Source: a virus
Virus record (IMG/VR): IMGVR_UViG_3300021495_000007
DNA: 53,435 bases
Direction: 5' to 3' (one strand)
The position numbers and the translations under genes were made by a program. The notes under the pieces were generated by a model, which did not search any database, was not told the origin of the DNA, and was given only the letters and a program-made list of their open reading frames with translations. This document shows positions 1 through 53,435 of the stretch, piece after piece; positions within the stretch are counted from its first letter, which is position 1; each line of letters starts with the position of its first letter.

Positions 1-7891: not shown

Positions 7892-8452
7892 ATGGCAAGA
7901 AAATGGGATAGAGGAGTATTTGAAGAAGCAAGAAGAGAGGTAGAAGAGCGTGAGAAAAGAATAGGATTTTTGTTTCCGCCTAAAAACAGAGGAGAAGAGA
8001 TACATATAGAGATACTCGATGATACATTTACACAAGTATATGAGGGAGAGGTAGGATTAGATGACAGGGAAGTAGGATGGACTCAGCCACAGATATTGGT
8101 ACGTGATTTAAAAGATGATAGAAAGAAAGCATTCAAGCTAAATTCAGGATTGGCAACACAAATGTGGAGAGTTGTAGAGAATGCTGGTGGCAATCCCCTT
8201 GATATGAGGGGGAGTGTGTTTACGATTACAAGCATGGGGAATTACAATTATGAGGTCGTGTATAGAAAGCCTGCAAAAGAGCCGGAGATAGTAGATGAAA
8301 GTAAGATTGAGGAGATAGTAAGGAAGGTAATGTCTGGTGGGAATAAATCAAAAGAAGAAATATTGTTGTGGGTCAAAGAGTATCTGAAAGTCGAGGGTGT
8401 GCAGGTATCTGATGTGGTTATAAAGTCGGTTGTTGATCGAGTAGTAGGATAA
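7892..8452 (+). CDS. Putative OB-fold ssDNA-binding protein
   Basis: Beta-rich pattern, GGAGG RBS and position between primase and RecA-fold gene; function inferred from context. Confidence 0.45.
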   Translation: MARKWDRGVFEEARREVEEREKRIGFLFPPKNRGEEIHIEILDDTFTQVYEGEVGLDDREVGWTQPQILVRDLKDDRKKAFKLNSGLATQMWRVVENAGGNPLDMRGSVFTITSMGNYNYEVVYRKPAKEPEIVDESKIEEIVRKVMSGGNKSKEEILLWVKEYLKVEGVQVSDVVIKSVVDRVVG

Positions 8453-9330
8453 TGGAATCAGAAATTGTATGTGAGAATTGTGGAAAAAAATTAACTGAAA
8501 AAGTTTTAAAGTACCTCGAAGAGAATCCTAAAGCTTTCGGTGGTAAAAAACTTTGTTATAAATGTCAAACAGAATTTACAAAGAAACGCTCAAAGGAACG
8601 GAAACTTACTAAGAGATTTGGTGAGAGTTTGACAGAAGGTAAGAAAGAGCTTAAGAGTTTAGAAATAATGCGTAAACTGTTCGGTGATGGTGATGTGGTC
8701 CAGATATTCGGAGATAGCCGGATAGGTAAATCGAAGTTTGCAGTTCAAATGGTCAAGGAAGCAATGATGAAAGGAGATACTCCACTGTATATTGATACCG
8801 AAAGAAATCTATCAGAAAAGGACAGGTTAATGCTTAATGATAATTATGTTGTATGTCTTGATACATTAGCACTCAAAGAACTTGTTGATAATCTTGATGA
8901 TAGTATAGACATAGTAGTATTGGATTCAATTGGTATGCCAGTCTTAATTACATTTGCAGAGATGTCAATGAAAGAACGCGGTGAAGCACTATTGATGATG
9001 TCTGCTATATTCGGAAGACTCAAGAAGTGGTGTTTTAAGACAGGCGGATTTGCTATAGTAACAAATCAAATGAAATCGGAGATGAGTGCAGCAGGTCCCT
9101 TTGGTAAAATGAAAAACATGGATGACATACCACCATTCGGGGATAAAAGTAAATATATAGCAAAGAATATTCTTAAAATGTATCCCATTGAAAAAACTCC
9201 TATAGAAACTCATTCACAGATACGTGCATGGGGCTGTAGAGATTTAGCAAAAGGCACAAGTATTGCTGATGTTTATATATCAAATGAAGGAACAAGAGTA
9301 GAATGGAATATGAATCTATTGAAAGAGTAA
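8452..9330 (+). CDS. RadA/RadB-like RecA-fold ATPase with N-terminal Zn finger
   Basis: Walker A GDSRIGKS, YIDTE, Walker B IVVLDS, IVTNQ; N-terminal CENC...LCYKC. Confidence 0.85.
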   Translation: MESEIVCENCGKKLTEKVLKYLEENPKAFGGKKLCYKCQTEFTKKRSKERKLTKRFGESLTEGKKELKSLEIMRKLFGDGDVVQIFGDSRIGKSKFAVQMVKEAMMKGDTPLYIDTERNLSEKDRLMLNDNYVVCLDTLALKELVDNLDDSIDIVVLDSIGMPVLITFAEMSMKERGEALLMMSAIFGRLKKWCFKTGGFAIVTNQMKSEMSAAGPFGKMKNMDDIPPFGDKSKYIAKNILKMYPIEKTPIETHSQIRAWGCRDLAKGTSIADVYISNEGTRVEWNMNLLKE

Positions 9331-9344
9331 TTGATGTGTGTAAG

Positions 9345-9460
9345 AAATCGCACCAGACGCTTATATTCAATGTTCACGCAAATTTTTTCGTCTGTTAGAT
9401 ATTTTACTATACCTACATCAAACATTTCGTTAAATCGCATTATTTTGCATCTTATAAAAG
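9345..9460. repeat. Dispersed quasi-palindromic element, copy D
   Basis: AAATCGCACCAGACGCTTATAT...ATGTTCACGCAAAT. Right arm 9420-9438 is an 18/19 inverted match to copy F 26683-26701. Confidence 0.8.
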
Positions 9461-9468
9461 AATAGAAT

Positions 9469-9840
9469 ATGAATGAACAGCGGAATCTATCTAGAGCTCA
9501 AGAGGAAGAATTAAATTTTCAAGTTCGTATTGATTTCAATGGCGGAGATGATTATATAGAATTTTTAGCTGATGGAGAATGGCATTTGATAGGTTACTAT
9601 AATGGGAATGTAATATTTGATAGTATTGAAGTTCATAACAGAACTTTTAGCGAGGATGAAATTAGTGATGCATTTAGTGGTGATTTTCCCGTATTTGGAA
9701 ATTATGCAGATAGAATTTTATCAAAAGAAGAAACAGAAAATATCTATAAACTTCTTAATGACCATCCAGAAATAAAAAGTTGGCAGATTAAAAGTAATAT
9801 TTTATATTTAGAAATTGGAGAAGAAAATGAAGATAGTTAG
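9469..9840 (+). CDS. Hypothetical acidic protein (123 aa)
   Basis: ATG ORF immediately after element D. Confidence 0.7.
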   Translation: MNEQRNLSRAQEEELNFQVRIDFNGGDDYIEFLADGEWHLIGYYNGNVIFDSIEVHNRTFSEDEISDAFSGDFPVFGNYADRILSKEETENIYKLLNDHPEIKSWQIKSNILYLEIGEENEDS

Positions 9841-10123
9841 AACTGCAAAAATTGAAGTTGTGAAGTTAGAACAATTGAAAGAAGGTGACGAGATACTCTG
9901 GTCAAATCTTCGATGTAAAGTAATAACTATAGATAAATTTAAACGCAAAGTATATTTCGCACCTCATTCAACATCTGATAAACCATTTGAAGGATCCTAT
10001 TTGAATTATTATAGACTTATTAGCTGGGAAGAACAAAATGTCTGTTATGCTTGTGGAAGAGAGATAGAGGAAGGTGAAATCTCTGATACTTGTAAAGATG
10101 AAATTAAGCATTTCTTGATGTAA
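9827..10123 (+). CDS. Hypothetical protein with C-terminal CxxC knuckle
   Basis: ATG 9827 after GGAG; CYACG near the C-terminus. Confidence 0.65.
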   Translation: MKIVRTAKIEVVKLEQLKEGDEILWSNLRCKVITIDKFKRKVYFAPHSTSDKPFEGSYLNYYRLISWEEQNVCYACGREIEEGEISDTCKDEIKHFLM

Positions 10124-10127
10124 AAGA

Positions 10128-10274
10128 ATGAAAATAGAAATAATAACTCTATTGGATTTGGAAGATTTTGTAAAACGTATAGAAACTTTAGAAGAAGATA
10201 GTAAGCTTCATGATGATCTGCTCCATGATATTTATGAAAATATCGATCAGATGAGAAAAAAAGCGCTTGAATAA
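10128..10274 (+). CDS. Small protein (48 aa, below track cutoff)
   Basis: MKIEIITLLDLEDFVKRIETLEE...; co-oriented gap filler. Confidence 0.45.
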   Translation: MKIEIITLLDLEDFVKRIETLEEDSKLHDDLLHDIYENIDQMRKKALE

Positions 10275-10350
10275 ATTAGAAAAGCAAATAGAGTATTTGG
10301 AGAGTGATAAAGAACCTTATTCCAAAAGTATATCGGATTAAGTAGTAAAA

Positions 10351-10704
10351 ATGAAGAAAAATAAACAAGAATCAAGAACTATTAGAATTGATTTAGATGA
10401 AGAGTGGAAATTGGGTAGTGATTCTGTACAGTGGATTCTTTATAAGAAGGCTACAGATATAGAAGGTGAAATTTTAGATGAAGAAGTCGAATCAAAAACA
10501 ACTTGGAAGAAAGGATTTATAGCAGTTGGATTTTTTACAACATTAGAAAATGCCTTAAAGGCGTATATTGATGCAAGATTAAGAAAATCTGCTGCTAAAT
10601 CGGTCAAAGAACTCTATGATTATCATCGAAAAATTCTTCAGAGCTTGAATGAAGTCTTAAAGCCCTTTGAGATAGTAATCAAGAGTGATGCAAATAAATA
10701 TTGA
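10351..10704 (+). CDS. Hypothetical phage-type protein (117 aa)
   Basis: Pattern SDSVQWIL...GFFTTLENAL...S...KEL recalls a DUF5405-like phage family (unverified). Confidence 0.55.
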   Translation: MKKNKQESRTIRIDLDEEWKLGSDSVQWILYKKATDIEGEILDEEVESKTTWKKGFIAVGFFTTLENALKAYIDARLRKSAAKSVKELYDYHRKILQSLNEVLKPFEIVIKSDANKY

Positions 10705-10904
10705 ATAAAATGTATTGGAGTAAAGAAGAAGAAGAAATTTTAAAATCTTTATGGAAGAAACCTGATATTACTGCGAAAATCATTAAAGAACGACATTTGC
10801 CTCATCGTACTATTAATGCTATACAGAAGAAAGCGAGTTCACTTGGATTAACAAAAGAAAAAATAAAAATAGATTACGAAAAAGTGAATGAGATTATTTT
10901 ATGA
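10701..10904 (+). CDS. Myb/SANT-like HTH protein
   Basis: YWSKEEEEIL...LPHRTINAIQKKASSLGL. Confidence 0.7.
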   Translation: MNKMYWSKEEEEILKSLWKKPDITAKIIKERHLPHRTINAIQKKASSLGLTKEKIKIDYEKVNEIIL

Positions 10905-11680
10905 GAAATATTCTTTTATTAGGAGACCTACATTGTGGTAGTACAGAAGGATTATGGCATCCGGATTTTATTACAAGAGAGGGTCAAAAAATAAAATTAT
11001 CTCCGTTACAGGAGGAATTATATGACAAATGGCTTCTTTTACAAGAAAAATTACCAGACTACGAAGCAGTATTTCTGTTGGGTGATATCACTCATGGATT
11101 AGGATCAAAAGATTTCGGTAAAGATGTAATTGATTGTGATCTACACGATCAGTTGCAGTGTGCAATTAAACTACTAAAACCAGTAACTAAAGGAAAGAAA
11201 ATAGTAGTAGTTACGGGCAGTCGTTATCATTCTTCTATTGATTATGATATAGATAGAGGATTAGCAGAAGTTCTACACGCCAAATTTGGTGGTGCTATAA
11301 GTAATATTCGATTGAAAGGAACAGATGTAGTAATTAATATTGCACACGGTATAGGCTCAAGACCTATCTATATAGGTACTCGCATGAATCAAGATGTGTT
11401 CAATGCTATTCTAACTGAGCATCTATTGAAAATGCCTGAAGTTTCTGTGATTATACGTGCACATTTTCATATCTTTAGTTATTTTGCAATCTATGGTAAA
11501 CATTATGTTTATATTCCAGGGTGGAACGCAATTAGAAAAGGTAGATTTATTACTCGATGGTATTTTAGACAACCAGATATAGGTGCTGTCCTTCTAAGTA
11601 TAGATAATGATAATAATGTATATGTAAAACCCTATCTTTTTAAGCTAAAAAGTGAACGTAAAAATATTTATATTTTGTAA
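10901..11680 (+). CDS. Calcineurin-like metallophosphoesterase
   Basis: GDLH, GD, GSRYH (GNH variant), AHG and AHFH metal-binding motifs. Confidence 0.85.
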   Translation: MRNILLLGDLHCGSTEGLWHPDFITREGQKIKLSPLQEELYDKWLLLQEKLPDYEAVFLLGDITHGLGSKDFGKDVIDCDLHDQLQCAIKLLKPVTKGKKIVVVTGSRYHSSIDYDIDRGLAEVLHAKFGGAISNIRLKGTDVVINIAHGIGSRPIYIGTRMNQDVFNAILTEHLLKMPEVSVIIRAHFHIFSYFAIYGKHYVYIPGWNAIRKGRFITRWYFRQPDIGAVLLSIDNDNNVYVKPYLFKLKSERKNIYIL

Positions 11681-11691
11681 CTATAAGGAAA

Positions 11692-12204
11692 ATGGAAGAT
11701 AAAGATATTCAGGTTTTGGTGTTTCATAGAGATAAAGACGATAAAAATTGGATTTCAAGACTTGCTAATGGGAAGGTAGCTATATTGCATCGTGCAGATC
11801 CTACTATTCCACAACCCAATGTTCCATATCTCTGTAAAGTTGATGAAAAAGAAAAATATGCGATAGCTTGGATTCAAAGTTTACATGCTTATCCACGTGT
11901 AATTATTACTCCTCCACCAAGGAGGTTTGTGTACTTAGAATCACCGGGTGATAAGCCCGCAATTCATAGTGATATACTCAGTATTTTTGATACTCATGAT
12001 TTAGAATATCTCTATGTTAGATATCCTAAAGAGAATCGTAAAGAAGTAGATGTTCCATCCACTGAAAGTTATCGAGATGTAAATATAGATTTAAGAATTA
12101 AAATAGGTAGTGAAAGTACGATTAAATATTCATGTACAATAAAAAGACCTCGTAATATGGATGCTAAAACAATATTGGATGAAATTAAAAGCAAGATTGA
12201 GTAG
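11692..12204 (+). CDS. Hypothetical protein (170 aa)
   Basis: Long co-oriented ORF with AGGA RBS. Confidence 0.7.
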   Translation: MEDKDIQVLVFHRDKDDKNWISRLANGKVAILHRADPTIPQPNVPYLCKVDEKEKYAIAWIQSLHAYPRVIITPPPRRFVYLESPGDKPAIHSDILSIFDTHDLEYLYVRYPKENRKEVDVPSTESYRDVNIDLRIKIGSESTIKYSCTIKRPRNMDAKTILDEIKSKIE

Positions 12205-12208
12205 GCTA

Positions 12209-12457
12209 ATGGGATTCAGAGATAATAAAAAGGATGAAATTGTGAAAGAAATTTTAAAACTTATTCGTGAACGTAAAGAACTACGTCAAAATTTAGAAGA
12301 ATTACAATTACAAATGAAAGACATAAAAGATGAAGCTGAAGATGTTTATGAGGAAATCAAGAAGATAGAGAATGCAATGGAATTAAATGAACGAAAAGTA
12401 AGTGAATTGGTAGAGGCTATCGAAAAGGAATGTGATATTGAGAGTTTATATAGATAA
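12209..12457 (+). CDS. Coiled-coil protein, tandem paralog 1
   Basis: In-frame ATG at 12209 after the stop at 12204; aligns with the next ORF. Confidence 0.7.
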   Translation: MGFRDNKKDEIVKEILKLIRERKELRQNLEELQLQMKDIKDEAEDVYEEIKKIENAMELNERKVSELVEAIEKECDIESLYR

Positions 12458-12467
12458 AAAAACGAAT

Positions 12468-12779
12468 ATGAATGAAAAAGTAAAGAAATTTTTTGGGTTC
12501 AAACGAGGACTGAGTGATGAGTTCAAAGAAAAGATTGAGGATATCATCTGGGAACGAGTAGAATTACTTAAAGATTTGAAAGAAAATGAAATGTTGATAA
12601 ATAGTACATTAAAAAGACTTCAAAGGTATTGTGAAGATTATAAAAGAACGAAGAAAGAAGTGGAGTCGAATGAAAAAAAACTTATCGAATTGATAGAGAG
12701 TCTCGATGATGAACTCGATATTAAGTCTATTTATAAAGATCCGGTATCATATCCTTTCCCAAGTATAAGCGATATATGA
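12468..12779 (+). CDS. Coiled-coil protein, tandem paralog 2
   Basis: Shares GF(R/K)...DE...I.ER.EL...NE.K..EL.E......DI.S.Y pattern with 12209-12457. Confidence 0.7.
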   Translation: MNEKVKKFFGFKRGLSDEFKEKIEDIIWERVELLKDLKENEMLINSTLKRLQRYCEDYKRTKKEVESNEKKLIELIESLDDELDIKSIYKDPVSYPFPSISDI

Positions 12780-12878
12780 TAGAAATAATGATAAAGAAAA
12801 TCGAGAATAAATTAGATAGTGCATTTAAGACTCTAAATGATATAAATAACAAAATAAATCGAATCAAGGAGGAAATGA

Positions 12879-13073
12879 ATGACTCAGGAATTCCAAATAA
12901 CAGGAACAAGATCGCTAAATGAAGATGTTTATATAAGAATTTCACCTACACTTTTCAGTTATCAACATAATTCAGTATTCATGAGAGAGGCACAACTACT
13001 TGTTAATGTCCTACGTAAATATCTACCAGCACGTACTTATAATTATTTAAAGGATATCATAATTAAAGAATGA
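12879..13073 (+). CDS. Hypothetical protein (64 aa)
   Basis: GGAGG RBS at ~12870. Confidence 0.6.
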   Translation: MTQEFQITGTRSLNEDVYIRISPTLFSYQHNSVFMREAQLLVNVLRKYLPARTYNYLKDIIIKE

Positions 13074-13237
13074 TATGGAAACACTTTCCATTTAGATATC
13101 TGGGTAAAATAATTACTATTCTTGGAATAGTTTTAATGCTAAAATATTGGGACACTGAGTTTCCATTATTCCTTGCTTGGATATTTATAATATTCGGAGT
13201 AGGTTTAGTAGAAATCAAAGAACTTTGGTATGAATAA

Positions 13238-13507
13238 ATGCCATGGCTGTGGTTAAGTGTAAAGCATAAATGTCCGTACTGCAATAATATAAATCGTTTC
13301 CTAAAATACTACACTGTGAATGATGAAAGTAATTTCATAGACATTGGCGACTATGTACCAAATAATATCGAAGATGAATTGGGATTCATTAGTGCTGATG
13401 GATACTGTGACAGGTGTAAAAACTATTATCAGTGTAAAGTTGGTATCAGGAAATCAAGATTAACGGATATTGTTATTTTTTCAGAATTAGAGGAAAAGAA
13501 ATGCTAA
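13238..13507 (+). CDS. Zn-ribbon protein
   Basis: CPYC...CDRC. Confidence 0.65.
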   Translation: MPWLWLSVKHKCPYCNNINRFLKYYTVNDESNFIDIGDYVPNNIEDELGFISADGYCDRCKNYYQCKVGIRKSRLTDIVIFSELEEKKC

Positions 13508-13695
13508 AATTCATGATTTATAAAAATGAAGGAGAGTATGTATTGATTATAGAATATGAAGATAGGGCTGAAAGACTTTTAGCTTCAAATATGAAAGACC
13601 TGATTCAGGTGATAGCTGATACTACATTATATAATTTTGAAGGTAAGAGTAAATATTTTGAGCAGTCTCATCAAGCGAAAATAGAAATTATATAG
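13501..13695 (+). CDS. Hypothetical protein (64 aa)
   Basis: Overlapping start with GAGG RBS. Confidence 0.55.
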   Translation: MLKFMIYKNEGEYVLIIEYEDRAERLLASNMKDLIQVIADTTLYNFEGKSKYFEQSHQAKIEII

Positions 13696-13731
13696 ATATA
13701 TGAAGTTAGGATTTTCGGACTCTAAAATAAA

Positions 13732-14712
13732 ATGACTAAATATCCTCTATGTAATTTATGCGGTAGGACTGCTCATTGTTTAGTATTGTTTCATGATAGT
13801 AAAAACAATAAAACGTATGCAACAACTCGCTGTCCTGAATGTATAAAAAAACCGGAACCGCAATTAAATAATAAAGTTCCTTATAATATTTTACCTCTAT
13901 GGTATGGTTCTTGGGCTTTTCCTGAAGTAAGGGTGGATAGTTTGGATTCTCCAGTTATGCTAACTCGCGCAGAAGTTCGGTCTCGCCTTGCTCCGAATGT
14001 GATTCTCTTACATAACCCGTTCGAAGATCAAGATCATTTAGAAAAAGATATAGGTAAAGAAAACATGACTAGTGAAAATAAAATTATATATATAGATTCA
14101 CGTGAACAAAACAAAGATGTACAATACCTATTCGATTGGCAGTCTGATTTTCCAGTAGAAATTAAAAAATTAGAATTGGGTGATATAGTTTTTGATGGCT
14201 GTCTGATAGAACGAAAAACCATTAATGATTTTGTTCAGAGTATTAGAAAAGAAGATTTTTGGAATAAGTTATATCAAGCTAAAGAAGTATATCCCAATGG
14301 AGTTTTTGTATGGATTGATACAAATGAGTATGAAAAATTGAAAGAACTTAAATACACTCGTAATCCGAAATTGCTACTGAATTCAATAGTAGGTGCAAAG
14401 GCAGCATTAGATGCTAATGGGATAATATGGAGGGAATTCGATAAAGCAGAAGCATCTGAATATTTCTATATTTACTTTAAACGATTAATAGACACTCACA
14501 ATTATACTCCTAAGCCTGTGGTAAAAAAGAAAAATAAGTCATGGACTGAGCTTAGAATGCAAACACTCATGAGTGTACCTGGGATTGGATATAATACAGC
14601 CGTTAAATTACTTTCATCATATAAAACAATTGAAAACATAATAAAATCATCAAAAAATTCTAAATCTAAAATTATGGAGAATATCAAGAAGATTTTTATA
14701 GGAGATGAATAG
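13732..14712 (+). CDS. XPF/ERCC4-family structure-specific nuclease with HhH and Cys-rich N-terminal extension
   Basis: YIDSRE, GD-x7-ERKTINDF (ERKxxxD) and C-terminal HhH VPGIGYNTA. The nuclease may start at internal MTSENK. Confidence 0.85.
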   Translation: MTKYPLCNLCGRTAHCLVLFHDSKNNKTYATTRCPECIKKPEPQLNNKVPYNILPLWYGSWAFPEVRVDSLDSPVMLTRAEVRSRLAPNVILLHNPFEDQDHLEKDIGKENMTSENKIIYIDSREQNKDVQYLFDWQSDFPVEIKKLELGDIVFDGCLIERKTINDFVQSIRKEDFWNKLYQAKEVYPNGVFVWIDTNEYEKLKELKYTRNPKLLLNSIVGAKAALDANGIIWREFDKAEASEYFYIYFKRLIDTHNYTPKPVVKKKNKSWTELRMQTLMSVPGIGYNTAVKLLSSYKTIENIIKSSKNSKSKIMENIKKIFIGDE

Positions 14713-15052
14713 AGAAATAATTGATTGGGAAAGAAAAGGAAATTTAGTTAAATTCTATCTTGGCAAGAACGGAGAGCAGTGGGGTGATGATTGGGATGAT
14801 GTCCCTTGGGAACATAATGCAGGTCGAGTCTATGACGAATATATCGAGAGTTATATAGTTATCCCTTTTGCATTTGAATGGAATGTTTATGAACCACGGG
14901 AGTTTTATTCTAAGCAACATTTAATTAAAAGAATCGTTCCCTGTATAATTGCAACTCCGAAGTTATTTGACAGTTTTCAAGAAGCACTGAGCGATACAGA
15001 CGGATTTAGATATTATTTCGGAGATAAAGTATCTAAAGAAGAATTAAAATAA
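14705..15052 (+). CDS. Hypothetical protein (115 aa)
   Basis: GGAG RBS with overlap; distinctive WGDDWDDVPWEHNAG motif. Confidence 0.75.
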   Translation: MNREIIDWERKGNLVKFYLGKNGEQWGDDWDDVPWEHNAGRVYDEYIESYIVIPFAFEWNVYEPREFYSKQHLIKRIVPCIIATPKLFDSFQEALSDTDGFRYYFGDKVSKEELK

Positions 15053-15090
15053 GATTTGATGGAGACATATTCGGAAAGAATTAAAAGAAA

Positions 15091-15318
15091 ATGATGGAAG
15101 ATAACAAAATAAATTATACAATAGACATTGATTATAAAACATTTAGAAAAGGAAATCACAAATATTTAGAACTAAATGATTTTATCTCTGGTCTAACAGT
15201 ACAGTATCATTTAGCTATACAGAAAAAAATCATTAGTGCTCTATCAGATTACCAACTTAAGCGATTAATAAAACTATGTACTTATGAGCTTCAGCGAAGA
15301 GAAAATGAAGAAAAATAG
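15091..15318 (+). CDS. Hypothetical protein (75 aa)
   Basis: ATG ORF, co-oriented. Confidence 0.6.
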   Translation: MMEDNKINYTIDIDYKTFRKGNHKYLELNDFISGLTVQYHLAIQKKIISALSDYQLKRLIKLCTYELQRRENEEK

Positions 15319-15856
15319 CATTGCTTGGTTTGTAGTTGAATGCACTAAGTCTATAACCATACAACTTAGATGTTTTAAATGTCGTCTCATGTTTCCCGAT
15401 GTTCCACGTCAATTAGTTAAAAACTTTCAATCGCTTGGAAGAGGGATATACTCATTAGTATTCGCACTAAAGAATATTGATTGTGAGGAAGAATACTTTC
15501 TTAATAATATTATAGAGACACATGTAAATTCGACAGGATTTGGTAAAGCCAATGTCGAAGTCGATACTACGATTCCAAACGATGAGGAGTATCAGAAGCT
15601 CCGTAAGCTTATTGATGACTGGTATAAACAAAAAGTTGATACATTTCCATTTTTCTTGGGAATAATAATGTATAGCAGCTATCGTGATTGGAGAAGGATG
15701 AAAGAATTAGGTGTTAAGTTTTTAGAACTATGGCAGGATGGGTTTTCTAAGATAGGTTGGAAACCAGAAGACGTAAGTGACTATGAATATTATTTCGGAA
15801 AAGATGGAAGAAGTGAGCCTCCGAAATTTTTAGGGACACATACTTATTGGGATTAA
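15305..15856 (+). CDS. Hypothetical protein
   Basis: Probable start at ATG 15305 inside track ORF 15284-15856. Confidence 0.65.
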   Translation: MKKNSIAWFVVECTKSITIQLRCFKCRLMFPDVPRQLVKNFQSLGRGIYSLVFALKNIDCEEEYFLNNIIETHVNSTGFGKANVEVDTTIPNDEEYQKLRKLIDDWYKQKVDTFPFFLGIIMYSSYRDWRRMKELGVKFLELWQDGFSKIGWKPEDVSDYEYYFGKDGRSEPPKFLGTHTYWD

Positions 15857-15916
15857 ACAGCAGAATATAATGTTAGTGAATATATTTTGTAGTGGTTTGC
15901 TTGCTAATGAAGTTTA

Positions 15917-16687
15917 ATGAAAGAAATAAAGCTTTTGGAAGATGAGGAACTAAAACGATTAGGATTGAAAGAGGGTCATCATTACAAAATAGGAGATGAA
16001 ATTTATCCTTCAAGTACTACTATTCTTTCGGTATTGAGAAAGCCTGCTATTGAAATATGGGCAGTAAAAACAACTGTCGAATACCTCGGTAGGCGTTTAA
16101 ACGATGTTATAAATGGAAAAATCAAATTAAATTCAAAAAATGCCTATAAATTGTTAATGGATGCAAGAAGAGAACATCAAGCAATAAAAGAGAAAGCAGC
16201 ACATTTAGGACGTGGAGTACACAAGATTATTGAATTAACGTTTAAATCAGAATTGGATACTTCAGATTTACTCAAAGTTATAGATAGTAATTACTATCCA
16301 GCTGTAACTGCTTTTCTTGATTGGAAATCTTCACATGATATCAAAGCATTAGGGAATGAAGAAACTGTCTATCATGAAAATCTCAAATATGCAGGAACAT
16401 TAGATTTTAGATGCAAGTTTAATGGAGAAAGATATATTGTGGATTTCAAGACATCAAAACGCATCTATCCAGAAATGCTACTTCAACTAGCTTCTTACAA
16501 ATATGCCTATGAATACATGCATCCCGAAGATACCGGTTATAAAGTTGGAATATTGCGATTAGACAAAAACAATAAGGGTTTTGAATGGAAGACTTGGAAT
16601 GAAGACATAGTATTGATAGCATGGAATGCCTTTAAGTATCTTGTTAAATATTATCATGAGGTGAAATTATTAAATGGGAATATATAA
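15917..16687 (+). CDS. PD-(D/E)XK phage-type exonuclease
   Basis: YPSSTTILS, YAGTLD, IVDFKTS and QLASY motifs. Confidence 0.85.
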   Translation: MKEIKLLEDEELKRLGLKEGHHYKIGDEIYPSSTTILSVLRKPAIEIWAVKTTVEYLGRRLNDVINGKIKLNSKNAYKLLMDARREHQAIKEKAAHLGRGVHKIIELTFKSELDTSDLLKVIDSNYYPAVTAFLDWKSSHDIKALGNEETVYHENLKYAGTLDFRCKFNGERYIVDFKTSKRIYPEMLLQLASYKYAYEYMHPEDTGYKVGILRLDKNNKGFEWKTWNEDIVLIAWNAFKYLVKYYHEVKLLNGNI

Positions 16688-16830
16688 AAAAGCTCTTGTA
16701 AAATATATTAATCATTTAGAAGAGGAAGAAGGAAGACTTCTATTTTGGAAATTCTTTGAAGAATTATTTGATAAAAATGATAAAGAGAAGTGTGCTGAAT
16801 TAGTAATCTATCTCGCAGATGTAATAGAAG

Positions 16831-17496
16831 ATGAAAATTAAAGATGTTGTTGGAAAGATTAATTTTGTAAAACGATATGATTATCAGAATAGTTTTTTGG
16901 ATTTGACTGCCAAACTAATTCGATCAGTAGAATTGTTAAAGAAGATAAATACATCAAATATACATGATTTGAGTATTGAAGCAAAGGAAGTAGAAGAAAA
17001 AGCAGATTTAATTGTACACGGTATTTATGAACTCTTACTATGTGATCATACAAGAGTAACAGAAGAAGTATCGGACATTCGATATTTCGTGAAAAGAATT
17101 GATGACATAATAGACGATATAGAAGAAGTAATATGGCGATTGATGGCTTGGTCACATTTAGGCTATGAACTGAATGAAGCTCGATCTTATTTTGGAAATT
17201 TCGTAGGACTTATCGAAAAGGCTATACACTCCATAAGTGTTGCTACTGAATGTTCGTCAAATTTCTTGAAATACAATGATACTATATTGGATTGCATCAA
17301 AGAGATTAATCGGTATGAAAATGAAGGTGATGATTTATATCGAAAAATACTAATTAAGATCATGAAGGTTGATTTTGAAGAAGAACGAAAAAGAATATTA
17401 TTGTTAGAAATAGTTAAGCGGTTTGAACGAATATTGGATAATGCAGAGGATATAGCAGATGCACTCGATAGTTTTAGACTCAAGGGAGGAATATAA
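16831..17496 (+). CDS. DUF47/PhoU-fold phosphate-transport-regulator-like protein
   Basis: Duplicated helical-bundle motifs EVEEKADLIV...IDDIIDDIEE and ENEGDDLYR...FERILDNAEDIAD. Confidence 0.75.
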   Translation: MKIKDVVGKINFVKRYDYQNSFLDLTAKLIRSVELLKKINTSNIHDLSIEAKEVEEKADLIVHGIYELLLCDHTRVTEEVSDIRYFVKRIDDIIDDIEEVIWRLMAWSHLGYELNEARSYFGNFVGLIEKAIHSISVATECSSNFLKYNDTILDCIKEINRYENEGDDLYRKILIKIMKVDFEEERKRILLLEIVKRFERILDNAEDIADALDSFRLKGGI

Positions 17497-18092
17497 TGAA
17501 AAAAGAATTAGAGGGTCTTTCCTTATATGAGAGACTAAGGCATCAAGAATTATCTGCAGGTATTATACACTTACGAGGCGAAATTGATGATGTAACGGTA
17601 GATGATTTTAATTTAGAAATTGCAGCATTACGAGATGCCGATAAATGGCTATCAAGAATTACTATTAGACTTACTTCGCCTGGCGGTAATGCATATTTAG
17701 CTTTTGGAGTATATGATATTTTGAGAGAATTATCGAATTCAGGCAGGGAAGTGCTTGTAATAGCAGAAGGATTAGCTGCAAGTGCTGCTGCTATGATTAT
17801 TCTTCAGGGAGCTGATAAGCGGTTGGCGTATCCTACAACTTCATTCTTACTCCATGAACCTCGTAGATGGACTATGTTTAGAGATGAATCTACTTCTCAA
17901 TTAGAAGATGAAGCTGCCGAACTCAACCGAATAACTAACAAGGTAATTGATATTCTCGCATCGCGATGTAATAAAACTGAAGAAGAAGTTCGTGAATTGA
18001 TACGAAGAAGAGAAGTATGGATGGATGCTAAAGAAGCAAAGGAATGGAGATTGATTGATGAAATTGTAGGCGAGAATGACAGAAAGTGTTAG
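17496..18092 (+). CDS. clpP: ClpP-like serine protease (S14)
   Basis: LTSPGG, GLAASAA (catalytic Ser), LLHEP (His) and EVWMDAKEA...LIDEI. Confidence 0.85.
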   Translation: MKKELEGLSLYERLRHQELSAGIIHLRGEIDDVTVDDFNLEIAALRDADKWLSRITIRLTSPGGNAYLAFGVYDILRELSNSGREVLVIAEGLAASAAAMIILQGADKRLAYPTTSFLLHEPRRWTMFRDESTSQLEDEAAELNRITNKVIDILASRCNKTEEEVRELIRRREVWMDAKEAKEWRLIDEIVGENDRKC

Positions 18093-18300
18093 GAGTTTAA
18101 TAGTTGAAAACATTTATAAGATAAAGAGTGAGAATCGAAAAATTGAAGAAATTGTGCTTGGCGAAGAAGCTTACCAGAAATTAGCAAAAGAGCTGGATTT
18201 GCCTCCTGACCATAAATTTCCAATACAAGTGTTTTTAGGTTATCCAGTTAAAGTTTTACCTTATTTTCCATCGGATTACATCGGTTTAAGATTTAAATAA
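18076..18300 (+). CDS. Small protein (74 aa)
   Basis: Overlaps clpP end; contains FLGYPVKV. Confidence 0.65.
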   Translation: MTESVRSLIVENIYKIKSENRKIEEIVLGEEAYQKLAKELDLPPDHKFPIQVFLGYPVKVLPYFPSDYIGLRFK

Positions 18301-18540
18301 ATGAAAAAAGAATACGAAAAACTTAGTGAAATAGAAATAGAAAAACTGAAGTTAATTCATAATATATGGGAAGAGGAATTTATTGAGGCTGATATTCCGT
18401 GTCCTGAGTTAATAATTGAAAGAAGTGCAGAAGAATTTGGTCATCGCATCATCTTAGCTTGCTATTTACCAGGCTCTTTAATTAGTGAATCAAAAGAAAC
18501 GAAAATAGAAAAAAAAAAGAAAATGTGCCGCTTTCTATAA
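18301..18540 (+). CDS. Hypothetical protein (79 aa)
   Basis: ATG directly after the previous stop. Confidence 0.55.
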   Translation: MKKEYEKLSEIEIEKLKLIHNIWEEEFIEADIPCPELIIERSAEEFGHRIILACYLPGSLISESKETKIEKKKKMCRFL

Positions 18541-18764
18541 CTGACTATATCAAAGACTATATGAAAAAGAGATTTCCAAGACTATTTTCTAACCTACGCA
18601 TTAATTACAGGGAAATACCTATCCATAAAACAGTTATTGTTAGGAAGATTGGTGTCCATCCATCATTCTTTGATATTAAGCATCCTCTTGGGAATTGCTA
18701 CGTTCTTAAATATCCACCCACAGAAATTAAGAAGGAAGAAAATGATGAGAGAAATAAAATTTAG
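18525..18764 (+). CDS. Hypothetical protein (79 aa)
   Basis: Co-oriented, GTG start; weaker support. Confidence 0.4.
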   Translation: MPLSITDYIKDYMKKRFPRLFSNLRINYREIPIHKTVIVRKIGVHPSFFDIKHPLGNCYVLKYPPTEIKKEENDERNKI

Positions 18765-19146
18765 AGGAAAAAGAATTGATAATGGAAAATGGATATACGG
18801 TAGTTTAATTATAGAAGAAGATACTATCGCTGATGCTTTAAAATATTTTATTAAACCGTTTAATTTTTTAACGGGAAAATTAGTAGTTCCTGAAACAGTC
18901 GGGCAGTATACCGATTCTAACGATAAGAATAAAAAAGAAATATATGAAGGTGATATAGTAAGATACAATGATAAACTGACCGGAGTAGTAGTATGGAAGT
19001 ACACGGGGTTCGTACTTGAACTACTTAATAGGAAAAAAAGTCCAATTTTATTATGGTACGATGTAGATACCAAGGATAATATAGAAATCATAGGAAACAT
19101 TCATGAAAATCCAGAATTGATAATACTTCTAAGTGATGATGCGTAA
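18742..19146 (+). CDS. YopX-family protein
   Basis: MREIKFRG...W.YG...TVGQYT...DKNKKEIYEGDIV...EIIGNIHENPEL; start at ATG 18742 or 18745. Confidence 0.9.
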   Translation: MMREIKFRGKRIDNGKWIYGSLIIEEDTIADALKYFIKPFNFLTGKLVVPETVGQYTDSNDKNKKEIYEGDIVRYNDKLTGVVVWKYTGFVLELLNRKKSPILLWYDVDTKDNIEIIGNIHENPELIILLSDDA

Positions 19147-19267
19147 ATCTTGTACCAGAGCTTCATATCCTTTATTCATTGCAATTTTTTTCGTTGGGTA
19201 ATAGTTTTATATACCCTGATAGATTTTATTGCGTCTATGGCTAAATATATGCGTCTCATGCAAATTT
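19145..19267. repeat. Dispersed quasi-palindromic element, copy E
   Basis: Core GGTAATAGTTTTATATACCC 19197-19216; arms AGAGCTTCATAT and TTGCGTCTATGG...GCGTCTCATGC. Confidence 0.85.
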
Positions 19268-19288
19268 AGAATATGGAGGTAGAATAGA

Positions 19289-19462
19289 ATGGCTGATATT
19301 ATAAAAGAGATTATAAACCTATTTGTATATCCTATAACACATGAGGTAGAAGCACATGGTAGATTATTAACAGATGAAGAAAAAGAAGAAATGCTACAGC
19401 GAGCTAAAAAGAGATACGAAAGAGAACTAATAAAAATATTTGAAAAGCATGATCGCTTATGA
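19289..19462 (+). CDS. Small protein (57 aa, below track cutoff)
   Basis: GGAGGT RBS after element E; ATGA overlap with the next gene. Confidence 0.65.
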   Translation: MADIIKEIINLFVYPITHEVEAHGRLLTDEEKEEMLQRAKKRYERELIKIFEKHDRL

Positions 19463-19725
19463 GTGAAGAGAATTTTGATTACTATTTAAAATTGATAAAA
19501 AATACGTTAACACAGCGAGGCACTCAGTACGATGATGCATTCTGTAAGACTTGGAATGAATGGGGATTAGATGCATCTCGTTTAGTACTAACGTTCAAAC
19601 TAAACCGCTTAAAGAATATAGAATATAACGAAAATAACCTTGGTGCTATTCGGGATACTTTAATAGACATTGCAGGTTATTGCATTCTTTCACTTATAGA
19701 AATAGATCGAGAGAAGGAGAATTAA
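19459..19725 (+). CDS. DUF1599-like all-alpha protein (NTP-pyrophosphatase-like fold)
   Basis: R-x2-QY...K-x2-RL...DTLIDIAGYCIL pattern. Confidence 0.65.
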   Translation: MSEENFDYYLKLIKNTLTQRGTQYDDAFCKTWNEWGLDASRLVLTFKLNRLKNIEYNENNLGAIRDTLIDIAGYCILSLIEIDREKEN

Positions 19726-19758
19726 TTTATTGATAGATGGAGTTCAATCATAACACTG

Positions 19759-20100
19759 ATGAAAGCACGAGTTGATATTGAAATTTATGAAAGATGGATA
19801 GCGATATTCTATTCATTTCATGGAATAAGGGGCTACTACAGAAAGAGATCTATATGCGAAAAATCAAAGGACGCTCTTTATGACCAAATACGGCGCTGCT
19901 TTAGAGATCTTACTGATATGTATCTCGAAGAGATTATCTGGGAAAAGCGGGCAAAATTCGAAGTTAAAAATAAAAAATATGATTTATTGATAGAAGATGA
20001 GAAATATGATCGCTTACATTCAGCTGATTCTATATTCAAAGAAGATGATGAAAGGATAGAGAAACTGCGGAGACGTAATCTCAGCATATTTTATATGTAA
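19759..20100 (+). CDS. Hypothetical protein (113 aa)
   Basis: ATG ORF with GGAG upstream. Confidence 0.65.
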   Translation: MKARVDIEIYERWIAIFYSFHGIRGYYRKRSICEKSKDALYDQIRRCFRDLTDMYLEEIIWEKRAKFEVKNKKYDLLIEDEKYDRLHSADSIFKEDDERIEKLRRRNLSIFYM

Positions 20101-20111
20101 TTATCCTATCT

Positions 20112-21794
20112 ATGTTAAAAATGAATATTGAAGATTTTTTGAATGGAGAAAGTATTGTAGATATAAATGCTAATTATTATCCTGATATAGCTAATATTCG
20201 AAAGCAGTTAGCATCTGGTATTGAACTGGCTTTTAATAAGCAGTTGATCACTGATTGGTTCAATAGAGGTAAAGAAATTCTTGAACTTCATGGAAATGAA
20301 TTATACATTCATGATTTTTCAAAACTACTGTTATTGCCATATTGTTATTCAATTGCAACCGAACCTATAATGAGTGAAGGACTACTATATTATCCACATT
20401 TCAAGAGTAAGCCACCAAAGAGATTGGATTCATTTATAGCACAACTTATAGAATTTACATCTTATGTTGCAAATCGCACACGAGGAGCAATAGGGATTCC
20501 TGATCTCATTTTGGCTCTAACTTATTATGTAAAGAAACAAAAGCTTAGTCTAACAGAGTACCAATTCAAAAATGAATTACAGAGATTATTTTACTCATTC
20601 AATCAGCATTTAAGACAAGGCGCAGAATCGCTTTATACTAATATTTCATTTTTTGATAGGTATTATTTAGAACATCTATTTGGTAATAACATTTGGGGCT
20701 TAGATGTAGATGATTTATTAACTGTTCAGAAGTCAGTAATGAAATGGCATACTAATGAAATAAAGATTCAAATGCTACGATTTCCTGTAATTACAGCTGC
20801 ACTCAAAATAAAAGGAATAAATATCCAAGATGAAGATTTCTTAGAATTTGCACTTGAACAAAATATCCAGCATACTATGTATAATTTCCTTGCTTTACCA
20901 CATCTTGATGCCATTGCTTCATGTTGTAGACTTACGTCGAATACAAAGCCATTCTATAATTCTTATGGGAGTGGGGGAGTGCAAATAGGTAGTCATCAAG
21001 TTGTGAGTCTTAATTTACCAGGAATATTCATTAGACATCATGATAATTTTATAGAACGTATAATAGAGAATCTAAGATTAGCAAAAGATTTTCTTGACTG
21101 GCATAGAAAACTCCTAAAAGAACACCAACATCTTGATGCTACTTTTGAACTGGGACTTCGTTCACTTCAGAGGATGTATTCTACCATAGGGATAATAGGG
21201 GTATGGGATTTAAAAGAAATAGCAGGATATTCATGGGATGAACTCGAAGAGGTACTCAAAGTAATTCGAACTGAAATAGATTCATGGGAAGGATTTTATA
21301 ATTGTGAGTTAGTACCTGCAGAATCAGCAGCAGTTACTCTTTATGAAGCGGACATGAAATATGCACAGAAAACTAATTCACCTTATGCTAATTATTATGA
21401 ATCAGGAAAGATGTATACTAATCAAATCGTATCACCATGGCAAAAGATGACTATCGGAAAACGAGTGAGAACAACTGGGAGATTCTCAAAATATTTTGAT
21501 GGTGGTCAAATGATGTTTATCAATATTCCAAGTCCATTTCAGAATACTCATCAGATGGGTAAAGTAGTAAAAGGTGTGATAAAATACGGAGTGCCATACT
21601 TTGCATTCGATACATTCCTAACGAGATGCAAATCGCATAATCATATAACCTTAGGAGATGCTGCCCTTTGTCCAATATGCGGCGATAAAGAAGTATACAA
21701 ATTTAGAAGAATAGTAGGATATTTTGTAGAACTTTCAAATATGCATGAAAGAAGAACAAGGGATATACCATACAGAGAAGTGGATGAAAGATGA
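20112..21794 (+). CDS. nrdD: Anaerobic (class III) ribonucleoside-triphosphate reductase, no ATP cone
   Basis: YIHD, PYC, KPPK, SCCRL, VVSLNLP, TIGIIG, PAES, GG, C-terminal Cys cluster with CPICG and glycyl-radical RIVGYF. Confidence 0.92.
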   Translation: MLKMNIEDFLNGESIVDINANYYPDIANIRKQLASGIELAFNKQLITDWFNRGKEILELHGNELYIHDFSKLLLLPYCYSIATEPIMSEGLLYYPHFKSKPPKRLDSFIAQLIEFTSYVANRTRGAIGIPDLILALTYYVKKQKLSLTEYQFKNELQRLFYSFNQHLRQGAESLYTNISFFDRYYLEHLFGNNIWGLDVDDLLTVQKSVMKWHTNEIKIQMLRFPVITAALKIKGINIQDEDFLEFALEQNIQHTMYNFLALPHLDAIASCCRLTSNTKPFYNSYGSGGVQIGSHQVVSLNLPGIFIRHHDNFIERIIENLRLAKDFLDWHRKLLKEHQHLDATFELGLRSLQRMYSTIGIIGVWDLKEIAGYSWDELEEVLKVIRTEIDSWEGFYNCELVPAESAAVTLYEADMKYAQKTNSPYANYYESGKMYTNQIVSPWQKMTIGKRVRTTGRFSKYFDGGQMMFINIPSPFQNTHQMGKVVKGVIKYGVPYFAFDTFLTRCKSHNHITLGDAALCPICGDKEVYKFRRIVGYFVELSNMHERRTRDIPYREVDER

Positions 21795-21943
21795 TCGTAC
21801 AATGTAAAGATTGTGGAAAAGTCTTTGGTGTAGTAATAAAAGAACAAGAAGATGGAGTCAAGTTAAAGAAAATAAAATACCTAAAAATGAAGTGTCCTTA
21901 TTGTGGTGGTAGAATAGAATGGGGAAGAAGAGAAAATGACTAA
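21791..21943 (+). CDS. Zn-ribbon microprotein (50 aa)
   Basis: CKDC...CPYC; ATGA overlap with nrdD. Confidence 0.6.
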   Translation: MIVQCKDCGKVFGVVIKEQEDGVKLKKIKYLKMKCPYCGGRIEWGRREND

Positions 21944-22076
21944 AAGAATTGGTAGTTGGATAGATAAATGGTGGGATACTATCATGTTGGGAGCAATGCT
22001 AATAATCTTATTTTATGCGCTTCTTGTTCTCACAGCATTTGTAATGACTTTTATTGGAAAATGTCTTGGATACTAA
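21936..22076 (+). CDS. Single-TM microprotein (46 aa)
   Basis: MTKRIGSW...MLGAMLIILFYALLVLTAFVM hydrophobic run. Confidence 0.5.
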   Translation: MTKRIGSWIDKWWDTIMLGAMLIILFYALLVLTAFVMTFIGKCLGY

Positions 22077-22935
22077 TGTTGAAATGATAATAGAAGAAGT
22101 AATAAAATATCCAAAATTAGGATATATAAGAGAGTCTCCTTATGATGGTAGAGAATTACTTGGTAAGTTAATCTTTTTTGAAGAAAAGCGTGATGGATCC
22201 AATATACGTTGTTTCATAGACGAGAACGATAACCTCCAGTTTGGAAGTAGAAATAAAATACCAGCAAGTGATGATTTGTTAAAATCAATTAAAAATACAG
22301 GATATGATGCTATTCTAAGAACAGCTCTTTATACAGAAAAATATCGATGGAATCATGATATAATAGTATTCTTTGAATTACTACAAAAGGGTAAAAGTCC
22401 TTCTCGTATAGAGTATCATGAAAAAGATGATATTGCAGTCTTCGATATTTATGATATAAATGATGGCTGGTGGAATTACACAAGAGTCTATCAGTTCTGT
22501 TATCAATGGAAACTACCAGTTGTTAAGCTATGGGCTGTCTCTTCACATTCTACAATTGAGAAATTAGAAAAACAAATAGAAAAAATGCTCGACCGTGCAA
22601 AGAAAGAGAATCGAGAAGGTGTAGTCTTCAAGTCTTATGATGGTGATAAAGCTTACTTCTTTAAAGATCGGTTAGATGTGCCACATGAAAAGGATGTCGA
22701 AATTAATATAGACAAAGATATTCCCAAATATCCAGAACTACCAGAAGCAGAAGTTATGAATGAGATACAGAAGGTCTTAGACGAGATAGGATATGAACAA
22801 TTTAGAGATAAGAAAATTGCCATGCCATTGATTGCTCAATATGTAGCAGCAGAAGCAAAAGCAAGAATGTGTTCTGTACCTAAAGGATTGTATTCGTATT
22901 ATTTAGAAAAGATAGGGGAGATTGAAGATGCTTAG
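22054..22935 (+). CDS. ATP-dependent polynucleotide ligase, probably RNA ligase
   Basis: Motif I EKRDG (KxDG), III FFE, IIIa VFDI, IV EGVVFK, V FKD; no OB domain. Start may be ATG 22084. Confidence 0.8.
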   Translation: MENVLDTNVEMIIEEVIKYPKLGYIRESPYDGRELLGKLIFFEEKRDGSNIRCFIDENDNLQFGSRNKIPASDDLLKSIKNTGYDAILRTALYTEKYRWNHDIIVFFELLQKGKSPSRIEYHEKDDIAVFDIYDINDGWWNYTRVYQFCYQWKLPVVKLWAVSSHSTIEKLEKQIEKMLDRAKKENREGVVFKSYDGDKAYFFKDRLDVPHEKDVEINIDKDIPKYPELPEAEVMNEIQKVLDEIGYEQFRDKKIAMPLIAQYVAAEAKARMCSVPKGLYSYYLEKIGEIEDA

Positions 22936-23131
22936 CAAGGTGACACTGAAAATATATAAATTAATGTCTCTCATGGCTACTAAATATTTGGAATCATACT
23001 TAATTGCTCTTAAAAGAAGAAGGAGTTACTTAGAAGGAGAAATTCAACATATAGAAAGTGAAATAGAAGACCTTGATTGGAATGTAATACGCATAAACAA
23101 CTTTAAACCTATACGAGATAGGAAAAAATGA
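22922..23131 (+). CDS. Small coiled-coil protein
   Basis: GGGGAG RBS with overlap. Confidence 0.55.
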   Translation: MKMLSKVTLKIYKLMSLMATKYLESYLIALKRRRSYLEGEIQHIESEIEDLDWNVIRINNFKPIRDRKK

Positions 23132-23439
23132 AGATAAATAGAGAGGATATATCTTGGCAAGAAGAACGACCTGATTGTGAATTTCTATGGGAGATTGGGA
23201 AGAAGTATCCCGTTGCTGTCCAATGTGTGATTTATGAAACCAATTTCTTAGGTGAACGAAGACTTAAAGAAACTAAAACATTTAAATTAGTGGAGGTTGA
23301 GTAGCCAAGAATGAAAAATTTATGGGAAATGATTAGAGATTATGATTCTTTGATTTACTATGGTATAGGATTGATAATTGGTTACATGCTTCATTATTTC
23401 TTCTAATATAATTATCTAAAAAAAAAGTTAGGAGGTGGT

Positions 23440-23781
23440 ATGAATGGAAGAGGTGTGACAATTAGGACTTCTTATTTTGGTCTTTTCTATACTGTTTTGT
23501 TTAGTGTGCTGGGCTATTTCGTCTATGGTGGTATCGAGGGGCTGATGGCAATGTTAGCTTTATGTCTTTTCTATGATTTGGCATTGTGTTTGAGTATAAT
23601 TCCGTTTGGCGGAAGTATCATTCAAGCAGTCGTAATGAACTTGATTTCACATAAGCTTTTTACCATACTGAATATATATCTAACCTGGCTAACAACTTGT
23701 ATATTTTGGTGATATCTGGTTTGTGGCATAGTCATAACAATATTAGTAACTGCTATCGTAATAGCTAATTTAGATAAGTAA
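23440..23781 (+). CDS. Multi-pass membrane protein with in-frame TGA at 23710-23712
   Basis: GGAGGTG RBS. The hydrophobic frame continues 22 codons past the TGA (YLVCGIVITILVTAIVIANLDK) to TAA 23779-23781. Confidence 0.6.
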
Positions 23782-23790
23782 GAAAATCTA

Positions 23791-24351
23791 ATGTTATCAG
23801 ATAGTGAAATTTTAGAAGAATTAGAAAAAGGAAATATAATTATAAAACCCTTTAGGAAAGAACAACTAAATCCCAATAGCTACGATGTTCGATTAGGAGA
23901 ATATTATGCAGTAGAAAATGTACTTGATCATTACATAATGCCATTTGATAAAAACAGCATAAAAAATCATTGGAGAATTAAAAAAGCAGATAAAGAAATC
24001 GAAATACATCCGGGAGAAACTATCCTAGCTCATACTCAAGAAATAATAGGAGGTCGGCATAACATTACTACTAAGATGCATGCCAGAAGTTCGTTTGCAA
24101 GATTAGGAATTTCGGTTTGTAAGTGTGGTGGATTCGGTGATGTGGGATTTATAAATAAATGGACTATGGCTATAACCAATCATTCACAGCACACCCGAAT
24201 AGTCCTTCCTGTAGGTGTGAGGATAGCACAAATAGCATTCTTTAGAACTGGTAAGGTCTTAAATGAATATAGAGGAAAGTATGGTCAAATAGAATGGACA
24301 CCAGAAGATATGATACCAAAATTATGGAAGGATAAAGACATAATAAAATGA
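23791..24351 (+). CDS. dcd: dCTP deaminase/dUTPase-fold protein (catalytic Glu replaced by Ala)
   Basis: LSD, QLNPNSYDVRLG, RSSFARLG, GDVGF-x4-TMAITN, RIAQ, YRGKY. Confidence 0.88.
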   Translation: MLSDSEILEELEKGNIIIKPFRKEQLNPNSYDVRLGEYYAVENVLDHYIMPFDKNSIKNHWRIKKADKEIEIHPGETILAHTQEIIGGRHNITTKMHARSSFARLGISVCKCGGFGDVGFINKWTMAITNHSQHTRIVLPVGVRIAQIAFFRTGKVLNEYRGKYGQIEWTPEDMIPKLWKDKDIIK

Positions 24352-24473
24352 CTATTATCTGTCCCTTTTGTGGTGAGAGCTTCGATGTAGCACTAAGAGT
24401 CAAAAATGAATATACAGGAATTACGATTGTAGTATGCCCATTTTGTAATAAATATTTTGAGGAGAAGAAATGA
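24348..24473 (+). CDS. Zn-ribbon microprotein (41 aa)
   Basis: CPFC...CPFC; ATGA overlaps on both sides. Confidence 0.6.
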   Translation: MTIICPFCGESFDVALRVKNEYTGITIVVCPFCNKYFEEKK

Positions 24474-24625
24474 GAACAATCTGTCCTTATTGTAATCAGA
24501 ATGTGGACTTAGAGTCATACCCTATGAGAGAAGTTACTGCTGTAGCGGATGATACTGAAAATATAGTAAGAATTAATTGTCCTTTCTGTGGAAAATGGTT
24601 TGCATATATTATATATGGAGAGTAG
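24470..24625 (+). CDS. Zn-ribbon microprotein (51 aa)
   Basis: CPYC...CPFC; tandem to the previous ORF. Confidence 0.6.
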   Translation: MRTICPYCNQNVDLESYPMREVTAVADDTENIVRINCPFCGKWFAYIIYGE

Positions 24626-24628
24626 GAG

Positions 24629-24994
24629 GTGTGTATTATGCCCAGACCAAAAGAAGAAGTAATGGATTATGCAGATGATGAATTCCTTACTTACTTAGAA
24701 GATCATTTGAACTATATACAAGCTTATACGTATAGACTACAAATGATGATGACAGTATATAGAGAAGTCAAGGAAGAATATGGGGAAGGATTAGGTTGGA
24801 TACCTTCAAAAGAGATTATAGATAGCGTCAATAATCTAAAGAAAAATCTTGATGCATTTTTCTTCGCAATTCTTGCAGATCAACGTTCGTTGATATCGTC
24901 ACTGATGATGTGGCGTAAATCAAAAGCTGCTAAGAAAAAGAAGAGTAAAAAGAACGAGAAGAAAAAACAAGAAGTGGATCCTTCTATAATGTAG
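24629..24994 (+). CDS. Hypothetical protein with Lys-rich tail
   Basis: GGAGGTG RBS; start probably ATG 24638. Confidence 0.7.
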   Translation: MCIMPRPKEEVMDYADDEFLTYLEDHLNYIQAYTYRLQMMMTVYREVKEEYGEGLGWIPSKEIIDSVNNLKKNLDAFFFAILADQRSLISSLMMWRKSKAAKKKKSKKNEKKKQEVDPSIM

Positions 24995-25029
24995 GTATAC
25001 AACTCCGATAAAAATATGTTGTTTTTATT

Positions 25030-25299
25030 TTGCCGAATAAGGAATTATCCATGTCTCGTTATAAATTGAAGGTATATTCTTGTAAGAAATGTTATTTAGA
25101 ATTTTATTATGAAAATCATATTACATACTGTCCTTTCTGTGGAAATAAACTAGAATACATTGGACAAGTCAGAGAAGATGAAATTGGAGAACCAGTTTAT
25201 TTATTAAAATATTCTACTGGAGAAAAAATGCAAAGAAAGATAGAGGAAGAAGAAGCGATTAAAGAAGCAGAAGAATCTTGGTATTTATGGGAAGATTGA
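25030..25299 (+). CDS. Zn-ribbon protein
   Basis: CKKC...CPFC; start may be ATG 25051. Confidence 0.65.
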   Translation: MPNKELSMSRYKLKVYSCKKCYLEFYYENHITYCPFCGNKLEYIGQVREDEIGEPVYLLKYSTGEKMQRKIEEEEAIKEAEESWYLWED

Positions 25300-25305
25300 T
25301 TAAAA

Positions 25306-25914
25306 ATGTATTGGAAAGTTCCAAATTATTTTAAAAAGTATGTAAGAATACAAGATATGTTAAGAAATATATTTAGACCTTGTGATTGTGGAAAAGAATT
25401 AAAGAAGTGCATTAAAGATAAAGAATACTTTGCGAAAAGAGCAGAAATACTATCAAGAGCTTTAGCAAAATCCATAAACCTTCCTGAACCACCAGATCCA
25501 TCAAAGGAGATGGAAGAAGTCAATCCATGGAAAATTATAGCCAAATATGGTAAATATGATATACTAACCGCTGATAAATACTATTATACACTACCATTAA
25601 ATTCATGGATAAAAATATTGAGTCCTATTCAGACACAAGTAGAAAAGATATTACCGAAATGGCGAGAAGATGTTGCTGATTGTGATGATTACGCATTACT
25701 TATGGCATCATTCGTAGCTGCTGTATTCGCAAAACCGTATTATGATAAGCAAGTAGCATTTGCTATCACTTGGTCTCATTCACATGCTTATAATTCATTT
25801 ATAACTACTGAAGGCACGTGGGAAATTTATGAACCTCAATCTAATGCTATAGTTGGACGGTTAGGTAAAACCACAGGAATCTATAAAACAGAAAAGATAT
25901 GGTTTATGGGTTAG
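25306..25914 (+). CDS. Papain/transglutaminase-like Cys-His-Glu protein
   Basis: DCDDYA, HAYN and YEPQS motifs. Confidence 0.65.
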   Translation: MYWKVPNYFKKYVRIQDMLRNIFRPCDCGKELKKCIKDKEYFAKRAEILSRALAKSINLPEPPDPSKEMEEVNPWKIIAKYGKYDILTADKYYYTLPLNSWIKILSPIQTQVEKILPKWREDVADCDDYALLMASFVAAVFAKPYYDKQVAFAITWSHSHAYNSFITTEGTWEIYEPQSNAIVGRLGKTTGIYKTEKIWFMG

Positions 25915-25930
25915 TAAATTGGATTTGTAA

Positions 25931-26326
25931 ATGAATACCGTAAATAATATTGAAATACTGAAAAATAGAATTGAAAAGATAACAAACAAAGAACTGGTAA
26001 TAAAAGGAGAAGACCTTACTATTATTACAACTAAGGTGGATGATTATAGCATTGCAATAACAGAAGAATTTGATGGAGAAATAGCATATTCTTTACTGCT
26101 CTTTCGAGAAGAATGGAATCATATAGAAGCATTTGTTAACGAACTCAAAACACAAATTGATGAATTGATACTAAAAGAAAACGAACTTAGTGCTACTAAA
26201 GTTGAAACAGACAGTCACGGAATAAAAATAGAAATTAGACAAAGAGGATATATAACCTACTCGATGTTTCTCTATTGGGAAGAGTGGGATCTAATTGCAA
26301 ATTTTATCAATGAAAAACGTAAATAG
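25931..26326 (+). CDS. Two-repeat protein, possibly PC4/PUR-like
   Basis: Two ~60-aa units ending SLLLFREEWNHI and SMFLYWEEWDLI. Confidence 0.5.
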   Translation: MNTVNNIEILKNRIEKITNKELVIKGEDLTIITTKVDDYSIAITEEFDGEIAYSLLLFREEWNHIEAFVNELKTQIDELILKENELSATKVETDSHGIKIEIRQRGYITYSMFLYWEEWDLIANFINEKRK

Positions 26327-26669
26327 ATATATTGTTATGGGATTGATATTATCTGTTAGCCTCTCCCAATTTTTAGCATTAGATACAACTGATACTCATA
26401 CCTATATTGATGGCTCTTATGTCTGTCGAGACTTCAGTAGAGACTTGATTCTTGCAGCTTCCAAACATCATATTTATCTTGATTATATCTATGTACCAGA
26501 GAGGAATCATATGATGGTTGGACTATATAATCCTCTCGAAGAATCGATTGAAATTATAGAACCTCAAACTGATGAAATTATAGGATGCATAAAGGAAAAT
26601 AATAAACACTATATTAGAATACCAGTGTGGGATACTCATATCTACTACTCAAATATTAAAATTGCATGA
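26295..26669 (+). CDS. Papain/transglutaminase-like protein with signal-peptide-like N-terminus
   Basis: YVCRDFS, NHM and IEPQTD; hydrophobic IVMGLILSVSLSQFLA. Start probably ATG 26310 or later. Confidence 0.55.
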   Translation: MQILSMKNVNRYIVMGLILSVSLSQFLALDTTDTHTYIDGSYVCRDFSRDLILAASKHHIYLDYIYVPERNHMMVGLYNPLEESIEIIEPQTDEIIGCIKENNKHYIRIPVWDTHIYYSNIKIA

Positions 26670-26760
26670 GACGCTCATATTTGCGATTTAACGTAATGTT
26701 TTCACTAAGACAATATAAATGTATCACTACCCTAAAAATATTGCGTCTATGGTCAAATAT
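26658..26760. repeat. Dispersed quasi-palindromic element, copy F
   Basis: AAATTGCATGAGACGC...TAACGTAATGTTTT...ATTGCGTCTATGG; followed by GGAGG RBS of PCNA. Confidence 0.8.
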
Positions 26761-26777
26761 GGAGGAATTTTGAAGCT

Positions 26778-27518
26778 ATGATTCAAATCTCAATAAAAAA
26801 TAAAATATTTAGGGATATGTTAGAGACTATTCTTCCTATACGTGAAGAAACTAAATTGAGATTCGCTAAAGAAGGCTTGTGTTCTAAAATAACTGACTAT
26901 GGTAATATAGCATTAGTAGATGTTTCTCTTCCTAATGGTCTATTCAATGATTATTTCTTGGATGAAGATGTTGAAGTAGGATTAAATGTTAAGAATCTAC
27001 TACTCTATACTAAATTAGGTAATCCTGACGATAATATTAAAATAGAAATTACAGATAGATTCAAGATGCTTTTAAATAATTTCGAAATTGATATGGATAT
27101 TCTCGATCCTACCTATATGGCTTCTGCCTCGAACATCCCTGATGAATTCGAATGTAAATGTTTAGTTGATATAGAAGAAATAAGAAAAATTGCACGTGCA
27201 GCTAATCAAATCCGAAATGATACTCTCATCTTTGAACTCGATAATCTTCATGAGAATTTAACTATTTCTACAAAGAGTGAAGAAGAATCCATTACGGTTG
27301 AAACTTATGTGATTGATACTTCCGATAAAAAATCTACCCATAATTTAAAATCAGCCTATCCTGTTGACTTCATTCTTAGTATTACTAACACCCTCTATAA
27401 TTTGGGTATGCGTGAAATAGAAGTGGGATTCGGTAGTGAGTTCCCTATGCGATTATCGAGTCCTTTACATGAAACAGGAAAAGTGGTTTATTATATCGCA
27501 CCTCGTATTATAGACTAA
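26778..27518 (+). CDS. pcn: PCNA DNA sliding clamp
   Basis: 246 aa; IALVDVSLP...F.DY...VGLNV, SAYPVDFI, PMRL and C-terminal YYIAPRI PCNA signatures. Confidence 0.92.
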   Translation: MIQISIKNKIFRDMLETILPIREETKLRFAKEGLCSKITDYGNIALVDVSLPNGLFNDYFLDEDVEVGLNVKNLLLYTKLGNPDDNIKIEITDRFKMLLNNFEIDMDILDPTYMASASNIPDEFECKCLVDIEEIRKIARAANQIRNDTLIFELDNLHENLTISTKSEEESITVETYVIDTSDKKSTHNLKSAYPVDFILSITNTLYNLGMREIEVGFGSEFPMRLSSPLHETGKVVYYIAPRIID

Positions 27519-27521
27519 CTC

Positions 27522-27624
27522 AAATTTTTGCATGAGAGCTTCATATAACGTTGTCATCAAAATATTTTTGCCTTGGGTATATAAAACTATTACCTCTATA
27601 TTTTTATTGCGTCTATAAGCGAAT
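27522..27624. repeat. Dispersed quasi-palindromic element, copy G
   Basis: Core GGGTATATAAAACTATTACC 27575-27594 is the exact reverse complement of the copy E core; arms AGAGCTTCATAT and ATTGCGTCTAT are co-oriented with E. Confidence 0.85.
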
Positions 27625-28125
27625 ATGAGTAAATGGTGGGGTGAATGGGAATATAAAGCTGGAGACTATATAGGAGCTGAGCTGCCAGGTGGGGGCTATA
27701 TAGAAGGAGAAATCAGAGAAGTAATAAATGATCCACAAAAAGGTATATTAACTCTGGTTTTAGATAATGGTTGGCGAGTATATCCTATTGAATATCAGCG
27801 TTCTGGTGTAGGAGATATGGTAGTCAAATATTTCCCGAAAAAAGAGAAAAGAAGCATTGATGATCTGCCTCTAAATGAAACTCAAAAACGATACGTTCTT
27901 GAATGGCTTGCATGGAAATTCTATAATCTGCTTCTGAAACTCGGTATAGAAGATGGATACTGTAAATCCTATGATCCATTATTGATTGAAGATGATAAAT
28001 GTCATAGTTATGTATTTGACTTAGATGACGATGGTAGACATCATCCTTATAAAAATCTACGAGAAATAGAAGATAAACTGTTTAATGAAGTAGTTAAAAG
28101 AATAAAAGAAGAGAGGATATACTAA
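27625..28125 (+). CDS. Hypothetical protein (166 aa), last plus-strand gene
   Basis: ATG right after element G. Confidence 0.7.
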   Translation: MSKWWGEWEYKAGDYIGAELPGGGYIEGEIREVINDPQKGILTLVLDNGWRVYPIEYQRSGVGDMVVKYFPKKEKRSIDDLPLNETQKRYVLEWLAWKFYNLLLKLGIEDGYCKSYDPLLIEDDKCHSYVFDLDDDGRHHPYKNLREIEDKLFNEVVKRIKEERIY

Positions 28126-28148
28126 ATAACTAAAACACAAAAAAAAAT

Positions 28149-28196
28149 GCATGTAGATTGATCCAGGAAATTTAGTGTAGTTGTTTATCTACATGC
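28149..28196. terminator. Probable bidirectional terminator between convergent blocks
   Basis: GCATGTAGAT (28149-28158) / ATCTACATGC (28187-28196) perfect 10-bp IR, with an A-tract on the left and T-tracts on the right. Confidence 0.55.
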
Positions 28197-28230
28197 TATG
28201 CGTATTTTTTATATTTTATGTTGATAAAGA

Positions 28231-31200
28231 TTACGACATTGCTGCCTTCCAATAAACATCTCTGTCATCTGTAACAGCGGAAGGAGCATTTATCGTAAAC
28301 TGCGCATCTGTCACATCTGTCACCCAGCAATTCGCAACCTCACTATGTGTACCTGTGAGAGTTATAATGCTTGGAGCCCCGTCTAAACCATGGTTCACCA
28401 CAACACTTGAAGCTCCACTTGCTATAGTTGCTATACCCGATTTTTCAGTAGGATAGCCTTCGTTATTTTTAATTATCAATCCTGTCACTCCAGCTTGGTG
28501 TTCAACAATATTATTTCCTATGAACGTCCCTCTAAATATATTTCCCTTAATTATTACATCATCATTCCCACTAGCAATATAAACACCACGCATATAAGCA
28601 CTATTTTCAACAGCAAATAAATTATCAAGAATATACAGCCCGCTAACCTGGTCTGGATTAGCATTAATTGCGTATGTAACCCCCTGACCTGATTTACCTA
28701 CGTCTATAAATTGACAATCTCGTATAGTTATCCGCTTTTTAGATTGGACTTGAAGATAAATGCCTCTTGTTGGTAGATTCTTAAACGTACAGTGTGAAAC
28801 AAAAATATCTTTACATTCTCCATAAATCTCCATTCCTGCACGCGGTGGTTGCGTCCAACTATATGTTGGAACATCAGCAGAGACACAATTACTTATAGAA
28901 ACACTTTCACAATCTGAAATAAAGAAATGTGAACGATCTGATCCCATTTGTCCTACTGCTATACAATTTACAATATTCGCATTTTTTAGGTATCGGAAAT
29001 TAAAGAGAGTGGCTATGGGTTGGTTTAATACTTCACTAATACAATTCTCTACTGTTACATCATCTGCTGTCCATACAAATAAACCATTATTTACACCAGC
29101 TTCTGTGACATAAATAACATTGTTAATAGTAACTTTTTTATTTCTGGGTGTGCCTGTATGGGTATTATCTCCTGCCCACTCTATACAAACCGGTTCAAGT
29201 CCGCCTATTTCTCCGTTATACATAAAAATATCCGAAATCTCAATGTTCTCGGACCCGTAACCTACGAAAACAAAATGAGCAGTCACCTCAATCCCTGTTA
29301 ATTTACTTATCTGAATATTTTTAGACCGTATCACTTTTACTCCATCTATTCTTACATCGCTATCACCAAAATCATCGCAGAAGAGATCAGTCAATCGAAC
29401 ATCTTTAGCATGGCTTAACCATACAAGCCCTCCTTCATGAGATACACTGTCTCGAAAATGCTTTCCTGTACAATCATGGACACTAACTCTAATTATTGGC
29501 TCATCAGAAGTACCTTCTCCTTTGATAGCTGCTCGCCATATATTCTGAAAATAACAGTTTTTAACTATTAAGTCCTTGACACCAGGAATAACTTTGATAG
29601 CAGCATAACCATCAGTCTGATGTTCAACATTACCATCGAATTCAATGTCTTGAATCGTTATCCCATCATGATTAATGTTGAAGAATTCACAATTAGCTCC
29701 ATCAGCTAATCTGAGGATAGTATTCCGTCCTGTACCAGCGATTGTTATACTATCACCTGTTGTTGAAGTATTTCCTGTAATTGTAAACACGCCCTCTCCG
29801 AAAAATATCTTTCCTCCGTTTGATACGCTATTCATCGCTGTTCGAATTACACTTGTATCATCAGTGCCGGCAGCACCTTGAGTAATTGTTTCTCCATTTG
29901 CATTTTTTGCATAAATTATTCCATTATCTTTATATATAATTGCCGTATACGGTCCTCTTCCTCCCATTTCACCTATTATACTTTCAAGATATTCAATTCT
30001 TTCCTCTAAACTTGATATATTAGAGCTATGTACAAATCTTGCATATATATTCTTCCATCTGAAACCTAAAGATCCTAAATTATAAGATTCATCATCATAA
30101 GGAACAACATCTGCATTCTTTATATCTATTTGTGCTTTATCAGCGTCTCCCGATACGTGTATCCTTTCTGTGGGCGCTCCTACAGAATCAGTAGTTAAAA
30201 ATGAAAGAGCACCAGGAAAAGAAGAAGAGTTTCTATCAAATAATCGGATTTGAGCATGACCGTATGAAGGATCACCACCCGCCAATATAAGATCATGTTT
30301 ACCCCATAATCTTCGATCTAATTTAACATCATCATCTATATCTAAGATCGATGTACCTAAAGCACCAATTTTCGTAAAAGATCCAGTATTTGCAAATACT
30401 TCTATCCATCTGTGAGCAGAAGAGCCTAAATAGGATGAGAGATTGTCATAAGGTAATAAATGTGCATTTTTTATGTACACAATACTTCTGTCTGCATTAC
30501 CAGTAAGACTTAGTCTTTCAGTTGATGTTCCATTAGAATCCGGTGTCATTAAAGTTAAATCAGTTGAGGTTAGTCTAATCTGAGTATTCTCTGTTGTAGA
30601 ATTACTATATCCTATTGTAAAAGTATTATTGCTCCATATTCGAGATTCAACTTGGACATTAGAAAATAAGCTACTTACTGCATATATGTTTTTCCATCTT
30701 TTACTTGGGTTTCCTAAATCCTGTTCAGTATCAATGTACGGTATTAAATGCGCTCCTCTTACTGTAATATCAACGTTTCCACTACCCTCAGGTATCTCAA
30801 TGCGAGGGACTATCGACTGACCTGAAAATGTTCCTAATAATATTTTGCTATTACTCCCTGGTGTTAATTGGATTCTCGATGCAACAGCAGTATCTTCTGC
30901 TATTAAATTGAGACCATCACTTGAATTACCAACTACATCTCCATCAACTTTTAGATTATCAGTGCATTCAATTATATTTCCCGAATAAGAAGTAATCGTG
31001 TCAGTTTCTAATCCTGATTCACATTTGAGTAAACCGATCATTGATTGAGATCCATCTCTTGATAACTTGATATCACTTAAATTCTGAATTGAATATTCTA
31101 ATGCTGAGCAGTTACAGCTAACATTGCTACTTAAATTTTCTTCAAGATAATCTACTCGTGCATCTAAATCAGATATGTTGGCACTATTGGCCAGTATAGC

Positions 31201-32307
31201 ATCAGGAATAATAGTTCCGGAAAAATTGCCTTTTGCAGCATAGACGCATCGCCACGTATAACCCGAGGATCCTAAATCCCATCTGTTGTCTGTATACGGA
31301 AAGACATCTGCATTCTCTATTACTATATCGCCGTCGTCCCAACCTCCATGAATGTGAATTCGTTTAACCGGTCCTGAATCTCCGGGTGCGTATACCTCAA
31401 TATCGTTATAGAAGAATTTTATGTGGGGATAACCAACCGGAAATTCGGCTCCGCTGCCTATAGTCAATAGAGGATTGCCCCATATATGAGAATTCACAAC
31501 AAGATCCTTATCACATGTAAGTGTGTCACCTGAGACAGTGCTAATAGTGTTTGTTTTTAATCCTGCTTCACATTGTAATAATCCAGTCATTGGTTGAGAA
31601 CCGTCTCGCGAAAGCTTGATTGCACTTAAATTTTCAATGTTGTTTGCATTGGAAGTTATATTTGCACTATTGAGAAGGACTGCATCAGGAAGTATCACAC
31701 CTGAAAAATTGCCTGAAACTGCATAAATATTCTTCCACCTGTTACCACTACTACCTAAGTCTTGGTAATTATCTTCGTAGGGAATAAGATTTGAGTCTTT
31801 AATTTTAATATCAATAAAATCGCTTTTACCAGGAATTAACACACGAGATGCGATCGCTCCTCCTGATTGAGGAGTCCTCACAAGAATTTCGCCATTTCCA
31901 GTTGAATCCCAAGTATAGAGTTCTATCCGGGGGGCATGGGCGTCTAAATTGGATGCTAACAGCAAACCTATGCTGTCATTACCCCATAAAACTGCATCAA
32001 TTTTTAGTGGCTTTTGACAATTTAAAAATGATTGAGATGTAGTGGATATTGTATCGGTTTTTAAACCACTGCCACATACCAGCTCACCTTCCATTGGTTG
32101 TGAACCGTCTCTTGACAACTTGATATTACTCAGATTCTCAATTGCAAATTCTAAAGCAGAACAGTTACAACTTATATTACCACCACCAAGATTCGCTTCA
32201 ATGTATTCTATTTCATCTTGTAAATTAGGATAAACACTGCGAGTTAGTCTTACAGCATTACTCCAAATACTTTCGATTTTTGAATAGGATGAACCATTAT
32301 CGCCCAT
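28231..32307 (-). CDS. Tail fibre/receptor-binding protein with repeated shaft modules and C-terminal parallel beta-helix
   Basis: 3x LSRDGSQ(P/S)M, 5x LG-x4-W-x2-(I/V)(Y/F), GKIFFGEGVF start of a pectate-lyase-like beta-helix, C-terminal NHGLDGAP tip domain. Confidence 0.8.
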   Translation of the reverse strand: MGDNGSSYSKIESIWSNAVRLTRSVYPNLQDEIEYIEANLGGGNISCNCSALEFAIENLSNIKLSRDGSQPMEGELVCGSGLKTDTISTTSQSFLNCQKPLKIDAVLWGNDSIGLLLASNLDAHAPRIELYTWDSTGNGEILVRTPQSGGAIASRVLIPGKSDFIDIKIKDSNLIPYEDNYQDLGSSGNRWKNIYAVSGNFSGVILPDAVLLNSANITSNANNIENLSAIKLSRDGSQPMTGLLQCEAGLKTNTISTVSGDTLTCDKDLVVNSHIWGNPLLTIGSGAEFPVGYPHIKFFYNDIEVYAPGDSGPVKRIHIHGGWDDGDIVIENADVFPYTDNRWDLGSSGYTWRCVYAAKGNFSGTIIPDAILANSANISDLDARVDYLEENLSSNVSCNCSALEYSIQNLSDIKLSRDGSQSMIGLLKCESGLETDTITSYSGNIIECTDNLKVDGDVVGNSSDGLNLIAEDTAVASRIQLTPGSNSKILLGTFSGQSIVPRIEIPEGSGNVDITVRGAHLIPYIDTEQDLGNPSKRWKNIYAVSSLFSNVQVESRIWSNNTFTIGYSNSTTENTQIRLTSTDLTLMTPDSNGTSTERLSLTGNADRSIVYIKNAHLLPYDNLSSYLGSSAHRWIEVFANTGSFTKIGALGTSILDIDDDVKLDRRLWGKHDLILAGGDPSYGHAQIRLFDRNSSSFPGALSFLTTDSVGAPTERIHVSGDADKAQIDIKNADVVPYDDESYNLGSLGFRWKNIYARFVHSSNISSLEERIEYLESIIGEMGGRGPYTAIIYKDNGIIYAKNANGETITQGAAGTDDTSVIRTAMNSVSNGGKIFFGEGVFTITGNTSTTGDSITIAGTGRNTILRLADGANCEFFNINHDGITIQDIEFDGNVEHQTDGYAAIKVIPGVKDLIVKNCYFQNIWRAAIKGEGTSDEPIIRVSVHDCTGKHFRDSVSHEGGLVWLSHAKDVRLTDLFCDDFGDSDVRIDGVKVIRSKNIQISKLTGIEVTAHFVFVGYGSENIEISDIFMYNGEIGGLEPVCIEWAGDNTHTGTPRNKKVTINNVIYVTEAGVNNGLFVWTADDVTVENCISEVLNQPIATLFNFRYLKNANIVNCIAVGQMGSDRSHFFISDCESVSISNCVSADVPTYSWTQPPRAGMEIYGECKDIFVSHCTFKNLPTRGIYLQVQSKKRITIRDCQFIDVGKSGQGVTYAINANPDQVSGLYILDNLFAVENSAYMRGVYIASGNDDVIIKGNIFRGTFIGNNIVEHQAGVTGLIIKNNEGYPTEKSGIATIASGASSVVVNHGLDGAPSIITLTGTHSEVANCWVTDVTDAQFTINAPSAVTDDRDVYWKAAMS

Positions 32308-32313
32308 TTCTCT

Positions 32314-33417
32314 TTACTTATACTCTAATACAATCGAAGTTGAAGATATATTACTACAATTTGATATTTTTAATTGTATGCCATTATCTGTTTCAATTAT
32401 ATGTGTAAAACTTTCATTATATCTATATCCACCTGCACTTCCTAAATTGTAAGTCTTTTCATAACTCCATCCGTTTGCATCATCAATTATTACTTTAATA
32501 TAACCATTAGAAGCTGAGGTTAACATCATGAGTTTATAACCTATAAGAGTCACTGTGGTATTAAATTGATACATTGTAGAAACTGTACCTGCACCTAATA
32601 AGTATTTATCGCTTGAAGATGGATTCTCAAGGTAGAAAGGCATAGTTCTCGGCACTTTAAATATACTTGCATTTACCTCATCGAAATAGCCTTTAACAGC
32701 ATGTATTTCACTCCATCTCTCTCCAGAACCACCTAATCGTAATTCATTATCAGTACCAGGAACTAAATGGGCATTATAAATTATTATCCAGCTGGTCTGA
32801 TATCCTCCCCATATCCAGATTCGCCATTGTTCGCTTCCAGATTCACTAGAAGTTCCTGGAGTAGCAATAAGCATGCTACCTTTAAAATCAGGATGAGTGC
32901 CATCATAAAGCTGGATGTAAGGATGTGGAACCAAAGCATGACCCGCTCTCAATAGCAATCCATCACTTCCTCTTATATATTCATCAATTATCAACGCGCA
33001 ATCAACATTTAGAGGACCAGCATCTATACTATAAAGAGTGTCAAAGAAGCCTCCTTGTGCATAAATTCCTTTCCAAGACACACTTGACTTGCCTAAATAA
33101 AACGTATCGTTGGCAGAAGGAATCAAATCTGAAGTAATTTGAATGGAACCATTTTGACTATTAATTTGACTTGTTTTCAAGCCTGCATTGCATATTAACT
33201 CACCTGTCATAGCTTGACTACCATCACGTGAAAGCTTAATATCGGAGAGATTAGCTATGTTATTAGTATTGGTGTAAATACTTGTTGTGTTTGCATTTAT
33301 CAATGTCTGTTGATATGAAATGTTACCTTCATTCGTCATAATACTATCTTTTATAGCATTCAATCTCGCTGCATTTATAACAGTAACATAATCTTTCCAA
33401 ACATCTAAATCAGCCAT
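32314..33417 (-). CDS. Short tail fibre paralog
   Basis: Shares the LSRDGSQAM and LG...W modules with 28231-32307. Confidence 0.7.
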   Translation of the reverse strand: MADLDVWKDYVTVINAARLNAIKDSIMTNEGNISYQQTLINANTTSIYTNTNNIANLSDIKLSRDGSQAMTGELICNAGLKTSQINSQNGSIQITSDLIPSANDTFYLGKSSVSWKGIYAQGGFFDTLYSIDAGPLNVDCALIIDEYIRGSDGLLLRAGHALVPHPYIQLYDGTHPDFKGSMLIATPGTSSESGSEQWRIWIWGGYQTSWIIIYNAHLVPGTDNELRLGGSGERWSEIHAVKGYFDEVNASIFKVPRTMPFYLENPSSSDKYLLGAGTVSTMYQFNTTVTLIGYKLMMLTSASNGYIKVIIDDANGWSYEKTYNLGSAGGYRYNESFTHIIETDNGIQLKISNCSNISSTSIVLEYK

Positions 33418-33418
33418 T

Positions 33419-34519
33419 TTATTTTAAACTCCTAAATATTGTACTTAAAGATTTATAGCTTCTTCCTAAGTATAATGTAGTAAATAAACCGTTTTCATCT
33501 ATTGTATATCTTAATGATTTTAATTCAAGAATTTTTGTAATTCCTGGGAGATTAACTCTAACTTTTCCGAAGACTGGATAAACTAAATCTGCAAGTGTAA
33601 CTTCTATTGCATCTGTCAATTCATTTCTTATTTTTAATTCTCGTTCTGCTCTTTGTCTTGCATCCCATTCAGTAAGAATTGTATCATCTTCTATATATAT
33701 TTCCTTATTAGAAGTAGCCATTTCATCTACTGCGTCTCCTGTTACATAAATCGGATTCCCTGTACTGTCTTCTCCTATCTTAGTACCTCGTACATGACAT
33801 CTTCTATAACTATCCTCTTGTGAGGTTTCTACATTTATGTCCGTTATTTTTGAATTCTTATCTATGGTGTATTTTATTTCATCAGTCTTATCCTCTATCA
33901 CTAATGTATTACCATCAAGATATAACATACATTTATCACCAAGAATTCTATACAAACAATCCAAAAGTGATAATTCCCAATATTTGAAACTCAAATCTAC
34001 CGTGTCAGCACTATTAGCTGATTTATTCTCTATATCCATACCCGCTACACTTACAAATTGCTGTATTACTTCTGAAAGCGTACCACGAAAATCTTTTTGG
34101 TCTCCTTCTTTTAAATAACGATGTGCTAATTCATCAAATCGAGATATACAATTTAATTCAGACATGATATTGCCTTTGCCCATGACAGTACGCTGAGTTT
34201 CACTTTTTATCTTACCCATAAATACTACTTTCTTCAATCCTTTGCCAAGATGGATACTAACATCCGAATCTATAAGAAGCTGCCCATTATGCACTATGGT
34301 AATTGTAGCACTATCATCTGTGAATGGCTGATTAAGAATAATTTCAGCTCTAACAAGTGGAAAGAAATATGTGAACCAGCCATCAGGAGTAGTTACTTGT
34401 GCAACTCCTTTTATATCAGAAGAAGAAACAGTAGGTAGATAATAGGAAATATCGCCACAAATTGTATAACCACAAATTGCTATTCCACAAATCGCACGAG
34501 TTCTTTTTCTTCTTTTCAT
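33419..34519 (-). CDS. Tail hub/Tal-like protein
   Basis: Position after Dit-like genes; IEDDTILTEWDARQRAERELK motif typical of hub proteins. Confidence 0.6.
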   Translation of the reverse strand: MKRRKRTRAICGIAICGYTICGDISYYLPTVSSSDIKGVAQVTTPDGWFTYFFPLVRAEIILNQPFTDDSATITIVHNGQLLIDSDVSIHLGKGLKKVVFMGKIKSETQRTVMGKGNIMSELNCISRFDELAHRYLKEGDQKDFRGTLSEVIQQFVSVAGMDIENKSANSADTVDLSFKYWELSLLDCLYRILGDKCMLYLDGNTLVIEDKTDEIKYTIDKNSKITDINVETSQEDSYRRCHVRGTKIGEDSTGNPIYVTGDAVDEMATSNKEIYIEDDTILTEWDARQRAERELKIRNELTDAIEVTLADLVYPVFGKVRVNLPGITKILELKSLRYTIDENGLFTTLYLGRSYKSLSTIFRSLK

Positions 34520-36603
34520 AAATAAGCATCACGCCATTTCAATTTCATAGTAGCATCGTTATTAAGATTCTTATACCCTATAAATATCTTATTTGCTTTG
34601 TTTGGATAAAGATAAACGAAACCTTTATTTGCAAAATTTACTGGCGAACGAATTTCCATATTTGTTATTGAAGTATAAGTAGTAGCTACTAAATGCAAAT
34701 AGAAATGGTCTTTTCCCAAAAGATTACAACCACTATTATAAATAGGAAACATATATGGAGAATTTGCAAACACTACTTTATACATGTAATTAGTATCAGT
34801 TGTACTGTTAAGAGAAATATAAGCATTTACATCTCCACTACCACTCCAATGCCCTTCAGGAAAGTTAGCAAATGGTGCTAAAGAGTATAATCCGAATTGA
34901 ACCCATTCACCCGAATCTAAAATTATTTGTGAAGAATAAACACTTGCACCCGATGCCTTAGCTACTACACAATCATCGACGTGCCCACTTTCAAAAGGAT
35001 TAAATCTATAATAATTAGAATCATTAAAATGACCATTTTCGCCTAAGAATGATTTTTCAAAAACTAATTCAGTGCTTCTATCTAATAAACTTCTAATTTT
35101 GAAATTCTTTACAGGAGTTTTGTATTTCACTTGTGATACTATAGTTTCAGAATTATGAGTGACATTAAATATTTGTTCCCCTGCGATTGTTCTTTCATAA
35201 AAAATTAATCCATCACCAGTAGTAGAAGACTGATAAATATTCACTCTTGGTGCTGTACCTGTATATTCAGGATTTAGTTCAATAGCAAACGTATCAAAAC
35301 CGGATGGATTAAATCTCAACGTGTGACTGCCACTCCAATCACTCCCACTAATAGTTGTCTTTTTTAAAATCATATTTGGATTGAAAGAGCGATTATTGAC
35401 ATCACTCACTGAAGCTGGATAAATATTTACATACATATAACCACTAAAATCAGAAGATCCATAGAAGGTTATTTCAACAGGAGCGTGATTATCCACTTCG
35501 GGAATTTGAAATACTGAAACTATAGAATAACCATCAAATCCCATCAGTAGTTGGTCTATGCCGATCATTGATTCACAATAGGATGCATCCCTACTTAAAC
35601 TTCCATCCTTATATCCTATGAGGATGGGAGAACCATCATAGTTTTTAATAGGAATAAATTTAGCATCTCCTTCATTTTGGATTGTTGACTGTATTACTCG
35701 CCATTCACTTAAATTCTTATCCCAGACAGACAAACTCCATCCTCCGGGTTTTCCATGAAAGAGAAATAAACATTGTCCTGCAAACCGAATGCTCTCCCAT
35801 AGTTTGAGAAAGTTTATTTTCACCACGATATCCCTATTAACTGCATCGGAAGATGAAAGCTGTATAAAATTAGCAACATACGGGACGTGAATAGGAAGTC
35901 GGTTATAAAACAATTCGGAATCAGCAACTTCTAATTTTTCCTTTTCTCCTTTATCAAGAACTCTCCACATCCACCTACTCTCATTTTCGTAGCTTGGAAA
36001 AAGAATTCCATTTTCTTCAAACCAACTAACATTAGGAATATTTGTTAATGCTTTTATATTGCAATTACTTGTTTTGATCGAACCATAACCCGTTATTTCA
36101 TAAGATTTACCAGTTGAAGAATAACTCTTTGTTGTAGACGCTAACCGATAACTTTCTATTGCGAATCCTAATGGTGTTTTGACTTCTCCATTGACATTTA
36201 TAGTTAATTCTTTTGATGTACTATCTAAATTAAATGATAGGGAATTTTCATTTGGAGAATATTTGTAAGGATCAGCAATTATGAATTCTAATTCTACTTC
36301 TTTATCATGAACAATAGGTGCTTCTAATCGTGAATTTCTTCTATTGAATTCAACATACTGAATATATCCATCATATCTTCGTAATTTTAATATATCTGCA
36401 CTATGCAATTCTTGTATTAATGAACTTAGATTTTCAGTAAAGGCTCTAATTCTTAGAGTAGCAGCAGTTACTTCTTGTGAAACAAAACTACCAGTTTCTC
36501 CTGTAAATTTAGCATGAGTAGTAGCAAGAGTAGTATCTTCATCAAACTCTACTGCTTTAAAAGTTACATTTCCCACCTGCCAAACCGAACTAATATTCGT
36601 CAT
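34516..36603 (-). CDS. Distal-tail (Dit)-like protein with large insertion
   Basis: FIIADPYKYS motif; N- and C-terminal framing shared with 36600-38912. Confidence 0.55.
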   Translation of the reverse strand: MTNISSVWQVGNVTFKAVEFDEDTTLATTHAKFTGETGSFVSQEVTAATLRIRAFTENLSSLIQELHSADILKLRRYDGYIQYVEFNRRNSRLEAPIVHDKEVELEFIIADPYKYSPNENSLSFNLDSTSKELTINVNGEVKTPLGFAIESYRLASTTKSYSSTGKSYEITGYGSIKTSNCNIKALTNIPNVSWFEENGILFPSYENESRWMWRVLDKGEKEKLEVADSELFYNRLPIHVPYVANFIQLSSSDAVNRDIVVKINFLKLWESIRFAGQCLFLFHGKPGGWSLSVWDKNLSEWRVIQSTIQNEGDAKFIPIKNYDGSPILIGYKDGSLSRDASYCESMIGIDQLLMGFDGYSIVSVFQIPEVDNHAPVEITFYGSSDFSGYMYVNIYPASVSDVNNRSFNPNMILKKTTISGSDWSGSHTLRFNPSGFDTFAIELNPEYTGTAPRVNIYQSSTTGDGLIFYERTIAGEQIFNVTHNSETIVSQVKYKTPVKNFKIRSLLDRSTELVFEKSFLGENGHFNDSNYYRFNPFESGHVDDCVVAKASGASVYSSQIILDSGEWVQFGLYSLAPFANFPEGHWSGSGDVNAYISLNSTTDTNYMYKVVFANSPYMFPIYNSGCNLLGKDHFYLHLVATTYTSITNMEIRSPVNFANKGFVYLYPNKANKIFIGYKNLNNDATMKLKWRDAYL

Positions 36604-38912
36604 GTATAATAAGCAGCTCTATACTCAACATGTAAATCTACATCAATATCTTTATCTTTTGAATAATAATAAGTAGTAGGACCGTCAGGAACAGCCCAGG
36701 GGAGAGGATTATAGACACTACCTAAATCACAACTAATATGAAGTGCAGAAAAACTCCCCCCTTCAAGCTTAAGAAAGAATCGTTCGAGACCTCGTAAATC
36801 TATTTCGGATGAACCTATATAGCCTGTATGATTGGGAACAAAACTCACTTCATAGAAATCTTCATTATTACCTGAAACATAAGCATGAGAAACACTTCCT
36901 GCTAAATAAAACGTAGGAACTTCAATGATAGGTAAATTAGGTGAGATCAAATAAGTTATAGAACCACTCCCTAAATTTACAAGAGATGGTGATATACTTA
37001 CTTCACCCATTTTTTCGTAGTAACTATCATATATATTTTCGAATGGATTAAATGTGAATTTATCACCCACCTTAGCATTCAATTCGTAATGACCTTGAAT
37101 CCAAGGTCCTTGTAATCGTGTAACTCTATAAGGCTCTAATTCATCATGAATTTCAACAACCCTTAAAGTTTCTATCTGACTGTACTCCTTTATTATTGAT
37201 TTTCCTGAATGAGTAGCTCTCACATACTGAGTAGTTTCTTTCTGCTTACCATATATTCTCGTATCTACTTCAATTTCTCCACCACATATCTCCAATGTTT
37301 TTGCACCTGCCATATTGTATAATTCTACCCCTGGAAGCGTGCCTGCATTCAATAGTTCTTCTTTCAATTGAATGAGAATTCCTATATATGAAGCATCGGG
37401 CAAATAGTCTATAGATGCCAGCGGTATCAAATGAGTGCCAGACCATTCATTACTCGGAATTTCAATTGTACGATACACAAACTCTCCTATCGCATCTGAA
37501 GCAGCATTAACAATATGAATTTGTACTGTATTGTTCGGGATATTATTTATACCTTTTATGATAGCATATTGTAATATCTCATAGTCACGAGGAATAATAG
37601 TAGCAAGTCTATGCTCTTTTCTAAATACTCGCATGCGTAGGTAGTTAGTGCCTGTTGACATTGCAGCATAAGTTGTATTTTTAGTATAGCGCTGGCGGTC
37701 AATTACTAAATCCCAGCCTCTATCACACTCATTAGGACTACATATTATACCTGTTTTTTGATCATAGAAGAGAAACATCATGCCACCATTTACAGTTAGC
37801 GAACTCGAATAATTGAGAGTTAAGTCAAGATGTTTTATACCAGAATCTCCAGACCTGGGATGCGCATTTCTGACTGCTAAGGGAAACCATGAACCATTAG
37901 AAGAATCCCATGCATATACATTCACACCATCTATATAATCATCGAAGTGACCAAATACTACAGGAACTCGAAAATCACCCAGTATCTGAATCCTGTCTAT
38001 ATTAGTATCACCTTTAAAATCCATAAAAATAGCTCCTGCTGCTGCTGTCAATCGTTCGGTTAACTCCCTCACATTACAATGAGGGCATGTACATGGTATA
38101 TACGTATATGCAGTTCCAGTCAAAGGAAAATCGTAGCAATAATCATCTTTTAACCATAAAAACTGAATTATATCAGGATGATTTAAACTATGAGGCGATG
38201 GTTGAATACCCCATGTCCACTTAACTTCTCCATCTCCACACGGAATTGTTCCTGTTGTTGAATTAAGTGGAGGAAGAATATAATTCCACTGCCAATCAAA
38301 ATTATCCCAAAAATCTTTCCATCGAGGAATAAAAATATGATGCATGTAAAGATGATCAAATCCGAGCTGGTCTTTTCTACCAAATAACAAATAACTACCA
38401 GTATCAGAACCAGTAACAGTTTTCTTATTTACACCATAAACATCAAAATGAAGACTTATAGGAGTTTTAGTATCGCCAATGACTGCTGGCAGATTAAATG
38501 AACCACTTTCACTTGTTAATGCTCGACTTGCTTCAAATTTTTTACCATAGCGTAATGGATCAGTTGAAAGTACATCAACATCTACAATATATAAGTCCTC
38601 GATTTTCCCAGCTTGCATAGGATGTTTATGGATATGAGTAGGAACACCATAAAACTTTGTAGATTCATTATATCCAAATTCTATTTCTTCATGTTTGTAT
38701 AATTCTTGAAGAAGATTGCGATATTGTGAATTATTCTCTACAAATAAAGTAAAATGATGCTCAGTAGGAAATAATCCTAAATCTTGATAATCATTCCTGT
38801 TTCTACCTAATATATCAATAGGCACATTCCCAGTTCTATAATCACATTCATAACTTATCACCATTGCACTCGCATTATTTCCGAATGTCACAACAGATGC
38901 ATTCTCTACCAT
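36600..38912 (-). CDS. Distal-tail (Dit)-like protein with large insertion
   Basis: Directly after the TMP; VLSTDPLRYG motif. Confidence 0.55.
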   Translation of the reverse strand: MVENASVVTFGNNASAMVISYECDYRTGNVPIDILGRNRNDYQDLGLFPTEHHFTLFVENNSQYRNLLQELYKHEEIEFGYNESTKFYGVPTHIHKHPMQAGKIEDLYIVDVDVLSTDPLRYGKKFEASRALTSESGSFNLPAVIGDTKTPISLHFDVYGVNKKTVTGSDTGSYLLFGRKDQLGFDHLYMHHIFIPRWKDFWDNFDWQWNYILPPLNSTTGTIPCGDGEVKWTWGIQPSPHSLNHPDIIQFLWLKDDYCYDFPLTGTAYTYIPCTCPHCNVRELTERLTAAAGAIFMDFKGDTNIDRIQILGDFRVPVVFGHFDDYIDGVNVYAWDSSNGSWFPLAVRNAHPRSGDSGIKHLDLTLNYSSSLTVNGGMMFLFYDQKTGIICSPNECDRGWDLVIDRQRYTKNTTYAAMSTGTNYLRMRVFRKEHRLATIIPRDYEILQYAIIKGINNIPNNTVQIHIVNAASDAIGEFVYRTIEIPSNEWSGTHLIPLASIDYLPDASYIGILIQLKEELLNAGTLPGVELYNMAGAKTLEICGGEIEVDTRIYGKQKETTQYVRATHSGKSIIKEYSQIETLRVVEIHDELEPYRVTRLQGPWIQGHYELNAKVGDKFTFNPFENIYDSYYEKMGEVSISPSLVNLGSGSITYLISPNLPIIEVPTFYLAGSVSHAYVSGNNEDFYEVSFVPNHTGYIGSSEIDLRGLERFFLKLEGGSFSALHISCDLGSVYNPLPWAVPDGPTTYYYSKDKDIDVDLHVEYRAAYYT

Positions 38913-38921
38913 CTAATCACC

Positions 38922-41900
38922 TCAAAATACGGATCTGATCGCTTTACCTATTTCTGTTCTTATTATTTCTTTTAAGCTTTCTTTGTCAACTCCTTTTGGT
39001 GGCTGACCTTCGAATTTCATGTTTATATCTACTTGGTGTTTTTGTGTTACAGTAGTTCCTGCTGGTATAGTAGGAGTCGGTACTGGAGTTGGTACCACTT
39101 CAGTTTGTGCAGCTATAGTTTGATTTCCTATACCCTTCGATACTCCTTCACTAATGTTGTTTACTAATTCTTTAGAGGTTGTTTCTATGCCTCCTGTAAC
39201 TGTAACAGTTGATTCTAAATTCTCTCCGAACAAATTTAATATTTTTTTACCCTCTTTATCGAGCTCTATATTGAGAGTGATTGGTTCACTTTCTATTTGT
39301 TTTATTGCCTCATTCCAGTCTTCCATGAAACTTTCACTATTTAAATCTAATGTTAGCTCTTTTTCGGTATCTATAGTGTTTACTTTGTTAACGAAATCAT
39401 CTATTCGCTCAAATAAATCATTCCATGTCTCGACATTCAATAATTCCTTGAGATCATCAGATAGCGTCATGCTTTTTAATTGCATATCCATGGTATTTAA
39501 GTTCTCCATAGCATATTTTATAGCCTCAGGAAGAGTTTTTGTTAGAGTAACTTCAGGAGCTTCAGCCCCGCCCTCTTGAGCTTTCTTTATTATTTCTTTT
39601 ATATCCTCGGGAAGCTTACCTGATTTCTCTTCGACCTCATCATATATATCAAGAATGTCTTTAAATGATTGCTCACTGCTTTTCGATAATGACTTAGGTA
39701 CACCATAAATATCATGGAGTGACGATGTTATACCCGAAGATGCTTTATCCCATTGAGACTCTAAATCTCCAACTCCAACTGTACTTTCTCGGATTAATCG
39801 TAGATTACCAGTTACCCACCTCCATGCTTCTTTATATGCTTCTCGTTCTTCATCGGTGGTTGCTTTCATAGATTTTCTCTTTAATTTTTCTGCGAGTATA
39901 CGAGCTTTTACCGCCCCCTCTACTATTTTTTCTGAAGCTGCTGTTTTATCACCCTGTTTTGCATACTTTATACTTTGTTTAACCAGTCTCCCGATTGCAT
40001 CAACTTCATCATCATATTGATTTATAACTTGACGAGTAATACCAGTTGCTTTTTCTTCTATATCTTTCACTTCGTCCCATGTATCATACATTCCGGAATA
40101 AGCACCAGCTAAATCTAAAGAAACATCATATAAATCACGGGAGGAACGAGTAAGGTCATCAAAAGATCTTTTTAATTCATTGTTTAAGTTTTTTAAATCA
40201 ACTTCAGCTTTTATTACATTTAAAATCGCTCCTACTACTTTTGAATACTGAATCTGTAATTTCTCGTTACTGGTAAGATATATGTTTGTTAGTTTATCTC
40301 TATCTTCTAATATTTTATTGCCTTTGAACCAAGTGTCAGCAAGATTCTTATCTACTATCACCCATTTATTACCCATCCATATAAGATCATGACCAGTTTT
40401 TAATAGGGCTTCTCGTACTTCGACGCCATTTTTACCTATCTTGATTGATGTGCCATGAGCTTTATTATAATTTTTAATTGTTCTTACTACATTTTTGTAT
40501 GTTAATGAAGCTTCGTCATTTAGTGCTATTTCCGCTCGTCTCGCTTGTGCTTGCTTATCCCATAATTCTAATTCTTCTTCTCCAAATCTTCTTTTCTCCC
40601 TAAATATATTCTGAAGATCCCTGAAATTCTTGAACTCTTCATCCGTTAAAACGCTTCGACTATTATATTCATCAATTATAGCATCTGCAGTTTTACGCGC
40701 TAATGAAATACTAATCATATCAACTTTTGTTAATTCTTCTTTTCGCTTGCTTTCATCTTTTATACTGTCAGTAATATGCTGCCTCAATTTAGGCTCTATT
40801 TCTAACCACTCATCATATTCCTTAATAGTTTGTAAATGATCATTACTAACATTATTTTGCTGACGTACCCATTTAACACCTTCTCTTAATGCAATATTTC
40901 TTTGATCCCACAACTTACTTTCGAATTCAAATGCTTTAGTCGCATCTCGTGCAGATTCTTTCATTTCTTCCATGCCTTCAATGAGGACTCTTTGTGGAGT
41001 ATTAAACCCTTCTAAGACTGAACGAAAATCAACAGAAAACAATTTGCCAAAAACTTTAGCATTCTCAACAATAGCTTTTGTTCCAAGTGCTATATAAGAA
41101 AAGAGTGCTTTATATACTGGAGGTAATTTTCCTATGTTCTCACCTAATCTGTTTATCTCCTGAACATAAACATCAGTAGCGGTAGTAGCGCTATCCATTT
41201 CGTCATTCAATTTATTAATCAATTCGGCAGCTGCAGCTAACTGCTCTTCCACAGCTACCAATACACTCTTAAAACCAAGTAGAGTAGGTTGTAAGGCATC
41301 ACCCAATTCTCGCCTTGCAGCCTCAGCTCTGTTCTGAAACACTTGTAACTTTGCAGAAGTTTTAGTAATAGCAATCGAATATTCTTTCTGTAGTGATGTA
41401 CCCCACTTAAGTTCTTCATGAGCAGTCTCCATATTCTTCACTAATTGTGGATAATTCTCAGCAAGTGTAGCGATAGCAAATCCTGCAATCTCTCCGAAAT
41501 GTTCATGCGCTTTCTCCATTCTCTGGACTCGTGAAGGTATTTCATTAAGCTTCTTAAGATACATCATTAGCGCTTGCATTGGATCTCTTTCCAACGCTTC
41601 TGCCCATGCCTTACCCTGGTCACCCATGAATTTGGTTATCTTAGATGCATTTGCAGCTAATTGCTGAAAAGTACGTCTCAATCGAGTACCAGCTCTTTCA
41701 CCTGCCATACCTGCTCCAACAAGTGTAGCAGATAATGCAGCTGCTTGGTCTACCGTAAAGCCCATCATCTTACCTGCAGCACCAATATTCTTCATTGCAG
41801 AAACTATCTCTTCAGTTGTAGCAGCAGTTGTGTTTTCAAGTTCATTAATGATAGCACCCAATTTTTCAATTTCAGCGATAGGTAGTCCAAAAGCCTCACG

Positions 41901-43421
41901 TATTTTTGCTAATGCTTCTGCTGCTTGATCTGCTGTAAGAGTTGTAGCTATACTCAACTTTGCAACAGTTTTAGTAAAGGAAAGTAAGTTTTGAGTACCT
42001 GAAATACCCAAGCGTCCAGCCTCACTTGCTATACTTGCTAACGCCGTAGCAGCCATTGGTACATCTTTACTTAGTTTTGTTAATGCATCTCCTAATTCAT
42101 TCATTTGATCAATTGTCAAATTGGCTGTCTTTCTTACCTCAAATAATGCATCCTGGAAAGAAATAAAAGGATTGAATAGCCAATCAGCTACCTGACCTAT
42201 AGTTCGTAGTGCAGCGTCAAGTAGAAACACGGGACCAAGGACTGTAAGGAATCCCATGCCAACTTTCTTAACCAAGCCACCGATTTTTTCGAGACCAAGA
42301 CCAAATTTACCCCAAGTTGTACCATGTCTTTTGAGACTCCTGTCCACTGTTAATATAGCACTGTTTTGCATCTTTGTTGTAGCATCAAGTTCTTTTCCTA
42401 ATAACCGAGCTGTTTCTATTTGACGTACACGTGCCTTAAGTTGTTCTTGTAATGATTTATTAACTGCATTTATGCCTCGTTTTTCAATTTCTGCTGCAGC
42501 TTTCATCTGTAATGCAGCTAATCTACCTGATTTAACTTCCTCTCTGAAAATTCTTGAATTGGAATTCAATAAGATATTAAGGAACTTATTGGCATTTGTC
42601 TGCTTTTCTAATTCATTAGTTACTATTTTAAATGAAGACGCAGCACCTCTTTGCGTGTTAGCCATGCGTTTGGACGCAGCTGCTATTTTATCTATCACTT
42701 TACCAAACGACGAATACTGTTTGACTGCCTTCTTGAAACTTTCCGTATCACTCCGATGCCATTTATGAGAACGCTGTAAAGAATCGCTAAGTTTATCGTA
42801 GTTTTGTGCAGTAGATTGAACTACCTTAGAACCTGAACGCTGTATTTTATAAGTTCGTTGTAAAGTACTACTCAGCTTATCATAATTTCCAGAGGCAGAA
42901 CGCATAACATCAGCATTAAATTTCTGCCACTTACCAGTATCTTGTAGCGTCTTACTAAGCTTATCATAATTCTTGACAGAAGCACTAATTATTTTTGAAG
43001 AAGCTTTCTGCTGCTGGTAATTTGCTTGGAGAGAATCACTAAATTTATCGTAATTCCTAAGTGTAGACTGAATAGTCTCTGCATTTGACTTTTGCCACTT
43101 ACTGGTTTCTCGCAAAGACTGATCAAGTTTACTATAATATGAAGTAGAAGACTGAATAGCTTTTGCTGATGTCACATGGTGTTTCGCAACATTCTGAGTA
43201 GATGTAGCTAATTTAGAGTTTGCATCATATACACCTTGAAGTTTCTTCTCTAATCCACTAAACAGTGGTGTGAAATTTCGGAATGAATCTCTATAAGCAT
43301 TAGAAATCACTTTAGTGCTACGAGCCAACTTTGTTATCCGTGCTTGTAGCCTTTGGAGAGTACGGTCTACAACTCCCGCACCAGTTATACTAAGTCCTAC
43401 ATTATATTCATAATCAGGCAA
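38922..43421 (-). CDS. Tape measure protein (TP901-like core), TTG start
   Basis: 1499 aa, helical; core FQDALFEVRK...LSKDVPMAATALASIASEAGRLG...GERAGTRLR; follows the chaperone genes. Confidence 0.92.
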   Translation of the reverse strand: MPDYEYNVGLSITGAGVVDRTLQRLQARITKLARSTKVISNAYRDSFRNFTPLFSGLEKKLQGVYDANSKLATSTQNVAKHHVTSAKAIQSSTSYYSKLDQSLRETSKWQKSNAETIQSTLRNYDKFSDSLQANYQQQKASSKIISASVKNYDKLSKTLQDTGKWQKFNADVMRSASGNYDKLSSTLQRTYKIQRSGSKVVQSTAQNYDKLSDSLQRSHKWHRSDTESFKKAVKQYSSFGKVIDKIAAASKRMANTQRGAASSFKIVTNELEKQTNANKFLNILLNSNSRIFREEVKSGRLAALQMKAAAEIEKRGINAVNKSLQEQLKARVRQIETARLLGKELDATTKMQNSAILTVDRSLKRHGTTWGKFGLGLEKIGGLVKKVGMGFLTVLGPVFLLDAALRTIGQVADWLFNPFISFQDALFEVRKTANLTIDQMNELGDALTKLSKDVPMAATALASIASEAGRLGISGTQNLLSFTKTVAKLSIATTLTADQAAEALAKIREAFGLPIAEIEKLGAIINELENTTAATTEEIVSAMKNIGAAGKMMGFTVDQAAALSATLVGAGMAGERAGTRLRRTFQQLAANASKITKFMGDQGKAWAEALERDPMQALMMYLKKLNEIPSRVQRMEKAHEHFGEIAGFAIATLAENYPQLVKNMETAHEELKWGTSLQKEYSIAITKTSAKLQVFQNRAEAARRELGDALQPTLLGFKSVLVAVEEQLAAAAELINKLNDEMDSATTATDVYVQEINRLGENIGKLPPVYKALFSYIALGTKAIVENAKVFGKLFSVDFRSVLEGFNTPQRVLIEGMEEMKESARDATKAFEFESKLWDQRNIALREGVKWVRQQNNVSNDHLQTIKEYDEWLEIEPKLRQHITDSIKDESKRKEELTKVDMISISLARKTADAIIDEYNSRSVLTDEEFKNFRDLQNIFREKRRFGEEELELWDKQAQARRAEIALNDEASLTYKNVVRTIKNYNKAHGTSIKIGKNGVEVREALLKTGHDLIWMGNKWVIVDKNLADTWFKGNKILEDRDKLTNIYLTSNEKLQIQYSKVVGAILNVIKAEVDLKNLNNELKRSFDDLTRSSRDLYDVSLDLAGAYSGMYDTWDEVKDIEEKATGITRQVINQYDDEVDAIGRLVKQSIKYAKQGDKTAASEKIVEGAVKARILAEKLKRKSMKATTDEEREAYKEAWRWVTGNLRLIRESTVGVGDLESQWDKASSGITSSLHDIYGVPKSLSKSSEQSFKDILDIYDEVEEKSGKLPEDIKEIIKKAQEGGAEAPEVTLTKTLPEAIKYAMENLNTMDMQLKSMTLSDDLKELLNVETWNDLFERIDDFVNKVNTIDTEKELTLDLNSESFMEDWNEAIKQIESEPITLNIELDKEGKKILNLFGENLESTVTVTGGIETTSKELVNNISEGVSKGIGNQTIAAQTEVVPTPVPTPTIPAGTTVTQKHQVDINMKFEGQPPKGVDKESLKEIIRTEIGKAIRSVF

Positions 43422-43431
43422 TTTTCCTAAA

Positions 43432-43725
43432 TTATTCTTCTGGTAATGTTACCCTTTCAAATATCAAATTGTGTAAGAAAATATAATCCTCTCTAAGAAA
43501 ATCTTCTATTTCTATATCTTTACCTATAATAGGTTCTTTCAAAAATGCCCTAAACAATGCATCAATTACTGGTTTTGTATATACTTCTTCTCTTGTAGGA
43601 TTTATCCCTAATTTATCTACTATTCTAAGTAGAGTATATGGTGTAATATTATTAACAGTAACTTCTAATCCACTTGGACATTTAATCTTTTTTGTATTCT
43701 TCTTTTTGTAATCTTCTATTTTCAT
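43432..43725 (-). CDS. Tail assembly chaperone paralog 2
   Basis: Aligns with 43928-44284 (YKK...PSGL...ALF.AF...EDF..ED). Confidence 0.65.
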   Translation of the reverse strand: MKIEDYKKKNTKKIKCPSGLEVTVNNITPYTLLRIVDKLGINPTREEVYTKPVIDALFRAFLKEPIIGKDIEIEDFLREDYIFLHNLIFERVTLPEE

Positions 43726-43922
43726 TTCAACAATCCCCTCCTTTTCATTTCTTCAATGCGTGCTAAATGAGATTCAAGCTCTTCACCACTCATAGTCTTA
43801 CTACCCTCTTCGGAACGAGCAGTTGCAACCAAAAAATCTAAATATATTCTTTCCATTAAACTCAAATCCCGATACGCATCTAACAGATCCGAGGGACGCA
43901 AACCAAAACGTTCACATACCAC
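43722..43922 (-). CDS. gpT-like chaperone extension, probably reached by -1 frameshift
   Basis: GTG start without RBS; its frame is open back through GGATTTTTC at the end of the upstream chaperone. Confidence 0.6.
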   Translation of the reverse strand: MVCERFGLRPSDLLDAYRDLSLMERIYLDFLVATARSEEGSKTMSGEELESHLARIEEMKRRGLLK

Positions 43923-43927
43923 TCGGA

Positions 43928-44284
43928 TCAGGTAGAAAAATCCTTGTTATCATCTCTAATCTCCTCAAGCTCTTTGGCATCTGATAAACTAATTTGTTTT
44001 ATAATAGTCGCAAGAATAGCCTTGAAATCTTCAGATGTGAAATCCTCAACTGTCATCTCATCAGGTATAACTGGAGAAACTATAAATGCTTTAAAGAGAG
44101 CTTCGATATGTGCAGGAGAAAAGTAGTCATCGCCATCATCTTTGAATTGCTTTCTTATCTTTAGATGCACGAGTGGCGAGATGTCTTTGGTTTTTATTAT
44201 TAGACCCGAAGGCAATTTATAGTCTTTAATCTTCCCTTTCTTGTATTCTTCAAGATTCATTTGTTCATCTCCAAATAAATGCAA
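43928..44284 (-). CDS. Tail assembly chaperone (gpG-like) paralog 1
   Basis: Between tail tube and TMP; start likely MNLEEY after GGAG. Confidence 0.7.
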   Translation of the reverse strand: MHLFGDEQMNLEEYKKGKIKDYKLPSGLIIKTKDISPLVHLKIRKQFKDDGDDYFSPAHIEALFKAFIVSPVIPDEMTVEDFTSEDFKAILATIIKQISLSDAKELEEIRDDNKDFST

Positions 44285-44311
44285 TAAATATATTGTTATG
44301 CAATATTAGAA

Positions 44312-44797
44312 TTAGTGTGTTGATATGTTAGTAGCATCATAATCTACCGACTCAGTGACCAAATCACCAGCAGCTGTGGATGTTCTATATGAATGGAATT
44401 TAACACCATAGATTACCCTATTGTAATCTGCAGAATTGCTACTCGATGTCGTATTCATCAAAATCTTACAAGACTGAAGACTCTCACCATACATACCGGT
44501 AGCAGCAAGTAAATCAAGATGACTGTTATTACCTGCATAAATGAATTCATTGTAAGTTGCATTTTTACTATATAGATTACGCTCTAATGTACCTGTGACC
44601 TCCTGCACACCTTCAATCATCGAAACAGCATCTCGTGAACCAACAACGAAAATTTTATCTATATCTACAGAAGTATCCATCGTAAGAGAATTCAGCAATG
44701 GATCTCTGCCATCGTGCCAGATACTTTCATTAGGAGCGGATTCTAATCCTATTCTAACTCGATTCTTCCAACCTTTGACAGCCCCAAATTCAGGCAT
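44312..44797 (-). CDS. Tail tube protein
   Basis: 161 aa, GGAGGT RBS, tube-like motif VGSR...EG...VTGTL, canonical position. Confidence 0.75.
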   Translation of the reverse strand: MPEFGAVKGWKNRVRIGLESAPNESIWHDGRDPLLNSLTMDTSVDIDKIFVVGSRDAVSMIEGVQEVTGTLERNLYSKNATYNEFIYAGNNSHLDLLAATGMYGESLQSCKILMNTTSSSNSADYNRVIYGVKFHSYRTSTAAGDLVTESVDYDATNISTH

Positions 44798-44843
44798 TTT
44801 AATCTACCTCCATACTATTTTTTATTGTTATTTTTAATATCAG

Positions 44844-47264
44844 CTATATTATAACAGTGGGTTCAGGAGAAGTATGTTTACGAACCCTTAGGTTTTTTAT
44901 ATATGCATGTGCTTTGAGATCAGATCCTGTATATTTTCCTCCGATATTCAAAAAATCTAAAGTTGCAATTCCTGAAATATCAAGATTAGTATTAAGATAA
45001 GTTTCAGTGTAAGATAAATTTTGAATTGTAATATAAGCGGTATTAGAAAGACGCTTTAGAGAACATCGTAGCCAAACTCCAACAGTAGGATCATTACACC
45101 AATAGTCAGACTCTTGAAGGCTATTACCAATAGATATAGCGAGGCGAGAAGTAGGTTGAGTATTACAAAAAAGTGAAGATCCCCCATAATGTTCAAAAGC
45201 TATAAAATCCGATATCGAATTGAAAGTACCGAAATCATTAGACGCTCCAATAAAAAACAAACTACTGGGAATAGAAGATTCGAGATAGTATTCAAATTCG
45301 AGAGCAAAATTATTGAGACTCATTGGATGGTAAGCATAATCATCTGAGATAATTCGATTAGTATGAATATCCATACTTGCAGCATCGGTCTTAGCATATA
45401 AATATTTCGAATTGCCAGTTACCCATTTACTCGTATCTAATAGATAACCTTTGATAGCAGATTGATTACAAGTAGCATATCCTATCGCGCAACCTGCAGT
45501 AGAATCAGAAGTAGGACAACCAAAATACCACATTCGAATAGTGTCCCCACCTATATCATCTTTAGCTATAACCGCATTTTCGATTCTATAACCATCCCAC
45601 TCACCATCAGGGGCGAGATCCATAACCGGATTCTCGAAATATCGCTTCCAATTCACTAAATCCGTACTATATAGAAAGCCCAATTTCCAGTGAAGACCAC
45701 TCGACTGCCCATTATATCCCATAATATACTTACCAGATTCTATTTCACAAATTTTTGCATTCGCAACTCCATGATCATCCCAGGTAAACGGACCATCGCG
45801 TTCAACTACTGGATCGCCACCATTAAGTGGTGTCCATCCTGTTTCTCCATCACTATCACTTGTTATAGCTCCATAAATAGCAAAGAGGGGAGCTTTTGTA
45901 CCTTCCATATACATCACCCACCTGCCATCAGAAAGTTTGATAGCATATGGAAGAACCATAGAATACGGACTTTCAAGATTAAAATCACTCGCTGTGAGTA
46001 TTGGATTTCCGGAATACTTTGTCCAGTTAATACCATCAGAGCTTTCGGCTATGCCTATAGCATAAGAACCACCCGCCTTTCCGCCATAAAACATGATATA
46101 ATCATTTGTACCTCGCTTTACAACTGAACCAATATTAACATCATCAGCATCCCACTCTCCAGCAGTGCCTTCTAATACAGGATTATTTGGGTCCTTTGTC
46201 CAATGAATGCCATCATCGCTTGTTGCTCGTCCTATCCGCCCGATCCCTGAAGCGTCTTTCGCATCGTAGTACATAATGTATTTCCCATTCTCTCGCACCA
46301 AATAGCCTGTCGCATTTATCATTAATGTAGGATCTCTAACTCCAGAAGAATCCCACCCTGAATCAGACTTGATAAGAACGGGATTCCCTTCATAACGAGT
46401 CCACGGTTTTAATTTAACAACATCAAAAATTTTATCATAGTAAACAGGAGAACTACCAGTCTTAAAATCATCAAAGAAGTCAAAGGTTGCATCTCCATTA
46501 CTACTTGGATGAGGACCAGTATCTCCATAAATCATCCATATATACACAGTACTACCAGCAGGTATTACAGGAATTTTGCACCAAATAACAGCATGATCAT
46601 CGCCCCATGATTCTATCCAGAAAGGTAATTCATTATCACTATTATCAACAAAATGGATATCAGAACCATCATCTGAAGAACTATCAAAATCGAAATTGCT
46701 TGGATCCAATTCTATTTTCACTTGATAATCATATAGTGTCTCACTGGTTCCTAAAATTGTAATCATTTGTCTATTCCCCTTCACAATCTTTAGTTGAGAT
46801 GCATCATAATCAACTGATTCTGCAACAATATCTCGTGCAGCATGAGCAATTCTGTAATTATGAAACTTAACATTGGTAATCACTCGTTCATACCCATCAT
46901 CAACATCATCAGATTCTGGATTCCATAGTATTTTACATTCCAAACCTTCTGTTCCGCCCAATCCTGTTGCTTTTAACAAATCATAATGCGTAGAATCATT
47001 CACATAAATGAACTCATTGTAGGTAGTATTTTTGCTATACAAATTGCGTTCGAGTGAACCAGTAACATCTTTAACACCTTCCACAATGGAAACAGGCAGC
47101 CTACTACCAATTACTGAAATCTTATCTATGTCTACACCCGTTTCGGTAGTAAATGAATTAAGTAAAGGGTCACGACCAGCTTTCCAGATACTCTCGTTTA
47201 ACGCCGAAGATACACCAATTCTAATTCGATTATTCCATCCCTTAACTGCTCCATATTCAGGCAT
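44844..47264 (-). CDS. Tail tube paralog fused to DUF2341 and a five-bladed glycosidase-like beta-propeller
   Basis: First ~160 aa roughly 60% identical by eye to 44312-44797; DYQVKI...DGSDIHF...FWIESW (DUF2341); repeated A.S.DG..W.K...NP(V/I)L propeller blades with RDP; C-terminal RKHTSPEPTV. Confidence 0.8.
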   Translation of the reverse strand: MPEYGAVKGWNNRIRIGVSSALNESIWKAGRDPLLNSFTTETGVDIDKISVIGSRLPVSIVEGVKDVTGSLERNLYSKNTTYNEFIYVNDSTHYDLLKATGLGGTEGLECKILWNPESDDVDDGYERVITNVKFHNYRIAHAARDIVAESVDYDASQLKIVKGNRQMITILGTSETLYDYQVKIELDPSNFDFDSSSDDGSDIHFVDNSDNELPFWIESWGDDHAVIWCKIPVIPAGSTVYIWMIYGDTGPHPSSNGDATFDFFDDFKTGSSPVYYDKIFDVVKLKPWTRYEGNPVLIKSDSGWDSSGVRDPTLMINATGYLVRENGKYIMYYDAKDASGIGRIGRATSDDGIHWTKDPNNPVLEGTAGEWDADDVNIGSVVKRGTNDYIMFYGGKAGGSYAIGIAESSDGINWTKYSGNPILTASDFNLESPYSMVLPYAIKLSDGRWVMYMEGTKAPLFAIYGAITSDSDGETGWTPLNGGDPVVERDGPFTWDDHGVANAKICEIESGKYIMGYNGQSSGLHWKLGFLYSTDLVNWKRYFENPVMDLAPDGEWDGYRIENAVIAKDDIGGDTIRMWYFGCPTSDSTAGCAIGYATCNQSAIKGYLLDTSKWVTGNSKYLYAKTDAASMDIHTNRIISDDYAYHPMSLNNFALEFEYYLESSIPSSLFFIGASNDFGTFNSISDFIAFEHYGGSSLFCNTQPTSRLAISIGNSLQESDYWCNDPTVGVWLRCSLKRLSNTAYITIQNLSYTETYLNTNLDISGIATLDFLNIGGKYTGSDLKAHAYIKNLRVRKHTSPEPTVII

Positions 47265-47299
47265 AACACTCTCCAGTAATTACTTTTCCGTATAATTAT

Positions 47300-47422
47300 A
47301 AAATCGCATAAGACGCATATATTTAGCCGTGAACAAAATATTTTTACTTATCCTATACTTTATATTACCTTCCACAATAAAATTGCAATGAACATGATGT
47401 ATGGACGTCTCACGCAAAATTT
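47300..47422. repeat. Dispersed quasi-palindromic element, copy H
   Basis: 47306-47328 is a 22/23 inverted match to copy E 19239-19261; core CCTATACTTTATATTACC; on the minus strand it begins at the upstream stop codon. Confidence 0.85.
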
Positions 47423-47843
47423 ATGCCTCTACCTTGACATGAACTACTGCTGATTGTAATATCCATTTCTCAATAGGAGAATATTCTAAATCTATACCGC
47501 CATTATAATCTAATTCATACCATTTGGAATCATCATGACGTAATGTTCTAAGCTTTTCCATTATAGCATCTAAATCTTCTAATAACCGTGTACCTCGATA
47601 ATCAAATGGTACTCTTGTGACTAAATGAATTTCTATTTCTATAATTGCATATTCATCTTCTTCTAATATTCCACCTCTATAGACAGGAGTTATTCTGGTT
47701 GGTACAATAAAACACACAGGAAAGAAATCAGTAGCAGTAGGAAACCTTAAAAAATGCATTACCTTATAGTTACTAAGAGCATCATCGATTTCAGTCTTCA
47801 ATATATCCATTACCAAATTTAATTTATCAACTAAAGAAGTCAT
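47421..47843 (-). CDS. Probable tail terminator/completion protein
   Basis: 140 aa upstream of the tube genes; FPVCFIVP...IEIHLV beta pattern; inferred from synteny. Confidence 0.55.
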   Translation of the reverse strand: MTSLVDKLNLVMDILKTEIDDALSNYKVMHFLRFPTATDFFPVCFIVPTRITPVYRGGILEEDEYAIIEIEIHLVTRVPFDYRGTRLLEDLDAIMEKLRTLRHDDSKWYELDYNGGIDLEYSPIEKWILQSAVVHVKVEA

Positions 47844-48169
47844 TTATTAACCTTTCTAATTTTATATATCTCACCTATAGAATTCATAGCCTGTTTGAGA
47901 TAAGATTCGCCTACACGTTTGAATTCACCTGCAGTTGCTGGCACTTCAGTAGTAAACCCGCCTGTACTAATTGTAAATAAATAAGCTGTATAGAAATTAA
48001 CAGCTGCATTTTTGGCATCAGAACTCACCTCACTCAAAACATCAGACGGATAAAATGTATTTAACCACACATTAGCGAGCTCTTTTAAATATATTAACTT
48101 CTCTTCTTGCTCACCAACATTGAGTTCTAAAATCTGCCTAATCACCTCAATATTTCCATACTCACTCAT
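47840..48169 (-). CDS. Probable head-tail adaptor
   Basis: 109 aa helical (AKNAAVNFYTAYL); inferred from synteny. Confidence 0.5.
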   Translation of the reverse strand: MSEYGNIEVIRQILELNVGEQEEKLIYLKELANVWLNTFYPSDVLSEVSSDAKNAAVNFYTAYLFTISTGGFTTEVPATAGEFKRVGESYLKQAMNSIGEIYKIRKVNK

Positions 48170-48477
48170 TTTTTCCTACTCGGATTCACATAAAAGAATT
48201 TTTCTTCATAAAAATGATAGCCTTCTGATGTACCATGTATTATCGCATAATAACCTCCTTGTTGGAAAGAGGCATTTGAAAGATAAACATCAAGAGAGTA
48301 TTCACCTGTTGCATTATGATCCATGGGTTTGTTTTCAATGATTTTATTGTTATCGAAATCTACAATATCAAGATAAATTTCATCAGGATCCGCTAACTCG
48401 TTATTCGTATCACGAACTTCTATTTTGAATGTTATACTATCACCAATCTCATACCTTTTTTCGACCGTTCTAATCAC
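48166..48477 (-). CDS. Ig-like virion protein
   Basis: GDSITFKIEVRD...DPD...GEY...GYY Ig-like pattern; GTG start at 48477 after AGGG. Confidence 0.6.
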   Translation of the reverse strand: MIRTVEKRYEIGDSITFKIEVRDTNNELADPDEIYLDIVDFDNNKIIENKPMDHNATGEYSLDVYLSNASFQQGGYYAIIHGTSEGYHFYEEKFFYVNPSRKK

Positions 48478-49537
48478 CCCTACATTTATGAACAAAATGT
48501 AGTAAACTATCTTCGGGAGTAATCAGTCTGAGGGACGGATTGCTCCTCGCTACTCTCTCGCCGATATTCCATGCCCCTACCGTGTCAGCTGCCTCCGTAT
48601 AACCACAGCTGACACAGCTGAACACTTCATCACGCCGACGATTCGCTCTACTCGTGAACCCACACTTAGGGCATTTGAGGGAGCTAAATGCAGGATTCAC
48701 TTTATAAAGGCAGAAACCTTCCACCTTTCCCATCTCTTCTAATTTATGAGCGAGATGAGCATAAGCCCAATTATTGTTTAGTCTCCTGAATCGTCTACTT
48801 CTTCCTCTCTTGCCTTTGAATGACAATTTCTCTACTGCAAAATCACAACCCGGATACGCTTCCACTATTTCCTTCGCTATCCTGTTCAGTCCTTGTTTAT
48901 ATGCCGATAATCCTTTATACTTTCGCCATTTAGTTCTTATCCTCAAATCTCTCAGCTCGTCCCCGAATCTTTGCCCGTCTGATACTACCGCAGGATGATT
49001 CATTCCCACATCTATACCGACCACCTTAGTATTATGTGATTTTTTCTCTGCGATCTCAAAGAAAAAAGTGGCATAGTAATCATTCCCCTTTCTTTTTATC
49101 TTAAAGGATTTTCTTAGTTTTCCTCTTTCTAATGCTTTATTAAACTCCCTATGCTTCTTACAAGGTAGTTTCAGCCTCTTTCCTTTTCTCAGACTAATAA
49201 CATTTAGCCAGAGGTCGAATTCTTTTGTTTGCAAATCGGAGATAATATAAGCGGAACACTCGTTGAGGTCTATCTCATTACCGCTATAACAAGGTCTCTT
49301 TTTCTGCCCTATCTTTTTCGCACCCTTTACGATTTGCCATGCCTTTACCGCTGCATCTCTTATCAGCCGCCCGCCTCTTGTATATTCTTTTGGTGGATAA
49401 CTCCCAAAGGAATTTTTAAATACCCAAAATAGCTTTATGAAATGATTAACTTTATCAGTCCAAAACGATATTAGCTGATTAAGCTCTTTCTTCTTGCCTG
49501 TATTTGGGTATATCTTTAGTTGATATGACTTTATCAT
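48470..49537 (-). mobile_element. tnpB: Solo TnpB (IS200/IS605 or IS607 superfamily RNA-guided nuclease), no tnpA
   Basis: RuvC I VGIDVG, II AVEKL, III ADTVGAWNI; Zn finger CPKC/CVSC; subterminal hairpin CTACATTT-N7-AAATGTAG 48480-48502; GC higher than flanks. Confidence 0.9.
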
Positions 49538-49538
49538 C

Positions 49539-50912
49539 TCACTCTCGCTCTATTGTTTCTATATTTATGCTAATATTGAATTTTTTAATATCAATAGTGA
49601 GATATTTAACAAGAGCCTTAGACCTCTTCACAGTTGTCAGGATAGGAGCAAATAACAGAGGAGCAGTAAGCGAATACTCATAAACCATTTGGATCAGAGG
49701 CACAAAAGCAGCTTCAGTTGAAATTGTTAGTATGCCTTTGGTTATACGTTCACTACTATACGTATCTTCAAGTGGCATCAAAACTAAATCTTCTAACATG
49801 CTTTCAAGTGTAACTTTAGAAGCTGTACTAAGAATCTGACTGAATCTGATATTAGAAGTAATGCTTGATATATGATTTAAGAATAATTTTAAAGGTACGT
49901 GCAAATCTCTAACAAAACTACTTAATGTATTAACTGTTAAGTAATAATTAATGAAGGTATCAAATACTGAGATTAAATTTGGATATATACTAAGTGGAAG
50001 AAGAAACAGAAAAGAAGATTGAAAATCAATATGCGGTTTTAAACCCAAAGATAAATAAATATTGAGATAATCAGTAGGAACAATGATATGTAGCTTAAAC
50101 AATAGAGACAAAGAACTAAGTACATTTCTAACAGATGCGAATCGAAATTGGAATTGAAGCGGCATTAGAACCAATAAAGAAGTAGAGATGATTTCTTCCC
50201 ATGCAGGATAAGCATAATAATTTTCAGCATCAACTACCGGTTTTATTGAATCAATTATGCCTTTTTCATATTTATAAGACAAAAAAGGATGAAGATTATA
50301 AGGAGTTAGAAGAAAAAAGAGTAAGGAAGATTCAAATTCATTAGTGAAAGAAAAATCATATACTAAATCGAAACGAAGAAGAGATTCAAAGAATTTTAAA
50401 CACTTGTAGTCTAATTTAATAGTTTTTGAAATTAATCCTTCATTTAGAAATTCATAGAATTCGTCACAATTAAGAATGAACTGTAGATAGATATGTTCAG
50501 GAGGCAACCATGATGGAAATGCATAATCGTTTTCGCTTCTAACAACTGGTTTAATAGTATCTGAAATAGTTTCACCATAAGTGTATTGAATAAAAGGATA
50601 GAGAAGAGGAGAAGAAATTAATAAATCACTATCAATTAAATCAAGGATATTAGCATGAGCATCGAGAAAGTTTAACGTGTTAGGCGTAAAGTATTCATTA
50701 GTAATAGGGAAAGAAGGAGAAAAAGAAACTGGGATGGTGAGACAAATATCAGAAATTGGAACTGCAAATTGACCATAAATACGATTATTGGCACAAACGG
50801 TAGCTTTGAACGTATCAAAACGAGAAAGAACACTCTTTAACGATGGAGCTTCTTCATAAACTACCGGGGGTAGAAAATTATCCATTCCGATGACAGTCTT
50901 TTCTAAAGACAT
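49539..50912 (-). CDS. Putative virion protein, Phe/Leu/Ser/Pro-rich with internal repeat
   Basis: 457 aa in the structural operon; duplicated LxPF...Y...DxIKPVV..EN.YA.P.W segment. Confidence 0.65.
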   Translation of the reverse strand: MSLEKTVIGMDNFLPPVVYEEAPSLKSVLSRFDTFKATVCANNRIYGQFAVPISDICLTIPVSFSPSFPITNEYFTPNTLNFLDAHANILDLIDSDLLISSPLLYPFIQYTYGETISDTIKPVVRSENDYAFPSWLPPEHIYLQFILNCDEFYEFLNEGLISKTIKLDYKCLKFFESLLRFDLVYDFSFTNEFESSLLFFLLTPYNLHPFLSYKYEKGIIDSIKPVVDAENYYAYPAWEEIISTSLLVLMPLQFQFRFASVRNVLSSLSLLFKLHIIVPTDYLNIYLSLGLKPHIDFQSSFLFLLPLSIYPNLISVFDTFINYYLTVNTLSSFVRDLHVPLKLFLNHISSITSNIRFSQILSTASKVTLESMLEDLVLMPLEDTYSSERITKGILTISTEAAFVPLIQMVYEYSLTAPLLFAPILTTVKRSKALVKYLTIDIKKFNISINIETIERE

Positions 50913-50919
50913 TTTTTAC

Positions 50920-51996
50920 TTAAACAACCACAACAGGTTCAGGGGAAGAAAATTTCCGAGCATTAATATATAAACCCATTTTGTCTATATAATAATTATA
51001 ATGAAGTAGAATCTCGGTATCGGTTAATGCCCTATGATAAATACGAACTTCATCAATAATACCTTTAAACGGTGAATGAAAAGTAGAACCATAATGATTC
51101 GCTCCAATAAACCATGAATAAGTTTCTGGCTTCGACATTCCTGATTTCATACCTCTGTATTGCCCATCAACATAAATCTTATGGACAGTCCCATCTGTTA
51201 CAAGAGTATAGAAATGCCAATTAGTATCAAGTGTGTAATTGTTTCCTTCATTACTCCAAGCATAAGCACCAACACCGATACCTAAATAACCATTATTATC
51301 GAATCCAAAATAATGTCTGTCTGTACCTGTACTTGGTGATTGTGTGCCTACAATAATACAATCCTTTTGATTTGCAACAGCACTCTTAGCCCAAGCCTCA
51401 ATTGTAACTTTATCTGTAATATTTAAATCGGTATAATTCGGAAAGAAAATGTAATCATCCACACCATCGAATGATCCAGCACGATTAAATTTACCGTTTG
51501 CTACTGTATTTGCTCCATTATAAGCGACACCATGATTACTCCCAACTGAATCTTTTACTTCTCCTGTTGCACCTGTCCACACCAATTCGTCCAGATGCCA
51601 TAAAGCAACTACATCTTGGATATCAAATTGTTCAAATAAATTATAACCATCACTAAGAGAAGAAGCAGCAGGATTACCGTAAATTATCCATATTTTCTTA
51701 CTTCTATTCGCTGGGATATAAGGAATCTTACACCATATAACTGCTTCATCAGTACTCCATGACTCTATCCAGTAAGATAACCCTTTCCCTGTTTCATCTC
51801 TAAATCGTATATCGCTACCATCTGATTTACATCTTTCGAAAGGAAAATTACTATTATTGAGAACTATTCTAACTTGATAGTCTCTTAAGTCTGTATTACT
51901 ACCTATAATGCGAATCGGACGAATATAGCCAAATTTCTCAAACGGTGAATAAGGATTCCTAAGAGGCAGCATAGAAGGTAAGGAGTATTTCGTCAT
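50920..51996 (-). CDS. DUF2341 + LamG/concanavalin-like lectin protein
   Basis: DYQVRI...DGSDIRF...YWIESW; ALWHLDE...GKFNRAGSFDG...WHFY...GIIDEVRIYHRAL; ends RKFSSPEPVV. Confidence 0.85.
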   Translation of the reverse strand: MTKYSLPSMLPLRNPYSPFEKFGYIRPIRIIGSNTDLRDYQVRIVLNNSNFPFERCKSDGSDIRFRDETGKGLSYWIESWSTDEAVIWCKIPYIPANRSKKIWIIYGNPAASSLSDGYNLFEQFDIQDVVALWHLDELVWTGATGEVKDSVGSNHGVAYNGANTVANGKFNRAGSFDGVDDYIFFPNYTDLNITDKVTIEAWAKSAVANQKDCIIVGTQSPSTGTDRHYFGFDNNGYLGIGVGAYAWSNEGNNYTLDTNWHFYTLVTDGTVHKIYVDGQYRGMKSGMSKPETYSWFIGANHYGSTFHSPFKGIIDEVRIYHRALTDTEILLHYNYYIDKMGLYINARKFSSPEPVVVV

Positions 51997-52002
51997 TTCT
52001 AA

Positions 52003-52989
52003 TTACACAATAACAGTAGGTTCAGGATATGCATATTTACGAACAATGAACGGTGGCAAGAACTCACCTCCCGCACAACCATCGGTCATAAGACCAATAT
52101 CCCCTTTATCATAACTATTATCAGTAACTAAAAATATTGTATTCCCATTTTCGAGTACTTCAATAGTATCACCATAACGTCTAATCTTAATTGTAACCGT
52201 GTCAGAAACTCCAGGTGCACTCGTATCATCTGCCAAACTACTTACACAATGAGCATCATTATTTTTGCCTATCCACCGAAATGTATCACGTGCACAAGTT
52301 GTCCCACTGGTATCAATACCTGTATAATCATTTGTATACGAATAATGATAGAAATGAGACGTATCAGTATAACAAAACACCATACCTATAATATCATCAT
52401 CTACTTCTTTAGTTTTAATAGTAATTTCAAAATTACTAATGGAAAGACCGGTCATTAAAGCACTCCCGAAAGTCTCACCACCGTTAGCTGTAAAAATATT
52501 GGATGCCTGTATCATTTTCTTATTAATAAAATCGAGATCCCAATTAGACGGTGATTCACCAGTACCTTCATCTACGACTGTATAATCTGAAAGGAAATGA
52601 ATACCAGAAAAATCATCATAGAAATCAAAGGTGGCTAATGGATTACTTTTAGATTCAGCAGAGGGATTACCATACACCATCCATAGAAATGTAGAACTCT
52701 CTTCAGGTATATACGGAACTCTACACCATATTATGGCTTGATTGTCACTCCAAGATTCTATCCAATAAGAAACTATTTCACCAGAATCATCTCTGAATCG
52801 AATATCAGCGCCATCAGGTCTGCATTTCTCAAACGGAAAATTATCTTGAGTGAGTGTAATCTTGACTTGATAGTCCTTGAGAGCAGCACCAGAATTCTCT
52901 ATCTTGATAGGTCTAATGAAATTGAAACCCCTAAATAATGAATAGGGATTGGGCAAGGGTATCGGCTGAGGTAGAGAATATTTAGCCAT
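52003..52989 (-). CDS. DUF2341 + TSP-C/ConA-like lectin protein
   Basis: DYQVKI...DGADIRF...YWIESW; DDDIIGMVFCYTDTSHFY; ends RKYAYPEPTV. Confidence 0.8.
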   Translation of the reverse strand: MAKYSLPQPIPLPNPYSLFRGFNFIRPIKIENSGAALKDYQVKITLTQDNFPFEKCRPDGADIRFRDDSGEIVSYWIESWSDNQAIIWCRVPYIPEESSTFLWMVYGNPSAESKSNPLATFDFYDDFSGIHFLSDYTVVDEGTGESPSNWDLDFINKKMIQASNIFTANGGETFGSALMTGLSISNFEITIKTKEVDDDIIGMVFCYTDTSHFYHYSYTNDYTGIDTSGTTCARDTFRWIGKNNDAHCVSSLADDTSAPGVSDTVTIKIRRYGDTIEVLENGNTIFLVTDNSYDKGDIGLMTDGCAGGEFLPPFIVRKYAYPEPTVIV

Positions 52990-53361
52990 TTACACAGTAC
53001 CTTGAGTAGCGTACACCTTCACATTACTTACAGCTTTATTATCTTGATTCAACACTGTAACTCGCATGTATTTCGGATCGGGACAGATAGGAACAGTAGC
53101 ACGAGCAACAGAACCCGGTGCTAACTCATTATCGAAATATCCATAGGGCACAGTATCAACATCATTCCAATCACTCTGAGCTGTATATATCCTGAGCTGC
53201 ACTGGATGCGAAGCATTAGAAGCATACTGAGCCTCGACAGTTAATGCGAGCTGTATAGTAGAAGATAAATCAATAGTACTACAACTTGATAAACTTGATT
53301 CAGTACTTGCATTCAAACTACTAAGAGACAATATTTGCCAAGTGGACTTATTTAATGCCAT
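52990..53361 (-). CDS. Small beta-rich virion protein (possible head decoration)
   Basis: 123 aa, GAGGT RBS, jelly-roll-like pattern ending YMRVTVLN...VKVYATQG. Confidence 0.5.
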   Translation of the reverse strand: MALNKSTWQILSLSSLNASTESSLSSCSTIDLSSTIQLALTVEAQYASNASHPVQLRIYTAQSDWNDVDTVPYGYFDNELAPGSVARATVPICPDPKYMRVTVLNQDNKAVSNVKVYATQGTV

Positions 53362-53399
53362 ACCTCTTCTTCTCCTCCTTTAATTTTTAAATTTTATAT

Positions 53400-53435
53400 C
53401 TAACCTTGTGTAACAGCAACCTGAGCAGTAATCTT
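53400..53435 (-). CDS. 3' end of a truncated gene, possibly a paralog of 52990-53361
   Basis: Reads KITAQVAVTQG-stop, echoing VKVYATQG of the next gene. Confidence 0.4.
   Translation of the reverse strand, partial: KITAQVAVTQG

Follow-up and report, generated by a model that had tools for sequence, protein, structure and literature searches.

To our knowledge, the decorations described so far from tail tubes are small, of Ig, FN3 or CBM type, and contribute weak adhesion, and exchangeable enzymes displayed on tail tubes have not been described before. In lambda gpV and T5 pb6, every subunit is decorated with a small Ig-like fold, with neither an enzyme-like payload nor a second tube gene. 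Sub-stoichiometric decoration is found in SPP1 (gp17.1*) and in the lactococcal 936 group (TpeX), in which a minority of the tube subunits, produced as a long form by programmed frameshifting on a single tube gene, bears a C-terminal, outward-facing, glycan-recognising module (PMC6669499). This extension varies between related phages, with conserved stretches bracketing the variable module (PMC6669499); the modules, of adhesin or CBM type, measure about 100-250 aa, and the decorated form coexists with an undecorated one. The locus analyzed here resembles the SPP1 and 936 systems in that a minority of its tube subunits would bear a C-terminal, outward-facing, glycan-recognising module beside undecorated ones, in that the extension varies between relatives and in the conserved stretches around it. 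It differs from them in that the long tube protein is encoded by a separate paralogous gene with a 63% identical tube part, in that its extension spans 640 aa and comprises DUF2341, a GH-type propeller and a beta-sandwich, or is another enzyme-like cassette, and in that the host is probably an archaeon. As in gpV and pb6, the tube fold is followed by a putative accessory surface domain, but here an enzyme-like payload and a second tube gene are present.

The window is the whole stretch of viral DNA IMGVR_UViG_3300021495_000007 (53,435 nt), to the positions of which all coordinates refer, and it was compared with a set of 30 related loci. All the open reading frames described in the first-pass annotation were found on the minus strand at the coordinates given there, and all features below are on that strand. 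In this virus and its relatives the gene order is p100, p109, p140, fused tube, tube, G1, T, G2 and TMP, with the tube genes placed between the head-tail connector genes and those for the chaperones and the tape measure. The tape measure protein (1499 aa; 38922..43421) matches phrog_28 (E 5e-51) and 20 further TMP families, and a distal-tail (Dit-like) candidate gene is present downstream of it. The intergenic element that had been marked just upstream of the fused tube ('Element H'; 47265..47420) is indeed conserved (mean column identity 79%, six loci), both where the next gene is a fused tube and where it is a plain one.

The plain tube protein (161 aa; 44312..44797) was assigned as the major tail-tube protein on the basis of its position, its conservation among relatives (89-100%) and its predicted fold. 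Its AF2 model (pLDDT 75) matches solely tail-tube and Hcp structures: Foldseek returned a probability of 1.0 to the tubes of phage 812, Sf11, monocin, lambda V, SPP1 and HFTV1, and the VIA search recovered tube, Hcp and tube-like chains with Z up to 9.6. Among curated families, Pfam Phage_tube_2 was matched with just E 0.087 (12.8 bits, cutoff 27), and no significant PHROG match was obtained. The fused protein (806 aa; 44844..47264) opens with a tube domain (aa 1-160; 46785..47264), residues 1-158 of which are 63% identical to the 161-aa ORF (E 2e-66), bearing out the earlier view of two tube paralogs, one of them fused to a payload. A long form made by frameshifting is not supported at this locus, where the two proteins are encoded by separate, complete ORFs, 46 nt apart, each with its own start and ribosome-binding site. 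The fused tube domain retains all 10 family-invariant residues, and the values of dN/dS (0.08 for the fused N-domain and 0.04 for the plain tube) indicate that it is under purifying selection. On the inferred tree, the fused N-domains are monophyletic (100/100 support) and sister to the plain tubes of the same virus clade, with a long stem branch (0.43 vs 0.10). Intact orthologues of the 806-aa protein are found in more than 14 metagenome contigs, and the plain tube gene lies directly downstream of the fused gene in 15 of the 15 contigs that carry the latter.

Beyond the tube domain, the previously proposed order of DUF2341, five-bladed propeller and C-terminal domain was recovered. The DUF2341 adaptor (about aa 165-270; 46455..46772), which contains the left junction of the exchangeable cassette, matches PF10102 at residues 199-270 (80.9 bits, cutoff 23.4, E 9e-23) and is 46-50% identical to the DUF2341 of the same virus's 328- and 358-aa proteins. 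The propeller (about aa 276-605; 45450..46439) matches Pfam GH32N (PF00251; 35.8 bits, cutoff 22.1, E 9e-9) over just profile positions 15-148 of 307. Against GH130 (PF04041) it remains below the cutoff of 26 bits (23.8 bits, E 2.5e-5), which its orthologue P0004 exceeds (28.6 bits), and profile searches matched GH130, GH117, GH137, GH43 and GH32 structures. The model (pLDDT 85) adopts a five-bladed fold, for which the VIA search returned Z values of 31.5 (5mt2, GH137), 28.8 (9fj8, GH130), 28.4 (3taw) and 28.0 (3qz4), with rmsd 2.5-3.0 A over 274-292 residues. The same fold is thus shared, at 14-22% identity, with GH137 BT_0996 (the best match by Z), GH130 (Teth514_1788, BDI_3141), GH43 and GH32 enzymes, and the payload, described at first reading as glycosidase-like, is of glycoside-hydrolase type by modelled fold.

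As in the five-bladed glycoside hydrolases and phosphorylases, the propeller presents Asp-box repeats, with Arg and Asp paired on its first blade and acids conserved on blades 3-5, but it fits no defined GH family. The motifs noted previously are present in the 806-aa sequence, with RDP at 310-312 and S.DG..W at 349-356 and 408-414, and among 16 homologues, as distant as about 33% identity, at most one departs from each of the acids D311, E454, E507 and E562. With respect to the GH32 triad motifs (WMNDPNG, RDP, EC), RDP 310-312 is on blade 1, outside the GH32 position, and C505-E506-I-E507 is on blade 4. The catalytic Asp of the GH130 EDPR motif, which lies on blade 2 in that family, faces non-acidic residues (phmmer to 3TAW; profiles to 7FIP and 9FJ8) in alignments that are weak or blade-shifted; sequence alignments slip by whole blades here because all five blades are unusually alike. 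The C-terminal 200 aa (aa 606-806; 44847..45449) were modelled with lower confidence as a beta-sandwich, mostly of beta strands (pLDDT 50-90); in GH32 and GH43 enzymes it aligns to the second domain, a C-terminal beta-sandwich that likewise follows the propeller. The protein ends in an RK..PEP.V tail, part of a terminal motif, VRK..PEP.V(I/V)(I/V), that recurs, slightly altered in a few cases, throughout the 19 DUF2341 proteins under comparison.

Comparison of the related loci indicates that this payload is one among many exchangeable cassettes. On a shared tube-DUF2341 scaffold, at least seven types of payload replace one another behind DUF2341. They include the GH130/32-like propeller, GH43, BNR_4, Metallophos and LamG_3, a divergent propeller with a weak sialidase-CBM-like match, and types without a Pfam match after DUF2341; the LamG_3 payloads of the sister proteins are binding modules, not enzymes. 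Payload DNA is 99-100% identical to that of locus L003, whereas the flanks are 83-93% identical, and identity climbs from 83-91% to 100% across the DUF2341 stretch. The same cassettes are also found on a short anchor, a 22-aa N-terminal peptide that replaces the tube domain, in proteins encoded within the virion module, and the cassettes of tube-anchored and short-anchored proteins are 79-91% identical. In two loci (L030 and L034), the slot of the fused gene is filled instead by a DUF2341 protein that is not tube-anchored.

Two homologous chaperone-like genes flank a gpT-like ORF between the tube and tape measure genes, as had been annotated, and the products of G1 (118-aa ORF; 43928..44284) and G2 (97 aa; 43432..43725) are 31% identical (E 2e-13). 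The likelier start of G1 is the ATG at 44260, giving a protein of 110 aa, as in relatives, in which G1 measures 110-124 aa. Neither G1, T nor G2 had a match to a curated TAC family in Pfam or PHROG; the language-model neighbour of G1 is a 'putative tail assembly chaperone' (score 0.95), and that of G2 (score 0.89) is a cluster with Phage_TAC_7 in 20% of its members. The gpT-like label is upheld by the frame relation and by a conserved putative slip site: the T segment (66 aa; 43722..43922) is read in the -1 frame with respect to G1, and this frame opens 6 codons ahead of the stop of G1 and overlaps its end. Conservation of T is 82-98% among close relatives and 41% with distant ones. The probable -1 frameshift site (AAG GAT TTT TCT in the G1 frame, with the slip on T_TTT; 43934..43945) contains GGATTTT, which does not change across 15 loci whereas synonymous sites beside it do; these loci belong to 11 close and 4 distant relatives, some of them with a tube of 36% identity. 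As in lambda G/GT, two ORFs lie between tube and tape measure, the second in the -1 frame and the first with a putative slip site at its end, and G1/T is probably an ordinary G/GT chaperone pair expressed through a predicted -1 frameshift; in contrast to lambda, the putative slip site is not a canonical X_XXY_YYZ heptamer, and an extra G paralog, G2, follows T, its start overlapping the T stop. G2 is present in all close relatives, with or without a fused tube, at dN/dS 0.03-0.18, and is absent from distant ones.

We infer, with a probability of about 0.6, that the tail incorporates the 806-aa protein as a minor tube subunit alongside the major one and thereby displays exchangeable enzymes. 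A mixed tail would be the most economical reading of the locus, because the fused gene is never found without a plain tube gene directly downstream and because purifying selection acts on the fused tube domain, in which no family-invariant residue has been lost. The fused tube would go back to a single event, in which an ancestral virus of this clade duplicated its major tube gene, followed by the joining of a DUF2341 adaptor, bearing an exchangeable payload, to the C-terminal end of the duplicate. In this virus the payload would be a five-bladed propeller of glycoside-hydrolase type, predicted to be probably active, with its beta-sandwich partner. Around the tape measure, the fused tube domain would co-polymerise with the plain 161-aa protein and so place an outward-facing enzyme at some positions along the tail, where this enzyme may bind or cut host surface glycans or matrix polymers as the virus adsorbs. 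The lack of a GH family to which the catalytic machinery can be assigned, and the LamG_3 payloads of sister proteins, count against this reading. Payloads are exchanged by recombination at two conserved sites, one inside DUF2341 and the other at the C-terminal RK..PEP.V motif, and cassettes are shared as well with the second class of virion-module proteins, which have the 22-aa N-terminal peptide and no tube domain.

In an alternative arrangement, the fused paralog would make up a single specialised ring, for example the first on the distal tail complex or the last under the terminator, and form a collar of six enzymes in one fixed place. Such a ring matches the data equally well as scattered subunits do; we nevertheless regard it as rather unlikely. 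Ring-specific paralogs with the tube fold are common in solved tails, baseplate and neck tube-like chains dominate the fold matches, and in every case the fused tube is encoded separately, behind a ribosome-binding site of its own. The long stem branch, moreover, represents substantial change after the duplication that could include altered assembly, which counts against the minor-subunit reading, and together with 37% divergence from the plain tube it would suffice for a changed interface. Nothing in the sequence, however, marks a position-specific interface, the family-invariant residues being all retained, and the genome already has a Dit-like candidate, encoded beyond the tape measure gene. 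The slot is also taken in L030 and L034 by a DUF2341 protein lacking the tube anchor, and would therefore be a place for optional decorations rather than for an essential ring. Further removed from co-assembly with the major tube is the idea that the fused protein is no virion component, its tube domain serving to bring copies of a free enzyme together in an Hcp-like ring, with the enzyme released at lysis to degrade host or biofilm polymers. Rings of the Hcp type are stable alone, Hcp structures are among the fold matches and the payloads are enzyme-like, but this idea is made improbable by the location of the gene, which follows the shared upstream element and has the head-tail connector genes on one side and the major tube on the other, by its constant pairing with the plain tube, by a constraint on its tube domain nearly as strong as that on the major tube, and by the occurrence of the same cassettes on other proteins within the virion module.

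The presence of two tube and two chaperone paralogs within one module had led the first-pass annotation to suggest a dedicated chaperone per tube type, with G2 serving the fused tube, and the absence of G2 from distant relatives that likewise lack a fused tube (L011 and L013-L015) agrees with that suggestion. Three independent contigs speak against it: L001, L002 and L033 encode G1, T and G2 and have no fused tube in the whole L001 (66.5-kb) and L002 (36.3-kb) records or in 7.9 kb of the 21.9-kb L033 contig. In these relatives G2 is intact and under selection (dN/dS 0.11 at dS 0.8), so that the second chaperone occurs independently of the second tube, an outcome that the first-pass annotation had itself named as refuting, and a chaperone for each tube type appears very improbable. 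G2 would instead be an additional G paralog of older origin, working for the tail as a whole. We know of no described counterpart to it, and its presence beside a classical G/GT pair poses a second, smaller question on tail assembly.

With the fused protein read as a minor tube subunit, we propose, from sequence comparison, that it may extend the decorated tail tubes to a case in which a paralogous gene of its own carries a 70-kDa enzyme-type module, swapped among at least seven types in close relatives. A broader and more tentative possibility is that of a plug-and-play system of virion display, in which a DUF2341 'socket' and a conserved C-terminal clasp let whole cassettes move by recombination between two anchors, and an enzyme-studded tail shaft digests host glycan or matrix layers rather than serving as a mere conduit with sticky Ig-like domains. 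The cassettes of such a system would include GH-type propellers, a BNR propeller and a metallophosphoesterase; the tube-domain anchor would build the enzyme into the shaft, and the 22-aa peptide anchor would be used elsewhere on the particle. If the fused protein is such a tube subunit, the tail shaft would become a possible site of catalysis and of rapid adaptation to host range or niche, DUF2341, a widespread domain of unknown function, would gain a role as a display socket, and the fused tube would offer a natural scaffold for showing large proteins on siphovirus-like tails. The fused tube is also among the few available clues to the way in which uncultured archaeal viruses cope with glycans on the host surface. 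The payload has cellular relatives as well: surface proteins with DUF2341 and a propeller, such as P0022 from a Candidatus Eisenbacteria MAG, are encoded, without a tube domain, in cellular genomes, and the whole DUF2341-propeller-C-terminal unit aligns with 34-37% identity over 98-100% of the payload.

The tail region of the window encodes two tail-tube paralogs on the minus strand: a fused tube of 806 aa (44844-47264), in which a tube domain (residues 1-160) precedes a DUF2341 domain, a five-bladed propeller and a C-terminal beta-sandwich, and a plain tube of 161 aa (44312-44797). Residues 1-158 of the fused tube align without gaps to the plain tube with 63% identity (E 2e-66). Curated families barely detect either protein (Phage_tube_2, E 0.087). 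A Foldseek search with a model of the plain tube (pLDDT 75) returned, at a probability of 1.0, tail-tube, Hcp and tube-like chains from phage 812, Sf11, monocin, lambda (gpV), SPP1 and the Haloferax virus HFTV1. In an independent all-against-representatives fold search tube, Hcp and tube-like chains again filled the match list (Z up to 9.6), and this agreement indicates that assignment of the modelled 161-aa protein to the tail tubes is sound.

Relatives of the tube were gathered as 15 clusters from a library of 1.8 billion proteins, and the plain ones were aligned. The fused tube domain retains all ten family-invariant residues and is under purifying selection, with a median dN/dS of 0.08 at dS ~0.9, compared with 0.04 for the plain tube. 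On the inferred tree, the N-terminal domains of the fused proteins form a single clade (100/100), sister to the plain tubes of the same group, with an outgroup plain tube from the protein library (P0006) falling outside both. This sequence-based topology indicates that the fused tube arose through a single duplication, followed by loss or exchange.

The part of the fused protein that follows the tube domain, hereafter the payload, was modelled separately (residues 161-806, 51 homologues, pLDDT 85). Pfam searches with the 806-aa protein identified DUF2341 at residues 199-270 (80.9 bits) and GH32N (35.8 bits), with GH130 just below the cutoff, and a phmmer search against PDB sequences yielded a marginal GH130 match only (E 0.012). 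In fold searches, the propeller (residues 276-605) matched GH137 BT_0996 (Z 31.5), the GH130 phosphorylase Teth514_1788 (Z 28.8, 22% identity) and GH130 BDI_3141 (Z 28.4), as well as GH43, GH117 and GH32 enzymes, and in Foldseek the propeller and C-terminal domain aligned together to two-domain GH32 and GH43 enzymes. The first-pass annotation had described two tube paralogs, one of them bearing a glycosidase-like payload, and both descriptions are borne out by these searches. Profile searches with the propeller gave strong matches to GH130, GH117, GH137, GH43 and GH32. The five blades are unusually alike, each carrying an Asp-box-like S.DG..W motif, and because of this resemblance the alignments to solved enzymes slip by whole blades, so that neither a family nor catalytic residues can be assigned by sequence. 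Residues R310-D311 (blade 1), E454, E507 and E562 are nonetheless kept in all or all but one of 16 viral and cellular homologues, down to ~33% identity. This is the pattern expected of an active centre, and the propeller would accordingly be a putative enzyme.

We annotated 30 further loci from IMG/VR and JGI metagenomes uniformly with one script. The fused gene is intact in 14 further contigs, and the plain tube gene follows it in 15/15 contigs, window included. An origin of the fused ORF in an assembly or frameshift artefact is ruled out by its intact occurrence in more than 14 independent contigs. Three relatives carry the plain tube alone: L001 and L002, examined as entire records of 66.5 and 36.3 kb, and L033, for which 7.9 kb of a 21.9-kb contig were examined. 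That the plain tube accompanies the fused form in every case suggests that the latter, perhaps for steric reasons, cannot build a tail alone.

Although the tube domains of the fused proteins are 77-92% identical, their payloads vary, comprising GH130/32-like propellers, a divergent propeller (weak sialidase-CBM-like match), GH43, BNR_4, metallophosphoesterase, LamG_3 and unassigned types. Payload cassettes are shared, with 79-91% identity over 440-585 aa, between tube-fused proteins and DUF2341 proteins that carry a short N-terminal anchor of 22 aa in place of the tube domain. The latter class includes two proteins of the window, of 328 and 358 aa (50920-52989, minus strand), and in loci L027, L030 and L034 a short-anchor DUF2341 gene occupies the slot flanked by the 140-aa gene and the tube gene. 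The motif (V/I)RK(Y/F)..PEP.V(I/V)(I/V) ends all 19 proteins compared, a few with small departures. A DNA comparison of the window with L003, its near-twin, gives 99-100% identity for the payload (window 44900-46700) and 83-93% for the flanking sequence, both tube domains and the chaperone genes included; the left junction of the high-identity stretch falls inside DUF2341. Such a mosaic points to recombination of a cassette-sized segment in the recent past.

The 328- and 358-aa proteins begin with the 22-aa peptide M.KYSLP..LPL.NPYS.F and share the RK..PEP.V motif of the fused tube's C-terminus; the former has a weak TSP_C-like match and the latter a LamG_3 domain. DUF2341 proteins were also observed downstream of the tape measure in two distant relatives, L013 (12778-14442) and L015 (11014-12702), which have a 36% identical tube, a single G and T, and neither G2 nor a fused tube. 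The use of DUF2341 in virion modules therefore predates the tube fusion.

We infer from this arrangement that the fused protein would act as a minor tube subunit, co-assembling with the major tube and presenting exchangeable enzymes at the surface of the tail. A broader reading, in which the cassettes and anchors make up a general plug-and-play system for enzyme display, is a tentative proposal, to which we assign a probability of roughly 0.35. The main rival holds that the fused tubes form a single dedicated ring instead of being scattered along the tail, an arrangement that accords with the data as well as scattering does and to which we give the lower probability. The closest precedents are SPP1 gp17.1* and TpeX of the lactococcal 936 group, in which a frameshift provides a fraction of the tube subunits with a glycan-binding extension (PMC6669499). 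In the window, by contrast, the long form derives from a separate paralogous gene, its payload is of enzyme type and spans ~640 aa where those phages have a small adhesin or CBM, DUF2341 constitutes a socket with conserved junctions, and the cassettes are shared with a second anchor. In the literature searched, no description turned up of a tail tube joined to an enzyme domain, of GH type or any other, nor of a link between DUF2341 and phage tails, and a tblastn search with the 806-aa protein against 50,697 phage records returned 0 matches. The finding belongs with the decorated tail tubes, and what is new is the paralogous gene of its own, the enzyme-type payload, the DUF2341 socket and the second anchor.

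Downstream of the plain tube, the minus strand encodes the chaperone-module ORFs G1 (43928-44284), T (43722-43922) and G2 (43432-43725). With 31% identity (E 2e-13), G1 and G2 are homologs, as the first-pass annotation had recognized, and language-model neighbours of G1 are annotated as tail assembly chaperones (score 0.95). The likeliest G1 start is the ATG at 44260, giving a 110-aa product that matches several relatives. T is read in the -1 frame with respect to G1. This frame opens only six codons ahead of the stop of G1, at AAG GAT TTT TCT, and 11 close and four distant relatives all have GGATTTT, while adjacent synonymous positions vary. Together, these features mark G1/T as a predicted classical G/GT pair, with a non-canonical candidate slip site, T_TTT, in GGATTTTTC (43935-43943, minus strand). 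The start of G2 overlaps the T stop (ATGA), and G2 has no T of its own. All close relatives have it, with or without a fused tube, and between two viruses without a fused tube it is under purifying selection (dN/dS 0.11 at dS 0.8). The first-pass annotation had named the occurrence of the second chaperone independently of the fused tube as what would refute its proposal of a chaperone for each tube type; these copies, in L001 and L002 over their entire records and in L033 over the 7.9 kb examined, are such a case, and G2 as the dedicated chaperone of the fused tube is rejected. G2 was not found in the distant relatives, where one G and T make up the set. One might speculate that G2 serves as an additional G species that coats part of the long tape measure.

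All genes of the virion module lie on the minus strand. A 123-aa ORF comes first, followed by the two short-anchor DUF2341 genes, a 457-aa protein without family match in the major-capsid position (49539-50912), tnpB (48470-49537; Cas12f1-like TNB domain, phrog_506), three small ORFs in connector position (100/109, 109 and 140 aa), a conserved intergenic element of 156 nt (47265-47420), the fused and plain tubes, G1, T, G2, the 1499-aa tape measure (38922-43421; phrog_28, E 5e-51) and large distal-tail proteins. The tnpB gene sits inserted between the 457-aa and 100-aa genes and was not found at the equivalent site in the related loci surveyed (e.g. L003, L001, L002 and L024); the listed TTG start of the gene downstream (109 aa) overlaps it. 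The 457-aa protein and its counterparts (L001:5138-6775, L002:4971-6806, L034:279-2009) are 457, 545, 576 or 611 aa long and have a conserved C-terminal ~350-385 aa and a variable N-terminal region, which in L002 is weakly similar to the LamG-containing 358-aa protein; tblastn with the 457-aa protein against the 50,697 phage records gave 0 matches. The 156-nt element is AT-rich with TATA-like stretches and shows ~79% mean column identity over six loci, irrespective of which kind of tube gene, fused or plain, comes next; it probably serves the tail genes as their promoter or regulatory region.

The plus-strand half carries genes for a PCNA-like protein (26778-27518), an ERCC4/HhH nuclease (13732-14712), the anaerobic ribonucleotide reductase NrdD (20112-21794) and a PrimPol-like protein, a gene set that fits an archaeal virus with an anaerobic host. 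Among the distal-tail proteins, one of 1358 aa (28231-32307, minus strand) has a local match (52.9 bits) to End_tail_spike, the catalytic-domain family of phage endosialidase tailspikes, and may provide a further glycan-directed activity at the tail tip.

Follow-up and report, generated by a model that had tools for sequence, protein, structure and literature searches.

Organization of the tnpB Locus

The window analyzed here, the whole 53,435-nucleotide stretch of IMG/VR record IMGVR_UViG_3300021495_000007, originates from an archaeal tailed virus in which a tnpB gene lies between two virion genes, and all features described below are on the minus strand. The upstream virion gene (49539–50912, from the ORF list) encodes a protein of 457 aa and is terminated by TGA at 49541–49539, which is followed by a single G and then by the ATG at 49537–49535 that now starts tnpB. 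This upstream gene is hypervariable among relatives with the exception of its last ~50 nt; its synonymous divergence (dS) from L004/L066 exceeds 1, yet its last 31 nt are identical. Its product gave no Pfam or PHROG match and no match by tblastn in GenBank phages.

The tnpB ORF (48470–49537, stop codon TAG at 48472–48470) encodes 355 aa with a RuvC triad and a CxxC..CxxC zinc ribbon. The product matched Pfam Cas12f1-like_TNB (PF07282) at 7.7e-14, a PHROG transposase at 1e-32 and Cas12f/TnpB entries of the PDB at 1.6e-9 to 3.8e-4. Across 19 homologues, D176 (GIDVG), E236 (FAVE) and D318 (ADTVGA), assigned as the triad by motif position, are invariant, as are C289, C292, C308 and C311 of the zinc ribbon. 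The dN/dS value of 0.21 against L004/L066, with both lineages devoid of the left end described below, showed at the level of codon comparison that tnpB is under purifying selection.

Downstream follows the displaced Ig-like virion gene (48166–48477, 103 aa, MIRTVEKRYEIG...), which matched PHROG 18294 at 4.8e-5 and has dN/dS values of 0.03–0.06. Its putative substitute start codon GTG (48475–48477) overlaps the end of tnpB (GTGATTAG). A hairpin ACATTT..AAATGT is located before GGGGTGATTAGAACGG, and TGAT is present at both ends of the tnpB insert. By BLAST against the empty relative L001 and comparison with the full copies L005, L069, L071 and L073, the inserted unit was placed at 48465–49534 (~1070 nt, junction ambiguity 1–3 nt). 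The earlier note had reported that tnpA and the left end are missing, and indeed no tnpA was found in the window and no left end on its copy of the element.

Capture of the Native Start Codon

In the element-free relatives L001, L002 and L003, the orthologous position reads TGA-G-ATG-GTT/GTC, and the native Ig-like protein comprises 100 aa and starts MVEKRYEIG. The ATG of tnpB at 49537–49535 is therefore the native start codon of the virion gene, and its capture by tnpB, already proposed in the earlier note, was shown by this comparison of filled and empty alleles. Scanned with the Ig-like protein, IMG/VR yielded three relatives and no more, all of which were already in the comparison.

The real empty site is ATGG|TCGAA. 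The earlier note had reconstructed the empty allele as ATGATTAGAACGGTC, whereas the native start in the relatives is ATGGTC, and its proposed empty site ATGAT|TAGAACGGTC was found in no relative, which is the outcome that the note itself had named as counting against its reading. On the other side of the insert, the expectation that the right end gives the displaced gene an in-frame GTG was borne out, as this codon is in frame in all six viral copies. An earlier start for the displaced gene is excluded by a TAG two codons upstream of the GTG in L004/L066.

Element Limits and Deleted Forms

The limits of the element were defined from copies in unrelated contexts. About 12 copies exist elsewhere, and the right end in all of them runs to ...GGTGATTAGAACGG, corresponding to window position 48465. 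The terminus is ACGG (48465–48468, core GG at 48465–48466), where the homology among all copies stops; it stands where the native ATGG was, and the motif is retained in relatives down to 40% identity. Because these copies share the right end, the TAG and the GTG belong to the element. The TGAT|...TGAT| boundaries drawn previously have to be given up on this evidence, and so has the derivation of the tnpB stop codon from the right flank, since the homology of all copies includes the TAG. The earlier observation was thus right about the captured start codon, as the empty relatives attest, and wrong about the element boundaries, as the copies elsewhere reveal.

Full copies (L005, L069, L071 and L073) of ~1220 nt start at (A)|TGGTGATAAC and finish at ...GGTGATTAGAACGG|. 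They carry a 147-nt left end with a subterminal imperfect palindrome that is absent from the viral copies, all six of which begin just 8 nt before the tnpB ATG. Protein-less mini-elements (L078–L081) retain the last 255–283 nt. An exact scan of IMG/VR for the right-end pattern gave 56 matches, all by chance and none with tnpB, and a TnpB search of IMG/VR found no relative. Among the routes considered for the loss of the left end, ATG microhomology alone fits; deletion via the TGATAA direct repeat was rejected, as it would leave ATGGTGATAAAG, unlike the observed sequence.

The omegaRNA-like Scaffold

An omegaRNA-like scaffold overlapping the 3' end of tnpB was located at 48465–48724 with RNAalifold, covariation and the mini-elements, which retain exactly this segment. 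The consensus contains 78 pairs, six with compensatory changes; 98.5% of cells are paired, the covariation score was matched by 0 of 500 shuffles, and the window scaffold folds with z = -3.18. The terminal helix (helix 7) is formed by a 5' arm CTGATTACTCCC at 48515–48526, with a CG-to-UA double change in four sequences, and a 3' arm GGGGTGATTAG at 48470–48480 that is conserved in all copies. The 3' arm includes the 'GGGGTGAT' of the earlier note, the substitute GTG and the tnpB stop TAG. These alignments show that a conserved RNA structure covers the 3' part of tnpB and reaches to the element boundary. Since the GTG sits inside a conserved RNA helix, its conservation is no proof of its use as a start codon.

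Probable Affiliation with IS607

Full copies have the form flank|TGG...ACGG|flank, and the empty ATGG|TCGAA fits a GG core. The element ends terminate in GG and lack terminal inverted repeats and target duplication, as described for IS607 in a review (PMC13565253). Left flanks carry TGG in 8/8 and ATGG in 7/8 cases, with the right end always ACGG; as these eight left flanks coincide with start codons, they cannot distinguish integration specificity from selection for those insertions that survive. In P0076, a relative with 40% identity, a tnpA with MerR and Resolvase domains lies directly upstream and the right end is GGTTAGAAACGG. Compared at the sequence level, the GG termini, the contrast between TGG in the flank and CGG at the right end, and this tnpA-bearing relative point to IS607, not to the IS200/IS605 (ISDra2-like) group in which the element had previously been placed.

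Neither the window nor any of the loci with ≥84% identity contains a tnpA, and the element is therefore a tnpB-only derivative; with no tnpA linked to any close copy, the case for IS607 is built on the end motifs and one 40%-identical relative. The Y1 HUH tnpA of IS200/IS605 is absent, and the flank motif is TGG, not AT-rich. Searching 47500–50500 by Rfam cmscan at E values up to 1 gave a chance snoRNA match only, with no IS607-type omegaRNA (RAGATH-18) and no intron family; in lacking a match to the Rfam IS607 omegaRNA model, the window element differs from the IS607-family TnpB-omegaRNA elements. A group I intron, which would define an IStron, was likewise not found by Rfam, and the unit is only 1.07 kb.

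Insertion at Start Codons

The earlier note had suggested checking whether related tnpB insertions also sit at start codons, and they do: 10 of 12 independent insertions fall precisely on the ATG|G that opens a gene, gatB and a gene for an amino-acid kinase among them, and the other two lie 16–25 nt upstream of a start. An in-frame ORF of ≥45 aa follows ATG-G|flank at 10/12 sites, compared with 0/22 control frames. In the displaced proteins, the Pfam GatB_N profile begins at residue 4 and AA_kinase at residue 2. If the right end does give back a replacement start, genes as essential as gatB could carry the element silently.

The reading frame from the captured ATG to the element stop is preserved by five independent internal deletions. 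The ORF from the host start codon comprises 404 aa in L069 and 392 aa in L006, and it persists in mini-elements with 130 aa (L079 and L080) or 138 aa (L077); in L005 and L078 the frame is not kept through the left end. No description of start-codon targeting by IS607 or TnpB was found in the literature within an incomplete search coverage.

Lateral Spread between Related Viruses

The orthologous site is filled in the window, L004/L066, L063–L065 and L082 and empty in L001–L003, and the filled arrangement was found in at least six contigs from at least five samples. Between the window and L065, the dS of tnpB is 0.014, against 0.24, 0.35 and 0.53 in the flanks; for L004/L066 the values are 0.148 and 0.41–1.1, and for L063/L064 the upstream gene has a dS of 0.13 and tnpB one of 0.00–0.01. 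Counted directly against L065, the unit has 5 differences over 1073 nt, and the 590 nt compared outside it have 38 (Fisher 5e-13). Flank divergence starts at -1 and +2 relative to L065 and at +5 relative to L066, and no tract of co-converted flanking markers was seen in the viral comparisons. The closest flank relative, L001, is empty.

The low divergence of tnpB, the edges of the conserved block within 2 nt of the element and the empty closest relative demonstrate that the unit moved laterally. Recent lateral spread between viruses at one site was shown in this way from the aligned genomes, in agreement with the homing-like behavior supposed earlier, and the tnpB unit looks like a natural RNA-guided homing element.

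Proposed Mechanism of Silent Insertion and RNA-Guided Homing

Taken as a whole, the locus is best explained if 48465–49537 derives from an archaeal tnpB-only element of the IS607 type, is devoid of the left end and spreads by RNA guidance, a reading to which we assign a probability of roughly 0.55. The TAM, the guide, the cleavage, the re-start mechanism and the role of TnpB as the driver of spread are what we infer in addition to the observations above. The family is proposed to integrate at (A)TGG, which in practice means precisely the ATG|G that begins a gene, and in the same orientation as the gene. The host start codon would then read into the element, in full copies through the 49-codon left end; the viral copies have no left end, and the captured ATG therefore starts TnpB directly. 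Translation would end at the TAG within the right end, which seems to mimic a translation-initiation region, with GGRGGTGAT, then TAGA and then ACGG replacing ATGG. The displaced gene is probably re-started at the in-frame GTG by translational coupling, with MIRT in place of M.

The last ~260 nt of tnpB would yield the omegaRNA. As the scaffold ends ...AACGG, the predicted guide is the next 16–20 nt, TCGAAAAAAGGTATGAG, covering codons 2–7 of the virion gene; its position directly 3' of the right end, and hence the predicted guide template and target TCGAAAAAAGGTATGAGATT at 48445–48464 (codons 2–8), was deduced by analogy with IS607 TnpB (PMC10690162). The predicted guide sequence is unique in the window. 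TnpB-omegaRNA should recognize (A)TGG plus the guide-matching sequence, a combination that the filled allele, with ACGG at this place, does not offer and that is confined to element-free relatives. This candidate TAM replaces the (A)TGAT with target TAGAACGGTCG favored earlier, as the motif adjoining the element is (A)TGG. If an element-free co-infecting virus were cut and then repaired with the filled genome as template, the unit would be copied with no need for TnpA (non-restorative homing).

The flank of L004/L066 equals the L001 target over 16/16 nt adjoining ATGG, which makes the two a predicted cleavable pair. A window-type guide on an L065-type target would have mismatches at seed positions 2 and 9. 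With these seed mismatches and with the flanks of filled viruses differing from +2 on, simple TnpB-driven copying fails to explain crossing between flank types. Across seven viral sequences, the excess variability of the 20-nt target region is not significant (7/20 vs 68/277, p = 0.30) and is confined to the closest pairs.

A broader picture is offered tentatively, with the odds slightly against it: an archaeal IS607-type TnpB lineage may be specialized on start codons and silent via its substitute start, and the left-end-less viral form may, independently of TnpA, behave as an RNA-guided gene drive when archaeal viruses infect the same cell. As a separate observation, L001 carries a 5-nt ATGGT duplication; it was considered as an excision or cleavage scar and discarded, being predicted by neither IS607 excision at GG nor TnpB cutting 15–21 nt away.

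Alternative Explanations

The unit could have been spread by ordinary or site-specific recombination without TnpB cleavage, TnpB being kept for another benefit or hitch-hiking. One route would place the crossovers in the conserved island at the upstream gene end, where the final 31 nt, the same in every virus, could accommodate the crossover on the left. In the other, a crossover would occur at the right-end GG core, perhaps catalyzed by an IS607 serine recombinase of the host with the right end and the ATGG pseudo-site in a virus lacking the element as its substrates. Recombinases of the IS607 type work with a GG core and on TGG-type targets (PMC10690162). The right edge of the low-divergence block exactly at the GG terminus, with each virus having its own flank from +2, agrees with such exchange, and the viruses are generally mosaic, as the L063/L064 values illustrate. 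However, a serine recombinase normally needs both ends, one of which is absent here, and recombination gives no reason why an intact nuclease and its RNA should be under purifying selection. An empty closest relative together with filled distant ones is, moreover, typical of a driving element, and we consider recombination by itself unlikely, although it deserves serious attention.

Alternatively, tnpB may be a domesticated viral weapon that excludes element-free competitors at co-infection, or a DNA-binding regulator, without copying itself. The left end is lost and yet tnpB has a dN/dS of ~0.2 and a conserved RNA, the predicted guide matches solely the orthologous site of relatives, and competitors that have diverged too far to be converted can be killed by homing endonucleases (PMC13565253). 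Exclusion by itself would not account for near-identical tnpB genes in diverged viral backgrounds, and the intact catalytic triad makes a nuclease-dead TldR-type repressor unlikely; this alternative appears improbable. Exclusion and homing are not mutually exclusive.

It is very improbable that the insertion is a slowly evolving vertical passenger or an assembly artefact, for which nothing but the one identical junction in six viral copies speaks: the synonymous divergence of tnpB is 3- to 30-fold below that of adjacent genes, the closest relative has no unit, and the arrangement recurs across contigs and samples. Hardly tenable is the ISDra2-like IS200/IS605 model, TGAT-bounded with a flank-donated stop, since despite TGAT at both ends, an open frame after deletion between the copies and the left-end palindrome of full copies, the empty alleles read ATGGTC, TAGAACGG is common to all copies in unrelated contexts, full copies start 147 nt upstream adjoining TGG, and the closest relative to carry a tnpA has one of the IS607 type. 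From the earlier interpretation, the capture, the GTG, the missing left end and tnpA, and the lateral spread have survived, whereas the limits, the stop origin, the empty allele, the TAM and the IS200/IS605 assignment have not.

Relation to Known Systems

Cas12 descends from TnpB, whose natural role is still under study; those published are restorative homing once TnpA has excised the element and, by means of group I introns, silence. TnpA-independent ('non-restorative') homing is, to our knowledge, a theoretical proposal that has been seen only between plasmids in the laboratory. At the present locus, filled and empty alleles occur naturally in archaeal viruses from the wild, and the unit has spread although it can no longer transpose. 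If the preferred reading of a left-end-less, RNA-guided IS607-type derivative is true, the unit would be a natural case of TnpA-independent homing, and the capture and return of a start codon would be the translational counterpart of the IStron splicing trick. Such translational harmlessness may explain persistence in compact genomes and essential genes. Of practical use is the compact size of this archaeal TnpB (355 aa), together with its defined scaffold end and a candidate TAM that is short and of the TGG type.

Among the closest known systems are the IS607-family TnpB-omegaRNA elements, for example CboIStron with CboTnpB from Clostridium botulinum (Zedaveinyte et al., PMC10690162), which has GG at both termini without inverted repeats or target duplication, an omegaRNA overlapping the tnpB 3' end, a guide from the 3' flank (predicted here) and a means of making the insertion harmless to the interrupted gene. 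Its TAM equals the integration motif, TGGG there and, as a candidate, (A)TGG here. The scaffold of CboIStron ends in UCGG (PMC10690162), and in both systems the scaffold and the right end finish in xCGG, which deviates from the TAM (a candidate here) at -3 and would thereby protect self. In contrast to CboIStron, close copies of the present element have no tnpA, the viral copies lack any left end and the host is archaeal. There is also no group I intron, and silence would be translational, by a captured and a substitute start, rather than by splicing.

The TnpB proteins of ISDra2 and Geobacillus IS200/IS605 elements (Karvelis 2021, PMC8612924; Meers 2023, bioRxiv 10.1101/2023.03.14.532601) likewise are RuvC nucleases guided by RNA, with a flank-derived guide and a left-flank TAM, the RNA guidance and these two features being predicted here; their mode of spread is restorative homing. 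They promote the retention and spread of their own element, and TnpA-independent plasmid-to-plasmid spread has been reported. Those elements differ from that of the window in their AT-rich TAM (TTGAT), Y1 TnpA, single-stranded DNA transposition and hairpins at both ends, while the window element has G-rich IS607-like ends and a start codon as target.

The free-standing homing endonuclease genes of T-even phages (Seg and Mob, 'intronless homing') resemble the unit as nuclease genes wedged between conserved virion genes, polymorphic and less diverged than their neighbors, and the tnpB unit is predicted, like them, to cut the element-free allele in co-infecting viruses. Recognition would be by RNA guide and TAM instead of by protein. 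Unlike their islands with fuzzy edges, no flank co-conversion is visible at the tnpB unit, and the unit lies within the signals for translation of the gene next to it. The unit also resembles TldR, the nuclease-dead TnpB repressors of phages (Wiegand et al., PMC10705468), in being immobilized in a virus without transposon ends or tnpA and in keeping the omegaRNA; unlike in TldR, the D/E/D triad is intact, and the predicted guide corresponds to the neighboring gene as found in relatives rather than to a promoter of the host.

Capture of a virion start codon by tnpB

The window carries the genome of a tailed virus (53 kb, 33% GC) encoding a tape-measure protein, DUF2341/LamG fibre-like proteins, and NrdD. 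On the minus strand, an upstream virion gene of 457 aa (49539..50912) ends with the stop TGA (49541-49539), followed by a single G and the ATG (49537-49535) of a 355-aa ORF that runs to a TAG at 48472-48470, and a displaced Ig-like gene of 103 aa (MIRTVEKRYEIG) is opened in a different frame by a GTG at 48477-48475. The 355-aa protein matched Cas12f1-like_TNB in Pfam (7.7e-14), 'transposase' in PHROG (1e-32), and solved Cas12f and TnpB structures, and D176, E236, D318, and four zinc-ribbon cysteines were invariant in an alignment of 19 homologues; judged from these matches, the product is TnpB. Its genomic relatives were found only in Woesearchaeota and Methanosarcinales MAGs.

Three related viral contigs (L001, L002, and L003) lack tnpB. 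Their empty sites read ...GAGTGA-G-ATG-GTT-GAA-AAA in L002, ...CAAGATGGTTGAG in L003, where the upstream and Ig-like genes overlap, and ...GAGTGA-A-ATGGT-ATG-GTC-GAG in L001, the closest relative with flanks 96–97% identical. Since all three start a 100-aa Ig-like gene (N-terminus MVEKRYEIG) at this position, sequence comparison shows that the virion gene natively starts at the tnpB ATG, as an earlier note on this DNA had proposed. None of the relatives has the empty allele reconstructed there, ATG ATT AGA ACG GTC; in the native gene, codon 2 is GTC or GTT, and the ATGG of the empty relatives is replaced by ACGG in the window. Overall, the observation made in that note was partly confirmed and its interpretation partly supported.

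In the empty site of L001, the insertion point itself (4027-4036) also carries ATGGT-ATGGT, a tandem duplication of 5 nt, with the upstream ATG out of frame. An excision or cleavage scar was rejected as its origin, being predicted neither by IS607 excision at GG nor by a TnpB cut 15–21 nt away. The upstream virion gene (49539-50912, minus) is hypervariable relative to its homologues in L002 and the tnpB-filled L004 (457 vs 545 aa, dS >1, dN/dS 0.3–0.5). Its last ~50 nt show almost no change, synonymous sites included, and may serve the downstream gene as a signal or mark an island of recombination.

Limits and family of the element

The limits were drawn by aligning homologues at 83–88% protein identity from unrelated contexts. 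The full element of ~1220 nt starts with (A)/TGGTGATAAC (slash, boundary) and ends with ...GGTGATTAGAACGG, beyond which the flanks are unrelated; its left end of 147 nt holds an imperfect palindrome (GGATATGAT...ATCATATCC) and is followed by the tnpB ATG. As the copies in unrelated contexts all share this right terminus, all of TAGAACGG belongs to the element, together with the TAG stop and the GTG, and the stop is not drawn from the right flank as had been supposed. Likewise, the 3' TGAT, once read as one of two flanking copies, lies in a 12-bp omegaRNA helix.

In six viral copies (the window, L004=L067, L063, L064, L065, and L066), the element match begins only 8 nt before the ATG, so that the entire left end is missing and the junction lies inside the ATG itself. 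No close copy contains tnpA, and the reported absence of both tnpA and a left end is borne out. Mini-elements without protein (L078, L079, and L080=L081) consist of ~130 nt of left end and the last 255–283 nt, and L077, through an internal deletion, has its final 134 codons attached to ~13 nt of left end. The 63.5-kb contig L077 also holds a second, distinct TnpB/Cas12-like ORF of 337 aa (871-1884), 1.1 kb upstream of the truncated element and apparently missing its C-terminal zinc ribbon. The 4-kb contig L078 has a degenerate left-end start, ATGCGGGGATGAGCG, in two places (19-33 and 1646-1660), suggesting a partial duplication or a second copy of the mini-element.

The element ends with GG and has no inverted repeats, and the empty site ATGG/TCGAA is compatible with a GG core. 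The left flank is TGG in all cases (ATGG in 7/8) and the right end always ACGG, at odds with the ISDra2-like TAM (A)TGAT of the earlier note. In the C. botulinum IS607 IStron, which has been dissected by experiment, TGGG is both integration site and TAM, UCGG closes the scaffold, and a right-end TCGG prevents self-cleavage (PMC10690162); the present element is alike in setting a TGG flank motif against an xCGG right end. IS607 elements generally have GG ends and insert after G-rich motifs (PMC13565253), in agreement with the ends and flank motif seen here. Among transposase-bearing relatives, the nearest is P0076 (40% identity), in which a gene for a MerR-HTH/resolvase immediately precedes tnpB and the right end is GGTTAGAAACGG; more distant relatives (L074 and L083-L086) also end with ...ACGG, with a Shine-Dalgarno-like GGAGG ~8 nt upstream. 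The element RNA matched none of the curated Rfam families, and assignment by transposase failed. Because of the GG ends, the TGG/ACGG contrast, the parallel with CboTnpB (the IStron TnpB), and the MerR-resolvase of P0076, the sequences point to an IS607-like tnpB-only derivative rather than an IS200/IS605 one.

Placement on gene starts and a proposed substitute start

For each of 12 independent sites, ATG-G was joined to the right flank and the in-frame ORF length was read. An ORF of at least 45 aa was obtained at 10 of the 12 (virus 100, L005 62, L006 194, L069 160, L073 480, L078 226, L077 143, L070 45, L079 56, and L080 51 aa), which answers in the affirmative whether related insertions also sit at start codons; control frames stopped within 29 codons in 22/22 cases. 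At the other two sites, L071 and L068, a Shine-Dalgarno and ATG follow 16–25 nt downstream, and a Shine-Dalgarno precedes the ATG in most left flanks, e.g., GGAGGTGATTGAAAAATGG. Under our own estimate that ~3% of ATGG sites are co-oriented starts, the probability of at least 8/12 start-codon sites by chance is near 3e-10. Such placement may reflect recombinase choice or survival of such insertions only.

The displaced genes include gatB in L073 (GatB_N profile position 1 at residue 4) and an amino-acid kinase in L078 (profile position 1 at residue 2). Both contigs look cellular archaeal, with a full element on the gatB start (L073:1445-2651) and a mini-element on the kinase start (L078:1646-2052), and insertion in housekeeping genes must be tolerated.

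In L069 and L006, the captured ATG reads in frame across the left end into tnpB (404 and 392 aa), and in L073 the left-end frame ends AAATGA, overlapping the tnpB ATG. The frame from captured start to element TAG is kept in five independent deletions (the viral 147-nt loss, a 36-nt loss in L006, and those of L079, L080, and L077), with L005 and L078 as exceptions. At the other end, read in the displaced gene's frame, the element has ATG TCG GGG GTG ATT AGA ACG G up to its boundary; in the window, GTG is the start that remains usable after a 1-nt deletion, and in L004/L066 a TAG two codons upstream makes GTG the sole canonical start. The tnpB stop overlaps this GTG (GTGATTAG), and the corresponding overlap in L084 is the classic ATGA. 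The earlier claim that the element supplies a GTG for the interrupted gene holds as to the in-frame codon, and its putative use as a start, through termination-reinitiation coupling at the tnpB stop/GTG, could make the insertion silent. Judged by sequence, the right end seems to imitate a translation-initiation region whose ATG has become ACG. A native Shine-Dalgarno/start region, GGTGATTAGAAATG (window 3528-3541, plus), differs from GGTGATTAGAACGG at 2 positions.

OmegaRNA and predicted guide

The last 260 nt to the terminus gave a 78-pair consensus with 98.5% of cells paired and 6 pairs showing compensatory double changes. Its covariation score was reached by 0/500 shuffles, slid controls fell to ~40% paired, and the window's own sequence folded with z = -3.18. 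The terminal helix pairs CUGAUUACUCCC with GGGGGUGAUUAG, leaving AACGG before the flank, and the candidate substitute GTG also lies inside a conserved RNA helix. By analogy with CboTnpB, the guide would be the next 16–20 nt, TCGAAAAAAGGTATGAGATT (48464-48445), which occurs once in the window.

Lateral spread among viruses

Synonymous divergence between the window and L065 is 0.014 in tnpB, 0.24 in the upstream gene, 0.35 in the Ig-like gene, and 0.53 in the next gene; for L004/L066 these values are 0.148, 1.05–1.12, 0.64, and 0.85 and 0.41, and for L063/L064, 0.00–0.01 in tnpB and 0.13 upstream. L001, the closest to the window by flanks (dS 0.14–0.26), is empty. Compared with L065, the window shows 5 changes over the 1073 nt of the unit and 38 over 590 nt of flank (Fisher 5e-13), where the mismatches begin at -1 and +2; compared with L066, it shows 55/1073 and 86/590 (Fisher 1.5e-10). 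We place the probability of lateral movement of the unit between viruses at about 0.85. Because the viral tnpB copies are 95–100% identical among themselves (84–88% to cellular copies) and share one junction, the sequences point to a single capture with a single loss of the left end and subsequent spread. The tnpB dN/dS of 0.21 between two lineages without left end shows, at the sequence level, that the protein was under selection once the element could no longer move.

The chances that this spread is TnpB-driven homing are about even. In its favor, nuclease and RNA appear intact and under selection, the predicted TAM-like ATGG would adjoin a guide match only in empty alleles (the filled allele being ACGG), and the first 16 nt of the L004/L066 flank are identical to the L001 target, a predicted cleavable pair. 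'Non-restorative homing' is a published concept with plasmid evidence (PMC13565253). If repair proceeded by synthesis-dependent strand annealing and the ends were not degraded, the flanks would stay unconverted; the 16–20 nt beside the insertion would have to match the guide in any case. A real alternative is that the unit moved by a crossover located either at the GG of the right end or in the upstream conserved island. The filled viruses show three flank types from +2 onward, each also found in an empty lineage; therefore, at least some transfers crossed a seed guide-target mismatch, which counts against TnpB drive.

Prior work already covers TnpB-omegaRNA, the end logic of IS607, mini-elements, and the notion of homing into co-infecting phages. 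In the literature searched, we found no description of systematic ATG/G placement with host start-codon use and a returned substitute start, or of a left-end-less unit spreading between wild archaeal viruses with element-coincident block edges.

Among the closest viral pairs (window 48445-48464, minus; L001; and L082, a further filled virus), differences in the Ig-like gene cluster in its first 21 nt, the predicted target (2/4, 2/8, and 4/8), and all are synonymous. The excess is not significant over all seven viral sequences (p = 0.30), and the clustering among the closest pairs may stem from turnover in the guide/target region. The element left end contains GGGCAGAGCGA twice (L005:4069-4082 and 4140-4153), and the viral target carries AGAGCGAGAG 8–10 nt before the GG core (window 49544-49552, minus); these could be a recombinase-binding word making the viral site a pseudo-target.
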